Virus record (IMG/VR): IMGVR_UViG_3300045988_179251
Location: 1 to 42,146 of that record
Length of the DNA: 42,146 bases
Reading direction: 5' to 3' (one strand)
Source of the DNA: a virus
Both the position numbers and the translations under genes were made by a program. The notes under the pieces are model-generated. The model was given only the letters and a program-made list of their open reading frames with translations, was not told the DNA's origin and did not search any database. The first letter of the stretch is position 1, and the number at the start of each line of letters is the position of its first letter. Positions 1-42,146 of the stretch are shown here, in pieces.

Positions 1-55
1 ATCGCGCCAAGGAAAATCGGCGCGCCGCCAACGAACGAGACGAGCTCGCCAAGGC
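1..55. repeat. Terminal overlap: 1-55 is identical to 42092-42146 (circular contig closure or terminal redundancy)
   Basis: Direct comparison of the two window ends. The scaffold-like ORF stays in frame across the junction. Confidence 0.95.
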
Positions 56-350
56 AATCGGCGACAAAGACGCCACAATCGAAGCCCTAAAAGCCAAGGT
101 GGCTGACTTTGAAACCGCCGCCAAAGTGCGCGAATGGTCCGCCAACGCAGCCGCAGAACACGGTATCAGCGCCGATTTGATCCGAGGAACAACCGAAGAC
201 GAAATCAATGCTCATGCTGCCGCAATCTCCAAGGCATTGCACGACGCTAAACCGTCCGTCGCCCCCGTGGTGCCACAGGCCGGAGCAACGCCCGACAATG
301 ACGGTGGGAATCTTGCAGAATTCGCTCGGAACGTTTTCGCCGGCGACTGA
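3..350 (+). CDS. Scaffolding-like protein, 3' part (bases 3-55 duplicate 42094-42146; the gene starts at 41956; 161 aa in total)
   Basis: Same frame as the 41956 ORF once the 55-bp overlap is removed. The protein is A/E/K/D-rich and helical-looking. It lies between the MuF-like and major capsid genes. Confidence 0.6.
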   Translation, partial: RAKENRRAANERDELAKAIGDKDATIEALKAKVADFETAAKVREWSANAAAEHGISADLIRGTTEDEINAHAAAISKALHDAKPSVAPVVPQAGATPDNDGGNLAEFARNVFAGD

Positions 351-409
351 CACAAGTACAGCCGCTATTCTAAAAAGTAAAACACTAAAAAGAAACGGAA
401 ATAACCATA

Positions 410-1342
410 ATGGCCGTGTTTGATTCAGGCAAGGCGAAGGTCCTCATGCCTCGGCAGGTCGCCGACGGCATCATTACTCGCACCCAGACTCTCTCCACCG
501 TCGCCAAGCTCAACGGCGGAATTCCCATGACCTTCGGCGATGTGGACATTATCACTTTCGACAACTTCCCGCGCGCCGAGTTTGTTGACGAGGGTGCCGA
601 AAAGGCACCCACGTACGGCGAGTTCGGCTATGTGACTGCTAAGCCGCACAAGGCGCAGGTCACTATGCGATTCAACGAGGAGGTCCAGTGGGCTGACGAG
701 GACTATCAGCTTGACGTCCTCAACCAGCTCGCCCAGAAGGGTAGTGAGGCGCTTTCTCGCGCCCTCGACCTCGGTCTTTACCACAGGGTTAACCCGTTGA
801 CCGGTGCCGTTATTGATGCGTGGACCAACTACTTGACCTCCACCACTAAGAATGTCGAGATCGGCACTACGGAGATGGACCAGGCGATCCGTCAGGCCGC
901 CGGACTCCTCATTAACGACAATGCCGCGCCGATCACCCCCACTGGTCTTGCGCTTGCCCCGTCCGCCGTTTGGGCGCTTGGTAGTCTGCAGACCAAGAAT
1001 GCTGACGGTTCCCCTTCGGGTACGTCGCGTTATCCGCAGATCGGCCTCGGCGTCGATATTGACAATTTCATGGGCCTTCCGGCCGCCGCCGGAAACACGG
1101 TTGCCGGCAAGCCTGAGGCGACCGCTGCCACCAATGTCGAGGGCATTGTCGGTGATTTCGTCGACGGCATTCGGTGGGGAATTCAGCGGTCTCTGCCGCT
1201 CGAGATCATCCGTTTCGGTGACCCGGACGGCCAGGGTGACCTGAAGCGCAGGAACCAGATCGCTCTGCGTCTTGAGATTCTGTACGCTTGGTATGTTTTC
1301 CCTGACAAGTTTGCGACGATTAAGACCAAGGCCGGCGCCTGA
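410..1342 (+). CDS. Major capsid protein (HK97-fold type)
   Basis: 310-aa ORF directly after the scaffold-like gene. Length, position and sequence character fit actinophage HK97-type capsid proteins (recollection, not search). Confidence 0.85.
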   Translation: MAVFDSGKAKVLMPRQVADGIITRTQTLSTVAKLNGGIPMTFGDVDIITFDNFPRAEFVDEGAEKAPTYGEFGYVTAKPHKAQVTMRFNEEVQWADEDYQLDVLNQLAQKGSEALSRALDLGLYHRVNPLTGAVIDAWTNYLTSTTKNVEIGTTEMDQAIRQAAGLLINDNAAPITPTGLALAPSAVWALGSLQTKNADGSPSGTSRYPQIGLGVDIDNFMGLPAAAGNTVAGKPEATAATNVEGIVGDFVDGIRWGIQRSLPLEIIRFGDPDGQGDLKRRNQIALRLEILYAWYVFPDKFATIKTKAGA

Positions 1343-1411
1343 TAAAATCGCCGTAAAGAAAAAGTAACACAACCCATCCAAATAAAATTTTTTCCAGGGG
1401 CGATTCCGGAA

Positions 1412-1627
1412 ATGCGATCCTATAAGCACCGAGACCACGATATTGTGATCCATCTCGCAGACGACCATAATGTGGCGCTCGGAGACGAATACACCGAAAT
1501 CACTCCCGGGAATGATGACGCCGGCGAGGCAGACGAGCCCTCTATCTCCTCTTCCCCCTCTCGCACTGCCTCGCCGGCACCAGCCCCTCGTCGGGGACGA
1601 GGCCGCCCCAGAAAGACGGTCAAATGA
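1412..1627 (+). CDS. Small acidic hypothetical protein with a C-terminal AT-hook-like motif (PRRGRGRPRK)
   Basis: 71-aa ORF. Its stop overlaps the next start (ATGA at 1624). The RGRP core is flanked by basic residues. Confidence 0.55.
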   Translation: MRSYKHRDHDIVIHLADDHNVALGDEYTEITPGNDDAGEADEPSISSSPSRTASPAPAPRRGRGRPRKTVK

Positions 1628-2109
1628 TTCCCGAGGATATTATTCCGTTCGCCACAGTCGAAGACCTGGAGGCACGGTGGCGGGCGCTCTCAGACAATGA
1701 ACGTATTCGCGCCGACGTACTCCTCGCCGACGCGACCGATCTCATCGTGTCGAAATGCCCCAGGTGGGAGTCCGCCACGCCTCGCACAAGGAAGCGTGTA
1801 GCGTGCGCCGTGGTGCGCCGCGCAATGCAGGGCGGCGATGCTATCGGTGGTGTTACAGACAGCGGCGGCGGAATCTACTCCGAGCCTCACGGGATTATCG
1901 CATCAGAATCGCACACGACCGGCCCGTTCTCCGATCAGTTCACGTATCAGAATCCCGAAGGCGGCCTCTACCTGAAGCGCGAGGAAAAAGACGCCCTCGG
2001 AGGTTCCGGCGGCGCATTCGAGGTAGACCTCCTGCAAGATTATGATGTACGATCCGCCACCGATCAGCTGATCGAAGACATTAACGCTATCAGCGGGCAG
2101 GAGCCATAA
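1624..2109 (+). CDS. Head-to-tail adaptor (Gp19/gp15/gp42-like connector)
   Basis: The N-terminus IIPFATVEDLEARWRALSDNE...ADVLLADATDLI is the usual signature of this adaptor family. The gene is translationally coupled on both sides. Confidence 0.7.
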   Translation: MIPEDIIPFATVEDLEARWRALSDNERIRADVLLADATDLIVSKCPRWESATPRTRKRVACAVVRRAMQGGDAIGGVTDSGGGIYSEPHGIIASESHTTGPFSDQFTYQNPEGGLYLKREEKDALGGSGGAFEVDLLQDYDVRSATDQLIEDINAISGQEP

Positions 2110-2438
2110 TGCTTTCAGGGTACGTGCCCGTTGTGCGGCGTAGGCGGGGCCCGACGTCGAAAGACCAGTACGGCAACCCCGTGCCAGGACAATGGGAAAA
2201 TGTTGCTTTGCCGCCCGCGGTGTTTGCCCCGGCCACGTCTACTGAGCCGATCAGTGCTGGGGCAATGCCTGTCACCGTGCCCGCCGCCCTTTACTGGCGG
2301 AATACCACAATTGACGTGACCGCAGAAGATCACCTCATTGTAGACGGTATAGAATACCGTGTCGAAGGGCGCCCTTCCCCATACCCTAAAGGGATGGTCG
2401 TGCAGATTCGCGCCAATGAAGATAAGGTGAGCGAATAA
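2109..2438 (+). CDS. Head-to-tail stopper / head closure protein
   Basis: 109 aa with a TAATG overlap. The DQYGNPV...W...EP...DHLIVDGIEYRVEG pattern is typical of head-tail joining proteins. Confidence 0.6.
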   Translation: MLSGYVPVVRRRRGPTSKDQYGNPVPGQWENVALPPAVFAPATSTEPISAGAMPVTVPAALYWRNTTIDVTAEDHLIVDGIEYRVEGRPSPYPKGMVVQIRANEDKVSE

Positions 2439-2692
2439 TGCCGAAAGTAAAATTTCAGCTCAACAGGGACGGTGTCGCCGATCTTCTGCGCGGTCCTGAT
2501 GTAGCCCGGACTGTGGCATTAGAGACGGGGCGTGTAGCCAATGCTGCCGGGCGGGGATTCGAGGGTGAGACGACGCACGGAAATCGAACCCGCGGATATG
2601 TTAGGGCGCGCACCATTGCCGCAATGCGCAGACAGATGAGAGAACACACGCTGGAGCGTGCGATCGGCCTCACAATGGGTGGCGGGAAATGA
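2438..2692 (+). CDS. Neck / head-tail joining protein (hypothetical)
   Basis: 84-aa ORF coupled by TAATG and ATGA overlaps. The call rests on position between stopper and tail terminator. Confidence 0.45.
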   Translation: MPKVKFQLNRDGVADLLRGPDVARTVALETGRVANAAGRGFEGETTHGNRTRGYVRARTIAAMRRQMREHTLERAIGLTMGGGK

Positions 2693-3078
2693 CACCAACA
2701 TACGATCGCGCTCCCGTGGTGCCGGACATAAAGAAACGGCTCATGGATTTCCTATCCGTACACGTGAGCGTGCCGATCGTGGGCCGCCGCCCCGAGAACC
2801 CCGATCGTCCCGCCGCATTCATTCGAGTCCTCTCCACCGGCGGCACCGGTGTCACTCAGAAAGCACTTTGTACTGCGCTGGAGACGATTGACGTCTACGC
2901 ACGGTCGTCAGGTGAGGCGATGAAAATCGCGTGCGAGGCCGTGAATGTGGCGCACACAATGCCTAACTATCGGGATGGTATAGTGATGGTACAATCATCC
3001 TATCCGATAGAAATGCCCGATCCGGACACGTCTCAGGCGAGGGCGACCGCAACATTAACAATTACAGCACACAGGTGA
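2689..3078 (+). CDS. Tail terminator-like protein
   Basis: 129 aa immediately upstream of the major tail gene. Sequence pattern resembles DUF3168/gpU-like terminators (recollection). Confidence 0.55.
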   Translation: MTPTYDRAPVVPDIKKRLMDFLSVHVSVPIVGRRPENPDRPAAFIRVLSTGGTGVTQKALCTALETIDVYARSSGEAMKIACEAVNVAHTMPNYRDGIVMVQSSYPIEMPDPDTSQARATATLTITAHR

Positions 3079-3085
3079 ACAAATA

Positions 3086-3670
3086 ATGGCTGTTAACGCT
3101 GACAATGCGCTTATTTTCTCGTCCGACAATGACGCGCTATGGCTGGGCGACTATGTCGAGAAGTTCGGCGAGAAGGTTACGTCACTCACCCAGGACCTCT
3201 CGGGTGTGACCGGTCTCACCAACGTTGGGTGGATTAGCGAGGACGGATTCAAGCTCACCTCCGACGACTCCGTCACCAAGATTAAAGGCCACCAGGGCCA
3301 CGGTGTCGTCAAGACCTTCCTTGACTCCTCGGAGACGACTTTCAGCGCCACTCTCCTGGAGACCATGCTCGCCCCGCTCTCCTGGTACCTTGACGCTACC
3401 AGTGAGAAGGTTGAGGACGGTGGTGCCACTAAGGGTGTGAAGATTACCGCGAAGTCGTCCCGTAAGGTTAAGCTTCTCTGCGGTGTCGCCGACTTTTTCG
3501 ACGTGTCTGGTGTGGGTGCGCAGATTCGTATTGTTTTCCCGCGTCTGGAGCTCGGTGAGCGCGGCGAGATCACTTTCCAGCAGGCTGAGATCACCGGCTA
3601 CGAGTACAACCTCTCCGTGCTGGGTGACTACATTATCTACTCAGACCACAAGGCCCTGTTCCCCGCCTGA
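3086..3670 (+). CDS. Major tail protein
   Basis: 194-aa ORF upstream of the G/GT chaperone pair and followed by a strong hairpin. This is the usual position and size. Confidence 0.7.
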   Translation: MAVNADNALIFSSDNDALWLGDYVEKFGEKVTSLTQDLSGVTGLTNVGWISEDGFKLTSDDSVTKIKGHQGHGVVKTFLDSSETTFSATLLETMLAPLSWYLDATSEKVEDGGATKGVKITAKSSRKVKLLCGVADFFDVSGVGAQIRIVFPRLELGERGEITFQQAEITGYEYNLSVLGDYIIYSDHKALFPA

Positions 3671-3678
3671 CAATAATA

Positions 3679-3729
3679 CTTCCCCGCTATTCCGTGTTTC
3701 GGATGGGTTGTCGCGGAATAGCGGGGAAG
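3679..3729 (+). terminator. 16-bp stem-loop after the major tail gene (attenuator or mRNA-stabiliser type; no U-tract)
   Basis: CTTCCCCGCTATTCCG (3679-3694) pairs perfectly with CGGAATAGCGGGGAAG (3714-3729). Confidence 0.5.
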
Positions 3730-3785
3730 ATCCAAAACAAACACAACCCACCACTTTATAAAACAAATTTTGAGGACAACCCATT

Positions 3786-4112
3786 ATGTCTGACAAGGAC
3801 ACGAAGAGCAAGGCAAAGGCCGCTGGAGCCAAGACACCGGCTGACAGGCTCGCCAAGGCGGAAGCCACGCGCGACCCGATTCACGTGGACTACGAGGGGA
3901 TCGAGTTTGATATTCCTCCGGAGGCCTTGGAAGACTTCCGTGCGTTCGAGGCCCTCGACGCCGGCAATCCGTTCCCGCTTTTCCGCCTCATTGTGGGCGA
4001 TCATAAGGATGAGGTCTACTCTGCTCTGGAGGACGAGAACGGTCGTGTCCCGATCGATGCAGTGACTGACTTTATGCAGTCAATCGTGTCCGAGGTGGGC
4101 GCGGGAAACTGA
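3786..4112 (+). CDS. Tail assembly chaperone (G-like)
   Basis: 108-aa acidic ORF between the major tail and tape measure genes. It ends just after a slippery heptamer. Confidence 0.8.
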   Translation: MSDKDTKSKAKAAGAKTPADRLAKAEATRDPIHVDYEGIEFDIPPEALEDFRAFEALDAGNPFPLFRLIVGDHKDEVYSALEDENGRVPIDAVTDFMQSIVSEVGAGN

Positions 4113-4507
4113 CAATTCTCCCACCACTACTCCGCGAGTATGGGTGGGAGATAGAAGCCGACCTGCAACGATACTACAACACCGATCTTCTAGATCTATA
4201 TCGAGGCAGAATAACCCCGCGGCGGGTAATGGCACTCATCGGCGGGCTACCGCCCGGGTCAACATTCGATAGGGCGCGAGGCGGAGACAGATACTGGTCC
4301 GACGAAGTAGCCGCCACAATAATGTCAGCACACAACATCCAAACCACATTGCTCGCCGTCAACAGCGTCAAGAAAGACAAATGGCCTGAAACACCGAAGC
4401 CACCGGCTGAAGGATATCGGGAAACCGGTAACCCCAGAGTGTCGAGCAAGCACGCTAAAGCACAGAAAGCCAAGGGTGAGAAATGGCTTGCCCGATACGG
4501 CAGATGA
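3786..4507 (+). CDS. Tail assembly chaperone frameshift product (GT-like), join(3786..4109,4109..4507)
   Basis: The -1 frame is open from 4109 to 4507 with no stop. This is the frame of the 4229-4507 track ORF. Confidence 0.75.
4103..4109 (+). promoter_or_regulatory. -1 programmed ribosomal frameshift slippery heptamer G_GGA_AAC
   Basis: Canonical X_XXY_YYZ in the zero frame, one codon before the G stop codon (4110-4112). Confidence 0.8.
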
Positions 4508-4530
4508 GCCGCGTTTCTATCGGATAGTGT

Positions 4531-4587
4531 AAAATGGTTCACGCCAAGACAAACACGAAAAACGGTTTGATTGGCGTGAACCATTTT
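4531..4587 (+). promoter_or_regulatory. Perfect 17-bp hairpin in the gap between the chaperone and tape measure genes
   Basis: AAAATGGTTCACGCCAA (4531-4547) pairs with TTGGCGTGAACCATTTT (4571-4587). The loop is 23 nt. Confidence 0.6.
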
Positions 4588-4615
4588 CGCTACACTTGAT
4601 TTCGGAGAGGTATCA

Positions 4616-7600
4616 ATGGCCGGATATGATCTCGGGACCGCATGGATTCAGATCAGCCCGTCCGTGCGAGGCCTCGCCCGAAGTATCAACAGCGAAATCG
4701 GTAACGTTGATACCGGGCCGGCCGAGAGAAAGATCACGTCCGGTTTGGGTGGTGCGTTCAAATCGGTGGCGAAAGTCGCCGGCGCCGCGCTCGGGGGACT
4801 CGCCATCGGCGGCATCGCCGTTGCGTTCGGCGGCGTCGCAAAAGAGGCATTCAATGCCGCCGACGCCACAATCAAATTCAAGCAAACGCTCGCATTCGCT
4901 GGCAAAAGTGCGGACGAAATCAACGCGCTCACAAAGAGCACGCGCTCCTACGCGGATCGCACGATTTATGAGCTTGACGATATTCAGTCAATCACCGCGC
5001 AGCTTGCATCCAACGGCGTCAAAGGTTACGATAAGCTCGCTGAGGCCGCCGGTAACCTGAACGCTGTTGCTGGCGGGAACGCTCAGACGTTCAAAACGGT
5101 CGGTCTCGTCATGACGCAGACCGCGGGTGCCGGAAAACTCACCACAGAGAACTGGAATCAGCTTTCCGACGCAATTCCAGGCGCGTCCGGTAAATTGCAG
5201 GAAGCCATGAAAAAGAATGGCGCCTACACAGGCAATTTCCGGGAAGCCATGGAAAAAGGTGAGATTACCGCCGAGGAATTCAACCAAGCAATCCTCGACC
5301 TCGGTATGGAGGACGTGGCCATTGAGGCCGCTACATCCACCAAAACCCTGGAGGGTGCTTGGGGAAATTTCAAAGCGACCCTTGTGACCGGGGCGCAGGA
5401 GATCGCCGAAAAAGCACTCCCCTGGATCACCGCATCCCTTGACGCCATGAGCAAAGGGTTCGAAAAAGTATTCAACTGGGTCAGTAACTCGTTTATCCCT
5501 AGCATTACGAATGCTTTCAACGTTATCCGCAAGGGTGACTTCACGGGCCCGATCTTCTCATTCGAGGAAGATTCAAGCTTCGTTGATTTTCTTTTCCGCA
5601 TGCGCGACGCCGCTGCTGCCGCGGGGGAATGGATCAACAAAACACTCGTCCCGTCGCTGAAGAATCTCAAAGATTTGCTTTTGTCCGGTGATTTCACGGG
5701 GACGATTTTCGGATTCGACAAAGACTCCGGAATCATCTCATACATCACCAACGTGCGCAACAGCTTTGTCGAGCTCGGCAAATTCATTGTCGGAACACTC
5801 GTCCCCGGGATCGCTACTGCTCTCAGCACCATCGCGAACAGCACCCTTGTCCAATTCATGGAGAATCTCACCGTCGCTATTCTCAACAGCAAAGTGGCGG
5901 TTTATAGCATTGCGGCCGCATTTACGGCGTGGAAGGCCGTCATGGTCATGTCCTCAATGCAGCAATGGCTAAATGACATGGAAGGCGTGGCCGGGGTTGC
6001 AGGGCGTGTCACCACGGCAATTAACGCAATGACCGTAGCGAAGATCAAAGATACGGTTGAGACCGCACAGCTTAACCTCATGTACGCCGGCGAATTCCTG
6101 TCAAATATCGCACGCGCAACGACACAGATCACGATGCAGGCGGTCGCGTGGGGTAGGGCCACAGCAATGATGGTCCTCCACAAGACAGCAACAATCGCCT
6201 CGACCGCGGCGCAGTGGGCATTCAACGCGGCGATGGACGCTAACCCGATCGGTCTTGTTGTGATCGCTATCGCAGCATTGGTTGCGGCAATTATTGTGGC
6301 ATGGCAGAACTCCGAAACATTCCGGAATGTCGTCATTTCTTGTTGGGAAGCAATCAAAACAGCCGCTGGGGCCGTGGCCGATTGGTTCGCCGCTAACGTA
6401 TGGCCTCTCATGCAAGTCGCCTGGGACGGGATTGTGGCAGGCGCCCAGTGGATGTGGGGCGTCATGGTATCCGTATGGCAGGGAATGCAGCCTGTTATTC
6501 AGGCGGTCATTGACTGGATCGTCGGCACCGCGTGGCCGGCACTTCAAACGGCATGGGACGGAATCGTCGCCGGCGCCCAATGGGTGTGGAACGGCATCGT
6601 CGGTGCATGGCAAGGAATACAGCCCGTCATTCAAGCCGTCGTCGACTGGGTCGTAAATACTGCGTGGCCCAACCTTCAGGCCGCCTGGGACGGCATTTCT
6701 GCAGGCGCAATGATCGTCTGGAACGGGATGGTAGCCGCATGGCAAGGGATCAGCGACATAATCCGGCCAGTCGTCGATTGGATTGTCAACGTCGCTGCCC
6801 TGTACCTCACCACGGCATGGGATGCTATCAGCTGGGGCGTGAGCGCGCTCTGGTCCACGATTCAGTGGGCATGGGACGCCATTTGGGCGGCAATCATGCC
6901 CGTCGCCACACAAATCTACAACGACATTTGGCCCATGGTGGTCGGCGCGTTCAATGCGATTAAAGACACCGCCAGTATGATGTGGGCCGATATTCAGATC
7001 GCTTGGACCGCCATTCAAACCGCAATTCAGCCCGTTGCGGATTGGATTTACAACACGGTTTGGCCTTGGGTGGTAGGCGCGTTCAACGCGATCAAGGATA
7101 CTGCCGCTAACATGTGGTCTAATATTCAGGTTGCATGGGCTGCGATTCAGGCTGCTATGCAGCCGGTAGTCGAATGGATCTACTATACCGCGTGGCCGTG
7201 GGTTGTAGATGCGTTCAATACGATCAAGGATGCGGCGTCCAATCTTTGGGGCACGGTCCAGGCCGCATGGACCTCAATTCAAGCTGCTATGCAGCCCGTC
7301 GTGGAATGGATCTACTACACTGCCTGGCCCTGGGTAGTCGACACGTTCAACACGATCAAAGACACGGCCTCCGCTCTTTGGGGCACCATATCAGCGGCAT
7401 GGAATGGTATTTGGGCCACTATTCAGCCCGTCGTGGAATGGATCTACAATATTGCATGGCCGTGGGTAGTCGGAGCATTCAACGCCATTAAAGACACCGC
7501 GTCTATTATGTGGGGCTCCCTATCGGCGACATGGAATGGTATTTGGGCCGTTATGCAGCCTGTGGTGAATTGGATTCAAACCTACGCCGCACCCGTTATT

Positions 7601-9178
7601 AGTGTTGCCTGGGAGATAATCTCTACGGGTGCGAAAATTCTGGGCGGAATCATTGCGTTCGTATTCGCATCCATCATCGCCGCGGTCACTATGGGAGTCG
7701 CCGTAATTCAAGGCGCAGCCACCACGATCAGCGCCGCCTGGAATACCGTTGTTTCGTGGACCAGCTGGCTGAAAAACATGGTCGTCAGTGCGTGGAACAT
7801 TCTGAAAGGCGAAATCCAAATCGTTAAAGATTGGATTGCCAACACGCTCGTCCCCGCAATTACAAGCGCCTGGGACAGGGTCGTGGCCGCCGCAAACACG
7901 ATGAAAGACGGTGTTAGGACGGCGTGGGACAAAATCAAGGAAGCCGCTGCCAAGCCCGTTAACTTCGTTATCGGCACAGTCTACAATAACGGGCTGCGGA
8001 AACTTGTTAACGGGATGATGGAGAAGCTCTCTCTTGATCTTCGTCTCCCTGAGGCTCCTACGATTGGCGGGTACGCGTCCGGTGGTGTCCTGCCCGGATA
8101 CTCGCCGGGGCGTGACATTTACCATTTCGTATCACCCGATGGTGGCGGCAGACTCGCGCTTTCCGGTGGAGAAGCAATTATGCGGCCGGAATGGGTGAAA
8201 GCTGTCGGTGGGCCGGCAATGGTGAATGCTATGAACCGTGCTGCCGCGCACGGGGATCGTATTCCTGGCGGTGATGCGGGGTATGCCGCATTCGCTCCGG
8301 GCGGTATTTGGGACCCCGTCAAATCAACGGTAGAAAGAGGCGCGTCCGCTGCCCTTAATTGGATTACCGGGGCGGCTGATGCAGTGTCCTCGATCTTCTC
8401 CGACCCGATCGGAGCCGTTGAGACTGTCATCAAGGCTCCGGTTCACAAGCTTCTCGATTCGTGGGGCGGCGACGGGGCAAAGCCATTCTTCGACGCCGGA
8501 AAGGCTGGCGTTGATAAAACCATTGACGCGCTCGGTGATTGGATTAAAGATCACATGCCTGTGGTCAGCGGATTCGGTGGCGGAATTGGTGCTATTGGTG
8601 CCGCTGCTGGCGACCTCGTGAATACGGCGCGACGGGCTATCGGTACCCCGTATGTTTGGGGCGGCGTCTCCCCGGGCGGCGGACTTGACTGTTCTGGTCT
8701 TGTCTATTGGGCGCTCAATGCCATGGGCATTCACGTGCCGCGTCTAACGGCAGCCGGATACCAGGCAATGTCATCCCCCGGTAATCCCATGGTTCCTGGA
8801 ACGCTCCTGTTCTGGGGTTACCCGGCCCACCACGTTGCTATCGCCTCCGGTAACGGGATGATGGTTGAGGCGCCGACCTTCGGTATCCCGGTGCGTGAGG
8901 TTCCGATTTACGGTGGGCCGTCCGCGGGGAATCTTCGCTACGACAATGGCGGATTCCTGCAGCCCGGCCTTTCAACAATTGAGAATAAGACTGGACGTCC
9001 GGAGCCTGTTTTCACGTCGGCCCAGTGGGAGAAAATGGATAAGCTGATCAGTCTTTTGGAGAATCGTGCGCTCGGCCCGGACGTGCTCGAAATTCGGGAC
9101 GTGGACAATGATCTTGTCGGCCGCATGCAAGTAGAGGCTACATCGGCCATAGTAGACTATGATCGGATGAACCGATAA
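4616..9178 (+). CDS. Tape measure protein with C-terminal NlpC/P60-type peptidoglycan hydrolase motif
   Basis: 1520 aa, the largest gene, directly after G/GT. It has hydrophobic segments and W-rich tandem repeats. The C-terminal GTPYVWGG...DCSGLVYWA...HHVAIASGNGMMVEAP is an NlpC/P60 Cys/His signature. Confidence 0.95.
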   Translation: MAGYDLGTAWIQISPSVRGLARSINSEIGNVDTGPAERKITSGLGGAFKSVAKVAGAALGGLAIGGIAVAFGGVAKEAFNAADATIKFKQTLAFAGKSADEINALTKSTRSYADRTIYELDDIQSITAQLASNGVKGYDKLAEAAGNLNAVAGGNAQTFKTVGLVMTQTAGAGKLTTENWNQLSDAIPGASGKLQEAMKKNGAYTGNFREAMEKGEITAEEFNQAILDLGMEDVAIEAATSTKTLEGAWGNFKATLVTGAQEIAEKALPWITASLDAMSKGFEKVFNWVSNSFIPSITNAFNVIRKGDFTGPIFSFEEDSSFVDFLFRMRDAAAAAGEWINKTLVPSLKNLKDLLLSGDFTGTIFGFDKDSGIISYITNVRNSFVELGKFIVGTLVPGIATALSTIANSTLVQFMENLTVAILNSKVAVYSIAAAFTAWKAVMVMSSMQQWLNDMEGVAGVAGRVTTAINAMTVAKIKDTVETAQLNLMYAGEFLSNIARATTQITMQAVAWGRATAMMVLHKTATIASTAAQWAFNAAMDANPIGLVVIAIAALVAAIIVAWQNSETFRNVVISCWEAIKTAAGAVADWFAANVWPLMQVAWDGIVAGAQWMWGVMVSVWQGMQPVIQAVIDWIVGTAWPALQTAWDGIVAGAQWVWNGIVGAWQGIQPVIQAVVDWVVNTAWPNLQAAWDGISAGAMIVWNGMVAAWQGISDIIRPVVDWIVNVAALYLTTAWDAISWGVSALWSTIQWAWDAIWAAIMPVATQIYNDIWPMVVGAFNAIKDTASMMWADIQIAWTAIQTAIQPVADWIYNTVWPWVVGAFNAIKDTAANMWSNIQVAWAAIQAAMQPVVEWIYYTAWPWVVDAFNTIKDAASNLWGTVQAAWTSIQAAMQPVVEWIYYTAWPWVVDTFNTIKDTASALWGTISAAWNGIWATIQPVVEWIYNIAWPWVVGAFNAIKDTASIMWGSLSATWNGIWAVMQPVVNWIQTYAAPVISVAWEIISTGAKILGGIIAFVFASIIAAVTMGVAVIQGAATTISAAWNTVVSWTSWLKNMVVSAWNILKGEIQIVKDWIANTLVPAITSAWDRVVAAANTMKDGVRTAWDKIKEAAAKPVNFVIGTVYNNGLRKLVNGMMEKLSLDLRLPEAPTIGGYASGGVLPGYSPGRDIYHFVSPDGGGRLALSGGEAIMRPEWVKAVGGPAMVNAMNRAAAHGDRIPGGDAGYAAFAPGGIWDPVKSTVERGASAALNWITGAADAVSSIFSDPIGAVETVIKAPVHKLLDSWGGDGAKPFFDAGKAGVDKTIDALGDWIKDHMPVVSGFGGGIGAIGAAAGDLVNTARRAIGTPYVWGGVSPGGGLDCSGLVYWALNAMGIHVPRLTAAGYQAMSSPGNPMVPGTLLFWGYPAHHVAIASGNGMMVEAPTFGIPVREVPIYGGPSAGNLRYDNGGFLQPGLSTIENKTGRPEPVFTSAQWEKMDKLISLLENRALGPDVLEIRDVDNDLVGRMQVEATSAIVDYDRMNR
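6390..7610 (+). repeat. In-frame tandem repeats of about 132 nt (44 aa), roughly 9 copies, inside the tape measure gene
   Basis: Repeating units such as AWPWVV(G/D)AFN(A/T)IKDTA..W....AW..IQ...QPVVEWIY.T. Later copies are nearly identical at DNA level. Boundaries are approximate. Confidence 0.8.
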
Positions 9179-9204
9179 ACCATTATGACGGAAAGCATAT
9201 AACA

Positions 9205-9984
9205 ATGCCGATTACGGGATGGATTGCTACACACACTGGGCTGCCGTCAATAATGGCTACCGGCAAGGAACCCGTCTATGCGGGGGATCGTCTTTTCGCC
9301 GTGCCCGGGATGGCCCGTGACAAAAGGCCACTCACCGGTAGGGCGAAAATGATTCGCGAGCTCGAGGGCCCCAAGCTGACCGAGCCGGTAACAATGATCC
9401 TCTCAGACGCGTACGCTGTGCCGGGTACCACGATCAAATACGCTCAGGGCGACTCCTCGGTCACATTGACTCGCCCCGAGGTGGAGTGGTGGCGCGGCAT
9501 GGTGAGCGGCCTCAACGGACGCACCGTCCCAGGTCTCATCTGGGAGGAGGCCCAGGACAAAAGAGAATGGTCCTCCCCAATCTCGAGATATAACTCACTC
9601 ATCGCCAGGTGGCCGATGCTAGAAGTGGCCCGCACAGGAGGCGGCCAATTCGTCCTAGACGACCCATCACACGTTAACAATGTTTGGGAAATCCTGCAGA
9701 AGCGTGAGCCTCTCATTCTTACACCTGGCGCCCCCGCCGACGTTCTACCGTCACGATTCATCACCGTAGACAAAGTCGACAGTGCCAGGATCACGGGAGA
9801 CGGTATCATTCGGTGGAACGTAAAATGGCATGAGCTCCCCGAGGACTCGCCAATGCTTGTCGGCCCTCACGCTGGCTGGGGAGCTGCACCTTGCGTCACT
9901 TGGGGTGAATGGCGTGAAGTTGACAAGGTTTGGAAGTCGCGCACATACATTGAGATTTGCAAAATGATTGCGGGTATGCCATGA
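9205..9984 (+). CDS. Minor tail protein (distal tail protein position)
   Basis: 259-aa ORF, the first gene after the tape measure. The assignment is by position only. Confidence 0.55.
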   Translation: MPITGWIATHTGLPSIMATGKEPVYAGDRLFAVPGMARDKRPLTGRAKMIRELEGPKLTEPVTMILSDAYAVPGTTIKYAQGDSSVTLTRPEVEWWRGMVSGLNGRTVPGLIWEEAQDKREWSSPISRYNSLIARWPMLEVARTGGGQFVLDDPSHVNNVWEILQKREPLILTPGAPADVLPSRFITVDKVDSARITGDGIIRWNVKWHELPEDSPMLVGPHAGWGAAPCVTWGEWREVDKVWKSRTYIEICKMIAGMP

Positions 9985-11054
9985 GAAACGGTCCCACTCT
10001 GGCCGCTCTTTCAGACGGTCTCAGTATAGGTGCAAGAATCGATATCATTCGCGGTGGCGAAGTCCTCAAAACGGGAATTCCCGCCTCCGAAGTAAAGGTT
10101 GAGTGGTCCTCGACGAACCGTCAGGTTCCGGGCGCTTTGTCTTATTCTTGCCCCATGTCATGGGTCCCGGAATGGCCGTTGGATGCGCTCAATAATTTCG
10201 GGCAGCGATCCATGGTGACCGCACTCTATGAGAATCGGCGCGGCGACTACTGGGAAATTCCACTCGGCGAATTCGTCAACATGGAATGGTCCGTGTCCAA
10301 AGAAAAAGTGAACGTTTCCTGTAAAGATTTGACACAGATTCTCGCCGATAATCCGAGGCCGTGGCCATCATCCCCCGCCGCCGGAGCCACACTACTCTCC
10401 GAAGCCAACGAACTTGCCGAATACGTGCGAGTAAAACTGGAGAACGATGTGTGGGATGCGCCTATCCCACGCACCACACAATGGGGAAACTCGCGAATCG
10501 AATCAATCTATAAACTCGTCGAATCGCGGGGCTGTGGTATTCGTAGCGGAGCCGATGGAATGTTGCATATTTTCAAGCTTCGCGACAAGACTGCGCCGGA
10601 CGAGATTTATACGTACGAGTCAGGGTTCCTTTTGGAGTCCCCACGCGCCCCGAGGTCAGGCGGCCGGCGCCCGAACCGGTGGTACGTTACCGGCAGTAAA
10701 CAACAGAAAGCTCAGGGCGAGCAGGAGGAACGATGGACCGCGGAACGCGAAATCACTGACCCGCCCTATGAGCCGGCCGGCTATGGTTGGGTTACGTCGC
10801 ACAAGGAATTCAGCGCCGCAAGCTCGGCGAGAGAGGTATCCGAGGCTGCAGACACGTACATGATTCAGGACATTTCCTCCCGCTCTTCCCGCTCTTTGAC
10901 GATTATTCCGGACGCCCGTATCGAGGTCGGGGACATTGTCGGTGCGATTACCGAGCAGGGTGAGCATATTGCTGGCCGTGTCACGGCCTATAGTCTCCCG
11001 TTGTCTGATCCGTCCGCTACAATGAGGGTAGACATAGAGGTACTGGGAGAATAA
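9981..11054 (+). CDS. Minor tail protein (tail tip / hub position)
   Basis: The track ORF starts at 9957. The ATG at 9981 gives an ATGA overlap with the upstream stop and is preferred. Confidence 0.5.
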   Translation: MRNGPTLAALSDGLSIGARIDIIRGGEVLKTGIPASEVKVEWSSTNRQVPGALSYSCPMSWVPEWPLDALNNFGQRSMVTALYENRRGDYWEIPLGEFVNMEWSVSKEKVNVSCKDLTQILADNPRPWPSSPAAGATLLSEANELAEYVRVKLENDVWDAPIPRTTQWGNSRIESIYKLVESRGCGIRSGADGMLHIFKLRDKTAPDEIYTYESGFLLESPRAPRSGGRRPNRWYVTGSKQQKAQGEQEERWTAEREITDPPYEPAGYGWVTSHKEFSAASSAREVSEAADTYMIQDISSRSSRSLTIIPDARIEVGDIVGAITEQGEHIAGRVTAYSLPLSDPSATMRVDIEVLGE

Positions 11055-11064
11055 ACGGGGCATC

Positions 11065-12981
11065 ATGGTCAGACCGTCACTATTGCTTGACACGGCGCCA
11101 CGAAACGGCGGCAGGGGCAGCAATAACAATGTTATTGTTCAGCAATCCTCAGTATCATGGACGTACGGGAAAATCACTGGCACGTCCGCCACCGATTCCA
11201 CGCTCCCGTCCGGCTGGGTAGAGGTAGGAATCCCCTACAGCAACCCGACCTCTCACGCGGTTGGCGAATCTGACGGTATTGCTACGTGGATAGGCGCCCG
11301 CGTACTCGTCATCATTGACTCATCCGGGCGTGTAGTCAAGATCAGTGACCCTATCGCCGAGCCGCCATCCGGGGCGAAAGTCGAGAACCTCGGACATACC
11401 GGTAAAATTCTCAGCCAGGCCGCGAAAGACGCCGAGCGCGCCTTCAAAGAGGCCGACGCGATTCGCGACCGAGCCAACAAGGCCGAAGGCGCCGCAAACA
11501 AAGCCGCAAAAGACGCTGAAAAAGCTGTTCAGATTGCGGAAGCTAACCGGCCGCCCGTAGTATCCCAGACCGCGCCCGAGAATCCTGTCACGGGATTGAT
11601 TTGGTATGTCACTGACAATGCCGGGCACATTACCGATGTGCGTATTTGGGATGGTACACAGTGGGTGACCAGAACAATGGTTGCCGGCAGCATTCTCGTC
11701 CCTTCGTCCGTGGGTAACGTCTCACTGGCTGACGGTTCTGTGTCTGCGCGTAACATTTACGCGTCCGGGGAACTCTGGGCCAAAATTGCGGCGTTCGCGT
11801 CCGTTACTACGGAAATGTTGACCGCCGGAAACGCTACATTCAACGCAGCAAAGGTCACCGGTGATCTCATTGGTAACAGGCTTATTGGTGGTGAACTCTC
11901 ACTCGTTGATACTGAGCCGACGTCAGGCGAGAAGAATATCAGATTTGGCCTCGGCAGCGAGTATGGATTCTGGGAGTCTATCTGGTCTCCCAAAATCGCG
12001 ACCGTGGAGGAGCTCGAGGGCGGCACGCGGTTCGTTCTGACCGATAGGGATCGTCCTAATCGTAACGATGGTGCGCAGATGGCAATCTACGACATTGCTG
12101 TTGCGAAACCAAAAACATACGGTATCGCCGGTGAAGGTGTAGGCAAGGTTGAGGGGTATATTCTTTTCACCCCGTCATGGAACGGCCGCGCGATTCTCAC
12201 AATCAACATTGGCAAAAATAGAATCATCGCTGTTGACGAGCAGGCGACGGCTGGGCAGAAAATAAGATTCGATTTCACGCTCCCCGACGGTGCGTGGATC
12301 CAAGACACCGACACGCCATTCTACATTAGTGCTCGCACGAACGACGTTTTTACGCCGGGAATGCAGCTCGGGATCATTTATTCCATGTACGTGTCATGGA
12401 AAATGAGCCGCTCCTCCGGTCTGCATATTTTCCGCGACGACGAGGGCGTAGCAAAAATACAGATTACTGATCGTCAGGGCGGCGAGCTTATCATGGACAC
12501 GAATGGCGTGTCCTATGACCCGCCCGGGTCGCCTGCGCCTCACTCGTCGTCTTGGCGTACTTTCACGGAGCCGCCTTTCGCCCACATGGCAACAAACAAT
12601 GCGCACTTGTGGACTAAAAAAGATGATTGGACGGAGGTTCCGGTTGGTTCGCAGGAGAAGATCGTTCGTGGCGGAATGCAAGTAGACGGCGTCGAAATTG
12701 TTATCCCGCAGAGCGGACTTTACCGTCTAGACGGCACAACATGGTACAGGTCATCGTGGGCCGGATATGTTGGTGGCACAAGGGTTGCCCGCCCCAATGA
12801 CGTTGAGCGCGGCGTTTACATGTATGCTGCGTTGAACCATGGCCTGTGGACCGCGCTGCAGGTGACAGGTGTTAGGCGTCTGAACGTTGGGGATCGGATT
12901 GCGCTTTATACGTATCAGAATATTGATGAGGGTACAATTATGGATTGGGGCGAGATGACGGTTAGCTGGCTCACCTACTGA
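11065..12981 (+). CDS. Minor tail protein, probable fibre or receptor-binding protein with a coiled-coil segment
   Basis: 638 aa. It contains an Ala/Lys/Glu heptad-like stretch (AKDAERAFKEADAIRDRANKAEGAANKAAKDAEKAV) followed by a beta-rich C-terminal part. Confidence 0.55.
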   Translation: MVRPSLLLDTAPRNGGRGSNNNVIVQQSSVSWTYGKITGTSATDSTLPSGWVEVGIPYSNPTSHAVGESDGIATWIGARVLVIIDSSGRVVKISDPIAEPPSGAKVENLGHTGKILSQAAKDAERAFKEADAIRDRANKAEGAANKAAKDAEKAVQIAEANRPPVVSQTAPENPVTGLIWYVTDNAGHITDVRIWDGTQWVTRTMVAGSILVPSSVGNVSLADGSVSARNIYASGELWAKIAAFASVTTEMLTAGNATFNAAKVTGDLIGNRLIGGELSLVDTEPTSGEKNIRFGLGSEYGFWESIWSPKIATVEELEGGTRFVLTDRDRPNRNDGAQMAIYDIAVAKPKTYGIAGEGVGKVEGYILFTPSWNGRAILTINIGKNRIIAVDEQATAGQKIRFDFTLPDGAWIQDTDTPFYISARTNDVFTPGMQLGIIYSMYVSWKMSRSSGLHIFRDDEGVAKIQITDRQGGELIMDTNGVSYDPPGSPAPHSSSWRTFTEPPFAHMATNNAHLWTKKDDWTEVPVGSQEKIVRGGMQVDGVEIVIPQSGLYRLDGTTWYRSSWAGYVGGTRVARPNDVERGVYMYAALNHGLWTALQVTGVRRLNVGDRIALYTYQNIDEGTIMDWGEMTVSWLTY

Positions 12982-13015
12982 AGATTGTGTAACAATATTT
13001 TTAGGAGAAAATAAT

Positions 13016-13717
13016 ATGCCTAACACTAGGTGGACCGGCGGAGTCGTCCCCACGGTAGACGATAATCTTATTGAGGCCTGGGATGCGTACGATGATTCCG
13101 CCGGCCGGGTTATGCCAGCGGCATCAGTGGCGGCGGCGCGGGTCATGTTGGCGGCCGCTCCGTCAGGTGCGGTATCGAAAGCGCGTCCCGCCGTCTTTAT
13201 CATTGACGATATTCTGTACACTGCCGACGGCTCCAAGGCTGGTGACGGGTCATTCAACATTAACCCGGCTAACAGCTTTAGCGGTGTGCTTTACAGGCAT
13301 CGTGATAATACGAATGGCCGCGGCCGTCCGACGTCGGATCATGCCACTTATACTTGGGGTGACGGTATCGTCACTCTGCCTATCAAGAGCCTCATGGAGT
13401 TCTCGCTTGACGTGTGTGTGAGCATTGCGCACGAGGACTATCATTCCGAGGAGGAGAAGGACAAAGCGGTCGGCTCATATTTCTTCGGGTTCAAGCTCGA
13501 TAATCGGGGTATTTGGCAGACCGAGATTCAGTACAATCGCACGTTCATGACGCACCATATGCAGTGGCGCCTTTCCGTGGAGGCCGGCTCGCATAGGGTT
13601 GCTTATACTACGGCGGGTAGTTATGGTGCCGACCCGTACTGGCATTACGATGGCGGCGTGTTTCCTGGCACTGTGTTTACGGTGGCTACTCTTGGTGCGA
13701 CACGCGTTGACTTGTAA
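13016..13717 (+). CDS. Hypothetical tail-module protein
   Basis: 233-aa ORF with an upstream AGGAGA Shine-Dalgarno. No recognisable motif. Confidence 0.45.
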   Translation: MPNTRWTGGVVPTVDDNLIEAWDAYDDSAGRVMPAASVAAARVMLAAAPSGAVSKARPAVFIIDDILYTADGSKAGDGSFNINPANSFSGVLYRHRDNTNGRGRPTSDHATYTWGDGIVTLPIKSLMEFSLDVCVSIAHEDYHSEEEKDKAVGSYFFGFKLDNRGIWQTEIQYNRTFMTHHMQWRLSVEAGSHRVAYTTAGSYGADPYWHYDGGVFPGTVFTVATLGATRVDL

Positions 13718-13758
13718 TCAATGAATATAGTTCACTATTAGAAATAGGTGATAATAAT

Positions 13759-14154
13759 ATGACCAAGGTCATAGCTACGGTTGTGAATGCAGCCGGCAAG
13801 ACAGTCAACGCCACAATGAGCGTGCGTCCCGAAACCGTTTACACGTCCGACAATGTTACTACCGTTCCTGCTCCCGTGCGCGGCGATGCCGACGACAAAG
13901 GCAGGATCGAGGTGGAGGTAGACGCCAGTCACGGCGGCAGGTGGGCAATTGTCTTGAATGTCGCTGGCGTATGGGCGCGTGAAGTGCGAGGAGCGGAGCT
14001 GCCCGCCTCGGGCGACGTACAGGTAACCTCCCTGTCGGCATGGAACGGCGGCGCCACCCCCGATCCCGACAATCCTGGCGGAGGCGGCGGCCAAGGCAAT
14101 GGCGGCAAGATCACTGTCAGTGACGATGGTCTTACTTGGACTTACGGAGAGTGA
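13759..14154 (+). CDS. Hypothetical tail-module protein with a Gly-rich linker
   Basis: 131-aa ORF. A beta-rich N-terminal part is followed by DPDNPGGGGGQGNGGK. Confidence 0.45.
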   Translation: MTKVIATVVNAAGKTVNATMSVRPETVYTSDNVTTVPAPVRGDADDKGRIEVEVDASHGGRWAIVLNVAGVWAREVRGAELPASGDVQVTSLSAWNGGATPDPDNPGGGGGQGNGGKITVSDDGLTWTYGE

Positions 14155-14163
14155 GAAAACATA

Positions 14164-15159
14164 ATGGCAAACGTTACTGGGTACACTAAGGCCGGCGTTG
14201 ACAAGTTGGTCGCCCCTCTGTTCTCCTCGATCTCGCCTTTCACGGTCGGTGGACACTACTACTCCCCGGTCACGTATTTCTGGCCAGATTTCTACAATGA
14301 GGGCAAGGCCGGAAATGTCTCGAAATGGGCCAAGACGCTGGCTTACGGGAATGCTCTTGGCTACGTGATTATGAATCGTTCTACGGGCGATTGGTCTGCC
14401 AAGGACAACGATTTTCTTACTCAGGCGCAGCGCGCCCAGGCGGCCGGAGTGAAGAGAGTCCTTTGGTATATTCCTACCCGCTATGGTGTCGCGTCACTCG
14501 CTAGGGACGACGCCGCTAGGAATGGCGTGCCAGACCCGGATAAATTCACGCGCGAATACATTATGCAACTGTGCGCCAATCTGCGTTCCCAGTACGATGG
14601 TCTTTTCCAGGGCGTATTCTTGGACGAGGTGATCAACGGCTGGGGCGCACAGTCCGGACGGGTCGGATGGTACGGTGACCTCATCGGCGAAATTCGACGC
14701 ACATACGGCAAGAATTTCACAATCGCTATCAACCCTGGCAGTAATATTACTGAGGCCGTGTGCGCGCTCGATTTCGACGTGTGCATGAGTTTTGAGAACA
14801 CTGCCTCCAAGTATTTGACGGACGACCCTAATAACCCGATCGCGAATGACGTGATGCGCGCACAGCCTTCAACCAAATGGTGGCACGTCATCCACGGGGT
14901 TACGAAAGAGAACTTCCGACAGGTAATCGACCGTGCTGCATCATTCGGTGTTTCACATTTGTATGTGACCGATGGTGAGCTGGTGCAGGGTGAGGGCGGC
15001 CAGTGGGTACCTGAGAAGAACCCTTATCAGAATCCTCCGTCGGATTGGATTATGGAGCGTGTGATCGCTTGGCATGGCGGCTACCTGGGGCTGGCTGAGC
15101 GTGTTGCCGCGTTGGAGGCGAAGGCGACTCCTGCTCCGTCTCCGCAGCCTGGTGCTTGA
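14164..15159 (+). CDS. Spherulin-4 / GH135-like glycoside hydrolase (putative tail-associated polysaccharide depolymerase)
   Basis: Ordered motifs YVIMNRSTG, VLWYIPTRYG, GVFLDEV, IAINPGSN and DVCMSFEN match the (beta/alpha)8 spherulin-4 pattern as I recall it. The N-terminus TGYTKAGVDKLVAPL is fibre-like. It is the last gene of the tail module. Confidence 0.6.
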   Translation: MANVTGYTKAGVDKLVAPLFSSISPFTVGGHYYSPVTYFWPDFYNEGKAGNVSKWAKTLAYGNALGYVIMNRSTGDWSAKDNDFLTQAQRAQAAGVKRVLWYIPTRYGVASLARDDAARNGVPDPDKFTREYIMQLCANLRSQYDGLFQGVFLDEVINGWGAQSGRVGWYGDLIGEIRRTYGKNFTIAINPGSNITEAVCALDFDVCMSFENTASKYLTDDPNNPIANDVMRAQPSTKWWHVIHGVTKENFRQVIDRAASFGVSHLYVTDGELVQGEGGQWVPEKNPYQNPPSDWIMERVIAWHGGYLGLAERVAALEAKATPAPSPQPGA

Positions 15160-15160
15160 G

Positions 15161-15176
15161 TGTTTCACGTGAAACA
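15161..15176. repeat. Perfect 16-bp palindrome TGTTTCACGTGAAACA (copy 1 of 3)
   Basis: Exact self-complementary 16-mer one base after the stop codon of 14164-15159. Identical copies lie at 22319-22334 and 22343-22358. Confidence 0.95.
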
Positions 15177-15177
15177 T

Positions 15178-15219
15178 CCCCCCTCACCGCAGAAATCGTG
15201 GTGAGGGGGGATGTTTTCG
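15178..15219. terminator. Bidirectional rho-independent terminator between convergent modules
   Basis: CCCCCCTCACC (15178-15188) pairs with GGTGAGGGGGG (15200-15210). It is followed by ATGTTTTCG on + and by the T-rich palindrome on -. Confidence 0.75.
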
Positions 15220-15235
15220 CATCCGGTGTGAGAGG

Positions 15236-15703
15236 CTATAGTCCTAGGAGTTGGTAGTTTCCTCCGTGCTCGCGAGCGATATCGTCTAGGACGCCCATGA
15301 GATCAGAGCGCGCATCGTCCTGAACGTCGATTGATGGTGAGTTCAGGATTGAGTGAATCGTGTTATTGATCTCTCGGAATTGGCGAGCGGCGATTGCGTC
15401 ACACTCCACGGTAGCCCACTGTCGTGCTAGACGGCGTGCAAGATTGCATGTGCTCTCTCCGCTTGTTTCATGGTAAACGCCCGCAACGCTCAATGGCCAG
15501 CCCCAGATAACCCATTTACTGACAGTGCCGCCATCGTCGTTTTCTACGGTGACGTCAATCCCGACGCCCTTATACTGGTCGTGCCATTTCAGGTGGGCGA
15601 CCATGTGCGTTTCATCAATGTCGCACACGTCGGGCTTCGGAAGCCACAATTGCACGAGGCTAATCTCATACTCAATCTCCAGCATTAGGTTATTCGCTGT
15701 CAT
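15236..15703 (-). CDS. Hypothetical protein (last gene of the inverted cassette)
   Basis: 155-aa ORF with an ATGA overlap to the upstream gene. Confidence 0.6.
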   Translation of the reverse strand: MTANNLMLEIEYEISLVQLWLPKPDVCDIDETHMVAHLKWHDQYKGVGIDVTVENDDGGTVSKWVIWGWPLSVAGVYHETSGESTCNLARRLARQWATVECDAIAARQFREINNTIHSILNSPSIDVQDDARSDLMGVLDDIAREHGGNYQLLGL

Positions 15704-15954
15704 GAGACGCTCCGCAAAAGCAGATTGCAGCGCATCGCAGAATGCTCCAAGCTACAGGATTCCTCGTGAGTCCATCCTGCTGAGACGCCGCGCTTCGTCG
15801 TCACCACAACACCGTCATCGGTGACCTCGATCTTCCCTGCCGAGGAGTCAATGATGGTGACTCCCATGTGGTCGGAAATGCGGGGCGACGTGATTATGTT
15901 CTGCAATTCCCTGACAATAGCCAGCGCGATTTCCTGACGATCAATCTTGCTCAT
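15700..15954 (-). CDS. Hypothetical protein
   Basis: 84-aa ORF with 4-nt overlaps on both sides. Confidence 0.6.
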   Translation of the reverse strand: MSKIDRQEIALAIVRELQNIITSPRISDHMGVTIIDSSAGKIEVTDDGVVVTTKRGVSAGWTHEESCSLEHSAMRCNLLLRSVS

Positions 15955-16472
15955 CCTTCTACCTCCATGGCCGATGGTGTGACGCCGATCTGCCCCTGAT
16001 AATGCGAGTCCAGACCATTGGTGCCGTACGGCATGCTGGCCGGCCTATCCAAGTCCTCAAAAGCAATCTGCGCAATCCTGTCCCCAGGGTGAAGAAGGGC
16101 GGATTTAGCAGAATGCAAGTTGGCTATCTCCAAGGTTACGTTTCCCTGAAATCCCGGGTCAATGTATCCCGCGGACACGTGGACGAGAATTCCGCGTCGC
16201 GCCCACGATGACTTGCCTTCCACCCTGGCCACTAGATCGGCGGGCACGCTGACTTTTTCCTGGGTGGACGCGAGAATAAACTCACCCGGCAGCAACTCGT
16301 AACCATTCTCGTCAATGGTGACATTCTCGTCACCGTGACGATAGACGATGATATTCTCGTCCAACCGCACTTCTACTGACGCCGGTTGAATAGACAACGG
16401 CTTGCGCCAGTCAGAGATGAGTTCGCCCCAATCGATTCTGCGTCGAAGAGTGAAATCACTCAGTGTAGCCAT
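15951..16472 (-). CDS. dcd: dCTP deaminase family protein (Dcd, or bifunctional Dcd/dUTPase type)
   Basis: IQPASVEVRL, GYIDPGFQGNVTLEIAN and C-terminal HYQGQ match Dcd family motifs. A GGAGGA Shine-Dalgarno lies 8 nt upstream. Confidence 0.8.
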   Translation of the reverse strand: MATLSDFTLRRRIDWGELISDWRKPLSIQPASVEVRLDENIIVYRHGDENVTIDENGYELLPGEFILASTQEKVSVPADLVARVEGKSSWARRGILVHVSAGYIDPGFQGNVTLEIANLHSAKSALLHPGDRIAQIAFEDLDRPASMPYGTNGLDSHYQGQIGVTPSAMEVEG

Positions 16473-16927
16473 TGCGGTAGTCCTCCGTCTTCGTTTTCCT
16501 TGACCATATGGACCGTGTAACCCTTATCATGTAGAATTGTTTCGGCTTCAAGAGCAAGGACGGGCTTCTCTCCCGGGAAGATTTCTATTGTGTCTTCACT
16601 GTGCTTCGACACCACGATTGCATAAACGTACGCATTATCATCCGATGAGTCGTCATAAGTGAGCACATATCTGCCTTTCTCGCGCCAATATGTGCACCTG
16701 GTAAAAGCGACCCCTCCTTCCTGCCGTGAACGTAGAGCAAGTGTTACTTCCTGCACGTGTCGCACAGTATGCATGAGCCCACGGATCGTGGTAGACGGAT
16801 CGGTAGAATTATTTTCGATAGTGAATTCACAGTCGGTGGCATGCATGAACGCAGTCGCCACCCACCGCCCCATGAATTCCACCAAATCAACGAAAGCAAT
16901 ATTAACAATATTCTCCATAACGATCAC
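16460..16927 (-). CDS. Hypothetical protein
   Basis: 155-aa ORF with an ATGA overlap to the upstream gene and a 13-nt overlap with dcd. Confidence 0.6.
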   Translation of the reverse strand: MIVMENIVNIAFVDLVEFMGRWVATAFMHATDCEFTIENNSTDPSTTIRGLMHTVRHVQEVTLALRSRQEGGVAFTRCTYWREKGRYVLTYDDSSDDNAYVYAIVVSKHSEDTIEIFPGEKPVLALEAETILHDKGYTVHMVKENEDGGLPQWLH

Positions 16928-17922
16928 TTCTCTTCTGGGATATAGTTGCTGAGATGATCGTGTGAAATAGCGGACGTGAACTCTGTGAGCCGGTCTCGAA
17001 CCTCCCTGGCACGATTCTCCGGGGCGAGCCGTCTAGCGATAGTGTCCCAGCAGACGCTTCGCAGAATCGCAATCACCGTCTGGTCTCCGTACTCGGCGAC
17101 GAGTTCACGCAGATACCATGCCGCTTTCCCCATGTCAACATTCTCGTCAGCACCATTTTTGTGACCGGCCCTGAAGATATACTTCAGGGCGCTCCCGGTC
17201 AGATAGTCTTTGTAGCGAATGAAGGTGATGGGCTCAGGGTCAAGGGTTACGTAGTGTGATGGATGAGTTACTTCGTTCTCATGCGCATTATCCTCGGCGC
17301 ACCCGCCATTCTTCTCCGCGACATAGAGAGTGTCATCACACAAGGTCAACTCATAGTGCTTCTCGTCGAAAGAGAAAAACTCTTCCTCGCCATTCTTACC
17401 ATTACACCAAATGCACCATTCACCAGTAAAATACCTACTCGTCATCTTGATGGGCGCTTCATAATCGTCGGAGACACGGAGACGAATTAGTTTGCCTGCG
17501 AATTTCACCTCATAGTCGACGTAAGCTTCATAAGGGCCGATTGTCTGCCAATACCAGCCATCGCGCTTATGCTCCAAAGAGACGCGACGACGACTCCAGC
17601 ACGCCACTCGCCGTTTATTAGCAGAATTGCGGACATGCGCCTCCCAGAACCCATCATGCGGCACTACTTTCGAAACATACTCGTACACGCCATCTGGGTA
17701 GTAAATCTTCTCGCACTCATCATCTACGGGTGACACTACATAATCTCCTCTCTCTGTCTGGGTAATCGAATACTCGTTGTACTTGAAATAGTGTCTCTGC
17801 TCTACACCAGCCTGAACAGAATCGAAACCAATCCCAGTGTCGTCGCCGGTTTGCGCTATGATTCTCTCTTTACTGCCATCCGGCAAGTACAGCCAAACCG
17901 GTCTCAAAAATACCGTGTCCAC
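16924..17922 (-). CDS. Hypothetical protein with a C-terminal DUF3310 (SaV-like) domain
   Basis: HPSHYVTLDPEPITFIRYKDYLTGSALKYIFRAGHKNGADENVDMGKAAWYLREL fits the DUF3310 pattern (P.HY ... KYI.R ... K..WYL). The roughly 220-aa N-terminal extension is unknown. The start codon is GTG. Confidence 0.65.
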   Translation of the reverse strand: MDTVFLRPVWLYLPDGSKERIIAQTGDDTGIGFDSVQAGVEQRHYFKYNEYSITQTERGDYVVSPVDDECEKIYYPDGVYEYVSKVVPHDGFWEAHVRNSANKRRVACWSRRRVSLEHKRDGWYWQTIGPYEAYVDYEVKFAGKLIRLRVSDDYEAPIKMTSRYFTGEWCIWCNGKNGEEEFFSFDEKHYELTLCDDTLYVAEKNGGCAEDNAHENEVTHPSHYVTLDPEPITFIRYKDYLTGSALKYIFRAGHKNGADENVDMGKAAWYLRELVAEYGDQTVIAILRSVCWDTIARRLAPENRAREVRDRLTEFTSAISHDHLSNYIPEEK

Positions 17923-17940
17923 AACCGTTTTCTCGCTGTT

Positions 17941-18270
17941 TCAGTTGCCGAGAGTACCGACCGTGGCAAAGTAGGCGAAAAACACCTGAAGCCACCAAAA
18001 AGCACGCCACGCCAGAGACAGTCCAATAATACCAACAATGAGGGCGACTGCACCCATTGCCATACCCTCGACCGTGGGCCGCGGCCTGCGAAGCCACGCT
18101 ATGAAACGATTCGTGGGGCGCGGTGGCGCCATCACACTGAGTGGCACAGGCAGTGCGGGGGGCGCCGGGGCGGGCCGAGGCGGCGGAGGCGGTGCAGGGG
18201 TAGAAGCGCTAGCCGCGGGCGGCGGAGGTGCGGGAGTAGGGGCCGACGGGGCACTTGAAAAAGTAGACAT
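17941..18270 (-). CDS. Membrane protein with a proline-rich N-terminus
   Basis: 109 aa. A Pro/Ala-rich first half is followed by two hydrophobic helices. The upstream GGAAAGTGAGAAACAACTATT-ATG resembles other start regions on this strand. Confidence 0.55.
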   Translation of the reverse strand: MSTFSSAPSAPTPAPPPPAASASTPAPPPPPRPAPAPPALPVPLSVMAPPRPTNRFIAWLRRPRPTVEGMAMGAVALIVGIIGLSLAWRAFWWLQVFFAYFATVGTLGN

Positions 18271-18282
18271 AATAGTTGTTTC

Positions 18283-18471
18283 TCACTTTCCGTTCAGTTC
18301 TGCCATGAGACGGTTGGTCCAACCATCACTGTAATTGAAATTCGTGCGCTTACTGTGGCGTGTGCTTTTGATTCTCTTCGCTCGATTCCTCTTGTGCTCC
18401 TGAAACTCGACTGTCTTGTGACGGACCTCGTCCTCGCGTCCGTCCGTGCGGTGGATTGCCGGGTATTTCAT
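18283..18471 (-). CDS. Small basic hypothetical protein
   Basis: The ATG at 18471 forms an ATGA overlap with the upstream stop. The track ORF extends to 18483. Confidence 0.45.
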   Translation of the reverse strand: MKYPAIHRTDGREDEVRHKTVEFQEHKRNRAKRIKSTRHSKRTNFNYSDGWTNRLMAELNGK

Positions 18472-18863
18472 GATTTGACCCACTCGATCCCGTCGCCGAG
18501 AAGCCCGCGCAGATCATTGATCAGGTTACGGGCGTTCCCGAATTCCTCCTCGCTGATATCGAAGACTCTGTAGACGTTTCCTTTGGTGCAGACGACTAGG
18601 AAGGAATCGTGGGCGCCCTGGGGGGTGAAAACGTTGCGGACGTTTCCGATGAGGGCGGGCCGCTGAACTGGGATGGCCTGTACGAGGTCGGCGCCGGTGA
18701 GAATTGCGACGGCGGTCACTTGCTCAATGGGGATGCCCCGAAATTCGTTCTCGCCTTTCTCGTATCCTTTTGCGGGGAAGTGAATCTTGGTGCCCTTCAA
18801 GTTGGTGAATACTGCTCCTCCTGTAGTTTTGCATGATCCGTATCCGGTGCGACGGCGTGTCAT
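18468..18863 (-). CDS. Hypothetical protein
   Basis: 131-aa ORF preceded by GAGAAGAGAATAATC-ATG. Confidence 0.6.
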   Translation of the reverse strand: MTRRRTGYGSCKTTGGAVFTNLKGTKIHFPAKGYEKGENEFRGIPIEQVTAVAILTGADLVQAIPVQRPALIGNVRNVFTPQGAHDSFLVVCTKGNVYRVFDISEEEFGNARNLINDLRGLLGDGIEWVKS

Positions 18864-18952
18864 GATTATTCTCTTCTCAAAATATGTGCGTGTGATGGTG
18901 GTGGGTGGTGGTGGCCTGTCGTGGGTGACGGGCCACCACCGTTATGTGTGTG

Positions 18953-19249
18953 TCAGTTCTCCAGCCACCAATCGGCCAGGTAGGCGATGGTCTCGTCAGT
19001 CGGGGCAGAAAGTCCCTCGTGGACAATGGTGAATCCGTCAACATCGTACTGCCAGAGTCCCCAGGAGACGACGTCGTCGCACACGTGAAGTCCGAGCGCC
19101 CGCCCGCCATCGGTGGTGCTCCGCTTGAGGCCGATGGTCTCGCCGGTCTCGTCCACCCAGTAGTCCGTGTTGCCCCACGCATTGGCGGCAGTGCCGACGG
19201 CGTAGGCAACATCCTTGTCGGTGGTGATGTTCTCAACGGTGGTGGTCAT
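18953..19249 (-). CDS. Hypothetical protein (first gene of the inverted cassette)
   Basis: The internal ATG at 19249 (MTTTVENI...) is preceded by AGAGAGGACAAGACA. The longer track ORF (to 19339) lacks a Shine-Dalgarno. Confidence 0.55.
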   Translation of the reverse strand: MTTTVENITTDKDVAYAVGTAANAWGNTDYWVDETGETIGLKRSTTDGGRALGLHVCDDVVSWGLWQYDVDGFTIVHEGLSAPTDETIAYLADWWLEN

Positions 19250-19339
19250 TGTCTTGTCCTCTCTATCCCTGGCTGGGCGGCTTGTCCTCCCCGCCGATGA
19301 CTTAATCATGCTCTCACGTGCGCCATGGGTCAACCCCAT

Positions 19340-19456
19340 ATGGGTGGTGACCTATCCCACAAAGCCAACGTTGCGTAGAGTATTGACAGGCACGGTGCGT
19401 GCGTGGTATACGCGCGCGCACGTACCTATATACGCTAAAGGCGTCTTCAACTAGTC
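19340..19456. promoter_or_regulatory. Divergent intergenic region between the inverted cassette and the endolysin gene (candidate promoters)
   Basis: TTGACA at 19383-19388 with TATACG/TATATA-like -10 candidates downstream. An alternating purine-pyrimidine hairpin lies at 19395-19421. Confidence 0.4.
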
Positions 19457-20965
19457 ATGATAAAATTAAAGTCACCGAAAACCTTTACGAAAGGCGGTGC
19501 AAAATTGGCAGATTCCGTCACAGAATATGCTGCGTCGGAAATGAAATATTGGTGCACCACAGGCGACTACGGGGGCACCGGATATGCCCAGGACAACAGG
19601 TGGACCTGCTACTGGAATTCCAATGATGCCGGCTGGAAAACGGGCCCCGGCGACATGGACTGCAGTAGCGGCGTAGCAGGCGCCTACAATATTGCATTCC
19701 ACAATGTCTGGGGCACCGGCTGGGACGACCCGATCATGTTCCCGCGAACCGGCGAAACATGGACCGAAACCCTGAATTCTCTGGCCGCAAATCGCGGTTT
19801 CATGGATATCGGGGACACATGGTACGGGTCCACGCCGTCGGGAGGATTCCATGTCGGCGACCTAGTCCTGAAAACCACCGGAGACGGCGGACATGTCGCA
19901 ATGTGTGTGCGCGAAGACGATGGATCATTCAACGCGGGCGACCCACTCCTCGCTGAGGCGTGGATTAACGAAAATGGTGAAATCTCGGAAGGTCAGATGG
20001 GGGACCAGACCGGCTACGAGACTCACGTAGTCCGGTACAGTAGTCACCCTATGACTGTCGCGGCCTCGTGGTCCACCTGTATCCGTTTCGGAAAGAGGAC
20101 CGATTCCGATAACGGGCACGAGTCTGCCGGCTCGTACCGCCTTTCTTCAATCCAGGAGGCTGTCCTCAGGGCCGCCGATGCGGAGAATTGCCCGTGGTGG
20201 GCCGCCCTGGCGTGCTTGTGGATGGAGACCGGCGAGCGTGGTGCAAACATTTACGGGCATGACGCCGGGGGCGCTGGCCCGCACGGCGAGGAAGTGACCG
20301 AGGAGAATTTTCGTGAGTTCCTTGCTGCGATTCGAGACGGTGAAAACTCGAACGGCGTCGGTCCGTTGCAGATCACTTATCCGGGCTATTTCTTTGATGA
20401 CCCGGATCGTGAATGGTGGATGCCGGAGAAGTCGGCTGAAGTCGGTTGCCGTATTCTTCGTGATCTTATTAACGCGGAAGGCGACAGCTACGAAGCGTTG
20501 AAGCGTGTTGGGTCGCGGTATAATTCAGGGAATCCGTATGACGCGTATGAGTCTTATGGGATTCTTTTCAGTAATCGTTGCAAGTCTTGGTATGATTATG
20601 GTCGTCCGTCTGGGGGCGCCGGAGAGGAATTTTGGGATATGAGCGAGGGTGTTGATCTGCTCAGGGAGATTCGCGATCTTTTCCGTAGTGGAAAGGCGGG
20701 GGATCACTTTGCGGGCGACATGAATTGGTACGCTAAGGCTACCTATGAGGAGGTTAAGTCTATTCACGCGTCCGTGGATCAGATTCTGCATTCTGTGACT
20801 CCGGGTCAGGAGAATGTTCGTGAGGCGGGTGCGATTTATGGTGCCGTGAATGAGATTCGTAAGGCGGTGTCGACGCCGTCGTCTTTGCAGGCGCATGATG
20901 GTGTCGCGGAGTCTCCGACCCCGGAGTCTCCCGCTCCGGCTCCGGCTCCGGAGCAGAATTCCTGA
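19457..20965 (+). CDS. Endolysin with an N-terminal Cys/His peptidase-like domain and a central lytic transglycosylase (SLT/lysozyme-like) domain
   Basis: DCSSGVAG ... GGHVAMCV resembles the CHAP/NlpC-P60 superfamily. WMETGERG ... GVGPLQITYPGY ... YNSG resembles an SLT domain. The roughly 130-aa C-terminus is unknown. Confidence 0.75.
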   Translation: MIKLKSPKTFTKGGAKLADSVTEYAASEMKYWCTTGDYGGTGYAQDNRWTCYWNSNDAGWKTGPGDMDCSSGVAGAYNIAFHNVWGTGWDDPIMFPRTGETWTETLNSLAANRGFMDIGDTWYGSTPSGGFHVGDLVLKTTGDGGHVAMCVREDDGSFNAGDPLLAEAWINENGEISEGQMGDQTGYETHVVRYSSHPMTVAASWSTCIRFGKRTDSDNGHESAGSYRLSSIQEAVLRAADAENCPWWAALACLWMETGERGANIYGHDAGGAGPHGEEVTEENFREFLAAIRDGENSNGVGPLQITYPGYFFDDPDREWWMPEKSAEVGCRILRDLINAEGDSYEALKRVGSRYNSGNPYDAYESYGILFSNRCKSWYDYGRPSGGAGEEFWDMSEGVDLLREIRDLFRSGKAGDHFAGDMNWYAKATYEEVKSIHASVDQILHSVTPGQENVREAGAIYGAVNEIRKAVSTPSSLQAHDGVAESPTPESPAPAPAPEQNS

Positions 20966-21093
20966 CACAGCATATTGGCATTTATCGCGGCCTGTTCGCT
21001 TGCTATTATGCTGAGTGTCGTTCCACGATAGATGTGACATGCGGGGAGCTTCACTCTCTTCCCTCTCCGTGATCTCCTGTGGTAGTGGTAGAT

Positions 21094-21143
21094 CAGGTCT
21101 CCGGACGGTCAATGAATGATCGTCCGGAGACCTGCTTTTGTTG
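21094..21143 (+). terminator. Rho-independent terminator after the endolysin gene
   Basis: CAGGTCTCCGGACG (21094-21107) pairs with CGTCCGGAGACCTG (21121-21134) and is followed by CTTTTGTTG. Confidence 0.75.
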
Positions 21144-21221
21144 TGTGTTATACTCTCTTCGTACCGCTTATTGGTTAATACACAAATATTTTCCTACGCG
21201 TTCCGACGGTGCAACAAGAGA

Positions 21222-21293
21222 ATACTATCGCCCTCACGTTTTCCTACATTTTTCCCTTAGCAGCTCTAAGAGTTAACGTGGGGGCGATAGTAT
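21222..21293 (+). promoter_or_regulatory. Structured leader (long-range 17-bp helix plus inner hairpin) ending 12 nt before the 21306 start
   Basis: ATACTATCGCCCTCACG (21222-21238) pairs with CGTGGGGGCGATAGTAT (21277-21293) with one mismatch. The inner hairpin is CTTAG-CAGCT-CTAAG (21256-21270). Confidence 0.45.
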
Positions 21294-21305
21294 ACAATCC
21301 ATCTA

Positions 21306-21536
21306 ATGAAAGTGAAAATTAGGGTGACTAAGTCGCTTTATGTTGCTACTATTTTTGCGGCTGTCATGGTGACGGCAAACACGGCGCTCATGGTGTATGA
21401 AGATTTCACCAATGGCACTATGAATGTGACTCGCGATTCTCTGTGGTGTATTGGCGCGATTATTCTATGGGCTAGTGTGCGCACCGTACGATTCATGCGG
21501 ACTGTCGGCTACCATCCCGGCTTCCACAGAAAGTAA
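21306..21536 (+). CDS. Small two-TM membrane protein (lysis cassette; holin-like candidate)
   Basis: 76-aa ORF with two hydrophobic helices and a basic C-terminus. Confidence 0.55.
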   Translation: MKVKIRVTKSLYVATIFAAVMVTANTALMVYEDFTNGTMNVTRDSLWCIGAIILWASVRTVRFMRTVGYHPGFHRK

Positions 21537-21543
21537 CTAAAAC

Positions 21544-21590
21544 ATAACATTCCCCGCCTAACAACGATAACGTTAGGCGGGGAATGTTAT
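21544..21590. promoter_or_regulatory. Perfect 19-bp hairpin between lysis-cassette genes
   Basis: ATAACATTCCCCGCCTAAC (21544-21562) pairs with GTTAGGCGGGGAATGTTAT (21572-21590). The loop is 9 nt and there is no clear U-tract on +. Confidence 0.6.
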
Positions 21591-21649
21591 ATAATAAGTG
21601 CTGCAGCCATGCTGAAACAATCATAGCAAAAGAGGACATTAGATATACG

Positions 21650-22018
21650 ATGCTCAATTTCTTGAACGATGTCCTCTCCGACGCCACCCTAGTGGCTTTG
21701 GCTGCCCTTACCGGCACAATTTTCTCGAACGTGACGCAACGCAAAAATGCGCGGGACCAGGAACAGATCTCAATACTGGACATTACTGTCCGATCTCTTT
21801 CTGAGAGAGTGACTGCCCTGGAAACCAGTCTCGCGGCCGCCGAAAGAGCTGCCGACCTGGCAGAAGACGGCCGCCGACGGGCAGAAGTAAAGTGGTGGGA
21901 GGCCGTCTCTTTCGCGCACACTGTTCTCGATTGGGGTAGGTCCCTGAAAATTCTGATACCATCTGATAAAGAGGACTCAATCCCTACCGAGCCTCAAATT
22001 CCGGAATCTATGAGGTGA
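21650..22018 (+). CDS. N-terminally membrane-anchored coiled-coil protein (lysis accessory candidate)
   Basis: The ATG at 21650 is preceded by AAGAGGA. An N-terminal TM (LVALAALTGTIF) is followed by a helical Ala/Glu/Arg-rich segment. Confidence 0.55.
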   Translation: MLNFLNDVLSDATLVALAALTGTIFSNVTQRKNARDQEQISILDITVRSLSERVTALETSLAAAERAADLAEDGRRRAEVKWWEAVSFAHTVLDWGRSLKILIPSDKEDSIPTEPQIPESMR

Positions 22019-22027
22019 TTCATAAAT

Positions 22028-22261
22028 ATGTTTACTCCTGAGGTCCGCAAGGCGCTTTACGCTCTGCTCACCGCCGTTCTCGGTGTTTTTGCCGCTTTCA
22101 ATGTTATTTCTGCGGATCAGGCATCTCAGTATGCTGACGCTGTTACCCAGATTGTCGGTGCTCTGACTCTGGCGCTGGCTACGTATCACACTCGCCCTGG
22201 CGCGGCCGGTGGCCGTCACGCTGCCGGTGAGGGTGAGGCTGTCGAGGACAAGGTCGCCTGA
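22028..22261 (+). CDS. Holin-like two-TM protein
   Basis: 77 aa. MFTPEVRKALYALLTAVLGVFAAFNVI ... IVGALTLALATY followed by a charged tail is a pattern common in actinophage holins. Confidence 0.65.
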   Translation: MFTPEVRKALYALLTAVLGVFAAFNVISADQASQYADAVTQIVGALTLALATYHTRPGAAGGRHAAGEGEAVEDKVA

Positions 22262-22279
22262 CCTCCGCTATTCATAGAA

Positions 22280-22334
22280 CACTACTGCCCCCGCCGACTG
22301 TTCGGTAGGGGGCAGTAGTGTTTCACGTGAAACA
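22280..22334 (+). terminator. Rho-independent terminator of the lysis cassette, fused to a palindrome copy
   Basis: CACTACTGCCCCC (22280-22292) pairs with GGGGGCAGTAGTG (22308-22320). The T-rich tract that follows is supplied by TGTTTCACGTGAAACA. Confidence 0.75.
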
Positions 22335-22358
22335 TGCTCCCGTGTTTCACGTGAAACA
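22319..22358. repeat. Two further copies of TGTTTCACGTGAAACA (22319-22334 and 22343-22358)
   Basis: Exact 16-mers separated by 8 nt. They lie between the convergent lysis cassette and the RuvC-like gene. Confidence 0.95.
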
Positions 22359-22359
22359 T

Positions 22360-22845
22360 TCACCGTCGCTCCACGTCGTCACCGATGATGCGGGCGATCA
22401 CCCCCTCGTCATGGCGTTTAGTGACTGCCCACAGGAAAAGATGACGCCCCGCATCCCGCGCGTCATCCGCATCCGGCTGGCTAACGTCGGTTCCGGTGGG
22501 CCAAAAACCAAGGGACTTCAAAACATGGTCGGGCATGGTTGTTTTCGCCATTGCGGGAGTTTGCCACACAATATCTCCGATCTCCCATTCCAGTACGGAG
22601 TTGATTTTTACTGGGGTGAGGTCTGCGAGGAAATTGTTGCCCGGTCGGAGATCGAACTGTTCGCACACGACAATGTCTGGGGCGAATTCGTTTCGTGTGG
22701 CCAGAATGTCGTAGGTGCTGGCAGTCCAATGTTCATACTTGAATTGTTGGACATGAATGATTGAGGATTCGTGGTCGTCGTGGAAGTCTCCGATGACGAT
22801 TCCTGTTGATTTGCCTGGGTCAACGGCCATCACGCGCTCTACCAT
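22360..22845 (-). CDS. RuvC-like Holliday junction resolvase
   Basis: AVDPGKSTG, VVCEQF and DADDARDA provide the acidic catalytic residues in RuvC order. 161 aa. Confidence 0.75.
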   Translation of the reverse strand: MVERVMAVDPGKSTGIVIGDFHDDHESSIIHVQQFKYEHWTASTYDILATRNEFAPDIVVCEQFDLRPGNNFLADLTPVKINSVLEWEIGDIVWQTPAMAKTTMPDHVLKSLGFWPTGTDVSQPDADDARDAGRHLFLWAVTKRHDEGVIARIIGDDVERR

Positions 22846-22852
22846 TCTATTC

Positions 22853-23905
22853 TCACTTCCCTTTTTTCCGCAAGCCGCGCCGCGACTTGTTCACGTTAAC
22901 GATACTTTTCGTAGTGTCTGTGCGTACACCGTCTACTTCGAGCCACAACGTGCCCGGCATCACAGGTTTGCCGCGGCCTTTTTTCAGAGCCCACGGCGCG
23001 CCAGGTTCGCTCGGGAAAGGCAAATGCTTATAGCACCATATTGCGCAATCCTGCGTAGAATCAAAACGAAAGTCCTCCTTCGACACATACCTCCTCATGT
23101 CGTAAATGCGTCGCATGAGTTTCGGGATGAGCCATTCGGGCACTTCTCTGTACATGCGGATTGACGGGCTGCTGCACAAGCAGGCCACGGTCCTACCGCC
23201 ACTGAAATGCGAAACGCGAAGCCATTTGTCTTCCTCGCAATTCACGCAACGCATGTGGAAATGCTTATGACCATCTCTCATAATCTTCCATTCGGGGGAC
23301 ACTACTTCCCATTGCTGGAAGCGTCGCCCCTCCATTTCTGGCTGCACGCCAATCGTCGTCTTATAGGTTTTGGTGGGGTGAAGAATAAGACGATTGCGAT
23401 TTTCCCGTCTGTTCTCGGCGCGCGCTACCGAAATCTCACCGGGGCGGAATACGCCGTTCTCGGTGGCGAATTCCCAATCAAACACAACCGATGAGTTGAA
23501 TTCTTTGTAGCACCATTCGATAGCCGACGTCATGCCGTCGAACTCGAAATTATCTACACCATTCCGCTCCCGCCATTTCCAAATCTTAAGACGAATGTCA
23601 TTGTAGGAGCGATACGGCATAAGCGTGCCATTCACCTTACAGTACTGATGCGAGTACGGCGCATCCGGGGGACGATTCAGTACTATGTCGAGATTGCAGG
23701 GGGCGATCGGTTTAGTAATGTCAGGGCGTGTGAACCTCCACTTATTGTCCTCGGGGACTTCCAGATACTTGAAACACCATTCAATGGCGGCGTCAATCGA
23801 TGGGAATTGGAAATTCTCGCTACTGGTCCGGTAGCTGAGCTGGGTGAGTCTATTGGCGACTATCCTGTATTGTTCGTATGATGGCTGCGTCATTTGTGTT
23901 TTCAT
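22853..23905 (-). CDS. Hypothetical protein with three copies of an F.F...AI.WC.K motif and a central Cys/His cluster
   Basis: 350 aa. The repeats are ENFQFPSIDAAIEWCFKYL, DNFEFDGMTSAIEWCYKEF and EDFRFDSTQDCAIWCYKHL. The Cys/His cluster is HKHFHMRCVNCEE...ACLC. Confidence 0.65.
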   Translation of the reverse strand: MKTQMTQPSYEQYRIVANRLTQLSYRTSSENFQFPSIDAAIEWCFKYLEVPEDNKWRFTRPDITKPIAPCNLDIVLNRPPDAPYSHQYCKVNGTLMPYRSYNDIRLKIWKWRERNGVDNFEFDGMTSAIEWCYKEFNSSVVFDWEFATENGVFRPGEISVARAENRRENRNRLILHPTKTYKTTIGVQPEMEGRRFQQWEVVSPEWKIMRDGHKHFHMRCVNCEEDKWLRVSHFSGGRTVACLCSSPSIRMYREVPEWLIPKLMRRIYDMRRYVSKEDFRFDSTQDCAIWCYKHLPFPSEPGAPWALKKGRGKPVMPGTLWLEVDGVRTDTTKSIVNVNKSRRGLRKKGK

Positions 23906-23923
23906 CTTTCTTCTCCTATTGGT

Positions 23924-23963
23924 TGAATAGCGGGGACAACGCGATTGTTGCCCCCGCTATTCA
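23924..23963 (-). promoter_or_regulatory. 17-bp intercistronic hairpin (fully paired only as minus-strand RNA)
   Basis: TGAATAGCGGGGACAAC pairs with GTTGCCCCCGCTATTCA. The single A-C mismatch on + becomes a G-U pair on the transcribed - strand. Confidence 0.6.
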
Positions 23964-23982
23964 AATCATGCGACCGGGTATG

Positions 23983-24573
23983 TCAGAAAACTACCGGCGA
24001 TGCAGTCATAGTATTCCTATTGGTCTCGAAATCAATGGAAGAAATCTCTGCCCTGGGAGGCCAAAAGGCGGGCTTCGGGGCGCCGTCCTCGCCGAGGATT
24101 GTGACACCGTTCTCGTCCTGCTCGTATACGGGGCGACCGTAATCGTCAAGACGAGGCCTGGGCTTGCTCATTCGTGTCACCAATGTTGCGTGAGCGCCCT
24201 CCAAATTCTCGCACACGCGCTTCACGGTCGCGTCGATCTTCTGTGGTGAGAGAAGATCGGCCCGCTCCCTTGCGTCGGCCGGCCACAGACTAGCGGCACT
24301 GAAATACTTCGGAATGTTGAAGTGAATGAAAGTCTTCCCATTCTTGTTAATGGTGAAGACGGTGCGGTCGGTGAGCGCCTTTCCGGCGTCCTCGTCGTCT
24401 CCGTCGATCATCCAATCGGTGACAAGCATTGGCCGCCCACTCTTGGACGTGGTCATTTCGGCCTTAGTGATGAACGCAGAGTGCTTTCCAGGCTTGGGCG
24501 GCTCGAAATTGCCGCCGCCGGTAGCGACTTCCAGGGATGAGAGGTCGGTGCCGAAGTTGAAGCCAGTTGCCAT
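23983..24573 (-). CDS. DUF669-like protein (SSB-like partner of Sak4-type recombinases)
   Basis: The N-terminus F..GTDLSSLEV...FEPPKPGKHSAFITKAEMTTSKSGRPML fits the DUF669 pattern. It lies next to an AAA_24 ATPase gene. Confidence 0.6.
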   Translation of the reverse strand: MATGFNFGTDLSSLEVATGGGNFEPPKPGKHSAFITKAEMTTSKSGRPMLVTDWMIDGDDEDAGKALTDRTVFTINKNGKTFIHFNIPKYFSAASLWPADARERADLLSPQKIDATVKRVCENLEGAHATLVTRMSKPRPRLDDYGRPVYEQDENGVTILGEDGAPKPAFWPPRAEISSIDFETNRNTMTASPVVF

Positions 24574-24621
24574 AATTATTGTGCTCCTGTGAATCGAGGG
24601 GTGAAAAGAATTGCGGTGGGG

Positions 24622-24735
24622 TCAGTTCTCGCTGTCGGCGGGCTTGCTGCGGAGCGCCTCACGAATTGCGTCGGCGGCGATAGCGAGAGTCTCGGTGGAG
24701 ACGCCACGGTCAGCGGTAACAGTGATCTTAGCCAT
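24622..24735 (-). CDS. 37-aa micro-ORF (MAKITVTADRGVSTETLAIAADAIREALRSKPADSEN)
   Basis: Not in the ORF track because it is under 60 aa. It fills the gap between two genes and is preceded by AGGAAGAGAGAAAACTATT-ATG, the same start context as neighbouring genes. Confidence 0.4.
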   Translation of the reverse strand: MAKITVTADRGVSTETLAIAADAIREALRSKPADSEN

Positions 24736-24763
24736 AATAGTTTTCTCTCTTCCTATGTTTTGG

Positions 24764-25516
24764 TTAGTGGCTAGTGATGTAATTGTGAATCTTGGTCATG
24801 CTCGGATTCCCCATTGCTGGCGGGAACCCGCGCGTCTGTTGCTTTGTTACAACGTTCGGTTTGCGAGTGTACAGTACTGGCACAGTGATTTCTTCCCCGT
24901 CACCATTGTCCACGTTCGCCCATTCCATGTAGCCGACGAAATTGAACAGGGCGGGGATGCGCTGCCCGGATTTCTGCCCCTCGAAAGACGGGGCGATGAA
25001 AACCTCTCCAGTGACCTCGCTGCTCTCGCGTGCGGAGTGTGTGATAGCAATGAATGAAATGTCGGGGGCGTCCAGGAACACACTGATCGCCTTCAACAGG
25101 GAATCGTATACCGCCCGCCATTTCGTCCAAGTATCATTCGACACGGCCTCATAATGGGTCAGGATGAGCTCCTGACACTTATCCAACGTATCGAACACGA
25201 CAGTCTTGTAGGGGAACCCCGCAAGATTACGCGCAATATTGTCACAAAGATTGGCGCAATCAACCCACTTGTCACAATGCACGACAGTAATGTTCTGCAG
25301 GTTCCCCCAATCCCGCACTGGGAGCGTGCCGGATTCGAAATCAACGTACAGGACGGGCGACATGTCGTCCACCTGTGACGCCGTGGCTGCGAGCGATGTT
25401 TTGCCCACACCGCTCACACCATGAATGAGCATATTGAAGTGATTATTCTGTTCCGGGTTCACGACTGTCATTCCGAGACGGGCAAGAGTGTCCTCAAAAG
25501 TCATGATATGTTTCAC
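24764..25516 (-). CDS. AAA_24 / Sak4-like RecA-superfamily ATPase
   Basis: Walker A is HGVSGVGKTS and Walker B is TVVFDTLD. Size is 250 aa. The context is a recombination module. Confidence 0.75.
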   Translation of the reverse strand: MKHIMTFEDTLARLGMTVVNPEQNNHFNMLIHGVSGVGKTSLAATASQVDDMSPVLYVDFESGTLPVRDWGNLQNITVVHCDKWVDCANLCDNIARNLAGFPYKTVVFDTLDKCQELILTHYEAVSNDTWTKWRAVYDSLLKAISVFLDAPDISFIAITHSARESSEVTGEVFIAPSFEGQKSGQRIPALFNFVGYMEWANVDNGDGEEITVPVLYTRKPNVVTKQQTRGFPPAMGNPSMTKIHNYITSH

Positions 25517-25519
25517 CTC

Positions 25520-26314
25520 CTAACCGTTGATAGTGTAGTTTTTGAATACTTCTGTGTGACGCTCGTGCGAGCAGTACCAGCATAGAGGGGACGATTGGAG
25601 ACCGTCAACACTGCTGTCATGTAACCTTGCTCTCTCCCAAATGTTCCGGAGTCTCTCCAGGGCCGCGAGCGCAACGTCCCGCCGCCACGGGAAAGAGAAC
25701 TCACAAATACTATCCGGCACGACCTCTACACTGCAGTCCCTTGGGAGAGTGACAATAGAACAGTGGGCCACCTCGTGTCCGAGTTGTGTGAGGCCGTACC
25801 CGTAGAGCATGATTTGAATGTAGTATTTACGAAATTGACCCCCTGCCGCCGTGTCGGCGAATCGTGGTAGACCGTTGTCCCATTTAATGCTCTTCCGGAA
25901 TGCGGAAATCTTTTTCCGCGAGAGCAGCTTCCAGTCTAGGACCGTCGCCGCCGCAATATCGAAGCGATCCACACTCCCAGAAATACGCCCATAGTCTTCA
26001 AGATCGCATACCTCTACTCTCTGCTCCACTAGAACATTCGGTTTGTTTCTTGTACGTGATTCCGCGAAAGCATGAAATGCGGTGCCCAGGAAAGGCGCCA
26101 GTGGCGTGCCCGTATTTTCCGTATTGTGCGGAATTCCGAGGAGTTTGTCGGCAATGCATCGTTCGCAATCGTCTCCGATCTCGCTTACGCCGATGCGCGT
26201 TTGCTTATCGCGCTCGGTTGGGGCGAAAACATTACTGACCGCTGTTGCGGCGGCCGGGCTCAAATTCAAACTTCTCCCCTTCCTGAATCGCGGCGATAGC
26301 GGCGAGTCTAACAT
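25520..26314 (-). CDS. PD-(D/E)XK nuclease, Cas4/RecB-like exonuclease (start uncertain)
   Basis: Motifs are SVDRFD...VLDWKL and YYIQIMLY, with cysteines CERC near the N-terminus and CWYC near the C-terminus. Possible starts are ATG 26314, TTG 26269 (after AGGAAGGGGAGA) or ATG 26392. Confidence 0.65.
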   Translation of the reverse strand: MLDSPLSPRFRKGRSLNLSPAAATAVSNVFAPTERDKQTRIGVSEIGDDCERCIADKLLGIPHNTENTGTPLAPFLGTAFHAFAESRTRNKPNVLVEQRVEVCDLEDYGRISGSVDRFDIAAATVLDWKLLSRKKISAFRKSIKWDNGLPRFADTAAGGQFRKYYIQIMLYGYGLTQLGHEVAHCSIVTLPRDCSVEVVPDSICEFSFPWRRDVALAALERLRNIWERARLHDSSVDGLQSSPLCWYCSHERHTEVFKNYTING

Positions 26315-26498
26315 CACGGTGAACCTCGATATCTCCGCTCGCAATGTCTTCAATGAAGAATAGTCTCGCGTCGCCGGCCGACATGATTTCATAGACCGTG
26401 CCGCCGAGCTCTTCTGCTCGCATTGCGGCTCGCTCGAGATTCGAGTAGACCCGGTAGTCGCCTTTCTGCGACGACTCCCAAACTAAGTAGACGCCCAT
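26232..26498 (-). CDS. Hypothetical protein
   Basis: 88-aa ORF preceded by TTAGGAAGAGAGAG. Confidence 0.55.
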   Translation of the reverse strand: MGVYLVWESSQKGDYRVYSNLERAAMRAEELGGTVYEIMSAGDARLFFIEDIASGDIEVHRDVRLAAIAAIQEGEKFEFEPGRRNSGQ

Positions 26499-26541
26499 TA
26501 GTGTTTTTACTCTCTCTTCCTAAATGTTGATTGATAGTGTG

Positions 26542-26760
26542 TTATTCGATAATAGTTGCTGTGAGGCCAGCCCGCTCCTCGATTGCCGTGGAAATGACTG
26601 CCGCATAGCATTGGATCCGCCAGATATTCTCCGATCGAATGCTGGGCACGTGCAGTTGCATTGTCTTGACGCCAAATTTCGTGGGCCATTTCAGGATGAT
26701 GGTGTGGCCGGCGATATCGTCAATCGTGGTGCCCTGCGTGATGCGCATAATATTTTTCAC
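26542..26760 (-). CDS. Hypothetical protein
   Basis: 72-aa ORF with an ATGA-type overlap to the upstream ORF. Confidence 0.5.
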   Translation of the reverse strand: MKNIMRITQGTTIDDIAGHTIILKWPTKFGVKTMQLHVPSIRSENIWRIQCYAAVISTAIEERAGLTATIIE

Positions 26761-27050
26761 TCCCCCGTCGCAATGAGCTCATAAATGTCGAGATTGTTAT
26801 TGGTGGCCATGCCGCGCACAATATTAATGTTGTCCGCCGTAACATGAATGACGTTAATGTCTGAGTGTCCATCGTCCACTGGGGCGACGATCAGGAAATT
26901 CCTGCCGGCCAATTCGCTGTCGTCGGATACGAGAATGTTCCGAATGGTGCCTGTCATGCGGCGTCGCACTAGATGAATGTTAGAGCTGATGAGTGTTTCT
27001 GTCTTCATGGCATCTACCGTACGTGCGTGGTGGTGGCGTACGCAACCCAT
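26757..27050 (-). CDS. Hypothetical protein (alternative start at 27008)
   Basis: 97-aa ORF downstream of the helicase gene. No motif recognised. Confidence 0.5.
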   Translation of the reverse strand: MGCVRHHHARTVDAMKTETLISSNIHLVRRRMTGTIRNILVSDDSELAGRNFLIVAPVDDGHSDINVIHVTADNINIVRGMATNNNLDIYELIATGE

Positions 27051-27073
27051 GCGGGCATGACGTCCATCACACC

Positions 27074-28468
27074 TTATATGAGGCCGCTCTCACGCAGACG
27101 CTCATACCCCGCCTCCAGCCTGGGCTCCACAGCCGTCACGTCAACAGTGCCCTCGCACTGCAAAAGAAAACGATTCACTCTCTTTGTTTGCCCCTTGCGA
27201 TTCAAGCGGGCAGACGCCTGCAAATTCAAAATCACACTATTATCCTCACTCAACCAAACCTCAGTATTGCAAACATTCTGCAGACCGTCAATCCCTTCGG
27301 CGGCAGCCGCAATAACGGAGCAGAGAATCCGCGGCCCATCGGGCTCCAAAAATCGTCGCCACTCACCCCGGTAAGCACTGGACAACTCGACGCTCTGATA
27401 GCCGGCATCAGCCAATCGTTTCCGCAACGGCGTCATGAATTTACGCGAATGGCACCACAGAATAACTTTCTCGTCTGGCGGTAGATCGGACAGAATATCG
27501 AGGGTGGCGTCAATCTTCGAGGATCCCCACTCCTCGAACTCCACATTATCGACCACGATCCTCAAGGGTCCGAGAGTGATCTGCCTGAGCCTTCCGTCGA
27601 GAACGGCGGCGGACGATGCCACGCTGGCCCCACCATCCATAACCGCCAAACGATGATCCACAAACTCCCGATACATCCTCTTCTGTTCACGACGCATCCC
27701 ACAAACGACACGTTGAACATTTACGGGAGGTAGATCACCGAAAACCTCACTCCCACGCATCGCAGACCAAATATCACCCACGGAATCACGGAGAGCGCCA
27801 GGATCCTTCTCGCCACCATAAATCCTGGCATACCGAGACGCTGCAAAAGGATTAAACTGAGAAACAAAAAACTCATCCGCAAACCGGTAGAAACTACGAT
27901 CAACACTCCCCGGGTTCAGAAACTTGAGTACCCCGTAAATATTGACGGGTTTATTGCCGGCAGGCGTGCCCGACAAACCAAGACGATACTTCGACTTCAA
28001 CGCCTTCACGGCCCGGAAAGACTGGGTTCTATGATTCGCGATACGATGAACCTCATCCACGACCACCATATCGAACAATTTCTTCGAGAAAGAAACGAAC
28101 GGCCACTTATCCGCTTCTACCGCCTTTCCCAGGGAAACGAGCAGCTCGAAATTAATAACCCACCAACCGCCCTCGCCGGCCAGCATGCCCTCAATGTTGC
28201 CGCGACCGGCCTTGGTAGTGCGAGACAGCACTTTCGCTTCCTGACCGGTGATGGTCTTAATACTGGCCTGCCATGACGGTATGACACGCTTCGGGCACAC
28301 AATGATGACTCGCCTGTCGGCGTCGAGTTTCTGTGCGACCCAGATTGCGCCGTATGTTTTGCCGCAGCCGGGCTCCCAAGCAAGCAATGCGCCACCGCCA
28401 TCTCGAATCGCGGTGACGGTACGGTTGATTTCTCTTTCCTGCGCCCCTGTGGGCTTAATGTTAATCAT
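27074..28468 (-). CDS. SNF2-family (DEAD/H-like) helicase
   Basis: Motif I is EPGCGKT, motif II is VVVDEVHRI, motif III is LSGTP and motif VI is LQASARLNRKGQ. 464 aa. Confidence 0.85.
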   Translation of the reverse strand: MINIKPTGAQEREINRTVTAIRDGGGALLAWEPGCGKTYGAIWVAQKLDADRRVIIVCPKRVIPSWQASIKTITGQEAKVLSRTTKAGRGNIEGMLAGEGGWWVINFELLVSLGKAVEADKWPFVSFSKKLFDMVVVDEVHRIANHRTQSFRAVKALKSKYRLGLSGTPAGNKPVNIYGVLKFLNPGSVDRSFYRFADEFFVSQFNPFAASRYARIYGGEKDPGALRDSVGDIWSAMRGSEVFGDLPPVNVQRVVCGMRREQKRMYREFVDHRLAVMDGGASVASSAAVLDGRLRQITLGPLRIVVDNVEFEEWGSSKIDATLDILSDLPPDEKVILWCHSRKFMTPLRKRLADAGYQSVELSSAYRGEWRRFLEPDGPRILCSVIAAAAEGIDGLQNVCNTEVWLSEDNSVILNLQASARLNRKGQTKRVNRFLLQCEGTVDVTAVEPRLEAGYERLRESGLI

Positions 28469-28553
28469 TGAAATTCGTCCAAACGATCACTAGTAGGCAA
28501 ATGGCGAGCAAGAACACTAGTAGTGTCACTTGTTTTCTCCTCTTTTCCGTATG

Positions 28554-28591
28554 ACGAACCCCGCCCCACAGGGTAATGGGACGGGGTTCGT
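28554..28591 (-). promoter_or_regulatory. 15-bp intercistronic hairpin (G-U pair only on the minus-strand RNA)
   Basis: ACGAACCCCGCCCCA pairs with TGGGACGGGGTTCGT. The C-A mismatch on + is a G-U pair on -. Downstream direct repeats CACTAGTAG lie at 28488-28496 and 28515-28523. Confidence 0.6.
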
Positions 28592-28600
28592 TCTGTCGGG

Positions 28601-28813
28601 TCAGTGGGTGATGGCGTGACGCTGCACAGCGTCCCAGTAGGCGTCCTCGTCAACGTCCACCACATAGTAGGGAGTGCCAGTAGCGGAGAAATACTGTCCG
28701 ATCACGTCATCGGCGATGTCAGCAACATCGTAGTCATCCACATTGTCCAGGGTAGGAATGATGTCGAACTCGACGACGTCGTTCCGAGTGCTGCGACGAG
28801 TGGTGATGTTCAT
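28601..28813 (-). CDS. Small highly acidic hypothetical protein
   Basis: The ATG at 28813 is preceded by GAGAAGAGAGAGAATC. The protein is 70 aa and rich in Asp (DNVDDYDVADIADDV...VVDVDEDAY). Confidence 0.5.
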   Translation of the reverse strand: MNITTRRSTRNDVVEFDIIPTLDNVDDYDVADIADDVIGQYFSATGTPYYVVDVDEDAYWDAVQRHAITH

Positions 28814-28914
28814 GATTCTCTCTCTTCTCTCCGTACTGTCACCGTCTCTCGGTGACGACCCTAGTATAGGCAGGCCATACACACCATCGTCAACCCGACG
28901 GGAGGTGACTCCGC

Positions 28915-29814
28915 TCACATCTCGAGGTGGAGGAGAGACAACGCCTCACCCACAGCCGCACTCACATCACCACCACACTCCAGCACCCTCATGCAATCGA
29001 ACGCCGTGTGCGCCCGGCCGTCCGCGAGTGGATCATCCGCATGATGTGAGAAGACCAGACCACTACTCAACAGTGTCACGCCTGGGGCCGTGTCGCCGCC
29101 ACGCGCATACCGCCACCGCCTCCCCACAGGCTCGTAAGGCCAACCGAACAAACCGACAAGATCATTAAAACTATACTTTGAATTGAACTCCCCGATCACC
29201 CCGCCATAGCCGCCATCGGGCACAGAAGACAAAGAAACATCATCATTCTTCTCCTCGTACCCGATATTCTCCAACCACTTATCAACATTCAAACGGGCAC
29301 CATCAATGAGCCAATGACGCACCCTCAAACCAAGACGATGCGACGGCAGGAAAAAAGCTCGGGACGCCTCCGCACACGACCCATCCCACTGGGCCACAGG
29401 CCCCAGCACACTGAAGCACGTCCGGGCGATCGCCTCACACTCTCCTACGGTCATGTTGCGAGTGCACGGCAGAACAACACGGAAGCGCGGGGACGGGAAA
29501 GACGACGACGCCGTCTCCCACACAATACCGGCAAGATTCGCAGCCCGCATACGGTCCCCGACGAAATCTTTCCGCGACCCATGATCCGCATCCAAAACGA
29601 TAGCGGACCGGGACACAAAATTTCTTTTCTGCCGCCTACCCCCCGAAAGAATGCCAGCGAAAAAAGCGGGAGCGTCATTCTTCTCACACCTTGAGGGCGC
29701 CTCACACAAGGCAGCAAAATCGTTAAGGTTTACGCTAGTGGCACGCCACCCTGTGATGGAGCGAACACTGCCCGCTACCATCACAGGGAAACGCACCCCG
29801 AAAACATCACTCAC
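28915..29814 (-). CDS. Primase-polymerase (AEP superfamily prim-pol)
   Basis: IVLDADHG supplies the DxD motif. The C-terminal GLVFSHHADDPL...AHTAFDCMRVLECGGDVSAAVGEAL resembles phage prim-pol C-terminal helical bundles (recollection). Confidence 0.65.
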   Translation of the reverse strand: MSDVFGVRFPVMVAGSVRSITGWRATSVNLNDFAALCEAPSRCEKNDAPAFFAGILSGGRRQKRNFVSRSAIVLDADHGSRKDFVGDRMRAANLAGIVWETASSSFPSPRFRVVLPCTRNMTVGECEAIARTCFSVLGPVAQWDGSCAEASRAFFLPSHRLGLRVRHWLIDGARLNVDKWLENIGYEEKNDDVSLSSVPDGGYGGVIGEFNSKYSFNDLVGLFGWPYEPVGRRWRYARGGDTAPGVTLLSSGLVFSHHADDPLADGRAHTAFDCMRVLECGGDVSAAVGEALSLLHLEM

Positions 29815-31378
29815 TGCACGATGGTTCCGCTATCTGATCCCGCAGAATCGCCTCCACGAGATCATTATCCACAATCGCACCTTCCGTCCGGAATTTCACG
29901 CCCCGACGAAGAATATACTGCCGATACTCCTCCACGCTCCGCGGAGACAAATTCTTCGCCTCCAAAACCTGATACAAACGAGTCTCAGTCGGCGGATTAC
30001 TACTGAAATCGTCCACCATACGCGTCAAGTCCGGGACGAAAACATAGTCGATCATTTTCAGCGCGTCGGGCAGCCAGAAATCGACGGCCAGACTGAAAGC
30101 TTTCCGAACCGCAGACGATGACACGCTCATCTGCTGCTCGAAGAGAGACAGAATAGCGGCCACGCGCATAATATGATTCCCCATGCGATCAATGACCGCT
30201 TGTACCGCCCGCTGGAAAGGCGACTCACGGGCCGCCTCCCCGGCCCAGGCCCGCACCGTTTCTACCCAAACATTCCGGGCCGACTCGGTCACGGTCATAG
30301 TCATTGGCGTGTTGACAGGCCAAAACTCGGTGGCACACGTGACCGTGCCACGGAATTCATGCTGCATCATACCCAACATTGTCGAAATGCGCTCGGAAGC
30401 ATGCTCAACAAAACCATCCCCACCATGCGCGCTCAAGTCATTGTTGGTGACCCATCCGAAAGACGACGGATCGGACCGACGGTCCTCCTCATCCAAGGCG
30501 AAAAGAATGCGCGGGCCCCACCCAGTCTCAAACAAAGACTGAGACATGCTATCGACTACGTCGCCGAGAATACCGGTGCCGCAAAAAGCAAGAGAATGAG
30601 GAACCCTCTCACTGTCCGCACGCTTCACACCATCGTCACCGACGCGCACAGACTCGACCGTTTTGCCCGAGTAGACGTCGGTCAGGAATCCGATGAGACC
30701 ACTACGATAACCCTCCCCCTGTGACGCGGAATACATGTTCTGCAATTCGTCTACAAACATAATAGACGCACCGCCAGGACGCTGCGCCATCCGCAAATTC
30801 AGACCTTCAGCCGTAACATTAGACCCGAACAAAACATTCGCCATAAGAGACCGCTCACACGGGCTATTACCAATAGTATTCAACAAATCCTTACGATCAG
30901 CCTCAAACTCGGTGATGCGATTATTGATATCGTCCCGCTCCGTGCGATATTCCTCAATATCAATACGCCCACTCCGCCTTTCCAGAGATTCCAGGCGACG
31001 GTACAGCATGCGGAGTGCTAAATCACACTCCCGCACAGCCGCCAAAGACGCCGACGAATCCCACCTGAACGCGCCCACACAGTCGTCGAAAAAACTACGC
31101 ACCAAAGACTGAGCCGTCGTCTTCCTCGACAAGGTGGACGCACCCAGGCAGTGCGAGTACAAGGTCAACGGCACCATGTTCTGCGCGTTCGCAGACAAAT
31201 GAGTCCTCGCAGACAGCGGCGCGGACACCATCGTCAAGAAAGTCGTCCACAGGAAACGAGGAGGCGTCTCCGGTGACCTGGACTGCAAATAGCCGACAAT
31301 CCTGTCAGCGAACCAATCATAGTGCGCTTTCCCCGTCGGTGGCAGAAACTCGTAATCCGTAATCCTCTCAACGCTCAA
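29807..31378 (-). CDS. DUF3987-like replicative helicase-associated protein
   Basis: 523 aa. It has a P-loop-like LGASTLSRKT and FVDELQNM. It is adjacent to and overlaps the prim-pol gene, which is the usual pairing. Confidence 0.6.
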   Translation of the reverse strand: MSVERITDYEFLPPTGKAHYDWFADRIVGYLQSRSPETPPRFLWTTFLTMVSAPLSARTHLSANAQNMVPLTLYSHCLGASTLSRKTTAQSLVRSFFDDCVGAFRWDSSASLAAVRECDLALRMLYRRLESLERRSGRIDIEEYRTERDDINNRITEFEADRKDLLNTIGNSPCERSLMANVLFGSNVTAEGLNLRMAQRPGGASIMFVDELQNMYSASQGEGYRSGLIGFLTDVYSGKTVESVRVGDDGVKRADSERVPHSLAFCGTGILGDVVDSMSQSLFETGWGPRILFALDEEDRRSDPSSFGWVTNNDLSAHGGDGFVEHASERISTMLGMMQHEFRGTVTCATEFWPVNTPMTMTVTESARNVWVETVRAWAGEAARESPFQRAVQAVIDRMGNHIMRVAAILSLFEQQMSVSSSAVRKAFSLAVDFWLPDALKMIDYVFVPDLTRMVDDFSSNPPTETRLYQVLEAKNLSPRSVEEYRQYILRRGVKFRTEGAIVDNDLVEAILRDQIAEPSCSE

Positions 31379-31689
31379 TTATTCTCCGCCTCCACGTCAA
31401 CAAGAAAACTACTGAAAGCGTCAATAATCTCATCGCCGTTGAAAGTATAGCCGACGTCGAATATAGGGCCCCAATAACGGTTCGCCTGCTCGAAAATCGT
31501 CGCCTTGTAGCCGCGCGCAGTATCCGCCTCGAAAATAAACCTATGCCCGGGCGATGCGACAACAATGTGGATGCTGTTGTTCCAGGCGCTTACTTCCAGG
31601 CCGAGCGAATCATTCCCGCCCTTGCTGGCGTAATTCTTGCACGCCTCGGTGACATGCTTCAGGAATTCCCAGTCGAATAGCTTGATCAT
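31375..31689 (-). CDS. Hypothetical early protein
   Basis: The ATG at 31689 forms an ATGA overlap with the upstream stop. The longer track ORF is low-complexity upstream of this point. Confidence 0.55.
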   Translation of the reverse strand: MIKLFDWEFLKHVTEACKNYASKGGNDSLGLEVSAWNNSIHIVVASPGHRFIFEADTARGYKATIFEQANRYWGPIFDVGYTFNGDEIIDAFSSFLVDVEAENN

Positions 31690-31997
31690 TTGTCCCCCCA
31701 CAGTTTTGTCTTGATTTCGGCGAGCAGTTCCCGAAGCTCCCATGCTCCCTCTCTTCCCTTCACAGTTGTTATTGTTTCGTTCGTTCCAGTGTTTCGAATG
31801 GTCACCGAATACTCGCCTCCCACAATGTTGAGAGTGCACCCGTATCGTTTTCCGGTGACGTCCAAGTAGAGGACAGGCAGGTCACTGTCTACCCTGGCGT
31901 CCTCGCCGACGTCTAACAGGATGGACTCGCAGCGCGAGTCATTGAGCATTTCAGCCACGAACTGGGTCACGACCGAGCGCAGCTCATCGTCGATCAC
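31686..31997 (-). CDS. Hypothetical early protein
   Basis: 103-aa ORF with 4-nt overlaps on both sides. Confidence 0.6.
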   Translation of the reverse strand: MIDDELRSVVTQFVAEMLNDSRCESILLDVGEDARVDSDLPVLYLDVTGKRYGCTLNIVGGEYSVTIRNTGTNETITTVKGREGAWELRELLAEIKTKLWGDK

Positions 31998-32329
31998 GAC
32001 TCCCGCCTTTCCATCATGCCAGCCAGCTCCATGAAGCGATTCACGGCATTGACGATGGTGTCCCTCTCAGCGCCGTTCTCGTCCAAAATGACATGATTCG
32101 ACAACTGAACGACGCGAACCCGCCACCTCTCATCTTTCGTGACAACAATTCTGAAAACGGTCCTATCAACAGGGTTCCTGGCCGTCGCCTTGAAAAGAAC
32201 ACCGAAAAGACGGCCGCCCTCATTGTTGCCGTGCAAGGCGGTGATCGAACACTGAGGCCACTGGGCGAAATCGCCAACACAACTAGCAAGAAAAGCGAAC
32301 ACCGCCCTATCGACAGCAGAGTCACTCAC
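31994..32329 (-). CDS. Hypothetical early protein
   Basis: 111-aa ORF with 4-nt overlaps on both sides. Confidence 0.6.
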   Translation of the reverse strand: MSDSAVDRAVFAFLASCVGDFAQWPQCSITALHGNNEGGRLFGVLFKATARNPVDRTVFRIVVTKDERWRVRVVQLSNHVILDENGAERDTIVNAVNRFMELAGMMERRES

Positions 32330-32604
32330 TTGTCGTCCGCCTTACTGCGGTTCGCCGCGACAATCAAAGCGCGATGGACGAACTCACCAACACTCTCCGG
32401 AGGAATCGCGATGCTCTTCCGCTTAACATGCCTTGCCCTCACCGTGTCGCCGGCGACCACAATACGGCAAGTGCTGCCGATAGTGATGATGCCGCCGTCA
32501 TAAATCTTACGGGCAGGCGCATGCACATTGAACTCGTGACGGCGCCCGTCATTATTCCACTCGCAGACCGCCTGGGAGACAACCGTTCCGAAAACTGTAC
32601 CCAT
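32326..32604 (-). CDS. Hypothetical early protein
   Basis: 92-aa ORF preceded by TTAGGAAGAGAGAAACATTACT-ATG. Confidence 0.6.
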   Translation of the reverse strand: MGTVFGTVVSQAVCEWNNDGRRHEFNVHAPARKIYDGGIITIGSTCRIVVAGDTVRARHVKRKSIAIPPESVGEFVHRALIVAANRSKADDK

Positions 32605-32669
32605 AGTAATGTTTCTCTCTTCCTAAATACTGTGATGAATACTACTATTCACTGTCGAGTGGCGTGTAC

Positions 32670-33161
32670 TTAAATGTCGGAGCCGATCACCTCCTCCACA
32701 GGCACGCCCACCAAATCACACAGATCAGCCAGACTGTCTCTGGCGTCAGACTGAGCGCACTCCCACACTGGCGAACCTTTCCTACTGTCCCTCATTTCTT
32801 CCAGGCAAAGAATGAAATCGTACGCCAGACGGGCACTCTCCATCTTCACCTCGTGCCGCTTAATGTGCTTGTGAATCCATCTAGCCGCAACAGCCGTGTT
32901 CTCACCCTTGGTGGCAATCTTTCTCCACCACGCATCCACTGCCGTGTTTTTCGGGCTGAAATACCATGTCGTCGGCCTACCGTCGTCGAAAACATACGTC
33001 TCGACAGTGCCGCTCTTAGTATCCCAAATAATGGCGGTGAAACCATCACTATCGTGATAGTAGGAAGTGGCAGACGGCATATTCTCCCGAATAAGCCCCA
33101 TCTCAACGTCCCGGTCAGTTACCCCCTCAATGTTGGGGTCGTCACATTCAAACCATAGCAT
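32670..33161 (-). CDS. Hypothetical early protein
   Basis: 163-aa ORF preceded by AGGAAGAGAGAGAGGAAGAGAATA-ATG. Confidence 0.6.
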   Translation of the reverse strand: MLWFECDDPNIEGVTDRDVEMGLIRENMPSATSYYHDSDGFTAIIWDTKSGTVETYVFDDGRPTTWYFSPKNTAVDAWWRKIATKGENTAVAARWIHKHIKRHEVKMESARLAYDFILCLEEMRDSRKGSPVWECAQSDARDSLADLCDLVGVPVEEVIGSDI

Positions 33162-33199
33162 TATTCTCTTCCTCTCTCTCTTCCTGGAATTGCGGCTGG

Positions 33200-34114
33200 T
33201 CAGACGATCACACTGTCAGGAATCTCCCGGATCCGAGCGCAGAACTGCCCCCACACCTCCTCCACGGCATCCGACCGGTCAAGAGAATACAACCTACCGG
33301 GGGAAAACTCTGCACCACCCCCGTTCGCGCTCACAACAATCTGCCCAATAATCTCACCATTGAAATAGGCGACAATCAAAGAATCCTCCGCCATAGCGAG
33401 AGTGATACCACAAGCGTCCGCCACCGAAACGAGACCATCCATGACCGAGGCGCCCACAACAAGACGGTCAAACATTTCCTGCACCTTATCCGCAAGGTTC
33501 TCAGTACAAGTCACACTAACATTGGTCACCCAGCCGAGAGTTTCAATATTGTCCACGGTCAACGCGACCTCACCGGAAACGAACATCATCTCACCAATCG
33601 GCTTCGTGTAAATGTGGAACCTTGAAGAATGCGTGAGCTGCCTCGCCGGCCTCCACGAGACAGCAGCTTCAATGGGAGTGCGGGAATGCTCAACGACAGG
33701 ATCATGGGAGAGAGCGTCCACAAAGTGGTCCCAGATGAGGCACTTCGACACGTCCTCACCCGAAAACTTGCCAACGCCCAGCTCGACGCCGCTTCGCCTC
33801 ATACCAACCATCATGGTGCCAATCGTCGACCCGCCGGACGACACTGTCAGAGTCGAAAACTCGTCCCCGTCGATATAGAGGCCGTGCTCATCGGCCAGGG
33901 TAAGAATGCGATCGTAAATTTTCGCCATACACACCATGGAAGCCAGCGCCTCATTAGCGGAACAACGGTCGTCCGGAAATTCGGAGAGGTAGACGGGCAC
34001 AAGGCGGTCGGACAAAAGAATGTCCTCCCTGTCCATGATCTGCGTTGTGCCGTCCAACCAAATACCACGCGACCAATTCGTAACGTCAATGGTGAAATGC
34101 GCGTCATAAAACAT
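33200..34114 (-). CDS. Hypothetical early protein with an apparent internal duplication
   Basis: The ATG at 34114 is preceded by AGGAAGAGATACATA. Two roughly 90-aa halves share a pattern (see findings). Confidence 0.6.
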   Translation of the reverse strand: MFYDAHFTIDVTNWSRGIWLDGTTQIMDREDILLSDRLVPVYLSEFPDDRCSANEALASMVCMAKIYDRILTLADEHGLYIDGDEFSTLTVSSGGSTIGTMMVGMRRSGVELGVGKFSGEDVSKCLIWDHFVDALSHDPVVEHSRTPIEAAVSWRPARQLTHSSRFHIYTKPIGEMMFVSGEVALTVDNIETLGWVTNVSVTCTENLADKVQEMFDRLVVGASVMDGLVSVADACGITLAMAEDSLIVAYFNGEIIGQIVVSANGGGAEFSPGRLYSLDRSDAVEEVWGQFCARIREIPDSVIV

Positions 34115-34158
34115 TATGTATCTCTTCCTGATACTCGTGTTGCCAGAATTGCGGGGGG

Positions 34159-34341
34159 TTACCGGACTCCTATCGCCCCCCACAGGACCCAGATAGCCGC
34201 CACGACACCGAGCGTCCCGATCACGGCGAAGCATGATGCGGTCAGGTAGATGATGGCGGCCAGGATGATTTCGCTGCTCCGTCTCAACGGGCGGCGGGTC
34301 GCGGCGTTGGTGCGCCTTGGTGCCGCATGCCTCATGCTCAT
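34159..34341 (-). CDS. Small membrane protein (first gene of the leftward arm)
   Basis: The ATG at 34341 is preceded by AGAGAAGGAACC. The protein is 60 aa with a basic N-terminus and a long hydrophobic segment (IILAAIIYLTASCFAVIGTLGVVAAIWVLWGAI). Confidence 0.5.
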   Translation of the reverse strand: MSMRHAAPRRTNAATRRPLRRSSEIILAAIIYLTASCFAVIGTLGVVAAIWVLWGAIGVR

Positions 34342-35121
34342 GGTTCCTTCTCTTTCTTCGTGGTGGTCTTGGTTGTGGTGCGGGGCTGCTGTCTTGCTCC
34401 CGATAGCCTTAACTCTAGGGGCCCGACGCTCGCCCGTCCACCCCACCTCGGTGAGACGTCCGCCACACTGTGGGGTTTGGTTTCCGACGTCGTCGGCCCA
34501 CCGCCCCAGAGCGCCATGAAAGGCGGACGGGTGATGGGGCGCATGCGGCCACGTCCGCCGTCCCGCGCGATCACGAGACGAAAGACGCAATGCCGGCCCA
34601 GCTCAGTCAAACCTTTCAGATTGGGTGGGCTGGTATGTCATTGCCGTCCTCTGTCACATCGCCTCACATGACGTTAATACCATTCTCTTCCAGTACACCC
34701 CCGATCTCCTCAACTGTCCCGAGGACGACGAGGCCCCACCTTCGACGACGAGGGCGGGGCCTCAGTGCGTCTACTGCGGAAGGGCGGTGTGTGATGGGGG
34801 CATGTGGTGCCGGCCACCAGGGTACTGATCTTTCACAGTTTCTGTTAACCTCCCGTTCATCTTGTTCACTTCCCGTTTACTTTCCCACACAAGTGGGTTG
34901 TTTGCTAGCAACCGGGGTTCTAGGGTGAAAACACCCGTTTGTGTTACTACAATATAGGTGCGTGTTGTCACAGTTTCTGTTCATGTGGCAAGGGATCGTG
35001 TCAGGGTGTTCCTTGTGATTGCAGCGTTTAGTCCCTGTTGCGGTTGTTTTGTTGGCAGTGTTTGTTGCGGTGACTTTAGTCCCGTATGCTACACTCGAGT
35101 AGACGAATCGTCGAAGACGAT

Positions 35122-35186
35122 CTGCGGCGCAGCCGCTGAGGAGCCCTAGCGACGCAAGCGAGCGTCAGCGCCGCAGGGTGTTTTCG
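35122..35186 (+). terminator. Terminator-like branched stem-loop with a U-tract
   Basis: CTGCGGCGC (35122-35130) pairs with GCGCCGCAG (35168-35176). An inner helix is GACGC/GCGTC. The element is followed by GGTGTTTTCG. Confidence 0.4.
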
Positions 35187-35215
35187 AAGAGCTCGCCACT
35201 GTGTTGGGCCCAACC

Positions 35216-35290
35216 TATACTCTTAAAAGAGTACTAGAATTAGACACTGTCTAACGCAACTAGACGGTGTCTAATTATGGAACACGTGTT
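35216..35290. promoter_or_regulatory. Cluster of operator-like palindromes in an AT-rich patch
   Basis: TATACT at 35216-35221. TACTCTT-AA-AAGAGTA at 35218-35233. TTAGACA-C-TGTCTAA at 35240-35254. CTAGACGGTGTCTAA at 35260-35274. AACACGTGTT at 35281-35290. Confidence 0.45.
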
Positions 35291-35401
35291 ATAACGTAAT
35301 TAATGTTCGATGGTGAACATGGTGATCGTTAACAGTGAACAGTGTGTTTGTGGTAGAAGTAACACACGCCGCATTAGGTGGACGCGCACACGAACACAGT
35401 A

Positions 35402-35461
35402 GGCGGCTGTCGTGCTACGTGCGTGCTCGCAGGGCTGCGCGCGCACTACACGACACCCGCC
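35402..35461 (+). promoter_or_regulatory. Conserved nested hairpin, copy A (followed by a polypurine tract 35467-35530)
   Basis: The outer stem is GGCGGCTGTCGTG/CACGACACCCGCC. The inner stem is GTGCGTGC/GCGCGCAC around the loop TCGCAGGGCT. The core is shared with copy B. Confidence 0.55.
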
Positions 35462-35633
35462 ATACCAGAACAAAGAAAGAAAGGAAGGAAGAAAAGCGGA
35501 AGAGGAAGGAAAAGAGGAAGAAGAACAAGGAGTAGTGTTAGACGGTGGAGGCGCTCGTCTCGCTGACGCTGCGACGCGCCACCACCTAACACCAACAAGA
35601 AAGACGAGAAGAAGAGAGCAGCAGTGAGCAGCA

Positions 35634-35978
35634 GTGAGCAGAACAAGCACACGCGAACACAAACAATTCAGAAAACAAGTACTCGCCAGAGCACAAGCCA
35701 TGGGCATCACACACTGCCCAGCATGCGGAGTAAAACTCCAATACAACAATGATGGACAACGCAAACTCAACAGTGCCGAGGCAGACCACATAATCCCAGC
35801 ATCACTAGGCGGAACCAACCACCCAGACAACGGCAGAGTATTATGCGCCAAATGCAACAGCAGACGAGGCAACGGACGAGGAGGCAAAGGCAGAGCACGC
35901 CACTACCAAAAAAACAAGGAGGAAAGAGACAGGCTACCCATCGCAGTCATGCCCACACGACACAGTGACACATGGTAG
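35634..35978 (+). CDS. HNH endonuclease (packaging-associated type)
   Basis: CPACG ... ADHIIPASLGGTNHPDNGRVLCAKCNSRRGN is a clear HNH motif with a zinc-binding CxxC pair. It lies upstream of the terminase. The GTG start is uncertain. Confidence 0.8.
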   Translation: MSRTSTREHKQFRKQVLARAQAMGITHCPACGVKLQYNNDGQRKLNSAEADHIIPASLGGTNHPDNGRVLCAKCNSRRGNGRGGKGRARHYQKNKEERDRLPIAVMPTRHSDTW

Positions 35979-36069
35979 ACACACACCACAGCCATTCCAA
36001 CAAAGAGAAAGGCGGGGAATAGAACAGAACAAAAGAGAAGACAAGACAAAGCAACAAGAAGAACAGGAT

Positions 36070-36126
36070 GGTGTTCGGGGATAACGTGCGTGCTCGCAGA
36101 GCTGCGCGCGCACTACCCCGAACACC
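36070..36126 (+). promoter_or_regulatory. Conserved nested hairpin, copy B (followed by a polypurine tract 36131-36175)
   Basis: The outer stem is GGTGTTCGGGG/CCCCGAACACC. The inner stem and loop are the same as copy A (loop TCGCAGAGCT). Confidence 0.55.
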
Positions 36127-37271
36127 AATAACAAGAAAGGAAGAGGAAGAGGAAGACGGAGAAGACAAGCAACGAGACCATCACACCCGTCGCACCACCG
36201 CCATTCCACAACAACACAACCCTGCCGCATTAACGCAACCCCAAACCAACAATGCTATGACAACAAACACAAAGAAGAGAGAGAAAAAAGAGAAACAAAC
36301 CACAATTCCACACACCACGACAACACACCCCCACCGCCCTTCTACAACACAACACCACACGTCACACCATAAGACAATGCGCACACCACAGTAAACAACA
36401 CGCACTGAAACACACGGCACACAATAGCGGTAGGCCGACAACAAACACCACCACCATCCACCCCCCACACGAACACTGCAACACACAAGACAGGAAAAGA
36501 GCAAGACAACACAAGAGGAACAAGACAATACGAAGGGGAAGCGGGACAACACGAGGTGCCGGCCCCGTTCCGAAACACCGGGCATCACAGCACACACCAC
36601 ACCCCGCCATCCAACGGGCCCACCACGCGAACGGAATGGGGACGCCAACATTCGAAAGGGGGACGCCAACACACGGACGGGGATACCAGTAACACAGCCG
36701 CCCTCCCATCACCATGCCACCCACCATCCGCCATGCCACCCCACCACCCACGACGGCCCCACCCACCACCACGACAAGGGGGGGGGCGATCGGAGGATAC
36801 CCCACCACACGAAGACCACGGACAGACACGCACCCGCACACCGCATCACCCGGCAACGAACAGCATACGACACGATCGCAGTACTGATGAGTACTGCACT
36901 GGGATGGGCGGGGCACGGGCCGGGCTGCACGCACTGGGCGGACAGCAGCAGCACACCCACCGCCATTCCACAACAGCACACCGATGAGAGATGGACACCA
37001 TCCGCTGTCCCACCTCGCACTGATCGCGTTCACACAACCAACGAACAACAATGATCAACAATGACCAACAATCAATGTTCAATGATTGAACAACAATCAA
37101 TGAACGATGAACATGATGATGATCAATCATCATCATGATGAACACAATGAACATGATGATGAACACATGATGATGATGTGATGCATGACATGCATACCAA
37201 TACCATGCACCATGCATGGTGCCAACGCATGCCGCAAAGGCAACACAACGCACAAACGCACAAATGCATAA

Positions 37272-37303
37272 AAATGTTATAAAACAAAAGAAATGTTATA
37301 AAA
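37272..37303. repeat. Two AT-rich 13-mers AAATGTTATAAAA (37272-37284 and 37291-37303)
   Basis: Exact direct repeat inside the most AT-rich stretch of the window (about 37255-37330). Confidence 0.6.
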
Positions 37304-37549
37304 ACATGCAAAAAAATTCAAAGGCACGAACCAAACAACGGCGTTCAAAAAACCATGGCAACATTTCGAGGCGAACACAAAGGGGGCCCCAACACCATAA
37401 GGGATCCCTTAAACGTGGGACCCACATCACAAAACAAGGCGGAGACCAGACAAAACGAGACGCACACCACACAATTCATGTGATGGGGGCCACTCCCCCT
37501 CCCCCATCCGGCCGCGAACACCCCGAAGGTCTGCCCATCTCTCCCTGCT

Positions 37550-37688
37550 TGTGGAAAACCCTGTGGATAACTCCAGTAACCCAGACCACAATGTGACCAT
37601 CATCATGTGGAAAGCTCCCAAACCTGTGGAAAACCCTGTGGAAAACTCTCCAGGTTGTGGACAACCCTGTGGAAAACCTTGTGGACAA
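37550..37688 (-). promoter_or_regulatory. Array of eight DnaA-box-like 9-mers, all in one orientation (candidate origin, DnaA-titration site or terminase recognition repeats)
   Basis: + strand TGTGGAAAA at 37550, 37625, 37637 and 37668. TGTGGATAA at 37562. TGTGGAAAG at 37606. TGTGGACAA at 37656 and 37680. Reverse complements are TTTTCCACA, TTATCCACA, CTTTCCACA and TTGTCCACA. Confidence 0.6.
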
Positions 37689-37730
37689 CCTCACCAGACG
37701 TGACCGACACCACCGCATATAATAGAAAAC

Positions 37731-38012
37731 ATGACAACCCACACAAACACCACAATCACTGTATACGAACCAAACAGCCCCACCCCCATAACCGACGCCA
37801 CAAACACAAACAACCCCACACTCATACGCCAAGCACTTGCACACAAAATCGCCACCGTCATAGACGACCCAAGAACAGGCGACACAGCACTCACAAAACT
37901 CACAGCACAACTCATACAAATCACAGACCAACTAGCCACCACACAAAACGAAAACACACACCCGGACACCACCGACATTCCAAACGAAACACAAACCTGG
38001 GACGGCATCTAA
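37731..38012 (+). CDS. Hypothetical protein in the small-terminase position
   Basis: 93-aa ORF ending 3 nt before terL. The central part (LIRQALAHKIATVIDDPRTGDTALTKLTAQLIQITDQL) looks helical and protein-like. There is no clear Shine-Dalgarno and the region is compositionally biased. Confidence 0.35.
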   Translation: MTTHTNTTITVYEPNSPTPITDATNTNNPTLIRQALAHKIATVIDDPRTGDTALTKLTAQLIQITDQLATTQNENTHPDTTDIPNETQTWDGI

Positions 38013-38015
38013 ACA

Positions 38016-39509
38016 ATGAGCGAAAAACACCTATCCGAAATCGCCGCCCACCTCACCCTCCCAGAAAACATCACACACACCGCCTGGCCGCCAGTCAAAC
38101 ACCGCCTCCAAGAAATGCAATACCCCCTCGACGTCTGGCAACAAGACTGGCTCAAAGCAATCCTCGCCAAAAGAAACGACGGCCACTACGCAGCCAGCAT
38201 CGACGGAATCCAAGCATCCATCCCCCGCCAGGTCGGCAAAACATACACAATCGGCGGCCTCGCATTCGCACTCGCCACCCTCCACCCAAACTACTTCATC
38301 CTTTGGACCGCACACCGCACACGCACCGCAGACGAAACATTCAACGACATGAAAGGCATGGCACAAATACCCAACATCGCCCCATACGTAAACAAAATAC
38401 GGCAAGCAAACGGACAGCAAGCCATCCTCTTCAACAACGGATCACGCATTCTCTTCGGCGCCCGCGAAGGAGGATTCGGACGCGGATTCCACGGCGTCGA
38501 CATGATCCTTTTCGACGAAGCCCAGATCCTGGGCGCCGCCGCACTAGACGACATGATCCCCGCCACAAACACGGCGCCAGACCCGCTCATCATCAAAATC
38601 GGGACACCACCAAAACCAAAAGACCCGTCCGAAGCTTTCAGCGAATTCCGCAACCTCGCTTTGCAAGGCGAAATAAAAGACGGCCTCTACCTCGAACTAG
38701 CCGCCGACTACAACGCTAACAGCGACGACAGAAAACAATGGGAAAAAGCCAACCCATCATACCCTCGCCGCACACCCGAATCCGCCATTCTAAGAATGCG
38801 CAGACAACTCGGAGAAGAATCATTCCGACGTGAAGGCCTCGGAATCTGGGACCGCGCCAACGACAGACTCGCAATCGACCCAGTCGCCTGGAACACCGCC
38901 ACAATACGCCCAGAAAACACCCCCAGCGGCATGCGATGGTGCGCCGCAATCCGATTCGCACCCGACGGATCAACATGCGCCCTAGCCAGAGCAGGACACA
39001 AAGCCAACACGCCCACACACGTCGAACTATGCACCCACCAAGGCGTCCGCCGCATGAATGAAGGCACGCAATGGATCATCGACTACATTGCGGACACAAA
39101 AGACAGATGGGCACAAATCATCGTAGACGGAAAATACGGTGCCGGAGACACAATCGAAAGACTGAGAGCCATCGGAGTACGCCCCCAAGTCATCATCACC
39201 CCCACGATCACGCAAATCATAGACGCTTACAGCATGCTAGACGCCTCGTTGCGCGAAAAAACGATCACACACCTAGACGATATGGAATTGCGGACTGAGG
39301 CCGCGTCGGCGACGCCGCGCCCAATCGGAACATCAGGTGGGTGGGCGCTACAAGCCCCGCCAGGCGCCACCGTAGCCGGCCTAGAAGCCTGCACGCTCGC
39401 AATGTGGGCCGCGCGCACAACAAAAAGAAGGCCACGTTACAAACCTTATGATAAAATCGAAAACGCCAATAGTAACACTGATCGTGGCGGCGGAGTACTG
39501 TTCCTATGA
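38016..39509 (+). CDS. terL: Terminase large subunit
   Basis: 497 aa. The Walker A-like motif is IPRQVGKTYT and Walker B is MILFDEAQIL. It is followed by a nuclease-domain-sized C-terminus and directly precedes the portal gene. Confidence 0.9.
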   Translation: MSEKHLSEIAAHLTLPENITHTAWPPVKHRLQEMQYPLDVWQQDWLKAILAKRNDGHYAASIDGIQASIPRQVGKTYTIGGLAFALATLHPNYFILWTAHRTRTADETFNDMKGMAQIPNIAPYVNKIRQANGQQAILFNNGSRILFGAREGGFGRGFHGVDMILFDEAQILGAAALDDMIPATNTAPDPLIIKIGTPPKPKDPSEAFSEFRNLALQGEIKDGLYLELAADYNANSDDRKQWEKANPSYPRRTPESAILRMRRQLGEESFRREGLGIWDRANDRLAIDPVAWNTATIRPENTPSGMRWCAAIRFAPDGSTCALARAGHKANTPTHVELCTHQGVRRMNEGTQWIIDYIADTKDRWAQIIVDGKYGAGDTIERLRAIGVRPQVIITPTITQIIDAYSMLDASLREKTITHLDDMELRTEAASATPRPIGTSGGWALQAPPGATVAGLEACTLAMWAARTTKRRPRYKPYDKIENANSNTDRGGGVLFL

Positions 39510-41113
39510 CTGAAATTTATCCTGACGACGGACGGCTCGTTAATGCTACGCCGGCACCCACACGCATTTCCGGACTCCCCGACGAATACAAGGTAACATT
39601 CCTGCAACTATGGCAGAAATGGCAGCAGCACTCAAACAAAAACAAGCTGCTCTCCGTCTACTACGACGGCCACCGCGCTTTCCAGGACCTTGGTATCAGT
39701 ATTCCGCCGCAAATGACACGCACCAAAGCCGCACTCGGATGGCCTCAGAAAGTCGTCACCATGCTCGCCAGGAGGCACGTATTCGAGGGCTACTCCCTGA
39801 ACGGCGCCCCCGACGCTTTCGAAGCAAACGAAATACTATCCGCCAACAACTACGACCTCGATCTCGCCCAAGCGATCACTTCAGCGTACAAGCATTCTTT
39901 CTCGCTGCTCACCGTGACGCGGGGGGACGAGACTATTGGTGAGCCGCCTGTCGTCGTGCAGGCCCGTGACGCAGAATGGTCTGCCGCACTATGGGACACG
40001 CGCCGCCGCATAATCGAGGCCGCCCTCACAATTGATCAGACCGACAAATACGGGCAGCCGGCAGGCGCCATCATGCACACCCCCACCGCCATTTGGCGAA
40101 TCGACGCCAAAGAGAACGGCGGCGGATGGAAAGCCGAAAAACTCGGAGACACACCAAACCGCATTTTCGTCGAAGCGCTCTGCTACGACCCGCAACTGAA
40201 CCGGCCGTTGGGACATTCACGAATCACCCGCGAAGTAAGATATCTCACGGACGCGGCAGTGAGGACAATGGTCCGCGCGGAAACGTCCGCCGAATTCTTC
40301 TCCTCACCGCAGCGATATGTGCTCGGCGCAGAAAGAGCAGACTTCGCCGGCCAGGACAGGTGGTCCGCAATCATGGCCCGAGTACAGGTTCTCGAGCCGA
40401 ACGAGAACGGTGACATTCCCAGTGTGGGGCAATTCTCACAAATGACCATGGGTCCCCACTTGGAAATGTACCGTCAGCTGGCGCAGAATTTGTGTGCAGC
40501 CACAAACCTTCCTCAATCCGCTATCGGGGTATTCGCGGAGAACCCCACCTCGGCTGAGGCGATGCAGGCGGCTGAGGCGTCGCTCGCGGACGAAGCCGAG
40601 TATCAGTGGCGTATTTTCACCGCCCCGCTGCGGCGCACTCTGCAGAACGTTATTATGGTCCGGGACAAGCTTGACGAGCCGCCCGCCGAGTCGTGGAAGA
40701 CGTCCGTGAAGTGGACCCCCGCCCGCTATTCCTCACCGTCGTCTGCCGCTGATTTCGCGGTCAAAATGGTGTCTGCTTTCCCGTCGCTGCAGGAGTCGCA
40801 GACTCTCATGCGGCGTGCCGGACTCACCGAGGACGATCTCGCAGATATCAACGCTGAAAATCGCAAAAAGAATGCAATATCGTTGCTGGACCGTGCTCTC
40901 GCTGCCACGAATAACGGGGGCGCCGTGGATGAGAATGACGAGAACGGTGACGCAGCCAACAATAATGGTGACGATAATGTTGACAACGCCAGCAACAATA
41001 ACGACAACAGCGGCAACAGCAATAACCTGAACCTCAATAACGCGCCCAATACAAGGAACAGGATTAAGCGCAACATTAAACTGCCCGGCGGAACCAAAAC
41101 ACCAATAAACTAA
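39506..41113 (+). CDS. Portal protein with an Asn/Asp-rich C-terminal extension
   Basis: 535 aa with an ATGA overlap to terL. Position and size fit an SPP1-type portal. The last roughly 70 aa are low-complexity N/D-rich. Confidence 0.85.
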   Translation: MTEIYPDDGRLVNATPAPTRISGLPDEYKVTFLQLWQKWQQHSNKNKLLSVYYDGHRAFQDLGISIPPQMTRTKAALGWPQKVVTMLARRHVFEGYSLNGAPDAFEANEILSANNYDLDLAQAITSAYKHSFSLLTVTRGDETIGEPPVVVQARDAEWSAALWDTRRRIIEAALTIDQTDKYGQPAGAIMHTPTAIWRIDAKENGGGWKAEKLGDTPNRIFVEALCYDPQLNRPLGHSRITREVRYLTDAAVRTMVRAETSAEFFSSPQRYVLGAERADFAGQDRWSAIMARVQVLEPNENGDIPSVGQFSQMTMGPHLEMYRQLAQNLCAATNLPQSAIGVFAENPTSAEAMQAAEASLADEAEYQWRIFTAPLRRTLQNVIMVRDKLDEPPAESWKTSVKWTPARYSSPSSAADFAVKMVSAFPSLQESQTLMRRAGLTEDDLADINAENRKKNAISLLDRALAATNNGGAVDENDENGDAANNNGDDNVDNASNNNDNSGNSNNLNLNNAPNTRNRIKRNIKLPGGTKTPIN

Positions 41114-41121
41114 CACTTATC

Positions 41122-41847
41122 ATGCTGTCAACCGCAGAAATCGGGGCGTACGGGCGAGCAATAGACTCACTCACCACACTCGCCCAAAACGATTTACACA
41201 CACTCTGGTCGCACGCTGCTAGACAGCGCCCCGAACAGGCACGCGATCTTCTACTCGAAATCATGCCCGCCCTCGTCGACCAATACGGCAGTGCGGCCGC
41301 CGCAATCGCCGACGAATGGTACCGCGACATGCGCCTAGACCAGGACATTCCCGGCGACGCACCCACAGTACAAACATCGCTCACACCACAAGGTGAAATA
41401 GACGACAGCGTAAGATTCAGTGCAGGCGCACTATACGCCGGAACCCCTGACATTGCCCTATCCTATTTGACCGGGGCGCTCATCCGATACGTCAGCGACG
41501 GCGCCCGCTCACAAATCGCAGACATGACATGGGCCGACCCAGAAGCAATGGGCTGGGAAAGACGGACACGCAATCCACAAGCATGCAATTTCTGCGTCAT
41601 GCTCACAATGAACGAATGCTACTACCGCAGCCAGGGCACCGCATCATTCGGGGCGCACGATAACTGTAAATGTGTTGCGGTCCCCGCATGGGACCCGACC
41701 TCCCGGGAAGTGCCGGCAAAAGCATACGCGCTCGCAGCCAGACACAAAACCGAAAAGGGTCGCACGCGCCATCGCGAGCTCGTTTCATCGTGGATAGACA
41801 CGCACCAGGAAGAGCTTGCAGAATGGCGTACCCGGCCAATTGAATGA
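41122..41847 (+). CDS. MuF-like head morphogenesis (minor capsid) protein
   Basis: C-terminal CNFCVML...FGAHDNCKCVAVP is the CxxC...HxxCxC pattern of Mu F / SPP1 gp7-like proteins. It follows the portal gene. Confidence 0.7.
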   Translation: MLSTAEIGAYGRAIDSLTTLAQNDLHTLWSHAARQRPEQARDLLLEIMPALVDQYGSAAAAIADEWYRDMRLDQDIPGDAPTVQTSLTPQGEIDDSVRFSAGALYAGTPDIALSYLTGALIRYVSDGARSQIADMTWADPEAMGWERRTRNPQACNFCVMLTMNECYYRSQGTASFGAHDNCKCVAVPAWDPTSREVPAKAYALAARHKTEKGRTRHRELVSSWIDTHQEELAEWRTRPIE

Positions 41848-41955
41848 TTGTGCTACAATGCATAAACAAAGGCCACAATAGACGGCTGCAAAGTCCAAAA
41901 CTAGTTGCCTGAAAATATCACAATAACCGCACGGTCAAAATATAGGAAACGCCCA

Positions 41956-42146
41956 ATGAGAAATAACGCTGCAAGAGACACGCCGGCCGACAACAGCGCC
42001 ACTAACGACGACAATGCCCCCAAGAATGAGAGCAATGCTTCCGTTAGTAAGCCTGAAGTCGACTGGAAGAGCGAGTCCCGGAAGTGGGAGAATCGCGCCA
42101 AGGAAAATCGGCGCGCCGCCAACGAACGAGACGAGCTCGCCAAGGC
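41956..42146 (+). CDS. Scaffolding-like protein, 5' part (continues at base 56 across the circular junction)
   Basis: ATG at 41956. The frame is continuous with 3-350 after removing the 55-bp overlap (486 nt in total). Confidence 0.6.
   Translation, partial: MRNNAARDTPADNSATNDDNAPKNESNASVSKPEVDWKSESRKWENRAKENRRAANERDELAK

What the first reader, a model, noticed from the sequence alone, without database searches (positions are those of the whole stretch)
27074..39230. Two opposite synonymous-codon regimes (G/T-ending versus A/C-ending); the + strand stays A+C-rich across a gene-orientation switch
By eye, most genes use G/T-ending codons on their own coding strand. Examples are the tape measure 3' end, the capsid gene, SNF2, prim-pol and dcd, which favour GAT, GGT, CGT, TTG, AAG, GAG and CAG. 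In contrast HNH, the 37731 ORF, terL up to about 39230 and the MuF-like gene use A/C-ending codons almost exclusively (CAA, AAA, GAA, ACA, CCA, CTC, CTA, AGA, GGA). The middle of the scaffold-like gene, the first ~530 nt of the endolysin gene and the first two thirds of the RuvC-like gene also do. As a result the + strand is A+C-rich from about 27 kb to 39.2 kb regardless of whether genes are on - or +. The switch occurs inside genes (about 39230 in terL, about 19990 in the endolysin gene, about 22500 in the RuvC-like gene). This is the signature of strand-asymmetric C-to-T and A-to-G transition pressure of the ssDNA deamination type. The pattern fits three explanations: replication asymmetry, dominant leftward (antisense) transcription through the terminase/non-coding region, or recent mosaic recombination between phages with opposite strand histories.
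Basis: seen in the sequence. Interest (0 to 1): 0.65.

Follow-up and report, generated by a model that had tools for sequence, protein, structure and literature searches.

The report
T-poor A/C-rich strand zone around cos
In this actinobacterial phage genome, about 3.8 kb around the cohesive-end site has one DNA strand made almost only of A and C at every free position, and comparison of 51 related genomes suggests that selection, not DNA-damage mutation, holds it that way.

Summary
G+T at third codon positions is 0.04-0.17 in HNH, terS and the first 405 codons of terL. It is about 0.5 in most structural genes and 0.61-0.72 in the minus-strand replication genes.

The window is a circular assembly of an uncultured cos-type actinophage. 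Its physical ends lie at about 37,531/37,532, so the extreme zone (35,450-39,280) straddles cos. The profile is the same in all 51 aligned relatives (62 close relatives were found) and absent from terL in more distant relatives.

Seven of nine cos-type actinophages surveyed show a milder version: A/C-ending codons just before cos, then G/T-ending or neutral codons after it. In this lineage the zone is more extreme, crosses cos, and includes a 1.3-1.6 kb non-coding spacer with only 8-12% T.

Polymorphism data argue against ongoing deamination pressure. Rare variants show no G-to-A or T-to-C excess. T alleles are kept rare. A selection model fits better than a mutation-bias model by about 9 log-likelihood units.

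No antisense promoter and no mosaic junction were found. The function is inferred only. My best guess is that the plus strand must stay free of secondary structure and signals as RNA or as single-stranded DNA.

The parts
27089..35702 (.). Moderate domain. Plus-strand A+C at third codon positions is 0.67. It holds the minus-strand replication genes (SNF2 27074-28468, primase/helicase 28915-29814, DUF3987 29807-31378 and others). A+C dips to 0.38-0.51 at 34.2-35.4 kb.
   Evidence: and 34/67. In 15 genomes the sense-strand C>T and T>C rates are balanced (0.185 and 0.207), and only A-ending codons are depleted.
35193..35283 (+). Promoter-like site (TCGCCA-17-TATACT, -10 at 35216-35221) followed by an operator-like palindrome (35231-35253 / 35261-35283). 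It lies upstream of the point where the skew starts.
   Evidence: I3. Consensus match only; function inferred.
35399..35595 (+). Two long hairpins (35399-35465 and 35535-35595) flank a 69-nt T-free AG-rich run (35464-35532). The hairpin core ACGTGCGTGCTCGCAGRGCTGCGCGCGCACTAC recurs at 36084-36116, again followed by an AG-rich run.
   Evidence: (D11, D13).
35450..37531 (+). Right-end half of the extreme zone. Plus-strand A+C is 0.61-0.77 and T is 0.06-0.17.
35700..35978 (+). HNH endonuclease gene, K3 0.12.
   Evidence: PF01844, PF14279.
35979..37531 (+). Non-coding spacer. ORFs on either strand show no codon periodicity. Its length is 1297-1600 nt in 19 genomes and it is rich in indels, yet its composition is constant (A .36-.42, C .29-.33, G .17-.23, T .08-.12). 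It carries the conserved motif CACCGCCATTCC about three times per genome and ATGATGA-type repeats at 37040-37200.
37485..37545 (.). cos region. The physical ends lie at about 37531/37532.
   Evidence: About ten independent contigs start at or within four bases of 37532. The sequence on both sides matches the termini of the cultured relatives MrSmee, AbbyDaisy, G4 and Spartoi.
37544..37689 (+). Array of TGTGGA[A/T/C]AAC boxes, about five copies per genome. Relatives carry one copy near the left end in the opposite orientation. The boxes match the DnaA-box consensus. They are probably the terS-binding part of cos (cosB) or sites for a transcriptional activator.
   Evidence: (D2). Function inferred.
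37718..37723 (+). TATAAT hexamer ending 7 nt before the terS ATG, the spacing of a leaderless-type promoter. It is conserved in relatives.
   Evidence: Inferred.
37731..38012 (+). Small terminase subunit gene. K3 is 0.06 in the window and 0.040 on average in 51 genomes. The protein is itself rich in Thr, Asn, Pro and Gln.
   Evidence: phrog_1459, E 1.5e-4.
38016..39280 (+). First ~405-420 codons of terL (the gene ends at 39509). K3 is 0.07-0.23. The regime ends at 39,230-39,280, inside the gene.
39281..41844 (+). Tail of the domain. Third-position A+C is 0.64 (39281-40384), 0.40 (40387-40981) and 0.71 (40984-41844, MuF-like). Selection against G/T here is weak (gamma 1.3-2.8).

Best explanation
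The window is a complete circular assembly of an uncultured cos-type siphophage of an actinobacterium. Its nearest named TerL relatives are prophage terminases of Actinomyces and Schaalia. Its cohesive ends lie at about 37,531/37,532.

About 3.8 kb straddling cos (35,450-39,280) is held in a composition in which the plus strand is almost free of T and poor in G wherever the proteins allow. This stretch holds HNH, a 1.5-kb non-coding spacer, cos, the box array, terS and the first ~405 codons of terL. The plus strand is the sense strand of every gene in the zone.

Shown here:
- The state is shared by all close relatives and is absent from terL of relatives at 60% identity.
- It is strongest next to cos and the terS start and fades by 39.28 kb.
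- It is maintained by a selection-like force, mainly against T, rather than by the present mutation spectrum.

Inferred:
- The selected property is a bulk one. A and C cannot pair with each other, so a strand of A and C cannot fold on itself. It also carries almost no -10 hexamers, start or stop codons, U-tracts or palindromes.
- I therefore propose that the plus strand of this zone must stay free of structure and signals when it is single-stranded. That state could be the rightward transcript that runs from the 35.2-kb promoter through HNH and the spacer and, from the TATAAT at 37.72 kb, into terS and terL. It could also be the 3' tail left at the right end after resection by the phage's own exonuclease/Sak4 system.
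- The few strong hairpins and conserved motifs then stand out as the only folded or recognisable elements.

The milder G/T-ending regime of the minus-strand replication genes (27.1-34.2 kb) is a separate and ordinary matter. Those genes avoid A-ending codons, as most genes in this genome do, and show no preference for C over T. Because they lie on the minus strand, this also makes the plus strand T-poor.
For: Ends at 37,531/2.

Conservation in relatives. Absence in outgroups: terL K3 0.45-0.52 in L067 and L068.

Selection rather than mutation:
- C/T polymorphisms in the zone are kept rare (mean minor-allele count 3.0 against 7.4 in the control). A/C polymorphisms are 29% of biallelic sites against 1.5%, and they sit at intermediate frequency.
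- Third-position diversity is 0.06-0.13 at 37.73-38.37 kb against 0.18-0.33 beyond 39.28 kb.
- 35% of C-majority synonymous sites are monomorphic, against 7% in the control.
- Non-synonymous rare variants show no G>A or T>C excess.
- Model fits on synonymous sites: selection lnL -658.6 (gamma 4.5), mutation bias -667.5. In the full model the two directional mutation parameters differ only 1.5-fold while gamma stays at 4.0.
- Scaled strength (gamma) of the force against T falls along the sequence: about 54, then 12, then 1.7.

Bulk-property argument:
- Third positions (T .03-.04, G .03-.09) are more extreme than the adjacent non-coding DNA (T .06-.10, G .17-.23), while overall composition is similar.
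- The spacer keeps its composition despite about 23% divergence and indels.
- The rare-variant matrix predicts 27% T, against 10.5% observed.

Structure: plus-strand RNA of the zone folds at -0.06 to -0.2 kcal/mol/nt, against -0.3 to -0.44 elsewhere.

Recombination genes: exonuclease and Sak4-like annealase.
Against: The function is not demonstrated. No transcript, end or ssDNA data exist.

The population models assume independent sites, stationarity and one well-mixed population. Terminal branches are long (all pairs 89-92% identical), so 'rare variants' are already filtered substitutions, not raw mutations.

In the first 670 nt after the terS start, selection and very high back-mutation fit equally well. 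For A/G sites the mutation-bias model fits as well as selection, so G depletion may be partly mutational. The non-coding zone does show mild asymmetry: G>A 0.201 against C>T 0.144, and G>C 0.098 against C>G 0.051.

Seven of nine surveyed cos-type actinophages flip codon regime at cos whatever the gene content. The plus strand of the right arm also stays A+C-rich here although the genes are inverted. Both points favour a DNA-level cause related to the ends or to replication over a purely RNA-level one.

A need for unstructured RNA is normally local (tens of nucleotides), not 1.5-4 kb. At the left end the 3'-ended strand is the G/T-rich one, so the 3'-tail version explains only the right-end half.
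Confidence: 0.42

Rival explanations
1. Strand-asymmetric mutation tied to replication or to the genome ends. Replication is primed from the annealed cos nicks or from invading 3' ends. The minus strand left of the start point is displaced and single-stranded for long periods, and deamination (C to U, A to hypoxanthine) makes it G/T-rich. In relatives the forks diverge at cos. In this lineage the leftward fork would start near 39.28 kb.
For: - The composition is exactly the amino/keto asymmetry that deamination of one strand gives.
- The plus strand is A+C-rich from 27.09 to 39.28 kb whatever the gene orientation.
- Seven of nine cos-type actinophages flip regime at cos, most strongly next to the ends.
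- There is mild G>A and G>C excess in the non-coding zone.
- The mutation-bias model fits A/G sites as well as selection does.
Against: - No excess of G>A or T>C among non-synonymous rare variants in terL or among synonymous ones in the right-arm genes.
- The frequency spectrum favours selection by about 9 lnL units, and adding mutation bias to the selection model gains only 0.5.
- Eight synonymous sites carry G/T in at least 41 of 51 genomes, which a ten-fold back-mutation rate would not allow.
- Third positions are more skewed than non-coding DNA.
- T is more depleted than G, although cytosine deaminates far faster than adenine (established chemistry).
- The profile is stepwise, not a gradient, and the plus strand never turns G/T-rich to the right of 39.28 kb apart from 40.39-40.98 kb.
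Confidence: 0.22
2. Translational tuning. HNH, terS and terL encode DNA-cutting or low-copy packaging proteins. A-ending codons, which are rare in high-G+C actinobacteria, throttle their translation, while C stays the default for pyrimidine-ending codons.
For: - A3 is 0.33-0.42 in the zone, against 0.03-0.18 in other genes.
- The HNH gene next to cos is the most A/C-ending gene in nearly every relative surveyed: 0.90, 0.75, 0.79, 0.72, 0.90, 0.74, 0.64.
Against: - The 1.5-kb non-coding spacer has the same composition.
- The regime stops inside terL, not at a gene end.
- The strongest constraint is against T, which the same tRNAs read as C, and not for A.
- The terL genes of relatives are not A/C-ending.
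Confidence: 0.1
3. Relic or mosaic. The zone was acquired from, or shaped in, an ancestor with a very different strand history and is now decaying neutrally.
For: - The lineage is isolated, with no TerL between 63% and 96% identity, so the origin of the zone cannot be traced.
- Regime switches fall inside genes, as mosaic junctions often do.
Against: - The profile and limits are identical in 51 genomes that differ by 8-11%.
- TerL identity to ten outgroups does not change across residue 405/406.
- T alleles are purged while A/G and A/C variants in the same region drift freely.
- The fast-evolving spacer keeps 8-12% T.
- No known donor has K3 near 0.05.
Confidence: 0.08
4. Dominant leftward (antisense) transcription from a promoter near 39.3 kb through terL, terS, cos, the spacer and HNH into the early genes. 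This exposes the minus strand as the non-template strand.
For: The minus strand of the zone has the composition of sense strands of the G/T-ending genes (A-poor, rich in G and T). The skew is continuous with the leftward early genes.
Against: - No promoter-like site on the minus strand in 34200-39600.
- The minus strand is so A-poor that -10 hexamers are almost impossible there.
- Minus-strand ORFs are not coding.
- The skew is interrupted at 34.2-35.4 kb.
- There is no mutational asymmetry in the rare variants.
- In relatives the same right-arm asymmetry exists with rightward genes.
Confidence: 0.04

Closest known systems
Replication-associated strand compositional asymmetry (leading strand rich in G and T, with a switch at origin and terminus), as described for bacterial chromosomes and some dsDNA viruses
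   Same: The asymmetry is of amino against keto bases, does not depend on gene orientation over 27-39 kb, and has sharp switch points. In related phages the sign flips at one point (cos).
   Different: - The magnitude is far larger: third-position A+C is 0.88-0.96, where bacterial skews are a few per cent to about 20%.
- There is no domain of opposite sign on the other side of the switch.
- The profile is stepwise and local (3.8 kb).
- Polymorphism data point to selection, not mutation.
Vertebrate mitochondrial heavy/light-strand asymmetry (deamination of the displaced H strand, with A/C-ending codons in L-strand-sense genes)
   Same: Third positions are almost only A and C in sense-strand genes, the complementary strand is rich in G and T, and the amino-acid composition is bent the same way.
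   Different: - There is no monotonic gradient with distance from an origin.
- T is more depleted than G, the reverse of mtDNA.
- Non-coding DNA is less skewed than third positions.
- Rare variants show no deamination excess.
Flip of codon regime at cos in cultured cos-type actinophages (Arthrobacter phages MrSmee, AbbyDaisy and Sarge, Mycobacterium phage Gomashi, Brevibacterium phage Rousseau), measured here. I found no paper describing it.
   Same: The genes just left of cos, above all the terminal HNH gene, use A/C-ending codons with T3 of 0.00-0.12. The end sequences and the TTTTCCACA box are homologous.
   Different: In those phages the regime flips to G/T-ending or neutral exactly at cos, and all genes at both ends are rightward. 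Here it crosses cos for 1.7 kb, reaches 0.94-0.96, is accompanied by a 1.5-kb T-poor spacer, and the right-arm genes are inverted.
Selection for weak mRNA structure near translation starts, and CA-rich translational enhancers (from general knowledge; not tested here)
   Same: An A/C-rich, unstructured sense strand that starts at a putative leaderless promoter and is strongest in the first ~670 nt.
   Different: Known cases span tens of nucleotides, not 1.5-4 kb, and do not include long non-coding DNA upstream of the promoter.

Membership tests
Replication-associated strand asymmetry | The asymmetry does not depend on gene orientation | tested here: met
   Plus-strand third-position A+C is 0.67 over the minus-strand genes at 27.09-35.7 kb and 0.88 over the plus-strand genes at 35.7-39.28 kb. 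Relatives with rightward right-arm genes show the same sign.
Replication-associated strand asymmetry | Two domains of opposite sign that meet at origin and terminus | tested here: not met
   To the right of 39.28 kb the plus strand reads 0.64, 0.40, 0.71 and then 0.49 for 27 kb. There is no G/T-rich counterpart. The feature is met in MrSmee, Rousseau and AbbyDaisy, where the flip is at cos.
Replication-associated strand asymmetry | Caused by strand-asymmetric mutation (complementary substitution rates differ) | tested here: not met
   In terL non-synonymous rare variants the rate ratio of changes towards A/C to changes towards G/T is 0.87, against 0.60-0.84 in other genes. Right-arm genes show no deamination excess on the minus strand. 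There is mild asymmetry for loss of G in the non-coding zone only.
mtDNA-type ssDNA deamination gradient | Skew rises monotonically with time spent single-stranded (distance from the origin) | tested here: not met
   Stepwise segments, with unskewed patches at 28.2-28.9, 31.4-32.0 and 34.2-35.4 kb.
mtDNA-type ssDNA deamination gradient | Unconstrained sites (non-coding, four-fold) share the same extreme composition | tested here: not met
   Third positions have T .03-.04 and G .03-.09. The non-coding spacer has T .08-.12 and G .17-.23.
Transcription-associated asymmetry | The sign follows the direction of transcription of each gene | tested here: not met
   Plus-strand genes of the zone are A/C-ending, while plus-strand structural genes are neutral and minus-strand replication genes are G/T-ending. 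No antisense promoter-like site was found. Real transcripts were not measured.
Mosaic acquisition (horizontal transfer) | Regime limits coincide with breaks in homology or vary among relatives | tested here: not met
   The limits are the same in 51 genomes. TerL identity to ten outgroups is 0.50-0.59 before and 0.49-0.60 after residue 405.
Translational codon-usage selection | Confined to coding sequence and bounded by genes | tested here: not met
   The same composition holds in 1.5 kb of non-coding DNA, and the limit lies inside terL.
cos-type HNH/terminase packaging module (HK97-like arrangement) | HNH gene upstream of cos with terS-terL-portal downstream, and defined cohesive ends | tested here: met
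   Pfam and PHROG hits. Contig starts cluster at 37532. The termini are homologous to those of cultured relatives. The overhang itself cannot be read from sequence.

The most novel reading that the evidence does not exclude
The zone is a new kind of cis-acting 'bulk composition' element. It would be a strand-specific stretch, nearly free of T and poor in G, that is kept by selection across the cohesive-end site of an abundant, probably human-associated phage lineage. It would be required because that strand works in a single-stranded state during late transcription, end resection and annealing, or initiation of replication from cos. The regime flip at cos in other cos-type actinophages would be the milder, general form of the same requirement.
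Probability: 0.3. Interest if true: 0.75.

Novelty: new variant of a known kind. Interest (0 to 1): 0.6.

Why it matters
Strand asymmetries in base composition are normally read as passive footprints of mutation and are used to place replication origins. This case is extreme: 93-96% A/C at synonymous sites. It is centred on the packaging site of a phage lineage seen in many metagenomes, and population data point to selection on bulk strand composition instead.

If that holds, three things follow.
- Synonymous sites and 'spacer' DNA near phage genome ends would carry function. This matters for genome recoding and for engineering therapeutic or tool phages.
- Skew-based origin prediction in phages would need caution.
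- The regime flip at cos in cultured actinophages such as MrSmee, Sarge, Rousseau and Gomashi offers tractable systems to test what single-stranded or transcriptional state of the genome ends is being protected.

Tried and rejected
- Sequencing or assembly artefact: rejected. 62 independent contigs from many samples share the pattern and the reading frames are intact.
- Known RNA families or tRNAs in the zone: none.
- Hidden genes in the spacer or on the antisense strand: no codon periodicity, and the translations are low-complexity.
- Nucleotide match in GenBank phages: none. Literature searches for a described cos-centred skew or for this phage group found nothing relevant.
- Mosaic junction at 39,230: no change in TerL identity to outgroups.
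- Origin-like repeats at the 27.09-kb change point: none.
- RNA element at the 39.28-kb limit: none. The fold is no better than shuffles.
- Imports by recombination as the source of rare variants: singletons are spread over the genomes and are not clustered.
- Simple singleton flux (68 A/C-to-G/T changes against 1 reverse change): I first read this as proof against mutation bias, then discarded it as biased. Reverse changes at already polymorphic sites cannot be seen, and terminal branches are long. I replaced it with the non-synonymous comparison and the frequency-spectrum models.
- Strand-biased mismatch repair or GC-biased gene conversion as the selection-like force: rejected on logic. It would favour G as well as C.
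- One row (portal 40385-41110) was computed out of frame and is not used.

Full report
**What the window is.** The first and last 55 bases are identical, so the window is a circular assembly of 42,091 unique bases.
- HNH endonuclease (35700-35978)
- small terminase (37731-38012)
- TerL (38016-39509)
- SPP1-type portal
- MuF/VG15-like protein
- SNF2 helicase (27074-28468)
- a primase/helicase pair (28915-31378)
- Dcd (15951-16472)
- an exonuclease and a Sak4-like annealase (24764-26392)

There is no nucleotide match among GenBank phages. TerL is 49% identical to those of Arthrobacter, Rothia and Propionibacterium freudenreichii phages. It is 59-63% identical to prophage terminases of Actinomyces and Schaalia. 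IMG/VR holds 62 close relatives, with TerL 93-98% identical and DNA 88-91% identical. All pairs among 51 aligned genomes are 89-92% identical.

**Check of the observation.**
- Per-gene third-position G+T (K3) is 0.12 for HNH, 0.06 for terS, 0.17 for terL and 0.29 for the MuF-like gene.
- K3 is 0.42-0.58 for most structural genes and 0.61-0.72 for most minus-strand genes between 27,074 and 34,234.
- Inside terL, K3 is 0.07-0.23 up to about 39,200 and 0.35-0.42 afterwards. The endolysin gene runs from 0.28-0.42 at its 5' end to 0.72-0.97 at its 3' end. The RuvC-like gene switches near 22,600.
The difference remains within amino acids (CMH p 1e-44).
- Likelihood segmentation of plus-strand A+C at third positions places change points at 27,086/27,089, 35,702, 39,278, 40,384 and 40,981. 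The segment values are 0.49, 0.67, 0.88, 0.64, 0.40 and 0.71.

The core claim and its coordinates therefore hold. Three statements are too strong:
- Most genes are neutral, not G/T-ending.
- The plus strand dips to 0.38-0.51 A+C at 34.2-35.4 kb.
- 'Almost exclusively A/C' applies only to HNH, terS and the terL 5' part.

The sharpest single feature is the lack of T: 6-10% of all bases at 35.4-36.9 kb, with T-free runs of up to 69 nt.

**Where the zone sits.**
- About ten contigs from different samples begin at or within four bases of window position 37,532, and several more begin within 50 nt of it.
- The sequence there (…GGGGGCCACTCCCCCTCCCCCATCCGGCCGCGAACACCCCGAAGGTC | TGCCCATCTCTCCCTGCTTGTGGAAAAC…) is homologous on both sides to the experimentally defined termini of the cultured relatives. 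Their left ends read AGCGATCTCTCCCC…TTTTTTCCACA, and their right ends read GGGGG…CCCCC…CGAACACCCC…GG.
- The physical ends are therefore at about 37,531/37,532, and the extreme zone covers 2.1 kb of the right end and 1.7 kb of the left end.
- The 1.5 kb between HNH and cos is non-coding. ORFs on either strand lack codon periodicity.
- In 19 genomes this spacer is 1,297-1,600 nt long and only 68-86% matched pairwise. Its composition is nearly constant: A .36-.42, C .29-.33, G .17-.23, T .08-.12.
- Just right of cos lie about five TGTGGA[A/T/C]AAC boxes per genome. Relatives have one box in the opposite orientation. A conserved TATAAT follows, ending 7 nt before the terS ATG.

**Conservation and age.**
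- The A+C profile is superimposable in the window and eleven relatives with full flanks.
- In 51 genomes terS K3 is 0.040 +/- 0.010 and terL codons 1-405 give 0.154 +/- 0.023, against 0.315 for codons 406-497.
- Contigs with TerL at 60-62% identity (G+C 68-71%) have ordinary terL codon usage, K3 0.45-0.52.
- TerL identity to ten outgroups does not change across residue 405/406.

A recent mosaic event is therefore excluded. The state arose on the branch leading to this lineage.

**A wider pattern.** I measured third-position A+C in nine cos-type actinophages in which all genes at both ends are rightward. In seven of them the genes just before cos are A/C-ending, and those just after cos are G/T-ending or neutral.

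| Phage | Right arm (before cos) | Left arm (after cos) |
|---|---|---|
| MrSmee | .65-.79 (up to .95 in HNH) | .25-.30 |
| AbbyDaisy | .55-.75 | .35-.48 |
| Sarge | .63-.72 (HNH .90, no T at all) | .39-.49 |
| Gomashi | .53-.81 | .43-.48 |
| Rousseau | .53-.89 | .20-.42 |
| L067 | .64-.90 | terS .36, terL .55 |
| L068 | HNH .75 | .41-.48 |

G4 shows nothing. In Spartoi only HNH stands out.

Two opposite codon regimes that meet at cos are therefore common in this group. I found no paper that describes this. In the window the right-arm genes are inverted, yet the plus strand is still A+C-rich. This lineage differs from the others in three ways: the regime crosses cos, it reaches 0.94-0.96, and it includes a long T-poor spacer.

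**Mutation or selection.** I used 51 aligned genomes for 37,731-7,000 across the window junction, 15 genomes for the right arm and 19 for the non-coding zone.
- In the zone (37,731-39,230), C/T polymorphisms are held at low frequency: minor-allele classes 37/28/17/3, mean 3.0. The control (410-7,000) has 102/152/178/165, mean 7.4.
- A/G polymorphisms have the control's spectrum. A/C polymorphisms make up 29% of biallelic sites against 1.5%, and they sit at intermediate frequency. A regional sweep or low recombination therefore cannot explain the rarity of T.
- Third-position diversity is 0.06-0.13 in the first 640 nt after the terS start, 0.16-0.23 up to 39.27 kb and 0.18-0.33 beyond.
- 35% of C-majority synonymous sites are monomorphic, against 7% in the control.
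- A very high back-mutation rate mimics selection in such spectra, so I looked for it directly. At codon positions 1 and 2 of terL 38,016-39,230 the rare-variant rates are T>C 2/140, C>T 8/212, G>A 17/213 and A>G 20/238. The rate ratio of changes towards A/C to changes towards G/T (0.87) matches portal (0.75), tape measure (0.84) and capsid (0.60).
- In the non-coding zone the rates are T>C 0.169, C>T 0.144, G>A 0.201 and A>G 0.145. The stationary composition of that matrix has 27% T and 26% A, against 10.5% and 38% observed. C and G are close to prediction.
- Two-allele stationary models fitted to synonymous sites give lnL -658.6 for selection (theta 0.29, gamma 4.5) and -667.5 for biased mutation. 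Adding selection to the mutation model gains 9.4 units. Adding mutation bias to the selection model gains 0.5.
- By sub-zone, the scaled force against T is about 54 (37,731-38,400, where the two models cannot be separated), about 12 (38,401-39,230), 1.7 (39,231-40,384), 3.8 (MuF) and 1.7 (control).
- Against G it is 3.6-4.6 in the zone and -0.7 in the control. For G the mutation model fits equally well.

Caveats: terminal branches are long, so rare variants are already filtered. The models assume independent sites at equilibrium. I discarded my first argument, which was based on raw singleton flux, because reverse changes at polymorphic sites are invisible.

**Further arguments for a bulk constraint.**
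- Third codon positions (T .03-.04, G .03-.09) are more extreme than the neighbouring non-coding DNA, while overall composition is similar in coding and non-coding parts. This looks as if third positions compensate for the G and T that the proteins need at positions 1 and 2.
- Under pure mutation pressure, unconstrained DNA should be at least as skewed.
- T is more depleted than G. That is the reverse of what spontaneous deamination predicts, because cytosine deaminates much faster than adenine (established chemistry).

**The moderate domain (27.09-35.7 kb).** In the minus-strand replication genes the sense-strand C>T and T>C rates are balanced (0.185 and 0.207), and T is near its expected level. 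Only A-ending codons are far below expectation: 10% observed against 69% predicted from G>A 0.223 and A>G 0.102.

Their 'G/T-ending regime' is therefore the usual avoidance of A-ending codons together with no preference for C over T. Because the genes lie on the minus strand, this makes the plus strand T-poor as well. The continuity of plus-strand composition across the orientation switch is real. Whether it is one phenomenon or two that add up cannot be settled here.

**What it most likely is.**
- Shown: a conserved, cos-centred, strand-specific T-poor and G-poor zone held by a selection-like force.
- Inferred: the selected property is the inability of the plus strand to pair with itself or to carry signals. 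Every Watson-Crick or wobble pair needs a G or a T/U. The plus-strand RNA of the zone folds at only -0.06 to -0.2 kcal/mol/nt, against -0.3 to -0.44 elsewhere.
- The few strong hairpins (35399-35465, 35535-35595, 36067-36125) and the conserved motifs stand out against this background.
- The single-stranded state could be the rightward transcripts. One promoter-like site with an operator palindrome lies at 35193-35283, and a TATAAT lies at 37718.
- It could also be the 3' tail of the right end after resection by the phage's exonuclease/Sak4 system.
- I cannot choose between these. The comparative pattern keeps a replication-related or end-related origin of the asymmetry alive, especially for G.

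**Rejected or unsupported.**
- Antisense transcription: no minus-strand promoter-like site.
- Hidden antisense genes.
- Known RNA families or tRNAs.
- Repeats at the 27.09-kb limit.
- An RNA element at 39.28 kb.
- Recombination imports as the source of rare variants.

**Verdict.** The finding is an unusual variant of a known kind of feature. It is of moderate to high interest, because selection on bulk strand composition around a phage packaging site has, as far as I could find, not been described.

Noticed in passing
window 37485-37545: The cohesive-end site can be placed at about 37531/37532. About ten unrelated contigs start at or within four bases of that position, and both flanks are homologous to the termini of cultured Arthrobacter, Rothia and Propionibacterium phages (ATCTCTCCC on the left; a GGGGG..CCCCC hairpin plus CGAACACCCC on the right).
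   Followed up: yes
window 37544-37689 and 37718-37723: An array of TGTGGA[A/T/C]AAC boxes that match the DnaA-box consensus, about five per genome. Relatives have a single copy in the opposite orientation (TTTTTCCACA) about 20 nt from the left end. A conserved TATAAT follows, ending 7 nt before the terS ATG, which suggests a leaderless late promoter with upstream binding sites.
   Followed up: partly
window 35399-35640 and 36060-36180: A repeated unit made of a long GC-rich hairpin followed by a T-free run rich in A and G and full of GGA/GAGG (Shine-Dalgarno-like) motifs. The 33-nt hairpin core is 97% identical between 35417-35449 and 36084-36116.
   Followed up: partly
window 35983-37984: The motif CACCGCCATTCCACA recurs 3-5 times on the plus strand and is kept in all 19 relatives despite a hypervariable background. 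Its reverse complement contains TGTGGAAT, which resembles the box right of cos.
   Followed up: partly
window 37040-37200: A dense block of ATGATGA / CATCATCAT repeats with many overlapping ATG and TGA triplets, 330-490 nt left of cos, in the most A+T-rich part of the region.
   Followed up: no
window 34715 (relatives, e.g. L008 5320-6680): Relatives carry about 1.35 kb that the window lacks. It holds two rightward ORFs of about 100-110 codons, between the early leftward genes and the regulatory region.
   Followed up: partly
window 20350-20965: The 3' end of the endolysin gene has the opposite extreme: G/T-ending codons at 72-97%, with plus-strand A+C of 0.37. I did not check whether relatives share it or whether it marks a domain swap.
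   Followed up: no
window 22319-22358; 21094-21590: Two tandem copies of the perfect palindrome TGTTTCACGTGAAACA (operator-like), and three perfect or near-perfect 18-19-bp hairpins in the low-G+C intergenic region 20965-21584.
   Followed up: no
L065 (Arthrobacter phage MrSmee) 40738-41043 vs 424-1761; L083 (Sarge) 35891-36154; L087/L086 (Rousseau): Cultured cos-type actinophages flip from A/C-ending codons (HNH third-position A+C 0.79-0.90, T3 down to 0.00) to G/T-ending codons (terL or portal A+C 0.20-0.30) exactly at the genome ends, with all genes on one strand.
   Followed up: partly
window 6380-7576: The tape-measure gene contains internal diverged repeats. They appear as secondary BLAST alignments at 68-83% identity in every relative.
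   Followed up: no
window 36705-36790 and 37485-37512: Clusters of C-runs on the plus strand (G-runs on the minus strand, with quadruplex-like spacing) and a G9 run at about 36776. The second cluster lies directly at cos.
   Followed up: no

What the first reader, a model, noticed from the sequence alone, without database searches (positions are those of the whole stretch)
34342..38015. 3.7-kb gene-poor region with an almost T-free + strand between the divergent early and packaging arms
Elsewhere in this genome neighbouring genes mostly overlap by 1-13 nt. Here about 3.7 kb holds one convincing CDS (HNH, 35634-35978) and one weak one (37731-38012). From about 35340 to 37730 the + strand is nearly devoid of T, with long A/C and A/G runs. 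The long track ORFs on both strands (for example 36181-36672 -, 36362-37051 - and 37607-38719 +) are therefore low-complexity artefacts of stop-codon starvation. The region is densely structured: covarying hairpins, polypurine tracts, palindromes, direct repeats, a G9 run and a DnaA-box array, each reported separately. Its position predicts cos/pac, an origin and early/late promoters, but the size and composition exceed what those normally need. A long G/U-rich leftward RNA or a new cis-acting element is possible.
Basis: partly seen in the sequence, partly recalled or inferred. Interest (0 to 1): 0.75.

Follow-up and report, generated by a model that had tools for sequence, protein, structure and literature searches.

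The report
Phage genome-end control region, T-poor spacer
This stretch is the non-coding end region of an uncultured but very common human-associated phage: it holds the DNA-packaging cut site and its control elements, and its odd T-poor make-up is one part of a larger one-strand composition bias that also shapes the silent sites of neighbouring genes and has no known cause.

Summary
T is 8.0% over 35400-37000 and 10.9% over 35340-37730, against 23% elsewhere. It is near normal at 37000-37700.

The interval between HNH and the 93-aa ORF is non-coding. That ORF is a real gene, a small-terminase candidate.

The physical genome end (cos) lies at 37531/37532. Nine or more independent metagenome contigs start exactly there, one directly after an Illumina adapter. 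The flanks are homologous to the ends of Rothia phage Spartoi and Propionibacterium phages G4 and PA6.

The "DnaA-box array" begins with a TGTGG motif that sits 19 nt from the left end in PA6 too, so it is more likely the terminase-binding cosB.

About 0.7 kb of the spacer evolves at or above the neutral rate with many indels, yet stays A/C-rich in all 23 relatives.

The T-poverty is not special to the non-coding DNA. Fourfold-degenerate sites of genes on both strands from about 27 to 39.3 kb share it. HNH, terS and 5' terL reach 85-98% A+C.

Polymorphism data reject a stationary mutation bias, so selection or disequilibrium is at work. The cause is unresolved.

The closest precedent is the right-end non-coding region of C. 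acnes phages. I found no support for a long G/U-rich leftward RNA.

The parts
34159..34341 (-). First gene of the leftward arm. Probably a 60-aa membrane protein; the 143-aa ORF 34159-34590 is an over-extension. It sets the left border of the gene-poor region.
   Evidence: Relative L008 has only the 60-aa ORF (4759-4941), with the same sequence. blastn conservation is 76-84% over 34001-34600.
34342..34717 (.). DNA upstream of the leftward arm. At 34714/34718 the relatives carry 1.3-2 kb of extra DNA with 2-3 ORFs that this genome lacks.
   Evidence: There are breaks in the blastn alignments at 34714 and 34718 in 15 or more loci. ORFs of the insert in L008 are listed.
34925..34953 (+). Promoter-like site GTGAAA-17-TACAAT. 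It is conserved in relatives and is followed by a G/T-rich stretch.
   Evidence: Found by the consensus scan. Conserved columns are shown. Function is inferred only.
35085..35240 (+). Ultra-conserved block, almost invariant in 19 genomes and more conserved than the coding genes. Positions 35092-35192 fold into a three-way structure with G-U pairs on the + strand. It is a candidate small RNA, leader or protein-binding element.
   Evidence: Alignment. Folding gives -45.6 kcal/mol with z -3.2 on the + strand, against -40.6 with z -2.2 on the - strand. Rfam gives no hit. An exact-pattern scan finds it only in this clade.
35193..35273 (+). Promoter-like site TCGCCA-17-TATACT (-10 at 35216-35221). 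It is overlapped by the perfect palindrome TACTCTTAAAAGAGTA (35218-35233). Two operator-like palindromes, TTAGACAnTGTCTAA, follow at 35240-35254 and 35261-35273. This is the probable start of the rightward HNH transcription unit and its control sites.
   Evidence: inverted repeat I3; conservation; sequence. Function is inferred.
35399..35466 (+). Hairpin 1, about 25-28 bp. Its 33-nt core is identical to that of hairpin 2. The outer stem differs between relatives but stays paired.
   Evidence: D7; compensatory pairs; invariant U-G wobble. One search gives -32 to -45 kcal/mol in 39 distinct copies.
35464..35542 (+). Polypurine tract 1. It contains the longest T-free run of the genome, 35464-35532.
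   Evidence: (D1).
35535..35592 (+). Hairpin 3 (GTGTTAG...CTAACAC), invariant in relatives, in the HNH 5' untranslated region.
   Evidence: Sequence; conservation.
35634..35978 (+). HNH endonuclease gene of the packaging-associated type. At fourfold sites it has A .57, C .41, G .02, T .00.
   Evidence: Pfam HNH_5 at 2e-10. 88-96% identical in relatives. 3-periodic substitutions. Composition. HNH is the last gene before cos in Spartoi, MrSmee, G4, PA6, L104 and L106.
36066..36133 (+). Hairpin 2, 88 nt after the HNH stop. Probably the 3' end or processing signal of the HNH transcript.
   Evidence: Pairwise divergence is 0.053, against 0.30-0.40 for its flanks.
36134..36743 (.). Fast-evolving A/C-rich core of the spacer: A .385, C .362, G .187, T .066. 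It includes polypurine tract 2 (36130-36180) and a hypervariable indel block (36294-36533). Sequence is unconstrained; composition is kept.
   Evidence: Pairwise divergence is 0.30-0.40 with 19-62% gaps, against 0.24 at terL fourfold sites. T is 9-13% over the HNH-terS intergenic interval in all 23 relatives. The + sense RNA folds at -3 to -15 kcal/mol per 150 nt, with C minus G of +24 to +32% at 36175-36474.
36198..36212 (+). CCGCCATTCCACAAC motif. A second exact copy lies at 36960-36974 and degenerate copies at 35457, 36334 and 36728. Its complement contains TGTGGAA, the iteron core in the opposite orientation.
   Evidence: 10 matches against 1.84 expected; 5 of them here, all on the + strand. 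The copy at 36960 is conserved.
36739..36786 (.). G-quadruplex motif on the - strand (36739-36764) and a G9 run on the + strand (36778-36786). This is a somewhat conserved segment.
   Evidence: Identity is 0.87 over 36744-36773.
37040..37320 (.). AT-richer conserved block. It holds ATGA/TCAT repeats (37040-37163), five CATGCA motifs (37180-37232) and an invariant A-tract block (37280-37313). It is a candidate cos-accessory (bending or termination) site or an unwinding element.
   Evidence: (D2, D5, D10). Divergence is 0.096 over 37164-37320. GC is 36-46% per 100 nt.
37398..37508 (.). Conserved palindromes left of the cut: TAAGGGATCCCTTA (37398-37411) and GATGGGGG-11 nt-CCCCCATC (37482-37508).
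   Evidence: A homologous GGGGG..CCCCC element sits left of cos in Spartoi, G4, L104 and L106.
37504..37546 (.). cos cleavage zone. The top-strand cut falls between 37531 and 37532, so the left end of the virion DNA is 5'-TGCCCATCTCTCCC.
   Evidence: At least nine contigs from several metagenomes start at TGCCCATC. L023 has the adapter tail ...GCTCTTCCGATCT fused to it. Right-end contig termini fall at 37504-37527. The flanks are homologous to the deposited ends of Spartoi, G4 and PA6. The overhang is not resolved.
37550..37689 (+). Array of 12-nt iterons, CCTGTGGA(A/T/C)AAC: 7 exact copies plus TGTGGAAAGC at 37606. All point the same way and copy number varies between relatives. Probably cosB, the terminase small-subunit sites. 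Each is also a formal DnaA-box match.
   Evidence: 7 against 0.34 expected. (first three sites invariant; 0-6 extra copies in an indel block). TGTGG lies at +19 from the left end here and in PA6, and TCCACA lies at +22/23 in Spartoi and G4.
37718..37723 (+). Conserved TATAAT ending 7 nt before the ATG of terS, with variable flanks and no Shine-Dalgarno sequence. Probably a promoter for a leaderless terS-terL mRNA.
   Evidence: 23 of 24 sequences have TATAAT and one has TACAAT. Function is inferred from what is known of leaderless mRNAs in Actinobacteria.
37731..38012 (+). 93-aa gene, terminase small-subunit candidate. At fourfold sites A+C is 0.94.
38016..39275 (+). 5' 1.26 kb of terL, still inside the A/C domain. 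A+C at third positions is 0.76-0.94 in all 58 sequences, then drops abruptly to about 0.6 inside the gene.

Best explanation
The interval is the terminal control region of a cos-packaging siphovirus-like phage. The phage is probably of Actinomyces/Schaalia-type hosts and is uncultured but very common.

From left to right the region holds:
- a divergent regulatory zone with promoter- and operator-like sites and an ultra-conserved structured element (34342-35400);
- the packaging-associated HNH gene, bracketed by two near-identical RNA hairpins;
- a spacer of about 1.1 kb, of which about 0.7 kb has no sequence constraint;
- about 0.45 kb of conserved cos-proximal protein-binding DNA;
- the cos cut at 37531/37532;
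- a cosB-like array of TGTGGAAAAC repeats;
- a leaderless-type promoter and terS.

The T-poverty is not a device of the spacer. It is what little-constrained DNA looks like inside a strand-specific composition domain in which the + strand is A/C-rich. This domain runs from about 27 kb across cos to about 39.3 kb and rules synonymous sites of genes on both strands.

Shown: non-coding status, the cos position, conservation pattern, extent of the domain, and its departure from mutational equilibrium.

Inferred: the roles of the hairpins (ends or processing of the HNH mRNA), of the iterons (terminase binding) and of TATAAT (late promoter).

Unknown: the force that makes the domain. My best guess is a DNA-strand-level process of the kind proposed as replication-linked for C. 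acnes phages, possibly reinforced by selection for an unstructured rightward RNA.
For: Non-coding status and gene calls:
- Non-coding status rests.
- terS is real.

cos:
- Contig starts, the adapter junction and right-end termini place it.
- The flanks are homologous to deposited phage ends.
- HNH lies next to cos in six relatives, with only about 50-160 bp between them.

Spacer:
- Spacer segments diverge by 0.30-0.40 with many gaps, against 0.24 at neutral sites. The cos-proximal block diverges by 0.05-0.13.
- Composition is kept in all 23 relatives.

Domain, in + strand terms at fourfold sites:
- HNH has A .57, C .41, G .02, T .00.
- 37.5-39 kb has A .39, C .53, G .04, T .04.
- Leftward genes at 27-34.5 kb have T .04-.11 and A .28-.31.
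- Control genes have T .16-.31.
- The boundary lies inside terL at about 39275 in all 58 genomes.

Not a stationary mutation bias:
- In HNH, terS and terL, rare variants run 44 into G/T against 2 out.
- In terS and terL, the G and T alleles are below 10% at 20 sites each and above 90% at 1 site each.
- 42 A/C transversion polymorphisms have a flat frequency spectrum, against 7-9 in control genes.

Precedent:
- C. acnes phages have a non-coding region of more than 1 kb near the right end, with a transcription-independent skew switch (PMC3448167).
- PA6 fourfold sites are about 90% G/T on the + strand in both gene orientations, flipping to A/C at HNH.
Against: - No transcript, terminus or replication data exist for this phage. 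Every functional role is inferred.
- The cohesive-end overhang is not resolved.
- The domain has abrupt edges and patches (for example 41076-41600 is A/C-rich and 40400-41000 is not). These fit neither a smooth replication gradient nor a single transcription unit and could reflect mosaic ancestry.
- The sign of the skew is opposite to the bacterial leading-strand rule if an origin lay in the region.
- Unlike PA6, the skew does not flip at cos.
- If composition itself is selected, 'passive spacer' is the wrong description.
- The polymorphism tests treat linked sites as independent and treat metagenome contigs as a population sample.
Confidence: 0.6

Rival explanations
1. Composition is the function. 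The rightward transcript (HNH, spacer, and in circular or concatemeric DNA on across cos into terS-terL) is selected to be G/U-poor. This makes it almost free of secondary structure and C-rich. In the untranslated spacer such RNA would act as a long Rho-loading (rut-like) insulator that stops read-through into cos. In terS and terL it would favour translation of a leaderless, CA-rich mRNA.
For: - The + sense RNA folds at -3 to -15 kcal/mol per 150 nt at 36175-36550 and at about -10 in terS, against roughly -30 to -77 in the ordinary DNA at 34300-35350. C minus G is +24 to +32%.
- Sequence is unconstrained but composition is kept, which is the pattern expected of rut sites (established knowledge).
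- G depletion is confined to the rightward unit from about 35400 to 39275.
- Polymorphism data point to selection against G and T.
- terS looks leaderless and starts ATGACAACCCACACAAACACC. CA-rich downstream regions are reported to enhance leaderless translation (my own recollection of Martin-Farmer and Janssen 1999).
Against: - T depletion extends 7 kb into leftward genes, whose mRNA is then A-poor and U-rich, so one RNA-level rule does not cover the whole domain.
- The domain ends inside terL rather than at a gene or operon end.
- terS has its own promoter.
- A/C-rich patches recur further right.
- No transcription or Rho data exist.
Confidence: 0.2
2. The region, or part of it, is the replication origin. 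Either host DnaA or a phage initiator binds the TTWTNCACA-type boxes beside the AT-richer block, or initiation occurs in the divergent zone where GC skew switches, as proposed for C. acnes phages. Polypurine tracts and G-runs could support R-loop priming.
For: - Seven perfect DnaA-box matches, including TTGTCCACA and TTATCCACA on the complement.
- An AT-richer repeat block lies about 230-490 bp away.
- GC skew at fourfold sites changes from about 0 to -0.9 across 34342-35400.
- The same argument was made for C. acnes phages.
- Polypurine or polypyrimidine tracts are shared with the PA6 non-coding region.
- There is a G9 run and there are G-quadruplex motifs.
Against: - The first iteron sits at the same distance from the cut (+19) as TGTGG in PA6. 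The motif sits at +22/23, inverted, in Spartoi and G4, phages of different host genera. This fits a packaging site.
- cos separates the boxes from the AT-rich block.
- The AT skew does not switch in the region; it runs straight through.
- The polarity of the GC switch is terminus-like by the bacterial rule.
- No initiator gene lies next to it. The primase and helicase genes are at 27-31 kb.
Confidence: 0.2
3. A long non-coding, G/U-rich leftward RNA is made from the spacer. It acts as an antisense or structural RNA.
For: The - sense RNA has more predicted structure than the + sense RNA, -23 to -63 kcal/mol per 150 nt. The early genes are leftward.
Against: - The extra structure is what G-U pairing gives any G/U-rich sequence.
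- The spacer diverges at or above the neutral rate with many indels.
- There is no covariation outside the hairpins.
- The hairpins keep a U-G wobble in the + sense in 44 of 44 copies and fold slightly better on the + strand (27 of 39).
- Rfam finds nothing.
- I found no conserved leftward promoter.
Confidence: 0.05
4. The spacer is decayed former genes, or mere stuffer DNA that keeps the genome at packaging length. Its composition is a relic of a past, now inactive, mutational regime or of mosaic acquisition from a skewed lineage.
For: - It evolves at a neutral-like rate with indels.
- Rare variants run toward G/T, as expected for decay of a relic.
- The domain has abrupt, patchy borders suggestive of mosaicism.
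- Relatives differ by 1.3-2 kb of genes nearby, while total contig length stays at about 42-43.4 kb for most near-complete contigs.
Against: - No protein remnant is detectable.
- With a mean pairwise fourfold divergence of 0.24, and 63% of terS+terL fourfold sites polymorphic, all relatives still keep the bias. G/T alleles almost never reach high frequency, while A/C transversions do.
- Short A/C-rich tracts lie between HNH and cos in PA6 and L106 too.
Confidence: 0.1

Closest known systems
[quoted passage not shown] 2012, PMC3448167)
   Same: - Same genome plan: structural genes rightward, then a leftward arm, then more than 1 kb of non-coding DNA, then a rightward HNH gene, then cos.
- Unusual base composition and conserved low-complexity runs, with polypurine or polypyrimidine tracts in both.
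- A strand skew that ignores gene orientation and switches in the non-coding DNA.
- TerL is homologous, and the cos left end shares ...CTCCCT..TTGTGG at +19.
   Different: - In PA6, HNH ends 49 bp from the genome end. Here 1.55 kb of non-coding DNA lies between HNH and cos.
- In PA6 the + strand is G/T-rich over 93% of the genome and flips both in the non-coding region and at cos. Here the A/C-rich domain is local (about 27-39.3 kb), runs straight through cos and ends inside terL.
- The GC dip below 25% seen in PA6 is absent here (minimum 36%).
- The function is unproven in both.
cos region of lambda/HK97-type phages (cosQ-cosN-cosB, small terminase sites, HNH-assisted cleavage)
   Same: - The order is HNH gene, cut site, repeated sites, terS, terL.
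- Repeats lie between the cut and terS, which starts 199 nt from the left end. Nu1 in lambda starts at about 190 nt (my own knowledge).
- Conserved palindromes flank the cut.
   Different: - There are seven to eight same-orientation 12-nt repeats that also match the DnaA-box consensus, and their number varies between strains.
- There is a kilobase-scale spacer upstream of the cut.
- Binding and cleavage are untested and the overhang is unknown.
Rho utilisation (rut) regions
   Same: The rightward RNA is C-rich, G-poor, unstructured and untranslated, with no sequence conservation but conserved composition.
   Different: Known rut sites are about 70-100 nt, not about 1 kb. The same composition continues into translated genes. 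No termination data exist.
Strand asymmetry of vertebrate mitochondrial DNA (A/C-rich L strand at fourfold sites)
   Same: Similar magnitude and direction at synonymous sites: A+C of 85-98%, with G lowest. The bias is independent of gene orientation. The mitochondrial values are my own knowledge.
   Different: The mitochondrial skew is a genome-wide gradient attributed to single-strandedness during replication. Here it is a local domain with sharp borders, and the polymorphism data reject a stationary mutational cause.
DnaA-box clusters of oriC and of plasmid or phage origins
   Same: Seven 9-mers fit TTWTNCACA or the actinobacterial TTGTCCACA, clustered within 140 nt.
   Different: All are in one orientation with a 12-nt period. 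They lie between cos and terS. The first is positionally conserved with the cos ends of phages of other host genera. No adjacent unwinding element lies on the same side of cos.

Membership tests
cos (cohesive-end) packaging site | Fixed physical ends of virion DNA at this position | tested here: met
   At least 9 independent contigs start at 37532, and one is fused to an adapter. Right-end contig termini fall at 37504-37527. Fold-back chimeras occur at the end (L014, L056).
cos (cohesive-end) packaging site | Homology of the flanks to experimentally defined cos ends of related phages | tested here: met
   GAACACCCC...| and |...ATCTC(T)CCC...TGTGG/CCACA are shared with the deposited ends of Spartoi, G4 and PA6.
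cos (cohesive-end) packaging site | Single-stranded complementary overhang of defined length and polarity | tested here: inconclusive
   Contig ends are ragged on the right side. One contig has a 15-nt terminal repeat. Run-off sequencing is needed.
cos (cohesive-end) packaging site | Adjacent terS and terL genes and an HNH gene | tested here: met
cosB / small-terminase binding repeats | Repeats between the cut site and terS, conserved with the terminase lineage | tested here: met
cosB / small-terminase binding repeats | Binding by the small terminase subunit | not testable with these tools
   Needs EMSA or footprinting with the 93-aa protein.
DnaA-box origin | Cluster of 9-mers matching the DnaA-box consensus | tested here: met
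   7 exact matches, against 0.34 expected.
DnaA-box origin | Adjacent AT-rich unwinding element and a skew switch at the site | tested here: not met
   The nearest AT-richer block (37040-37320, GC 36-46%) lies across the cos cut. Neither AT nor GC skew changes sign at 37550-37690.
DnaA-box origin | Initiation of replication at the site and DnaA binding | not testable with these tools
   No replication data exist.
Pahexavirus-type right-end non-coding region (putative ori) | More than 1 kb of non-coding DNA between the leftward arm and the rightward HNH-side genes near the right end | tested here: met
   34342-35633, compared with PA6 27613-28877.
Pahexavirus-type right-end non-coding region (putative ori) | Conserved low-complexity runs | tested here: met
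   Polypurine tracts at 35464-35542 and 36130-36180. PA6 has a polypyrimidine tract.
Pahexavirus-type right-end non-coding region (putative ori) | GC skew independent of transcription that switches within the region | tested here: met
   Fourfold GC skew is -0.02 over 33001-34500 and about -0.9 in HNH. The AT skew, however, does not switch there.
Pahexavirus-type right-end non-coding region (putative ori) | Sharp drop of GC content below 25% | tested here: not met
   The lowest 100-nt GC values are 39% (35201-35300) and 36% (37101-37200).
Structured non-coding RNA (long leftward RNA) | Conserved sequence or covarying structure along the RNA, or a known family | tested here: not met
   Divergence is at or above the neutral rate. 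There is no Rfam hit at E<=1. Covariation is found only in the hairpins that flank HNH, and their wobble polarity favours the + sense.
Rho-dependent terminator (rut) zone | C-rich, G-poor, unstructured, untranslated RNA | tested here: met
   composition and folding; untranslated.
Rho-dependent terminator (rut) zone | Rho-dependent 3' ends | not testable with these tools
   Needs RNA-seq or Term-seq with and without Rho inhibition.

The most novel reading that the evidence does not exclude
A kilobase-scale composition domain, in which the sense strand is built almost only of A and C, is actively maintained by selection across the concatemer junction of a very common human-associated phage. Its 1.1-kb non-coding core would work by composition alone rather than by sequence. 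It might be a giant Rho-loading insulator or structure-free RNA, or a strand-discriminating DNA signal for replication, recombination or packaging. This would be a kind of cis element not described for phages.
Probability: 0.25. Interest if true: 0.8.

Novelty: new variant of a known kind. Interest (0 to 1): 0.6.

Why it matters
- The work fixes the genome ends, the packaging signals and the small terminase of a phage clade whose TerL cluster has 1765 members in human metagenomes. No cultured representative is known.
- It shows that an "odd non-coding region" is the visible tip of a strand-composition domain. In this domain synonymous sites are up to 98% A/C. The domain ignores gene orientation, has a border inside a gene and is not at mutational equilibrium.
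- A related but differently laid-out asymmetry exists in C. acnes phages (about 90% G/T at fourfold sites). In the one paper I read on these phages (PMC3448167) only the GC skew is mentioned.
- Finding the cause would reveal either an unrecognised replication or repair asymmetry in actinophages, or selection on nucleic-acid composition at kilobase scale.
- It also matters for gene calling, because composition-driven ORFs up to 370 aa appear here.

Tried and rejected
- **blastn of the region against 50,697 phage records:** no match.
- **Rfam at E<=1 and tRNA scan:** nothing.
- **Pfam and PHROGs on 12 ORFs from the region (8 in the spacer, 4 in the divergent zone):** nothing. Coding and relic-gene readings were dropped, also because substitutions have no codon periodicity.
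- **Generic promoter and terminator scan:** counts are no higher than in shuffles (3 against 1.9; 9 against 8.1). I kept only the sites that are also conserved.
- **Stationary mutation bias as the cause of the composition:** rejected by flux and frequency-spectrum asymmetry.
- **Introgression from one odd genome as the source of rare G/T alleles:** rejected, because carriers are spread over many genomes.
- **End-resection models (5'-3' or 3'-5' from both cos ends):** rejected by reasoning. They predict opposite skews on the two sides of cos, while the skew has one sign across it.
- **Transcription-coupled deamination:** fits the leftward genes but has the wrong sign for HNH, terS and terL.
- **Bidirectional replication from the region:** predicts a sign change that AT skew does not show.
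- **An origin-like structure at the left border of the domain (about 27050):** none seen.
- **The same skew or spacer in Spartoi, G4, L063, L104 and L106:** absent, apart from a G/T-poor HNH gene in L104 and L106.
- **The ultra-conserved 35085-35240 block outside the clade:** found only within it.
- **Literature searches for phage strand asymmetry:** gave only the C. acnes phage precedent.

Full report
**What the window is**

The 42,146-nt window is a circularly permuted, complete or near-complete phage genome with 55% GC.
- Rightward packaging and structural genes run from 37731 across the window junction to about 15.2 kb.
- A mostly leftward arm (15.2-34.3 kb) carries an SNF2 helicase, a primase-polymerase-like protein, a DUF3987 helicase, and AAA_24 and DUF669 proteins.
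- Its TerL is identical to a protein of an uncultured 'Caudoviricetes sp.' (DAU65685.1). The 90% identity cluster has 1765 members.
- IMG/VR holds more than 60 contigs with TerL 93-98% identical.
- The next TerL relatives (58-63%) are prophages of Actinomyces and Schaalia.
- The nearest cultured phages (40-49%) infect Arthrobacter, Rothia, Propionibacterium, Bifidobacterium and Mycobacterium; Cutibacterium (C. acnes) phages are also among the 1260 matching records, at under 60% identity.
- blastn finds nothing among 50,697 phage records.

**Check of the observation**

The two largest gene-free gaps of the genome lie here: 1752 nt and about 1.3 kb, against a median of 18 nt.

T content:
- T is 5-13% in every 100-nt window from 35401 to 37000.
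- It is 8.0% over 35400-37000 and 10.9% over 35340-37730.
- This is the lowest window of that size in the genome: 0.104, against 0.230 +/- 0.020 in the 2-27 kb part.

'Almost T-free' is too strong. T is 16-24% at 37001-37300 and 18-19% at 37501-37700, and the left third of the interval is T-rich.

The long ORFs are artefacts:
- Among 23 aligned relatives, substitutions fall evenly on the three codon positions all through 35979-37730. In HNH and the 93-aa ORF the third position takes 59-67%.
- None of the ORFs matches Pfam or PHROGs.

The 93-aa ORF is not weak. It is 90-97% identical in relatives, has 3-periodic substitutions and matches PHROG 1459, terminase small subunit.

**The genome end**

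- At least nine contigs from different samples begin exactly at TGCCCATC (window 37532).
- In L023 this is preceded by the Illumina adapter tail GCTCTTCCGATCT, so an adapter was ligated to a DNA end there.
- L014 and L056 carry fold-back chimeras at the same place.
- Contigs that reach the other end stop at 37504-37527.
- The flanks are homologous to deposited phage ends. Spartoi ends ...GAACACCCCCCGGCGAT and starts AGCGATATATTCACCGGTTTTTTCCACA. G4 starts AGCGATATCTCCCCGGGTTTTTCCACA. PA6 starts ...CCTCCCTTTTGTGG.

The top-strand cut is therefore between 37531 and 37532. The overhang could not be resolved.

**Anatomy, left to right**

1. *First leftward gene.* It is probably a 60-aa membrane protein at 34159-34341. 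At 34714/34718 the relatives carry 1.3-2 kb with 2-3 extra ORFs.
2. *Divergent zone, 34718-35400.* It holds two conserved promoter-like sites (-10 at 34948-34953 and 35216-35221).
   - It also holds a 16-bp perfect palindrome over the second -10 and two TTAGACAnTGTCTAA palindromes.
   - A block at 35085-35240 is almost invariant in 19 genomes. It folds best on the + strand (-45.6 kcal/mol, z -3.2).
3. *HNH and its hairpins.* HNH (35634-35978) is bracketed by two hairpins of 25-28 bp (35399-35466 and 36066-36133). Each is followed by a polypurine tract.
   - The 33-nt core is the same in both and in all relatives.
   - The outer stem of copy 1 changes sequence but stays paired.
   - A U-G wobble in the + sense is invariant in 44 of 44 copies.
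4. *Spacer.* Segments 35979-36065 and 36134-36743 diverge by 0.30-0.40 between relatives, with 15-62% gaps.
   - This is at or above the 0.24 seen at terL fourfold sites.
   - Hairpin 2 diverges by only 0.053.
5. *cos-proximal DNA.* From 37164 to 37646 the DNA is constrained (divergence 0.05-0.13). It holds CATGCA repeats, an invariant A-tract block, the palindromes TAAGGGATCCCTTA and GATGGGGG..CCCCCATC, and the cut.
6. *Iterons.* Seven exact TGTGGAHAAC repeats, all on the + strand, lie at 37550-37689. The expected number is 0.34 and there are none elsewhere in the genome. Copy number varies between relatives.
7. *terS promoter.* A TATAAT, conserved in 23 of 24 genomes amid variable flanks, ends 7 nt before the terS ATG, with no Shine-Dalgarno sequence. 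In Actinobacteria this is the signature of a leaderless mRNA. That is established knowledge, and its application here is an inference.

**The iterons are more likely packaging sites than DnaA boxes**

Each repeat fits the DnaA-box consensus on the complementary strand. However, the first TGTGG lies 19 nt from the left end both here and in PA6. The same motif, inverted, lies at +22/23 in Spartoi and G4. A motif that keeps its distance from the cut in phages of four host genera, and sits between the cut and terS as cosB does in lambda, fits terminase recognition better than host DnaA. Binding is untested.

**The spacer is peculiar to this clade**

- In Spartoi, MrSmee, G4 and PA6 the HNH gene ends about 50-160 bp from the deposited genome end. 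In L104 and L106 the whole HNH-terS gap is only about 200 bp. Here the HNH-to-cos distance is 1553 bp.
- Short A/C-rich tracts fill that gap in PA6 and L106. The spacer therefore looks like an expansion of a pre-existing A/C-rich tract plus a duplicated hairpin-polypurine module.

**The T-poverty belongs to a larger domain**

Fourfold-degenerate sites, expressed on the + strand:
- HNH has A .57, C .41, G .02, T .00.
- 37.5-39 kb (terS and 5' terL) has A .39, C .53, G .04, T .04.
- The leftward genes from 27 to 34.5 kb have T .04-.11 and A .28-.31, with G not depleted.
- Genes elsewhere have T .16-.31.

The bias thus ignores gene orientation and is stronger at silent sites of the flanking genes than in the spacer (A .36, C .32, G .21, T .11). 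The spacer's remaining G and T sit largely in its conserved elements.

Borders:
- The right border is abrupt. A+C at third positions is 0.76-0.94 up to 39275 and about 0.6 after it, inside terL, in all 58 genomes.
- An A/C-rich patch recurs at 41.08-41.6 kb.
- The left border is near 27.05-27.2 kb, with no origin-like structure there.

Spartoi, G4 and L063 lack such a domain. L104 and L106 also lack it around terS and terL, although their HNH gene is G/T-poor like the one here.

PA6 has a related but different layout. Its + strand is about 90% G/T at fourfold sites from 2 to 27.6 kb in both gene orientations, and it flips to A/C at the right-end HNH. Marinelli et al. (PMC3448167) noted the GC skew, its independence of transcription and its switch inside the right-end non-coding region of more than 1 kb. 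They proposed an origin there.

**Mutation or selection**

Under any stationary reversible process, changes into and out of a base should balance. They do not.
- At fourfold sites of HNH, terS and terL, rare variants run 44 into G/T against 2 out.
- No monomorphic G or T site exists in terS and terL.
- The G and T alleles are below 10% at 20 sites each and above 90% at one site each. Control genes give 18 against 30 for G and 62 against 20 for T.
- A-C transversion polymorphisms are the largest class (42 sites, flat spectrum), against 7-9 sites in controls.
- The rare G/T alleles are spread over many genomes.

A stationary mutation bias is therefore rejected. What remains is selection against G and T on the + strand, or a composition that is out of equilibrium. 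The second is hard to reconcile with the 0.24 pairwise silent divergence and with the spectrum of A/C changes, but it is not excluded.

Caveats: the sites are linked, and the contigs are not a random population sample. In the spacer the imbalance is milder (56 in against 29 out for T; 68 against 36 for G).

**Consequences and candidate causes**

- The rightward RNA of the domain is nearly structure-free: -3 to -15 kcal/mol per 150 nt at 36175-36550 and about -10 in terS, against roughly -30 to -77 in the ordinary DNA at 34300-35350. It is also C-rich and G-poor.
- That is the make-up of Rho-loading RNA, and of the CA-rich regions said to favour leaderless translation. It matches the 'composition kept, sequence free' evolution of the spacer.
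- But T depletion also covers 7 kb of leftward genes, so one RNA-level rule does not explain everything.
- Symmetric end resection, transcription-coupled deamination and bidirectional replication from the region each predict a sign change that is not seen.

I therefore treat the spacer as little-constrained DNA showing a regional strand bias of unknown origin. Composition-level function is the main rival.

**Verdict**

- The finding is real and is mostly explained as a cos-containing terminal control region.
- Its closest known relative is the right-end non-coding region of C. acnes phages, so it is a new variant of a known kind.
- The unusual part is not the gene-poor DNA itself. It is the selected, or non-equilibrium, strand-composition domain that crosses cos and ends inside terL.

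Noticed in passing
window 35085-35240: A block of about 150 nt is almost invariant in 19 genomes, more conserved than any neighbouring gene. It has a predicted three-way RNA structure on the + strand (-45.6 kcal/mol, z -3.2). There is no Rfam family for it and it is found only in this clade.
   Followed up: partly
window 38016-39275 versus 39276-39509 (inside terL); also 41076-41600: The A/C bias at third codon positions (0.76-0.94) stops abruptly inside terL in all 58 genomes and reappears as a patch in gene 41122-41847. This suggests mosaic ancestry or a discrete DNA-level border.
   Followed up: partly
window 38016-38285: Third-position variability in the first 270 nt of terL is 0.04-0.07, two to four times lower than in the rest of the gene. 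Some extra constraint on silent sites lies just downstream of terS.
   Followed up: no
L103 (Propionibacterium phage PA6, NC_009541.1), whole genome: Fourfold-degenerate sites are about 90% G/T on the + strand (A 1-7%) across 2-27.6 kb in both gene orientations, and flip to A/C in the right-end HNH gene. In the one paper I read on these phages (PMC3448167) I saw only the GC skew mentioned.
   Followed up: partly
window 34714/34718 versus L003, L007, L008 and others: Relatives carry 1.3-2 kb with 2-3 ORFs of unknown function (for example L008 5273-5710 on the - strand, 5907-6209 and 6328-6660 on the + strand) that this genome lacks.
   Followed up: partly
window 27050-27200: At the left border of the T-depleted domain, fourfold T on the + strand drops from .21-.32 to .04-.11. 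This falls at or within the 3' end of the SNF2 helicase gene, with no intergenic element visible.
   Followed up: partly
window 36198-36212, 36960-36974 (and degenerate copies at 35457, 36334, 36728): The motif CCGCCATTCCACAAC recurs only on the + strand left of cos. Its complement carries the iteron core TGTGGAA, so iteron-like sites face each other across the cut.
   Followed up: partly
L023 1-20; L014 1-103; L056 1-25; L114 end: Public IMG/VR contigs of this phage carry adapter remnants or fold-back chimeras at the genome end. These are useful as end markers but are errors in the records.
   Followed up: yes
window 15172-15216, 21544-21590, 23923-23964, 4531-4587: Ordinary perfect 17-19 bp hairpins lie at gene-block borders elsewhere in the genome and are likely terminators. 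The large hairpins that flank HNH are therefore a distinct class.
   Followed up: no
window 36739-36764 (- strand), 36901-36924 (+ strand), 36778-36786: Two canonical G-quadruplex motifs and a G9 run lie within 190 nt in the spacer. The genome has only one other such motif, at 31730.
   Followed up: no

What the first reader, a model, noticed from the sequence alone, without database searches (positions are those of the whole stretch)
35402..36175. Two copies of a nested hairpin with covarying outer stems, each followed by a polypurine tract, flanking the HNH gene
Copy A (35402-35461) and copy B (36070-36126) share a 33-nt core, ACGTGCGTGCTCGCAG(G/A)GCTGCGCGCGCACTAC, which forms an 8-bp inner stem (GTGCGTGC/GCGCGCAC). 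The outer stems have unrelated sequences yet are complementary in both copies: GGCGGCTGTCGTG/CACGACACCCGCC versus GGTGTTCGGGG/CCCCGAACACC. That is compensatory covariation and argues for a selected structure rather than a simple duplication. Each hairpin is followed after about 6-10 nt by a 45-65-nt GA tract (35467-35530 and 36131-36175). There is no U-tract on either strand, so these are not ordinary terminators. Candidate roles are a cis-acting RNA (antitermination element, processing or stability site), an extruded DNA cruciform for packaging or replication proteins, or triplex-prone DNA.
Basis: seen in the sequence. Interest (0 to 1): 0.7.

Follow-up and report, generated by a model that had tools for sequence, protein, structure and literature searches.

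The report
Twin conserved hairpins bracketing phage HNH gene
Two near-identical, very stable hairpins, each followed by a thymine-free purine run, bracket a small nuclease gene near the end of an uncultured human oral phage genome; they are conserved and keep their base pairing in about 45 related phages, most likely as RNA signals that shape the nuclease's messenger RNA, but this function is untested.

Summary
Hairpins A (35402-35461) and B (36070-36126) share an exact 33-nt core, with none expected by chance. They are the two most stable single hairpins in the 42-kb window, and the only ones followed by T-free GA tracts.

About 45 closely related oral-metagenome phages (TerL 96-98% identical) carry both copies at the same places. 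The core never changes except for two loop bases. The basal stem of A varies with compensatory changes: 7 pairs, 32 cells against 7.4 in shuffles, 0 of 500 shuffles as high. GA tracts keep their composition (83-92% purine) but not their sequence or length, and they are non-coding.

Contig ends place cos at 37521-37531. An invariant TATAAT lies 7 nt before the terS ATG. HNH is therefore probably its own transcription unit, with A in the 5' UTR and B about 90 nt past the stop codon.

My best reading (about 0.4) is that these are + strand RNA elements read by a specific factor, which process or stabilise the HNH mRNA in the manner of an RNase III site plus polypurine 5' stabiliser. The rivals are - strand terminators, elongation control, and DNA-level cruciform or R-loop roles. 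There is no Rfam match and no CRISPR-repeat match. H-DNA mirror symmetry is not enriched.

The parts
35402..35461 (+). Hairpin A. Basal stem 35402-35414 pairs with 35449-35461 (13 bp, one C.C mismatch). A short asymmetric internal loop follows (CUAC / UA). The invariant apical module is the 8-bp stem 35419-35426 / 35439-35446 with a U.G wobble, the UC bulge 35427-35428, the 3-bp stem 35429-35431 / 35436-35438, and the loop GGGC 35432-35435.
   Evidence: Covariation in 40 relatives. Covariance-model score 87 bits.
35467..35530 (+). Purine tract A: 95% A+G and no T. In relatives it is 49-94 nt long and 83-92% purine. The sequence is about 50% conserved and the length has no 3-nt periodicity.
35535..35592 (+). 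Hairpin C, a third long hairpin (-30.1 kcal/mol, z = -4.4) that is 99-100% identical in all relatives. It is not a member of the A/B family. A -10-like TAGTGT (35533-35538) and the operator half-site TTAGACGGTG lie at its 5' foot.
   Evidence: Covariance-model score only 10 bits.
35634..35978 (+). HNH endonuclease gene, 114 aa from GTG 35634. The full length is conserved at 88-96% without gaps.
36070..36126 (+). Hairpin B. Basal stem 36070-36080 pairs with 36116-36126 (11 bp, plus T36069-A36127). It carries the same invariant apical module (36086-36113) with loop GAGC. Its basal stem is invariant in sequence across relatives.
   Evidence: Covariance-model score 64 bits.
36131..36175 (+). Purine tract B: 89% A+G and no T. 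It is followed from about 36160 to about 37040 by an A/C-rich, G-poor, T-poor non-coding stretch.
35193..35221 (+). Putative rightward promoter (TCGCCA-17-TATACT) in a 98-100% conserved block, about 175 nt upstream of hairpin A. This is a consensus match only.
35240..35275 (.). Two operator-like palindromes, TTAGACACTGTCTAA and TAGACGGTGTCTA, just downstream of the putative rightward promoter.

Best explanation
**What it is.** A and B are two copies of one cis-acting RNA element that folds in the + strand transcript of a small HNH transcription unit. This unit lies near the right end of a cos-type phage genome. A lies in the long 5' UTR. B lies about 90 nt after the HNH stop codon.

**Anatomy.** Each element is an irregular helix of 25-26 bp.
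- The apical half is fixed in sequence and is probably what a specific factor reads. It consists of an 8-bp stem with a U.G wobble, a UC bulge, a 3-bp stem and an NNGC loop.
- The basal 11-13 bp act only as a clamp and are free to change as long as they pair.
- Each hairpin is followed by a U-free purine tract. Such a tract cannot provide a terminator U-tail and pairs strongly with the CCUCCUUUCU 3' end of 16S rRNA.

**Most likely mechanism.**
1. The helices are cut by a double-strand-specific endoribonuclease of the RNase III type, or bound by such a factor.
2. The 3' hairpin remnant then protects the upstream RNA.
3. The purine tract, now near the new 5' end, shields the downstream RNA from 5' decay.
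4. Together these set the amount and lifetime of mRNA for a potentially harmful nuclease.

**Shown here.** The structure, its conservation and covariation, the tract composition, the non-coding status of the surroundings, and the position relative to HNH, cos and terS.

**Inferred.** That the + strand is the folding strand, that the folding molecule is RNA, and that the element is cleaved and stabilises the transcript.
For: - **Structure is selected.** 96% of cells are paired. Seven pairs change on both sides: 32 cells against 7.4 in shuffles, with 0 of 500 shuffles as high. Slid registers reach at most 66% pairing.
- **Core invariance.** The core is unchanged in 41 A copies and 43 B copies apart from two loop bases, one compensatory C-G to U-A change (L062) and a few single changes. 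The adjacent tracts are only about 50% identical.
- **Argument for the + strand.** The T of the T.G pair is invariant in all aligned A and B copies, in a strand that otherwise loses T. A T-to-C change would give a Watson-Crick pair on both strands. Keeping T therefore fits a required U.G on the + strand, which would be an A.C mismatch on the - strand.
- **Sense strand.** HNH is on the + strand. The A/C-rich, T-poor composition follows the sense strand in the leftward leader as well: 34960-35085 is 40% A and 32% C on the - strand.
- **Not + strand terminators.** No + strand tail is U-rich (0 of 41 for A, 0 of 43 for B). The phage's real terminators have A and U tracts.
- **Tracts are non-coding with conserved composition**. 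They pair with the anti-Shine-Dalgarno tail at about -10 kcal/mol.
- **HNH is probably its own unit.** TATAAT is invariant 7 nt before the terS ATG in 58 of 58 relatives.
- **Precedents.**
  - A polypurine sequence stabilises processed katG mRNA in mycobacteria (PMC2358910).
  - A polypurine sequence acts as a 5' mRNA stabiliser in B. subtilis on phage SP82 mRNA (Hue et al. 1995, cited in PMC7509114 and PMC3997798). That this SP82 segment carries an RNase III cleavage site is from my own memory of the paper.
  - RNase III sites between phage T7 early genes are cited from my own knowledge.
Against: - **No transcript data.** The promoters are consensus matches only.
- **Mismatch pattern points the other way.** In the variable pairs, mismatches are almost all C.A or A.C on the + strand (38 cells against 1 T.G). 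These would be G.U wobbles on the - strand. The depletion of T and G on the + strand predicts the same pattern, so this test is inconclusive rather than supportive.
- **Energies do not choose a strand.** Mean folding energy is -40.5 kcal/mol on the + strand and -40.2 on the - strand.
- **Anti-SD pairing is not specific.** It is no stronger than the tract composition alone gives (z = 0 to -0.5).
- **Core invariance exceeds RNase III needs.** RNase III does not require a 33-nt invariant sequence, so a dedicated and unidentified factor may be involved.
- **Covariation could be mutational.** Complementary changes in a DNA quasi-palindrome can also arise by template switching, without selection on RNA.
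Confidence: 0.4

Rival explanations
1. A and B are factor-independent terminators or insulators for leftward (- strand) transcription. On that strand each GC-rich hairpin is followed by a U/G-rich tail (UUGUGUUUU-like) and preceded by a polypyrimidine tract. They would stop transcripts that start nearer the right genome end from running antisense through HNH and into the regulatory region.
For: - In relatives, 38 of 41 A copies and 29 of 43 B copies have at least 5 T in 8 nt right after the stem on the - strand.
- Nearly all stem mismatches (38 of 42 non-Watson-Crick cells in the variable pairs) would be G.U pairs on the - strand.
- A hairpin plus a U-rich tail is the commonest kind of intergenic hairpin.
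- A -35/-10-like TTGAAT-17-TAACAT lies on the - strand near 37294-37322 in a conserved AT-rich block (read by eye).
Against: - The - strand is about 50% T throughout this region. The tail of B is at background level and that of A only slightly above it.
- In the window itself neither tail passes the terminator scan.
- No - strand gene or conserved ORF lies to the right of B.
- Terminators do not normally keep a 33-nt sequence invariant. Here they would also keep an A.C mismatch and a GA bulge that one transition could repair.
- The scan found no promoter on the - strand.
Confidence: 0.17
2. A and B are + strand RNA sites that control elongation rather than decay. In this reading they are protein-dependent attenuators, pause sites, or recruitment sites for an antitermination factor. 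The closest analogues are lambda nut boxB and HK022 put. The factor would let RNA polymerase cross the long untranslated, C-rich, G-poor region after B, which looks like a Rho loading zone.
For: - An invariant irregular hairpin with a bulge and a wobble is typical of protein-recognised RNA.
- The two copies lie on one transcript. The first is about 175 nt from a putative promoter.
- 36160-37040 is 32-60% C and 8-20% G, with little T.
- No alternative pairing partner exists in the purine or A/C flanks, so the hairpins are constitutive. This fits a binding site rather than a riboswitch-like attenuator.
Against: - There is no Rfam match to any known antitermination RNA, and no boxA-like partner was identified.
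- terS has its own invariant TATAAT next to its ATG, so read-through from HNH into the late genes is not needed.
- No N-, Q- or LoaP-like protein was recognised among the genes scanned.
Confidence: 0.15
3. The elements act as DNA. They would be extruded cruciforms or single-strand hairpins, next to polypurine-polypyrimidine tracts that favour R-loops or triplexes. In this reading they serve replication initiation, recombination between the two direct copies, or slowing of the packaging motor 1.4-2.1 kb before cos.
For: - The same two loop bases are found in A and B in 27 of 38 genomes against 8 expected. This shows the two DNA sites exchange information.
- The hairpins lie in a 2.3-kb mostly non-coding right end with extreme strand asymmetry.
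- The arms are rich in alternating purine-pyrimidine runs.
- The phage encodes a Sak4-like annealing protein, an exonuclease and a primase/helicase.
- Purine-rich RNA on a pyrimidine template gives very stable hybrids (general knowledge).
Against: - Mirror symmetry, which H-DNA needs, is not enriched.
- The conserved bulge and wobble asymmetries make poor cruciforms.
- No recombinase, HUH or Rep protein, or integrase was found.
- Gene conversion alone explains the loop concordance.
- The cos site and its flanking repeats show no similarity to the core.
Confidence: 0.15

Closest known systems
RNase III processing hairpins of phage mRNAs (T7 early-region R sites; the phage SP82 early RNA site followed by a polypurine 5' stabiliser, Hue et al. 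1995)
   Same: Both are long irregular helices of about two turns, with a conserved internal loop or bulge, placed before and after a gene in a phage transcript. In SP82 the stabiliser is a polypurine, Shine-Dalgarno-like sequence; that it lies just downstream of an RNase III cut site is from my memory of the paper. A related polypurine stabiliser is documented in an actinobacterium (katG, PMC2358910).
   Different: No cleavage has been shown here. The tracts are far longer (45-94 nt against about 10 nt). The 33-nt core is invariant and duplicated exactly. Tract B is not followed by a gene for 1.6 kb. There is no sequence similarity to the known sites.
Lambda nut (boxA/boxB) and HK022 put antitermination RNAs
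   Same: Both have two near-identical copies of a structured RNA element per genome, conserved in sequence, acting in cis on the transcript that carries them.
   Different: nut and put copies lie on two divergent transcripts, each just after its own promoter. Here both copies are on one strand, 667 nt apart, flanking a gene. The hairpin is much longer than boxB and is a single stem, unlike the two stems of put. No boxA was found and there is no Rfam hit.
Intrinsic terminators, including long-stem terminators (PMC10325885) and 3' protective hairpins of Rho-terminated transcripts
   Same: Both are very stable GC-rich hairpins downstream of a gene (B). On the - strand there is a U/G-rich tail. 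B is followed by a C-rich, G-poor stretch on the + strand.
   Different: There is no U-tract on the sense strand. An identical copy sits in the 5' UTR. The sequence is invariant, which terminators do not show. The phage's own terminators look different (15172-15216).
Non-B DNA modules (cruciform plus H-DNA or R-loop-prone polypurine tracts; R-loop origins such as ColE1 and the T4 origins oriF and oriG)
   Same: Both combine an inverted repeat with a homopurine-homopyrimidine tract. The purine-rich strand is the RNA-like strand.
   Different: The tracts lack mirror symmetry beyond chance. There is no origin evidence at this site. The covariation tolerates only mismatches of the G.U type.

Membership tests
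Intrinsic (Rho-independent) terminator | GC-rich hairpin immediately followed by a U-tract on the transcribed strand | tested here: not met
   On the + strand, 0 of 41 A copies and 0 of 43 B copies have a U-rich tail. The 3' flank is T-free purine. Neither hairpin is called by the terminator scan on either strand in the window.
Intrinsic (Rho-independent) terminator | The same feature, read on the - strand | tested here: inconclusive
   38 of 41 A copies and 29 of 43 B copies have at least 5 T in 8 nt on the - strand. That strand is about 50% T locally, and no - strand gene lies upstream of the hairpins.
RNase III processing site | About 20 bp or more of mostly continuous double-stranded RNA, often with an internal loop, within a transcript | tested here: met
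   25-26 bp with an internal loop, a UC bulge and a U.G wobble. Helix length is kept in both copies and across relatives. That the + strand is transcribed is inferred from the orientation of HNH only.
RNase III processing site | Cleavage by RNase III in vivo or in vitro | not testable with these tools
   No RNA data are available. This needs end mapping or an in vitro assay.
Polypurine / STAB-SD 5' mRNA stabiliser | Purine-rich sequence complementary to the 3' end of 16S rRNA | tested here: inconclusive
   The best duplex with GAUCACCUCCUUUCU is about -10 kcal/mol in every tract. This is no stronger than in composition-matched shuffles (z = 0.0 for A, -0.5 for B). The 16S tail is assumed from Gram-positive consensus because the host is unknown.
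Polypurine / STAB-SD 5' mRNA stabiliser | Lies near the 5' end of the mature RNA and lengthens its half-life | not testable with these tools
   Needs 5' end mapping and decay measurements.
nut / put processive antitermination RNA | Family sequence and structure (boxA plus boxB, or the two-stem put fold) | tested here: not met
   No Rfam family matches at the gathering threshold or at E up to 1. The element is a single 25-bp stem.
CRISPR repeat mimic (solitary repeat unit / RNA anti-CRISPR) | Near-identity to a CRISPR repeat of a host genome | tested here: not met
   The 28-nt core with free loop bases has no exact match in one genome for each of 185,579 bacterial and archaeal species. Near matches were not searched.
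Single-strand DNA hairpin sites of mobile elements (IS200/IS605 ends, integron attC) | An associated HUH transposase or integron integrase, and variable presence of the flanked cassette | tested here: not met
   No such gene was recognised in the window. All of the roughly 45 relatives recovered through their HNH gene carry HNH between both hairpins.
H-DNA (intramolecular triplex) tract | Homopurine-homopyrimidine mirror repeat with long arms | tested here: not met
   The tracts are homopurine. However, the best mirror arms average about 7 nt and match shuffled tracts (z = 0.14 and 0.71).

The most novel reading that the evidence does not exclude
The two hairpins are structure-specific DNA sites, folded as single strands or cruciforms, whose central dinucleotide must match. 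This would resemble the crossover bases of site-specific recombination sites or integron attC sites. They would mark the HNH gene as an exchangeable cassette, or serve as the entry point of a transcription-primed (R-loop) origin next to the genome end. The match of the variable loop bases between A and B in 27 of 38 genomes would then be a functional requirement and not a by-product of gene conversion.
Probability: 0.05. Interest if true: 0.8.

Novelty: new variant of a known kind. Interest (0 to 1): 0.45.

Why it matters
If the RNA reading is right, this is a compact and well-delimited example of how a phage of an oral actinobacterium controls a packaging-associated nuclease after transcription. 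It has a recognition module with fixed sequence, a free clamp stem, and long U-free purine tracts.

It would add a new structured RNA family. The roughly 40 natural stem variants are ready for testing. It would also extend the polypurine-stabiliser idea from Bacillus and Mycobacterium to phages.

It further draws attention to an odd 2.3-kb genome end that is almost free of T on one strand and evolves far faster than the neighbouring genes. The function remains untested and the element is confined to one tight clade, so its reach is limited for now.

Tried and rejected
- **Rfam.** The region at E up to 1 and the whole window at gathering thresholds gave nothing relevant.
- **tRNA and tmRNA.** None were found.
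- **Cultured phages.** There is no DNA similarity for the 2.8-kb region or for the hairpin region.
- **Looser core pattern in IMG/VR.** It returned about 120 loci. Nearly all were chance hits inside GC-rich coding sequence (an LLAELRA-type peptide). Every genuine hairpin carried the same core.
- **Distant HNH loci (L073-L079).** These have no comparable hairpins.
- **Rothia phage Spartoi.** It is one of the two closest TerL relatives (about 49% identity, like Arthrobacter phage MrSmee) and has an HNH gene at its right end. It has no large non-coding region.
- **TerL-based search.** It gave only the same clade (93-98% identity) plus one relative at 40%. No intermediate relatives are available to test covariation in the core.
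- **CRISPR-repeat mimic.** There is no exact match in 185,579 species genomes.
- **Coding GA tracts.** Rejected, because tract lengths show no 3-nt periodicity.
- **ORFs between B and terS on either strand.** Rejected. They are 25-45% identical with many gaps, frameshifts and stops.
- **Selection for anti-SD pairing beyond composition.** Not found.
- **H-DNA mirror symmetry.** Not found.
- **Choosing the strand by folding energy.** No difference between strands.
- **Choosing the strand by wobble type.** Confounded by the T and G depletion of the + strand.
- **Hairpin C as a third family member.** Rejected at 10 bits, E = 1.4.
- **Exact look-up of the HNH protein.** Not on record.
Full report
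**1. The observation**

The sequence is as described. The 33-nt core occurs exactly twice, at 35417-35449 and 36084-36116 on the + strand, with none expected by chance.

- Hairpin A spans 35402-35461. Its basal stem has 13 positions, one of them a C.C mismatch.
- Hairpin B spans 36070-36126. Its basal stem is a perfect 11 bp, plus one extra T-A pair.
- In both, the basal stem leads through a small asymmetric internal loop into the same apical module. This module is an 8-bp stem with a U.G wobble, a UC bulge, a 3-bp stem and a 4-nt loop.
- The predicted energies are -40.4 and -39.5 kcal/mol (z = -3.9 and -6.7).
- In a scan of the whole window these are the two most stable single hairpins. They are also the only stable hairpins followed by purine-rich sequence: 94% and 86% purine in the next 50 nt.
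- The tracts at 35467-35530 and 36131-36175 contain no T at all.
- A covariance model built from the A copies finds only A (87 bits) and B (64 bits) in the window.

**2. The genomic setting**

The window looks like a complete, circularly permuted genome of about 42 kb from a siphovirus-like phage.

- The + strand carries terS, TerL, portal, protease and capsid through to lysis. The - strand (15236-34234) carries primase/helicase, an exonuclease, a Sak4-like protein and a dCTP deaminase.
- The closest cultured TerL relatives are only about 49% identical. They come from Arthrobacter, Rothia and Propionibacterium phages.
- Contigs encoding an identical TerL protein come from human oral metagenomes.
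- No integrase was recognised.

Contig ends in relatives locate the physical genome ends.

- Several contigs end at ...GCGAACA (window 37520).
- Several begin at TGCCCATC... (window 37532). In one case this start is fused directly to an Illumina adapter.
- The 11 nt between them, CCCCGAAGGTC, are therefore the probable 3' cohesive end.
- Eight TGTGGAWAAC repeats follow at 37550-37689. An invariant CATATAAT then lies 7 nt before the terS ATG in 58 of 58 relatives.

The packaging and structural operon therefore very likely has its own promoter, probably producing a leaderless mRNA.

HNH (35634-35978) thus sits in a separate small unit at the right end of the genome, 1.5 kb from cos. Everything between HNH and terS is non-coding. 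ORFs there are 25-45% identical among relatives, with gaps, frameshifts and stops. HNH and terS, by contrast, are 84-97% identical without gaps.

**3. Relatives and covariation**

- An exact-core scan of IMG/VR returned 27 loci.
- An HNH protein search returned 45 close relatives.
- A TerL search showed that they form one tight clade at 93-98% amino-acid identity.
- All relatives carry both hairpins at the same places.

Across 41 A copies and 43 B copies the core is unchanged apart from:
- the first two loop bases (GG, GA, AA, AG, TG, CA, TA);
- one compensatory C-G to U-A change in the inner stem (L062);
- one loop insertion;
- a few single changes.

The basal stem of B never varies. The basal stem of A varies a great deal while still pairing. 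On 40 distinct sequences:
- 96% of cells are paired;
- 7 pairs change on both sides;
- 32 cells carry double changes, against 7.4 in shuffles, with 0 of 500 shuffles as high;
- slid registers reach at most 66% pairing.

This holds in a region where neighbouring non-coding columns are 10-60% identical. The structure, and separately the core sequence, are therefore under strong constraint.

**4. The purine tracts**

- In relatives, tract A is 49-94 nt long and 83-92% purine.
- Its sequence is poorly conserved and its length has no 3-nt periodicity, so it is non-coding and selected for composition.
- Short direct repeats are enriched, which suggests growth by slippage. Mirror symmetry is not enriched, which argues against selection for H-DNA.
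- The tracts pair with the Gram-positive 16S 3' tail at about -10 kcal/mol. This is exactly what their composition gives and no more.

**5. Which strand folds, and as what**

Three tests bear on this question.

- *Folding energy.* It does not discriminate: -40.5 kcal/mol on the + strand against -40.2 on the - strand.
- *Mismatch type.* In the variable pairs, 38 non-Watson-Crick cells are C.A or A.C on the + strand, which would be G.U on the - strand. Only 1 is T.G. This would normally point to the - strand. However, the + strand is strongly depleted of T and G, and that bias generates the same mismatches. The test is therefore inconclusive.
- *The invariant T.G pair.* A T-to-C change there would follow the compositional trend and give a Watson-Crick pair on both strands, yet it is never seen. 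This fits a required U.G wobble in a + strand RNA and fits poorly with a - strand or duplex-DNA function.

Other points favour the + strand.
- HNH is on the + strand.
- The A/C-rich, T-poor composition also marks the sense strand of the leftward leader at 34960-35085.
- On the + strand the hairpins cannot be ordinary terminators. No relative has a U-tail, purine RNA on a pyrimidine template gives a strong hybrid, and the phage's real terminators carry A and U tracts.

On the - strand the tails are U/G-rich: 38 of 41 for A and 29 of 43 for B reach 5 T in 8 nt. That strand is about half T here anyway, and nothing conserved lies upstream of the hairpins on that strand.

**6. Mechanism**

I commit to the following reading. 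A and B are + strand RNA elements of the HNH transcript. A specific factor reads their invariant, irregular apical module, and the basal stem clamps it.

Their form is about two helical turns with an internal loop. They sit before and after a small gene, and a purine tract follows each at once. The closest match is an endonucleolytic processing site of the RNase III type combined with a polypurine 5' stabiliser.

- A polypurine stabiliser acting on a processed mRNA is documented in mycobacteria (PMC2358910).
- A polypurine sequence also acts as a 5' mRNA stabiliser in B. subtilis on phage SP82 mRNA (Hue et al. 1995, cited in PMC7509114 and PMC3997798). That this SP82 segment carries an RNase III cleavage site is from my memory of the paper.
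- The T7 comparison is from my own knowledge.

The likely purpose is tight control of a nuclease mRNA. Only the anatomy and its conservation are shown here. Transcription, cleavage and stabilisation are inferred. I put this at about 0.4.

**7. Rivals**

- Leftward terminators or insulators: about 0.17.
- Elongation control through a bound factor, with the C-rich, G-poor stretch after B as a possible Rho zone: about 0.15.
- DNA-level roles (cruciform, R-loop, recombination, packaging): about 0.15.
- The remainder covers a duplicated quasi-palindrome with no function, maintained by template switching and gene conversion.

The loop bases agree between A and B in 27 of 38 genomes against 8 expected. 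The two copies therefore exchange sequence. Gene conversion is the simplest cause, and the phage encodes an annealing protein and an exonuclease.

**8. Comparison with known families, and novelty**

- No Rfam family matches.
- No cultured phage has similar DNA.
- No sequenced bacterial or archaeal species genome carries the core, which rules out an exact CRISPR-repeat mimic.
- No transposase or integrase accompanies the element.

It works most like a phage mRNA processing and stability module, but it cannot be filed as a member of any curated family. I rate it as a new variant of a known kind. It is a well-supported, clade-restricted structured element with some unusual features:
- two copies kept in concert;
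- a fixed core with a free clamp stem;
- long U-free tracts;
- a setting in a nearly T-free, fast-evolving genome end.

Interest is moderate because the function is untested and the element is confined to one clade.

Noticed in passing
window 37505-37540: Probable cos site. Several related contigs end at ...GCGAACA (37520). Several begin at TGCCCATC (37532), one of them fused to an Illumina adapter. The 11 nt CCCCGAAGGTC (37521-37531) between them are likely the 3' cohesive end. The surrounding 32 nt are nearly invariant in 63 relatives.
   Followed up: yes
window 37550-37689: Eight direct copies of TGTGGAWAAC, at 12-nt spacing within each sub-cluster, lie just inside the left genome end and upstream of terS. 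They are probably terminase small-subunit binding sites (the cosB equivalent). The motif is also the reverse complement of a DnaA-box-like TTWTCCACA.
   Followed up: partly
window 37718-37733: TATAAT is invariant while the 7 nt between it and the terS ATG vary freely, in 58 of 58 relatives. This looks like a promoter for a leaderless late mRNA and fits an actinobacterial host.
   Followed up: partly
window 35193-35320: A switch-like region. A putative rightward promoter (TATACT, 35216-35221) and a putative leftward promoter (TATAAC on the - strand, about 35289-35294) face each other. Two palindromic operators, TTAGACACTGTCTAA (35240-35254) and TAGACGGTGTCTA (35261-35273), lie between them. The half-site TAGACGGTG recurs at the foot of hairpin C.
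   Followed up: partly
window 35085-35240: This block is 94-100% identical in all relatives and has no conserved ORF. It holds a branched hairpin (35116-35185, -34 kcal/mol) followed by GGGTGTTTTCG on the + strand. It may be the terminator of a small + strand RNA starting after TACAAT (34948-34953), antisense to the leftward leader.
   Followed up: no
window 35462-37040: There is extreme strand asymmetry. The + strand is nearly T-free (AT skew up to 0.67), first GA-rich and then A/C-rich (C 32-60%, G 8-20%). Positions 36280-36520 are hypervariable (10-27% column identity) among phages whose TerL is 96-98% identical. The cause is unknown.
   Followed up: partly
window 35991, 36200, 36962, 37974; relatives directly 3' of hairpin A: The + strand motif GCCATTCCAMA recurs: 7 matches in the window against 1.9 expected, 4 of them in this region. 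In many relatives it overlaps the 3' arm of hairpin A (CCCGCCATTCCACAAA).
   Followed up: partly
window 37040-37260: This block is 76-99% identical across relatives and consists of CAATGA, CATGATGA and ATGCAT repeats. It is followed by an AT-rich stretch (37260-37320) with two AAATGTTATAAAA repeats. The 62-aa Cys/His-rich ORF on the - strand is broken by stops and frameshifts in relatives, so the conservation is at the DNA level. It may be origin-like or promoter DNA.
   Followed up: partly
window 15161-15176, 22319-22334, 22343-22358: The perfect palindrome TGTTTCACGTGAAACA occurs three times, each next to a canonical terminator hairpin. It is probably a regulator binding site.
   Followed up: no
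L065 (start), L068 (end), L063, L039, L214, L247: Metagenome assemblies often break inside the repeated hairpin core, or carry chimeric A and B flanks at contig ends. Some contig ends retain sequencing adapters or fold-back artefacts at cos. Contig ends at the hairpins are therefore assembly artefacts and not genome ends.
   Followed up: yes
window 15951-16469 (- strand) and the whole window: The phage encodes a dCTP deaminase-like protein and a DUF3310 protein. No integrase or recombinase was recognised. No relative of the hairpin core was found in 185,579 species genomes, which is consistent with a lytic or non-integrating lifestyle.
   Followed up: no

What the first reader, a model, noticed from the sequence alone, without database searches (positions are those of the whole stretch)
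37550..37688. Array of eight same-orientation DnaA boxes in a phage genome, just upstream of the terminase genes
Within 139 bp the + strand carries TGTGGAAAA four times, TGTGGACAA twice, TGTGGATAA once and TGTGGAAAG once. Their reverse complements are TTTTCCACA, TTGTCCACA, TTATCCACA and CTTTCCACA. Seven of the eight fit TTNTCCACA. They include the exact E. coli consensus (TTATCCACA) and the Streptomyces/Mycobacterium-type consensus (TTGTCCACA). Four adjacent pairs (boxes 1-2, 4-5, 6-7 and 7-8) are spaced 12 bp apart, and the conserved context is yTGTGGAnAACyC. I recognised no DnaA or DnaB homologue in the phage. The array could recruit host DnaA to a phage origin alongside the prim-pol/DUF3987 genes, or titrate DnaA. 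It could instead be the small-terminase recognition repeat set (cosB/pac-like) that happens to resemble DnaA boxes.
Basis: partly seen in the sequence, partly recalled or inferred. Interest (0 to 1): 0.75.

Follow-up and report, generated by a model that had tools for sequence, protein, structure and literature searches.

The report
DnaA-box array beside phage cos end
Eight binding-site motifs for the bacterial replication initiator DnaA sit 18 bases inside the physical left end of this phage genome, where phage lambda keeps its packaging-recognition sites, so the phage probably uses host DnaA at its packaging or late-gene start rather than at a replication origin.

Summary
Eight same-strand 9-mers lie at 37550-37688; seven fit TGTGGANAA, against 1.15 expected in the whole window. 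Four pairs are 12 bp apart.

The new facts concern position.
- The phage's left cohesive end is at 37532, 18 nt before box 1. Eight independent metagenome contigs start exactly there, one carries an Illumina adapter fused to that base, and the ends of isolated relatives align there.
- The array fills the non-coding leader between cos and a leaderless small-terminase gene (ATG 37731, conserved TATAAT at 37718). This is the lambda cosB position.

The boxes match DnaA boxes including their flanks: CCCTGTGGATAAC is the E. coli oriC R1 13-mer. Relatives keep 5-9 boxes. Members of the same terminase clade carry none, one, two or four boxes, in either orientation. Phages with unrelated terminases (L073, L078, BillyTP, Klebsiella Przondovirus, T5-likes) carry the same pairs next to ends or packaging genes.

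This points to a host-universal reader (DnaA) rather than the small terminase. Nothing oriC-like adjoins the array: no DnaA-trios, and the only AT-rich tract is 240 bp away across cos.

Best reading (about 0.45): a DnaA-bound platform at cos and the late-operon start. The function is untested. It is a new variant of a known kind.

The parts
35634..35978 (+). HNH endonuclease gene, partner of the terminase in this type of cos packaging module
   Evidence: Pfam HNH/HNH_5 (E 1e-10) and many PHROG HNH families. In the isolated relatives Spartoi, MrSmee, G4 and BillyTP the HNH gene is the last gene before the right end.
37485..37499 (.). Conserved GGGGG-CCACT-CCCCC inverted repeat flanking cos on the right-end side
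   Evidence: Nearly invariant in 27 relatives. An equivalent GGGGG-N4-5-CCCCC element lies about 35-45 nt before the right end of Spartoi, MrSmee, G4 and BillyTP.
37521..37531 (+). Inferred cohesive-end overhang (CCCCGAAGGTC, 3' extension) = cosN
   Evidence: Two fold-back chimeric contigs (L014, L056) have inverted arms ending at 37521, and the top-strand end is at 37532. Relatives G4/B22/E6/Doucette have experimentally defined 12-nt 3' extensions at the homologous place (PMC5831693). The length of 11 nt is inferred, not measured.
37532..37549 (+). Left end of the virion DNA (5'-TGCCCATCTCTCCCTGCT), 18 nt before box 1
   Evidence: Eight independent IMG/VR contigs start exactly at 37532 (L006, L013, L016, L033, L036, L051, L057, L061). 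L023 has the Illumina adapter tail GCTCTTCCGATCT fused to T37532. ATCTCTCCC aligns with bases 5-13 of the left ends of MrSmee and other isolates.
37550..37570 (+). Boxes 1-2: TGTGGAAAA ccc TGTGGATAA (12-bp pair)
   Evidence: Invariant in all relatives. CCCTGTGGATAAC at 37559 is identical to the E. coli oriC R1 13-mer.
37606..37614 (+). Box 3: TGTGGAAAG (one-off; TGTGGAAAA in the relatives)
   Evidence: Missing only in L021, through a 43-nt deletion.
37625..37645 (+). Boxes 4-5: TGTGGAAAA ccc TGTGGAAAA (12-bp pair)
   Evidence: Box 4 is invariant in the 27 relatives. Box 5 is TGTGGA(A/T)AA in 25 of them and carries single-base defects in L029 and L037.
37656..37688 (+). Boxes 6-8: TGTGGACAA ccc TGTGGAAAA cct TGTGGACAA. 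This is the copy-number-variable distal part.
   Evidence: Relatives carry 0-4 boxes here through unit gains and losses. The spacer from the last box to the -10 keeps a near-constant length (about 28-30 nt) in all but L045, which has a 12-nt insertion.
37718..37723 (+). TATAAT -10 element of a probable leaderless promoter for terS
   Evidence: CATATAATA is conserved in 27 of 28 sequences amid variable flanks (L054 reads TATACAATA). It lies 7 nt before the ATG and there is no Shine-Dalgarno sequence. There is no -35, so the E. coli-type scan finds nothing. Promoter function is inferred.
37731..38012 (+). Small-terminase-like gene (93 aa)
   Evidence: PHROG 1459 terminase small subunit, E 1.5e-4. 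It aligns with gene 1 or 2 of Spartoi, MrSmee, G4 and AbbyDaisy. It has 4 K/R against 11 D/E and pI 4.4. The AlphaFold model shows two helices only, at low confidence.
38016..39509 (+). Large terminase gene
   Evidence: Pfam Terminase_6N; PHROG 9 and 2. It is 46-50% identical to the TerL of Rothia phage Spartoi, Arthrobacter phages MrSmee and AbbyDaisy, and P. freudenreichii phages.

Best explanation
The eight 9-mers are genuine DnaA-box-type sites. They lie in the 199-bp non-coding leader between the left cohesive end of the phage DNA (37532) and the leaderless small-terminase gene (37731). This is the position that cosB holds in phage lambda.

I propose that host DnaA reads them, not the phage small terminase. 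DnaA would oligomerise on the head-to-tail 12-bp pairs and build a nucleoprotein platform on the packaging-initiation side of cos. There it would act as a host accessory factor for terminase/HNH assembly, as IHF does at lambda cosB. Through the promoter-proximal box, held about 28-30 nt upstream of the -10 in most relatives, it may also influence the packaging/late promoter. As a by-product, each genome copy sequesters 5-9 DnaA molecules.

**Shown:** the motifs, their excess over chance, their conservation, the physical end 18 nt away, the gene order, and the recurrence of the same motif at ends or packaging genes of unrelated phages.

**Inferred:** that DnaA binds in vivo, and what the bound complex does.
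For: 1. **Sequence identity with DnaA boxes.** Five boxes fit TTWTNCACA and two are TTGTCCACA. Within the family, variation falls at box position 3, the degenerate position of the consensus. The flanks match oriC: CCCTGTGGATAAC equals E. coli R1 and TGTGGATAACTC equals R4. The R1 segment is found once per chromosome in 5417 of 5426 E. coli genomes, between mnmG and mioC.
2. **Position.** The left end at 37532 is fixed by 8 contig starts, an adapter fusion and homology to the ends of isolates. Relatives have 12-nt 3' extensions (PMC5831693).
3. **Conservation.** The block 37490-37580 and boxes 1, 2 and 4 are invariant, and box 5 nearly so, while neighbouring spacers vary. Total box number ranges from 5 to 9.
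   - L172 (TerL 40% identical, homologous TerS) has four perfect boxes between its cos-like site and terS, in the opposite orientation.
   - Spartoi, MrSmee, AbbyDaisy and G4 have one TTTTCCACA at +19..+29, also inverted.
   - L073 has TerL and TerS unrelated by BLAST. It carries 11 same-orientation boxes between its contig end and its first packaging gene.
   - L078 has 12 boxes between a phrog_4102 TerS and its TerL.
   - BillyTP, whose TerS is annotated as a 182-aa protein of different size and whose TerL is split, has three boxes (one truncated) 50-85 nt before its right end.
   - Klebsiella Przondovirus cp31 has a pair inside its 114-nt terminal repeat.
   - T5-likes have pairs separated by 3 bp (10.1101/866236).
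5. **Excess in viral contigs.** The 18-mer TGTGGAAAACCCTGTGGA occurs in at least 79 unrelated viral loci of 30-71% GC. My rough estimate of the chance expectation is about 2.
6. **The TerS-like protein is an unlikely site-specific reader.** It has 4 K/R against 11 D/E and pI 4.4. The model shows only two helices, at low confidence.
7. **Enrichment upstream of TerL.** In 59 clade relatives the box density in the 700 bp upstream of TerL is 0.85 per kb, against 0.12 per kb in the rest of the loci.
Against: - No binding data exist.
- The sister clade (TerL 61% identical, L228-L242) has no DnaA box. It carries TTTTTTCCCAAGG at the homologous spot, and other relatives carry TTTTTCCCG or TTTCCGCA. 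So the ancestral cos-proximal element may be a terminase or bending element (T-run + CC) that only sometimes coincides with a DnaA box. DnaA therefore cannot be essential for this terminase type.
- A same-orientation array with 12-bp spacing is also what a ring-shaped small terminase would wrap.
- DnaA is scarce compared with hundreds of phage genomes late in infection, which fits poorly with a stoichiometric packaging cofactor.
- The host is unknown, so its DnaA-box preference could not be compared.
- Association of arrays with packaging genes in unrelated contigs rests on a handful of loci. Other arrays lie beside helicase, methyltransferase or tail genes.
Confidence: 0.45

Rival explanations
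1. Lambda-like cosB proper. The repeats are recognition sites of the phage's own small terminase, or of the terminase/HNH holoenzyme, whose oligomer wraps the 12-bp-spaced units. The resemblance to DnaA boxes is coincidental.
For: - The array lies exactly in the cosB position: 18 nt from the left end, between cos and terS.
- The array is same-orientation.
- Copy number is variable but boxes 1-5 are fixed.
- Relatives have a related but not always DnaA-like element (T-run + CC[A/C]A) at a fixed +17..+30 from the nick, as expected for part of a terminase recognition site.
Against: - The same 9-mer with the same flanks occurs with TerS proteins that are only 16-22% identical, and with terminases unrelated by BLAST or of a different TerS family (L073, L078).
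- Orientation is inverted between the window and L172 or the Spartoi type.
- The boxes are absent from the 61% sister clade.
- The match to the DnaA consensus extends to the flanks.
- The TerS-like protein is acidic with no evident DNA-binding domain.
Confidence: 0.15
2. DnaA sink and/or DnaA-dependent switch of the late promoter. The array titrates host DnaA as phage copies accumulate, shutting down host initiation. Alternatively, DnaA occupancy upstream of the leaderless terS promoter activates or represses the packaging/structural operon, tying late expression to DnaA availability. Packaging itself would not be involved.
For: - There are five to nine consensus boxes per genome, comparable in box number to the chromosomal DnaA titration locus datA (knowledge).
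- A conserved TATAAT lies 29 nt after the last box. That spacing stays within a base or two in most relatives although box number varies.
- There is no recognisable phage transcription factor, sigma factor or repressor among the ORFs scanned.
- DnaA is a known transcription factor (knowledge).
Against: - Titration does not explain why the boxes sit next to cos in several lineages.
- MrSmee, L172 and L073 have no promoter-like element between the boxes and the first gene.
- Relatives with a single box would titrate little.
Confidence: 0.2
3. DnaA-dependent phage replication origin. After the cos ends join, DnaA bound to the array opens nearby DNA and recruits the host helicase and replisome. 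The phage encodes no DNA polymerase.
For: - The box cluster resembles oriC and plasmid origins.
- An 87% AT 40-mer lies at 37268-37307.
- There is a long non-coding region and strong strand asymmetry around 35.3-39.5 kb.
- No polymerase was found among the ORFs.
Against: - No DnaA-trio run lies on the 3' side of the boxes.
- The AT-rich tract is 240 bp away with the cos cleavage site in between.
- The phage has its own primase-polymerase and DUF3987/SNF2 helicases at 27-31 kb, which normally define their own origin.
- The same box pairs in T5-like and T7-like phages lie in terminal repeats, away from the mapped origins (for T5; knowledge for T7).
- The cumulative GC-skew minimum is not at the array.
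Confidence: 0.12
4. Binding sites for another phage-encoded protein, either a late activator or an origin-binding domain of the primase-helicase (P4 alpha-like iterons).
For: Direct repeats upstream of an operon are typical of activator sites or iterons. Many window ORFs have no assignable function.
Against: The same motif occurs in phages that share no such protein. No HTH or regulator domain was detected. The unit is 12 bp and no initiator gene is adjacent.
Confidence: 0.05

Closest known systems
Phage lambda cosB (R3-I1-R2-R1) with the host factor IHF
   Same: A set of repeated protein-binding sites in the short non-coding stretch between the cos nick site and the start of the small-terminase gene, on the end that is packaged first. 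A host DNA-binding protein takes part (IHF at I1).
   Different: Lambda R sites are 16-bp sites read by the winged helix of gpNu1 and have no resemblance to DnaA boxes. Lambda has 5' overhangs and no HNH partner. Here the repeats are DnaA-box 9-mers, the small terminase is a 93-aa acidic protein, and the proposed host factor is DnaA.
DnaA-box pairs in the injection-stop (iss) region of T5-like phages (Davison, bioRxiv 10.1101/866236)
   Same: About eight DnaA or DnaA-like boxes in a phage non-coding region near a genome end. They are arranged in pairs separated by 3 bp (12-bp spacing), are conserved across relatives, and are judged not to be the origin.
   Different: The T5 boxes sit in inverted repeats several kb inside a 10-kb terminal repeat, and about half are non-consensus. 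Their proposed role, stalling injection on membrane-bound DnaA, is itself untested. Here the boxes are all in one orientation, 18 nt from a cohesive end and upstream of terS.
Chromosomal DnaA-box clusters outside oriC (E. coli datA, B. subtilis DnaA-box clusters)
   Same: Clusters of several high-affinity boxes that bind DnaA without initiating replication and affect DnaA availability.
   Different: Those are chromosomal regulatory loci, and datA needs IHF and promotes ATP hydrolysis. The element here is on a virulent-looking phage and tied to cos.
oriC and plasmid/P1 origins with tandem DnaA boxes
   Same: The same 9-mer with the same flanks (identical 13-mer to E. coli R1). Closely spaced same-orientation boxes favour DnaA oligomerisation.
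   Different: There are no adjacent DnaA-trios or unwinding element, no initiator gene or iterons, and a cos cleavage site lies next to the boxes.
HNH-terminase cos packaging modules of HK97-like and actinobacteriophages (Spartoi, MrSmee, G4/Doucette)
   Same: The gene order is HNH ... cos ... terS-terL-portal. TerL and TerS are homologous. The left-end sequence is homologous (ATCTCTCCC), as is the GGGGG/CCCCC element. 3' extensions are present. A box-like element sits at +19..+29.
   Different: Those isolates have one box, inverted, or only a T-run + CC element, and their HNH gene lies 50-160 nt from the end. The window family has 5-9 boxes and a 1.5-kb T-poor spacer between HNH and cos.

Membership tests
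DnaA box (binding site of DnaA domain IV) | 9-mer matching TTWTNCACA (E. coli) or TTGTCCACA (actinobacterial) | tested here: met
   Five boxes are strict matches, two are TTGTCCACA and one is CTTTCCACA. There are 8 matches against 1.15 expected.
DnaA box (binding site of DnaA domain IV) | Flanking context as in high-affinity oriC boxes | tested here: met
   CCCTGTGGATAAC at 37559 equals E. coli oriC R1, and the ...AACTC flank equals R4.
DnaA box (binding site of DnaA domain IV) | Bound by DnaA | not testable with these tools
   Needs gel-shift, footprinting or ChIP with the host protein. The host is not identified.
Bacterial oriC-type origin (DnaA boxes + DnaA-trios + unwinding element) | Run of at least three DnaA-trios (3'-[G/A]AT-5') on the 3' side of a box pair | tested here: not met
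   The regex scan of 37200-37800 on both strands finds none on the correct side. The sequence left of box 1 is GC-rich cos DNA.
Bacterial oriC-type origin (DnaA boxes + DnaA-trios + unwinding element) | AT-rich unwinding element directly adjacent to the box cluster | tested here: not met
   The most AT-rich 40-mer is at 37268-37307, 240 bp away, with cos in between.
Lambda-type cosB | Repeated sites between the cos nick site and the small-terminase gene on the first-packaged end | tested here: met
   Left end at 37532, boxes at 37550-37688, terS ATG at 37731.
Lambda-type cosB | Sites are read by the phage small terminase and therefore co-vary with it | tested here: not met
   The same 9-mer accompanies TerS proteins that are 16-22% identical, or terminases unrelated by BLAST or of another TerS family. 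Orientation flips, and the boxes are absent from the 61% sister clade. Direct binding is not testable.
HNH-terminase cos packaging module | HNH endonuclease gene upstream of cos; terS-terL-portal downstream; defined ends with 3' extensions | tested here: met
   Gene content. The end is fixed. The 3' extension is inferred from fold-back junctions at 37521 and from relatives. The HNH gene is unusually far from cos (1.55 kb).
T5-type iss DnaA-box set | Box pairs separated by 3 bp | tested here: met
   Four pairs have a 3-bp spacer (preprint).
T5-type iss DnaA-box set | Pairs embedded in IRC/IRD inverted repeats inside a long terminal repeat next to first-step-transfer genes | tested here: not met
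   All boxes are in one orientation, and the genome has cohesive ends rather than a long terminal repeat.
Iterons of a plasmid or phage Rep initiator | 17-22-bp direct repeats next to the initiator gene | tested here: not met
   The unit is 12 bp. The neighbouring genes are the terminases. The primase/helicase genes lie at 27-31 kb on the other strand.

The most novel reading that the evidence does not exclude
Host DnaA is a packaging-site host factor. In several unrelated tailed-phage lineages, arrays or pairs of DnaA boxes form part of the cos/pac signal or of the terminal DNA. The lineages are this family, L172, L073, L078, BillyTP and Przondovirus terminal repeats. The universally conserved initiator would then do for these phages what IHF does for lambda, possibly coupling cos cleavage or late transcription to the host's replication state.
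Probability: 0.25. Interest if true: 0.85.

Novelty: new variant of a known kind. Interest (0 to 1): 0.62.

Why it matters
DnaA boxes are the most widely conserved protein-binding sites in bacteria. A phage that builds part of its packaging or late-gene control region from them would have a recognition element that works in any host.

If DnaA is shown to bind here and to affect cos cleavage or late transcription, three things follow.
- A new role would be added for the replication initiator.
- The same box pairs near the ends of T5-like, T7-like and actinobacterial phages would have an explanation.
- A simple sequence signature could be used to locate genome ends in metagenomic phage contigs.

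If the boxes turn out to be only a DnaA sink, that would still be a host-takeover device made of DNA rather than protein.

Tried and rejected
- **Coding repeat.** The array lies in a 50-aa ORF reading ...VENPVEN.... Rejected because relatives differ by 12-, 19-, 31- and about 43-nt unit gains and losses that break any frame.
- **Structured RNA or tRNA.** There were no Rfam gathering-score hits and no tRNA in the window.
- **Phage-encoded DnaA-like reader.** There is no Bac_DnaA_C or other DnaA/DnaB domain, and no HTH regulator, integrase or repressor, in 66 ORFs.
- **Contig ends as an assembler artefact of the repeats.** Rejected because eight contigs start at the identical base, one carries a sequencing adapter fused to it, and the position aligns with experimentally defined ends of isolates.
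- **Host identification through prophages.** Only two distant Leucobacter loci turned up in the GTDB representatives. The host remains unknown. An oral actinobacterium is likely, judged from the nearest isolates (Rothia and Arthrobacter phages) and the HMP-type sample ids.
- **E. coli-type promoter scan.** Nothing was found. The -10-only leaderless promoter is inferred from conservation.
- **TerS structure.** The model was low-confidence (pLDDT 54, two helices), so I ran no fold search.
- **TerS homologues.** The protein search found only near-identical proteins.
- **Literature.** Full-text searches found no report of DnaA boxes at a cos site. Only the T5 preprint is comparable.
Full report
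**1.

Reading 37200-38100 and a pattern search show eight 9-mers on the + strand. Their starts are 37550, 37562, 37606, 37625, 37637, 37656, 37668 and 37680. Four are TGTGGAAAA, two TGTGGACAA, one TGTGGATAA and one TGTGGAAAG.

TGTGGANAA occurs 8 times in the window against 1.15 +/- 1.18 in shuffles, and none of 100 shuffles reached 8. Seven of the eight lie in these 139 bp. The eighth is a lone TTATCCACA at 29865. Five boxes fit the strict consensus TTWTNCACA. The spacings are 12, 44, 19, 12, 19, 12 and 12.

**2. Genomic setting**

The window is a circularly permuted assembly of a phage of about 42 kb.
- Downstream of the array lie a 93-aa ORF (37731-38012; weak PHROG 1459 'terminase small subunit'), the large terminase (38016-39509), the portal and a VG15/MuF-like protein.
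- Upstream lies an HNH endonuclease gene (35634-35978), followed by 1.55 kb without a convincing gene.
- The replication genes (SNF2 helicase, primase-polymerase-like, DUF3987) are at 27-31 kb on the other strand.
- No DnaA, DnaB, integrase or repressor domain was found in 66 ORFs.

**3. A physical genome end lies 18 nt from box 1**

A search with the large terminase found 62 near-identical (93-98% TerL) IMG/VR contigs of about 42-43 kb. Half of them end within about 750 bp of the array. Random breakpoints would give about two such ends.

Mapping contig termini onto the window gave three results.
- Eight contigs with different SNPs, hence independent genomes, start exactly at 37532 (TGCCCATC...).
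- L023 carries the Illumina adapter tail GCTCTTCCGATCT fused directly to T37532.
- Two contigs (L014, L056) are fold-back chimeras whose inverted arm ends at 37521.

The nearest isolated phages by TerL (46-50% identity) are Rothia phage Spartoi, Arthrobacter phages MrSmee and AbbyDaisy, and P. freudenreichii phages G4, B22, E6 and Doucette. Their records are linear, with a TerS-like gene and TerL at the left end and an HNH endonuclease as the last gene. Their left ends, AGCGAT(A/C)T(C/A)T(C/T)CCC..., align with window 37533 onward through the shared ATCTCTCCC. Their right ends share the GGGGG-N4-5-CCCCC element found at window 37485-37499. For the P. freudenreichii phages the ends were determined experimentally as 12-nt 3' extensions (PMC5831693).

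So cos lies at about 37521-37532. The array occupies the non-coding leader between cos and terS, which is the position of lambda's cosB.

**4. Conservation within the family**

The 27 relatives that span the region were aligned with the window.
- The block 37490-37580 is almost invariant.
- Boxes 1, 2 and 4 are invariant. Box 5 varies only at the degenerate position, apart from single-base defects in two contigs.
- Box 3 is missing only in one contig with a 43-nt deletion.
- The distal boxes vary from 0 to 4 copies, giving totals of 5-9.
- Indels of 12, 19, 31 and about 43 nt rule out a coding repeat.
- CATATAATA (TATAAT at 37718-37723) is conserved 7 nt before the terS ATG in 27 of the 28 sequences, and there is no Shine-Dalgarno sequence. 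This suggests a leaderless promoter. The distance from the last box to the -10 stays within a base or two in all but one relative. An E. coli-type scan sees no -35.

**5. Are they DnaA boxes or something that resembles them?**

The resemblance goes beyond the 9-mer. The 13-mer CCCTGTGGATAAC at 37559 is identical to the R1 box of E. coli oriC, and the AACTC flank matches R4. I checked the recalled oriC sequence against 5,426 complete E. coli genomes. It occurs once per chromosome in 5,417 of them, between mnmG and mioC. Within the family, variation falls at box position 3 (A, T or G), the position that is degenerate in the consensus.

**6.

(a) *Within the same TerL/TerS clade*, box content is patchy and orientation flips.
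- L172 (TerL 40% identical) has four perfect boxes between a cos-like site and terS, in the opposite orientation.
- Spartoi, MrSmee, AbbyDaisy and G4 have one TTTTCCACA at +19..+29, also inverted.
- About 20 of 44 metagenomic relatives at 44-51% identity have one or two box-like 9-mers in this upstream position, about 14 of them with an exact TTTTCCACA.
- The 61% sister clade has none.
- The TerS-like proteins of these phages are only 16-22% identical.

(b) *Phages with unrelated packaging proteins* carry the same motif at ends or packaging genes.
- L073: contig end, 32 nt, 11 same-orientation boxes, first gene, TerL, portal. Neither its TerL nor its first gene product resembles the window proteins by BLAST.
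- L078: 12 boxes between a phrog_4102 TerS and TerL.
- Arthrobacter phage BillyTP: three boxes, one truncated, 50-85 nt before the right end, with a differently sized TerS and a split TerL.
- Klebsiella Przondovirus cp31: a pair inside the 114-nt terminal repeat.
- T5-like phages: pairs separated by 3 bp in the injection-stop region (10.1101/866236).

(c) *Excess in viral contigs.* The 18-mer TGTGGAAAACCCTGTGGA is found in at least 79 unrelated viral loci with GC from 30 to 71%. By my rough estimate this is far above chance. Some of these hits are coding (VENPVEN). Others are obvious box clusters in both orientations.

(d) *The window's TerS-like protein* has 4 K/R against 11 D/E (pI 4.4). It models as two helices with disordered ends, at low confidence.

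A protein conserved in all bacteria, DnaA, explains (a) to (c). A fast-evolving small terminase does not.

**7. Evidence against a DnaA reader**

At the homologous place the sister clade has TTTTTTCCCAAGG, and other relatives have TTTTTCCCG or TTTCCGCA. The element conserved across the whole clade is a T-run followed by CC at +17..+30. This may be a terminase-recognition or bending element that only sometimes equals a DnaA box. DnaA therefore cannot be essential for this terminase type, and the small-terminase reading keeps some weight.

Other box arrays in viral contigs lie beside helicase, methyltransferase or tail genes. The link to packaging is therefore a tendency seen in a small sample, not a rule.

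**8. Not an oriC-like origin**

- No run of DnaA-trios lies on the 3' side of the boxes.
- The DNA next to box 1 is the GC-rich cos sequence.
- The most AT-rich 40-mer (37268-37307) is 240 bp away on the other side of cos.
- The replication genes are distant and of the self-sufficient primase-helicase type.
- The cumulative GC-skew minimum is not at the array.
- In T5-likes the comparable boxes are away from the mapped origins.

**9. Most likely mechanism**

Host DnaA binds the consensus boxes and oligomerises on the 12-bp pairs. This forms a nucleoprotein platform on the packaging-initiation side of cos. The platform helps terminase/HNH assembly, in analogy to IHF at lambda cosB. It may also act on the leaderless terS promoter, and it sequesters DnaA as a by-product.

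The sequences, positions, conservation and cross-lineage recurrence are shown. Binding and function are inferred. The rivals are:
- terminase-specific cosB: 0.15
- DnaA sink or promoter switch without a packaging role: 0.20
- DnaA-dependent origin: 0.12
- another phage protein: 0.05

**10. Novelty**

Phage-borne DnaA boxes are known from P1 and plasmid origins, the lambda pR region (both from my own knowledge) and the T5 preprint. In full-text searches I found no report of a DnaA-box array in the cosB position or next to cohesive ends. I therefore rate this a new variant of a known kind. The interest is moderate to high because the same signature recurs at the termini of unrelated phages.

Noticed in passing
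window 35300-39500, strongest at 36000-37000: The + strand is extremely poor in T: 7% in 36000-37000, 8.5% in terS and 13% in TerL, against 21-23% elsewhere. The 1.56 kb between the HNH gene and cos keeps 8-12% T in all 17 relatives checked. Stop-free stretches overlap in several frames and differ between genomes, so it is not a conserved ORF. Isolated relatives lack this spacer. The bias may explain why the boxes here read TGTGGAAAA rather than TTTTCCACA.
   Followed up: partly
window 35417-35449 and 36084-36116: A 33-nt direct repeat, 97% identical (ACGTGCGTGCTCGCAG(G/A)GCTGCGCGCGCACTAC), flanks the HNH endonuclease gene. Each copy contains a GC-rich palindromic core.
   Followed up: no
window 37382-37390 and 37398-37411: GGGGGCCCC and a perfect 14-bp palindrome TAAGGGATCCCTTA lie 120-150 nt left of cos. 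The palindrome is conserved in nearly all relatives, and two relatives have it duplicated in place of GGGGGCCCC. It could be a site for a dimeric protein on the termination side of cos.
   Followed up: no
window 37260-37330: This is the most AT-rich stretch of the region (87% AT over 40 nt). It contains a direct repeat AAATGTTATAAAA twice.
   Followed up: partly
window 37037-37180 and 37591-37608: A run of short AACAATGA / ATGATGATGA repeats. One arm (37151-37168) is 89% complementary to 37591-37608 just before box 3, so this inverted repeat brackets cos.
   Followed up: no
window 35231-35283: A 23-nt inverted repeat (GTACTAGAATTAGACACTGTCTA / TAGACGGTGTCTAATTATGGAAC) lies in the 1.4-kb non-coding region between the leftward early genes and the HNH gene. 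It looks like an operator.
   Followed up: no
L073 (IMGVR_UViG_3300034073_002588), last 300 nt; L078 1750-1950: Two phages have terminase proteins that show no BLAST similarity to the window's (L073) or belong to a different TerS family (L078). They carry 11 and 12 DnaA boxes directly at their packaging genes. In L073 the boxes are in the same orientation between the contig end and the first gene. In L078 two opposed sets lie between terS and terL.
   Followed up: partly
PP978841.1 (BillyTP) 52920-52955; OX335378.1 (Klebsiella phage cp31) 47-67; MZ322018.1 (Blab) about 340-365: Consensus DnaA-box pairs or triplets lie within 20-350 nt of the physical ends of isolated phages from three unrelated groups. 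One of them is inside the 114-nt terminal repeat of a T7-like phage.
   Followed up: partly
L023, L014, L056, L066 (IMG/VR contigs): Public viral contigs retain sequencing-adapter remnants or fold-back chimeras at their ends. These are useful as markers of true DNA ends, but they are errors in the deposited sequences.
   Followed up: yes
window 29865-29873: A single perfect TTATCCACA lies in the first 70 nt of the DUF3987 helicase gene, about 50 nt beyond the end of the primase-polymerase-like gene. One such match is what chance predicts.
   Followed up: yes
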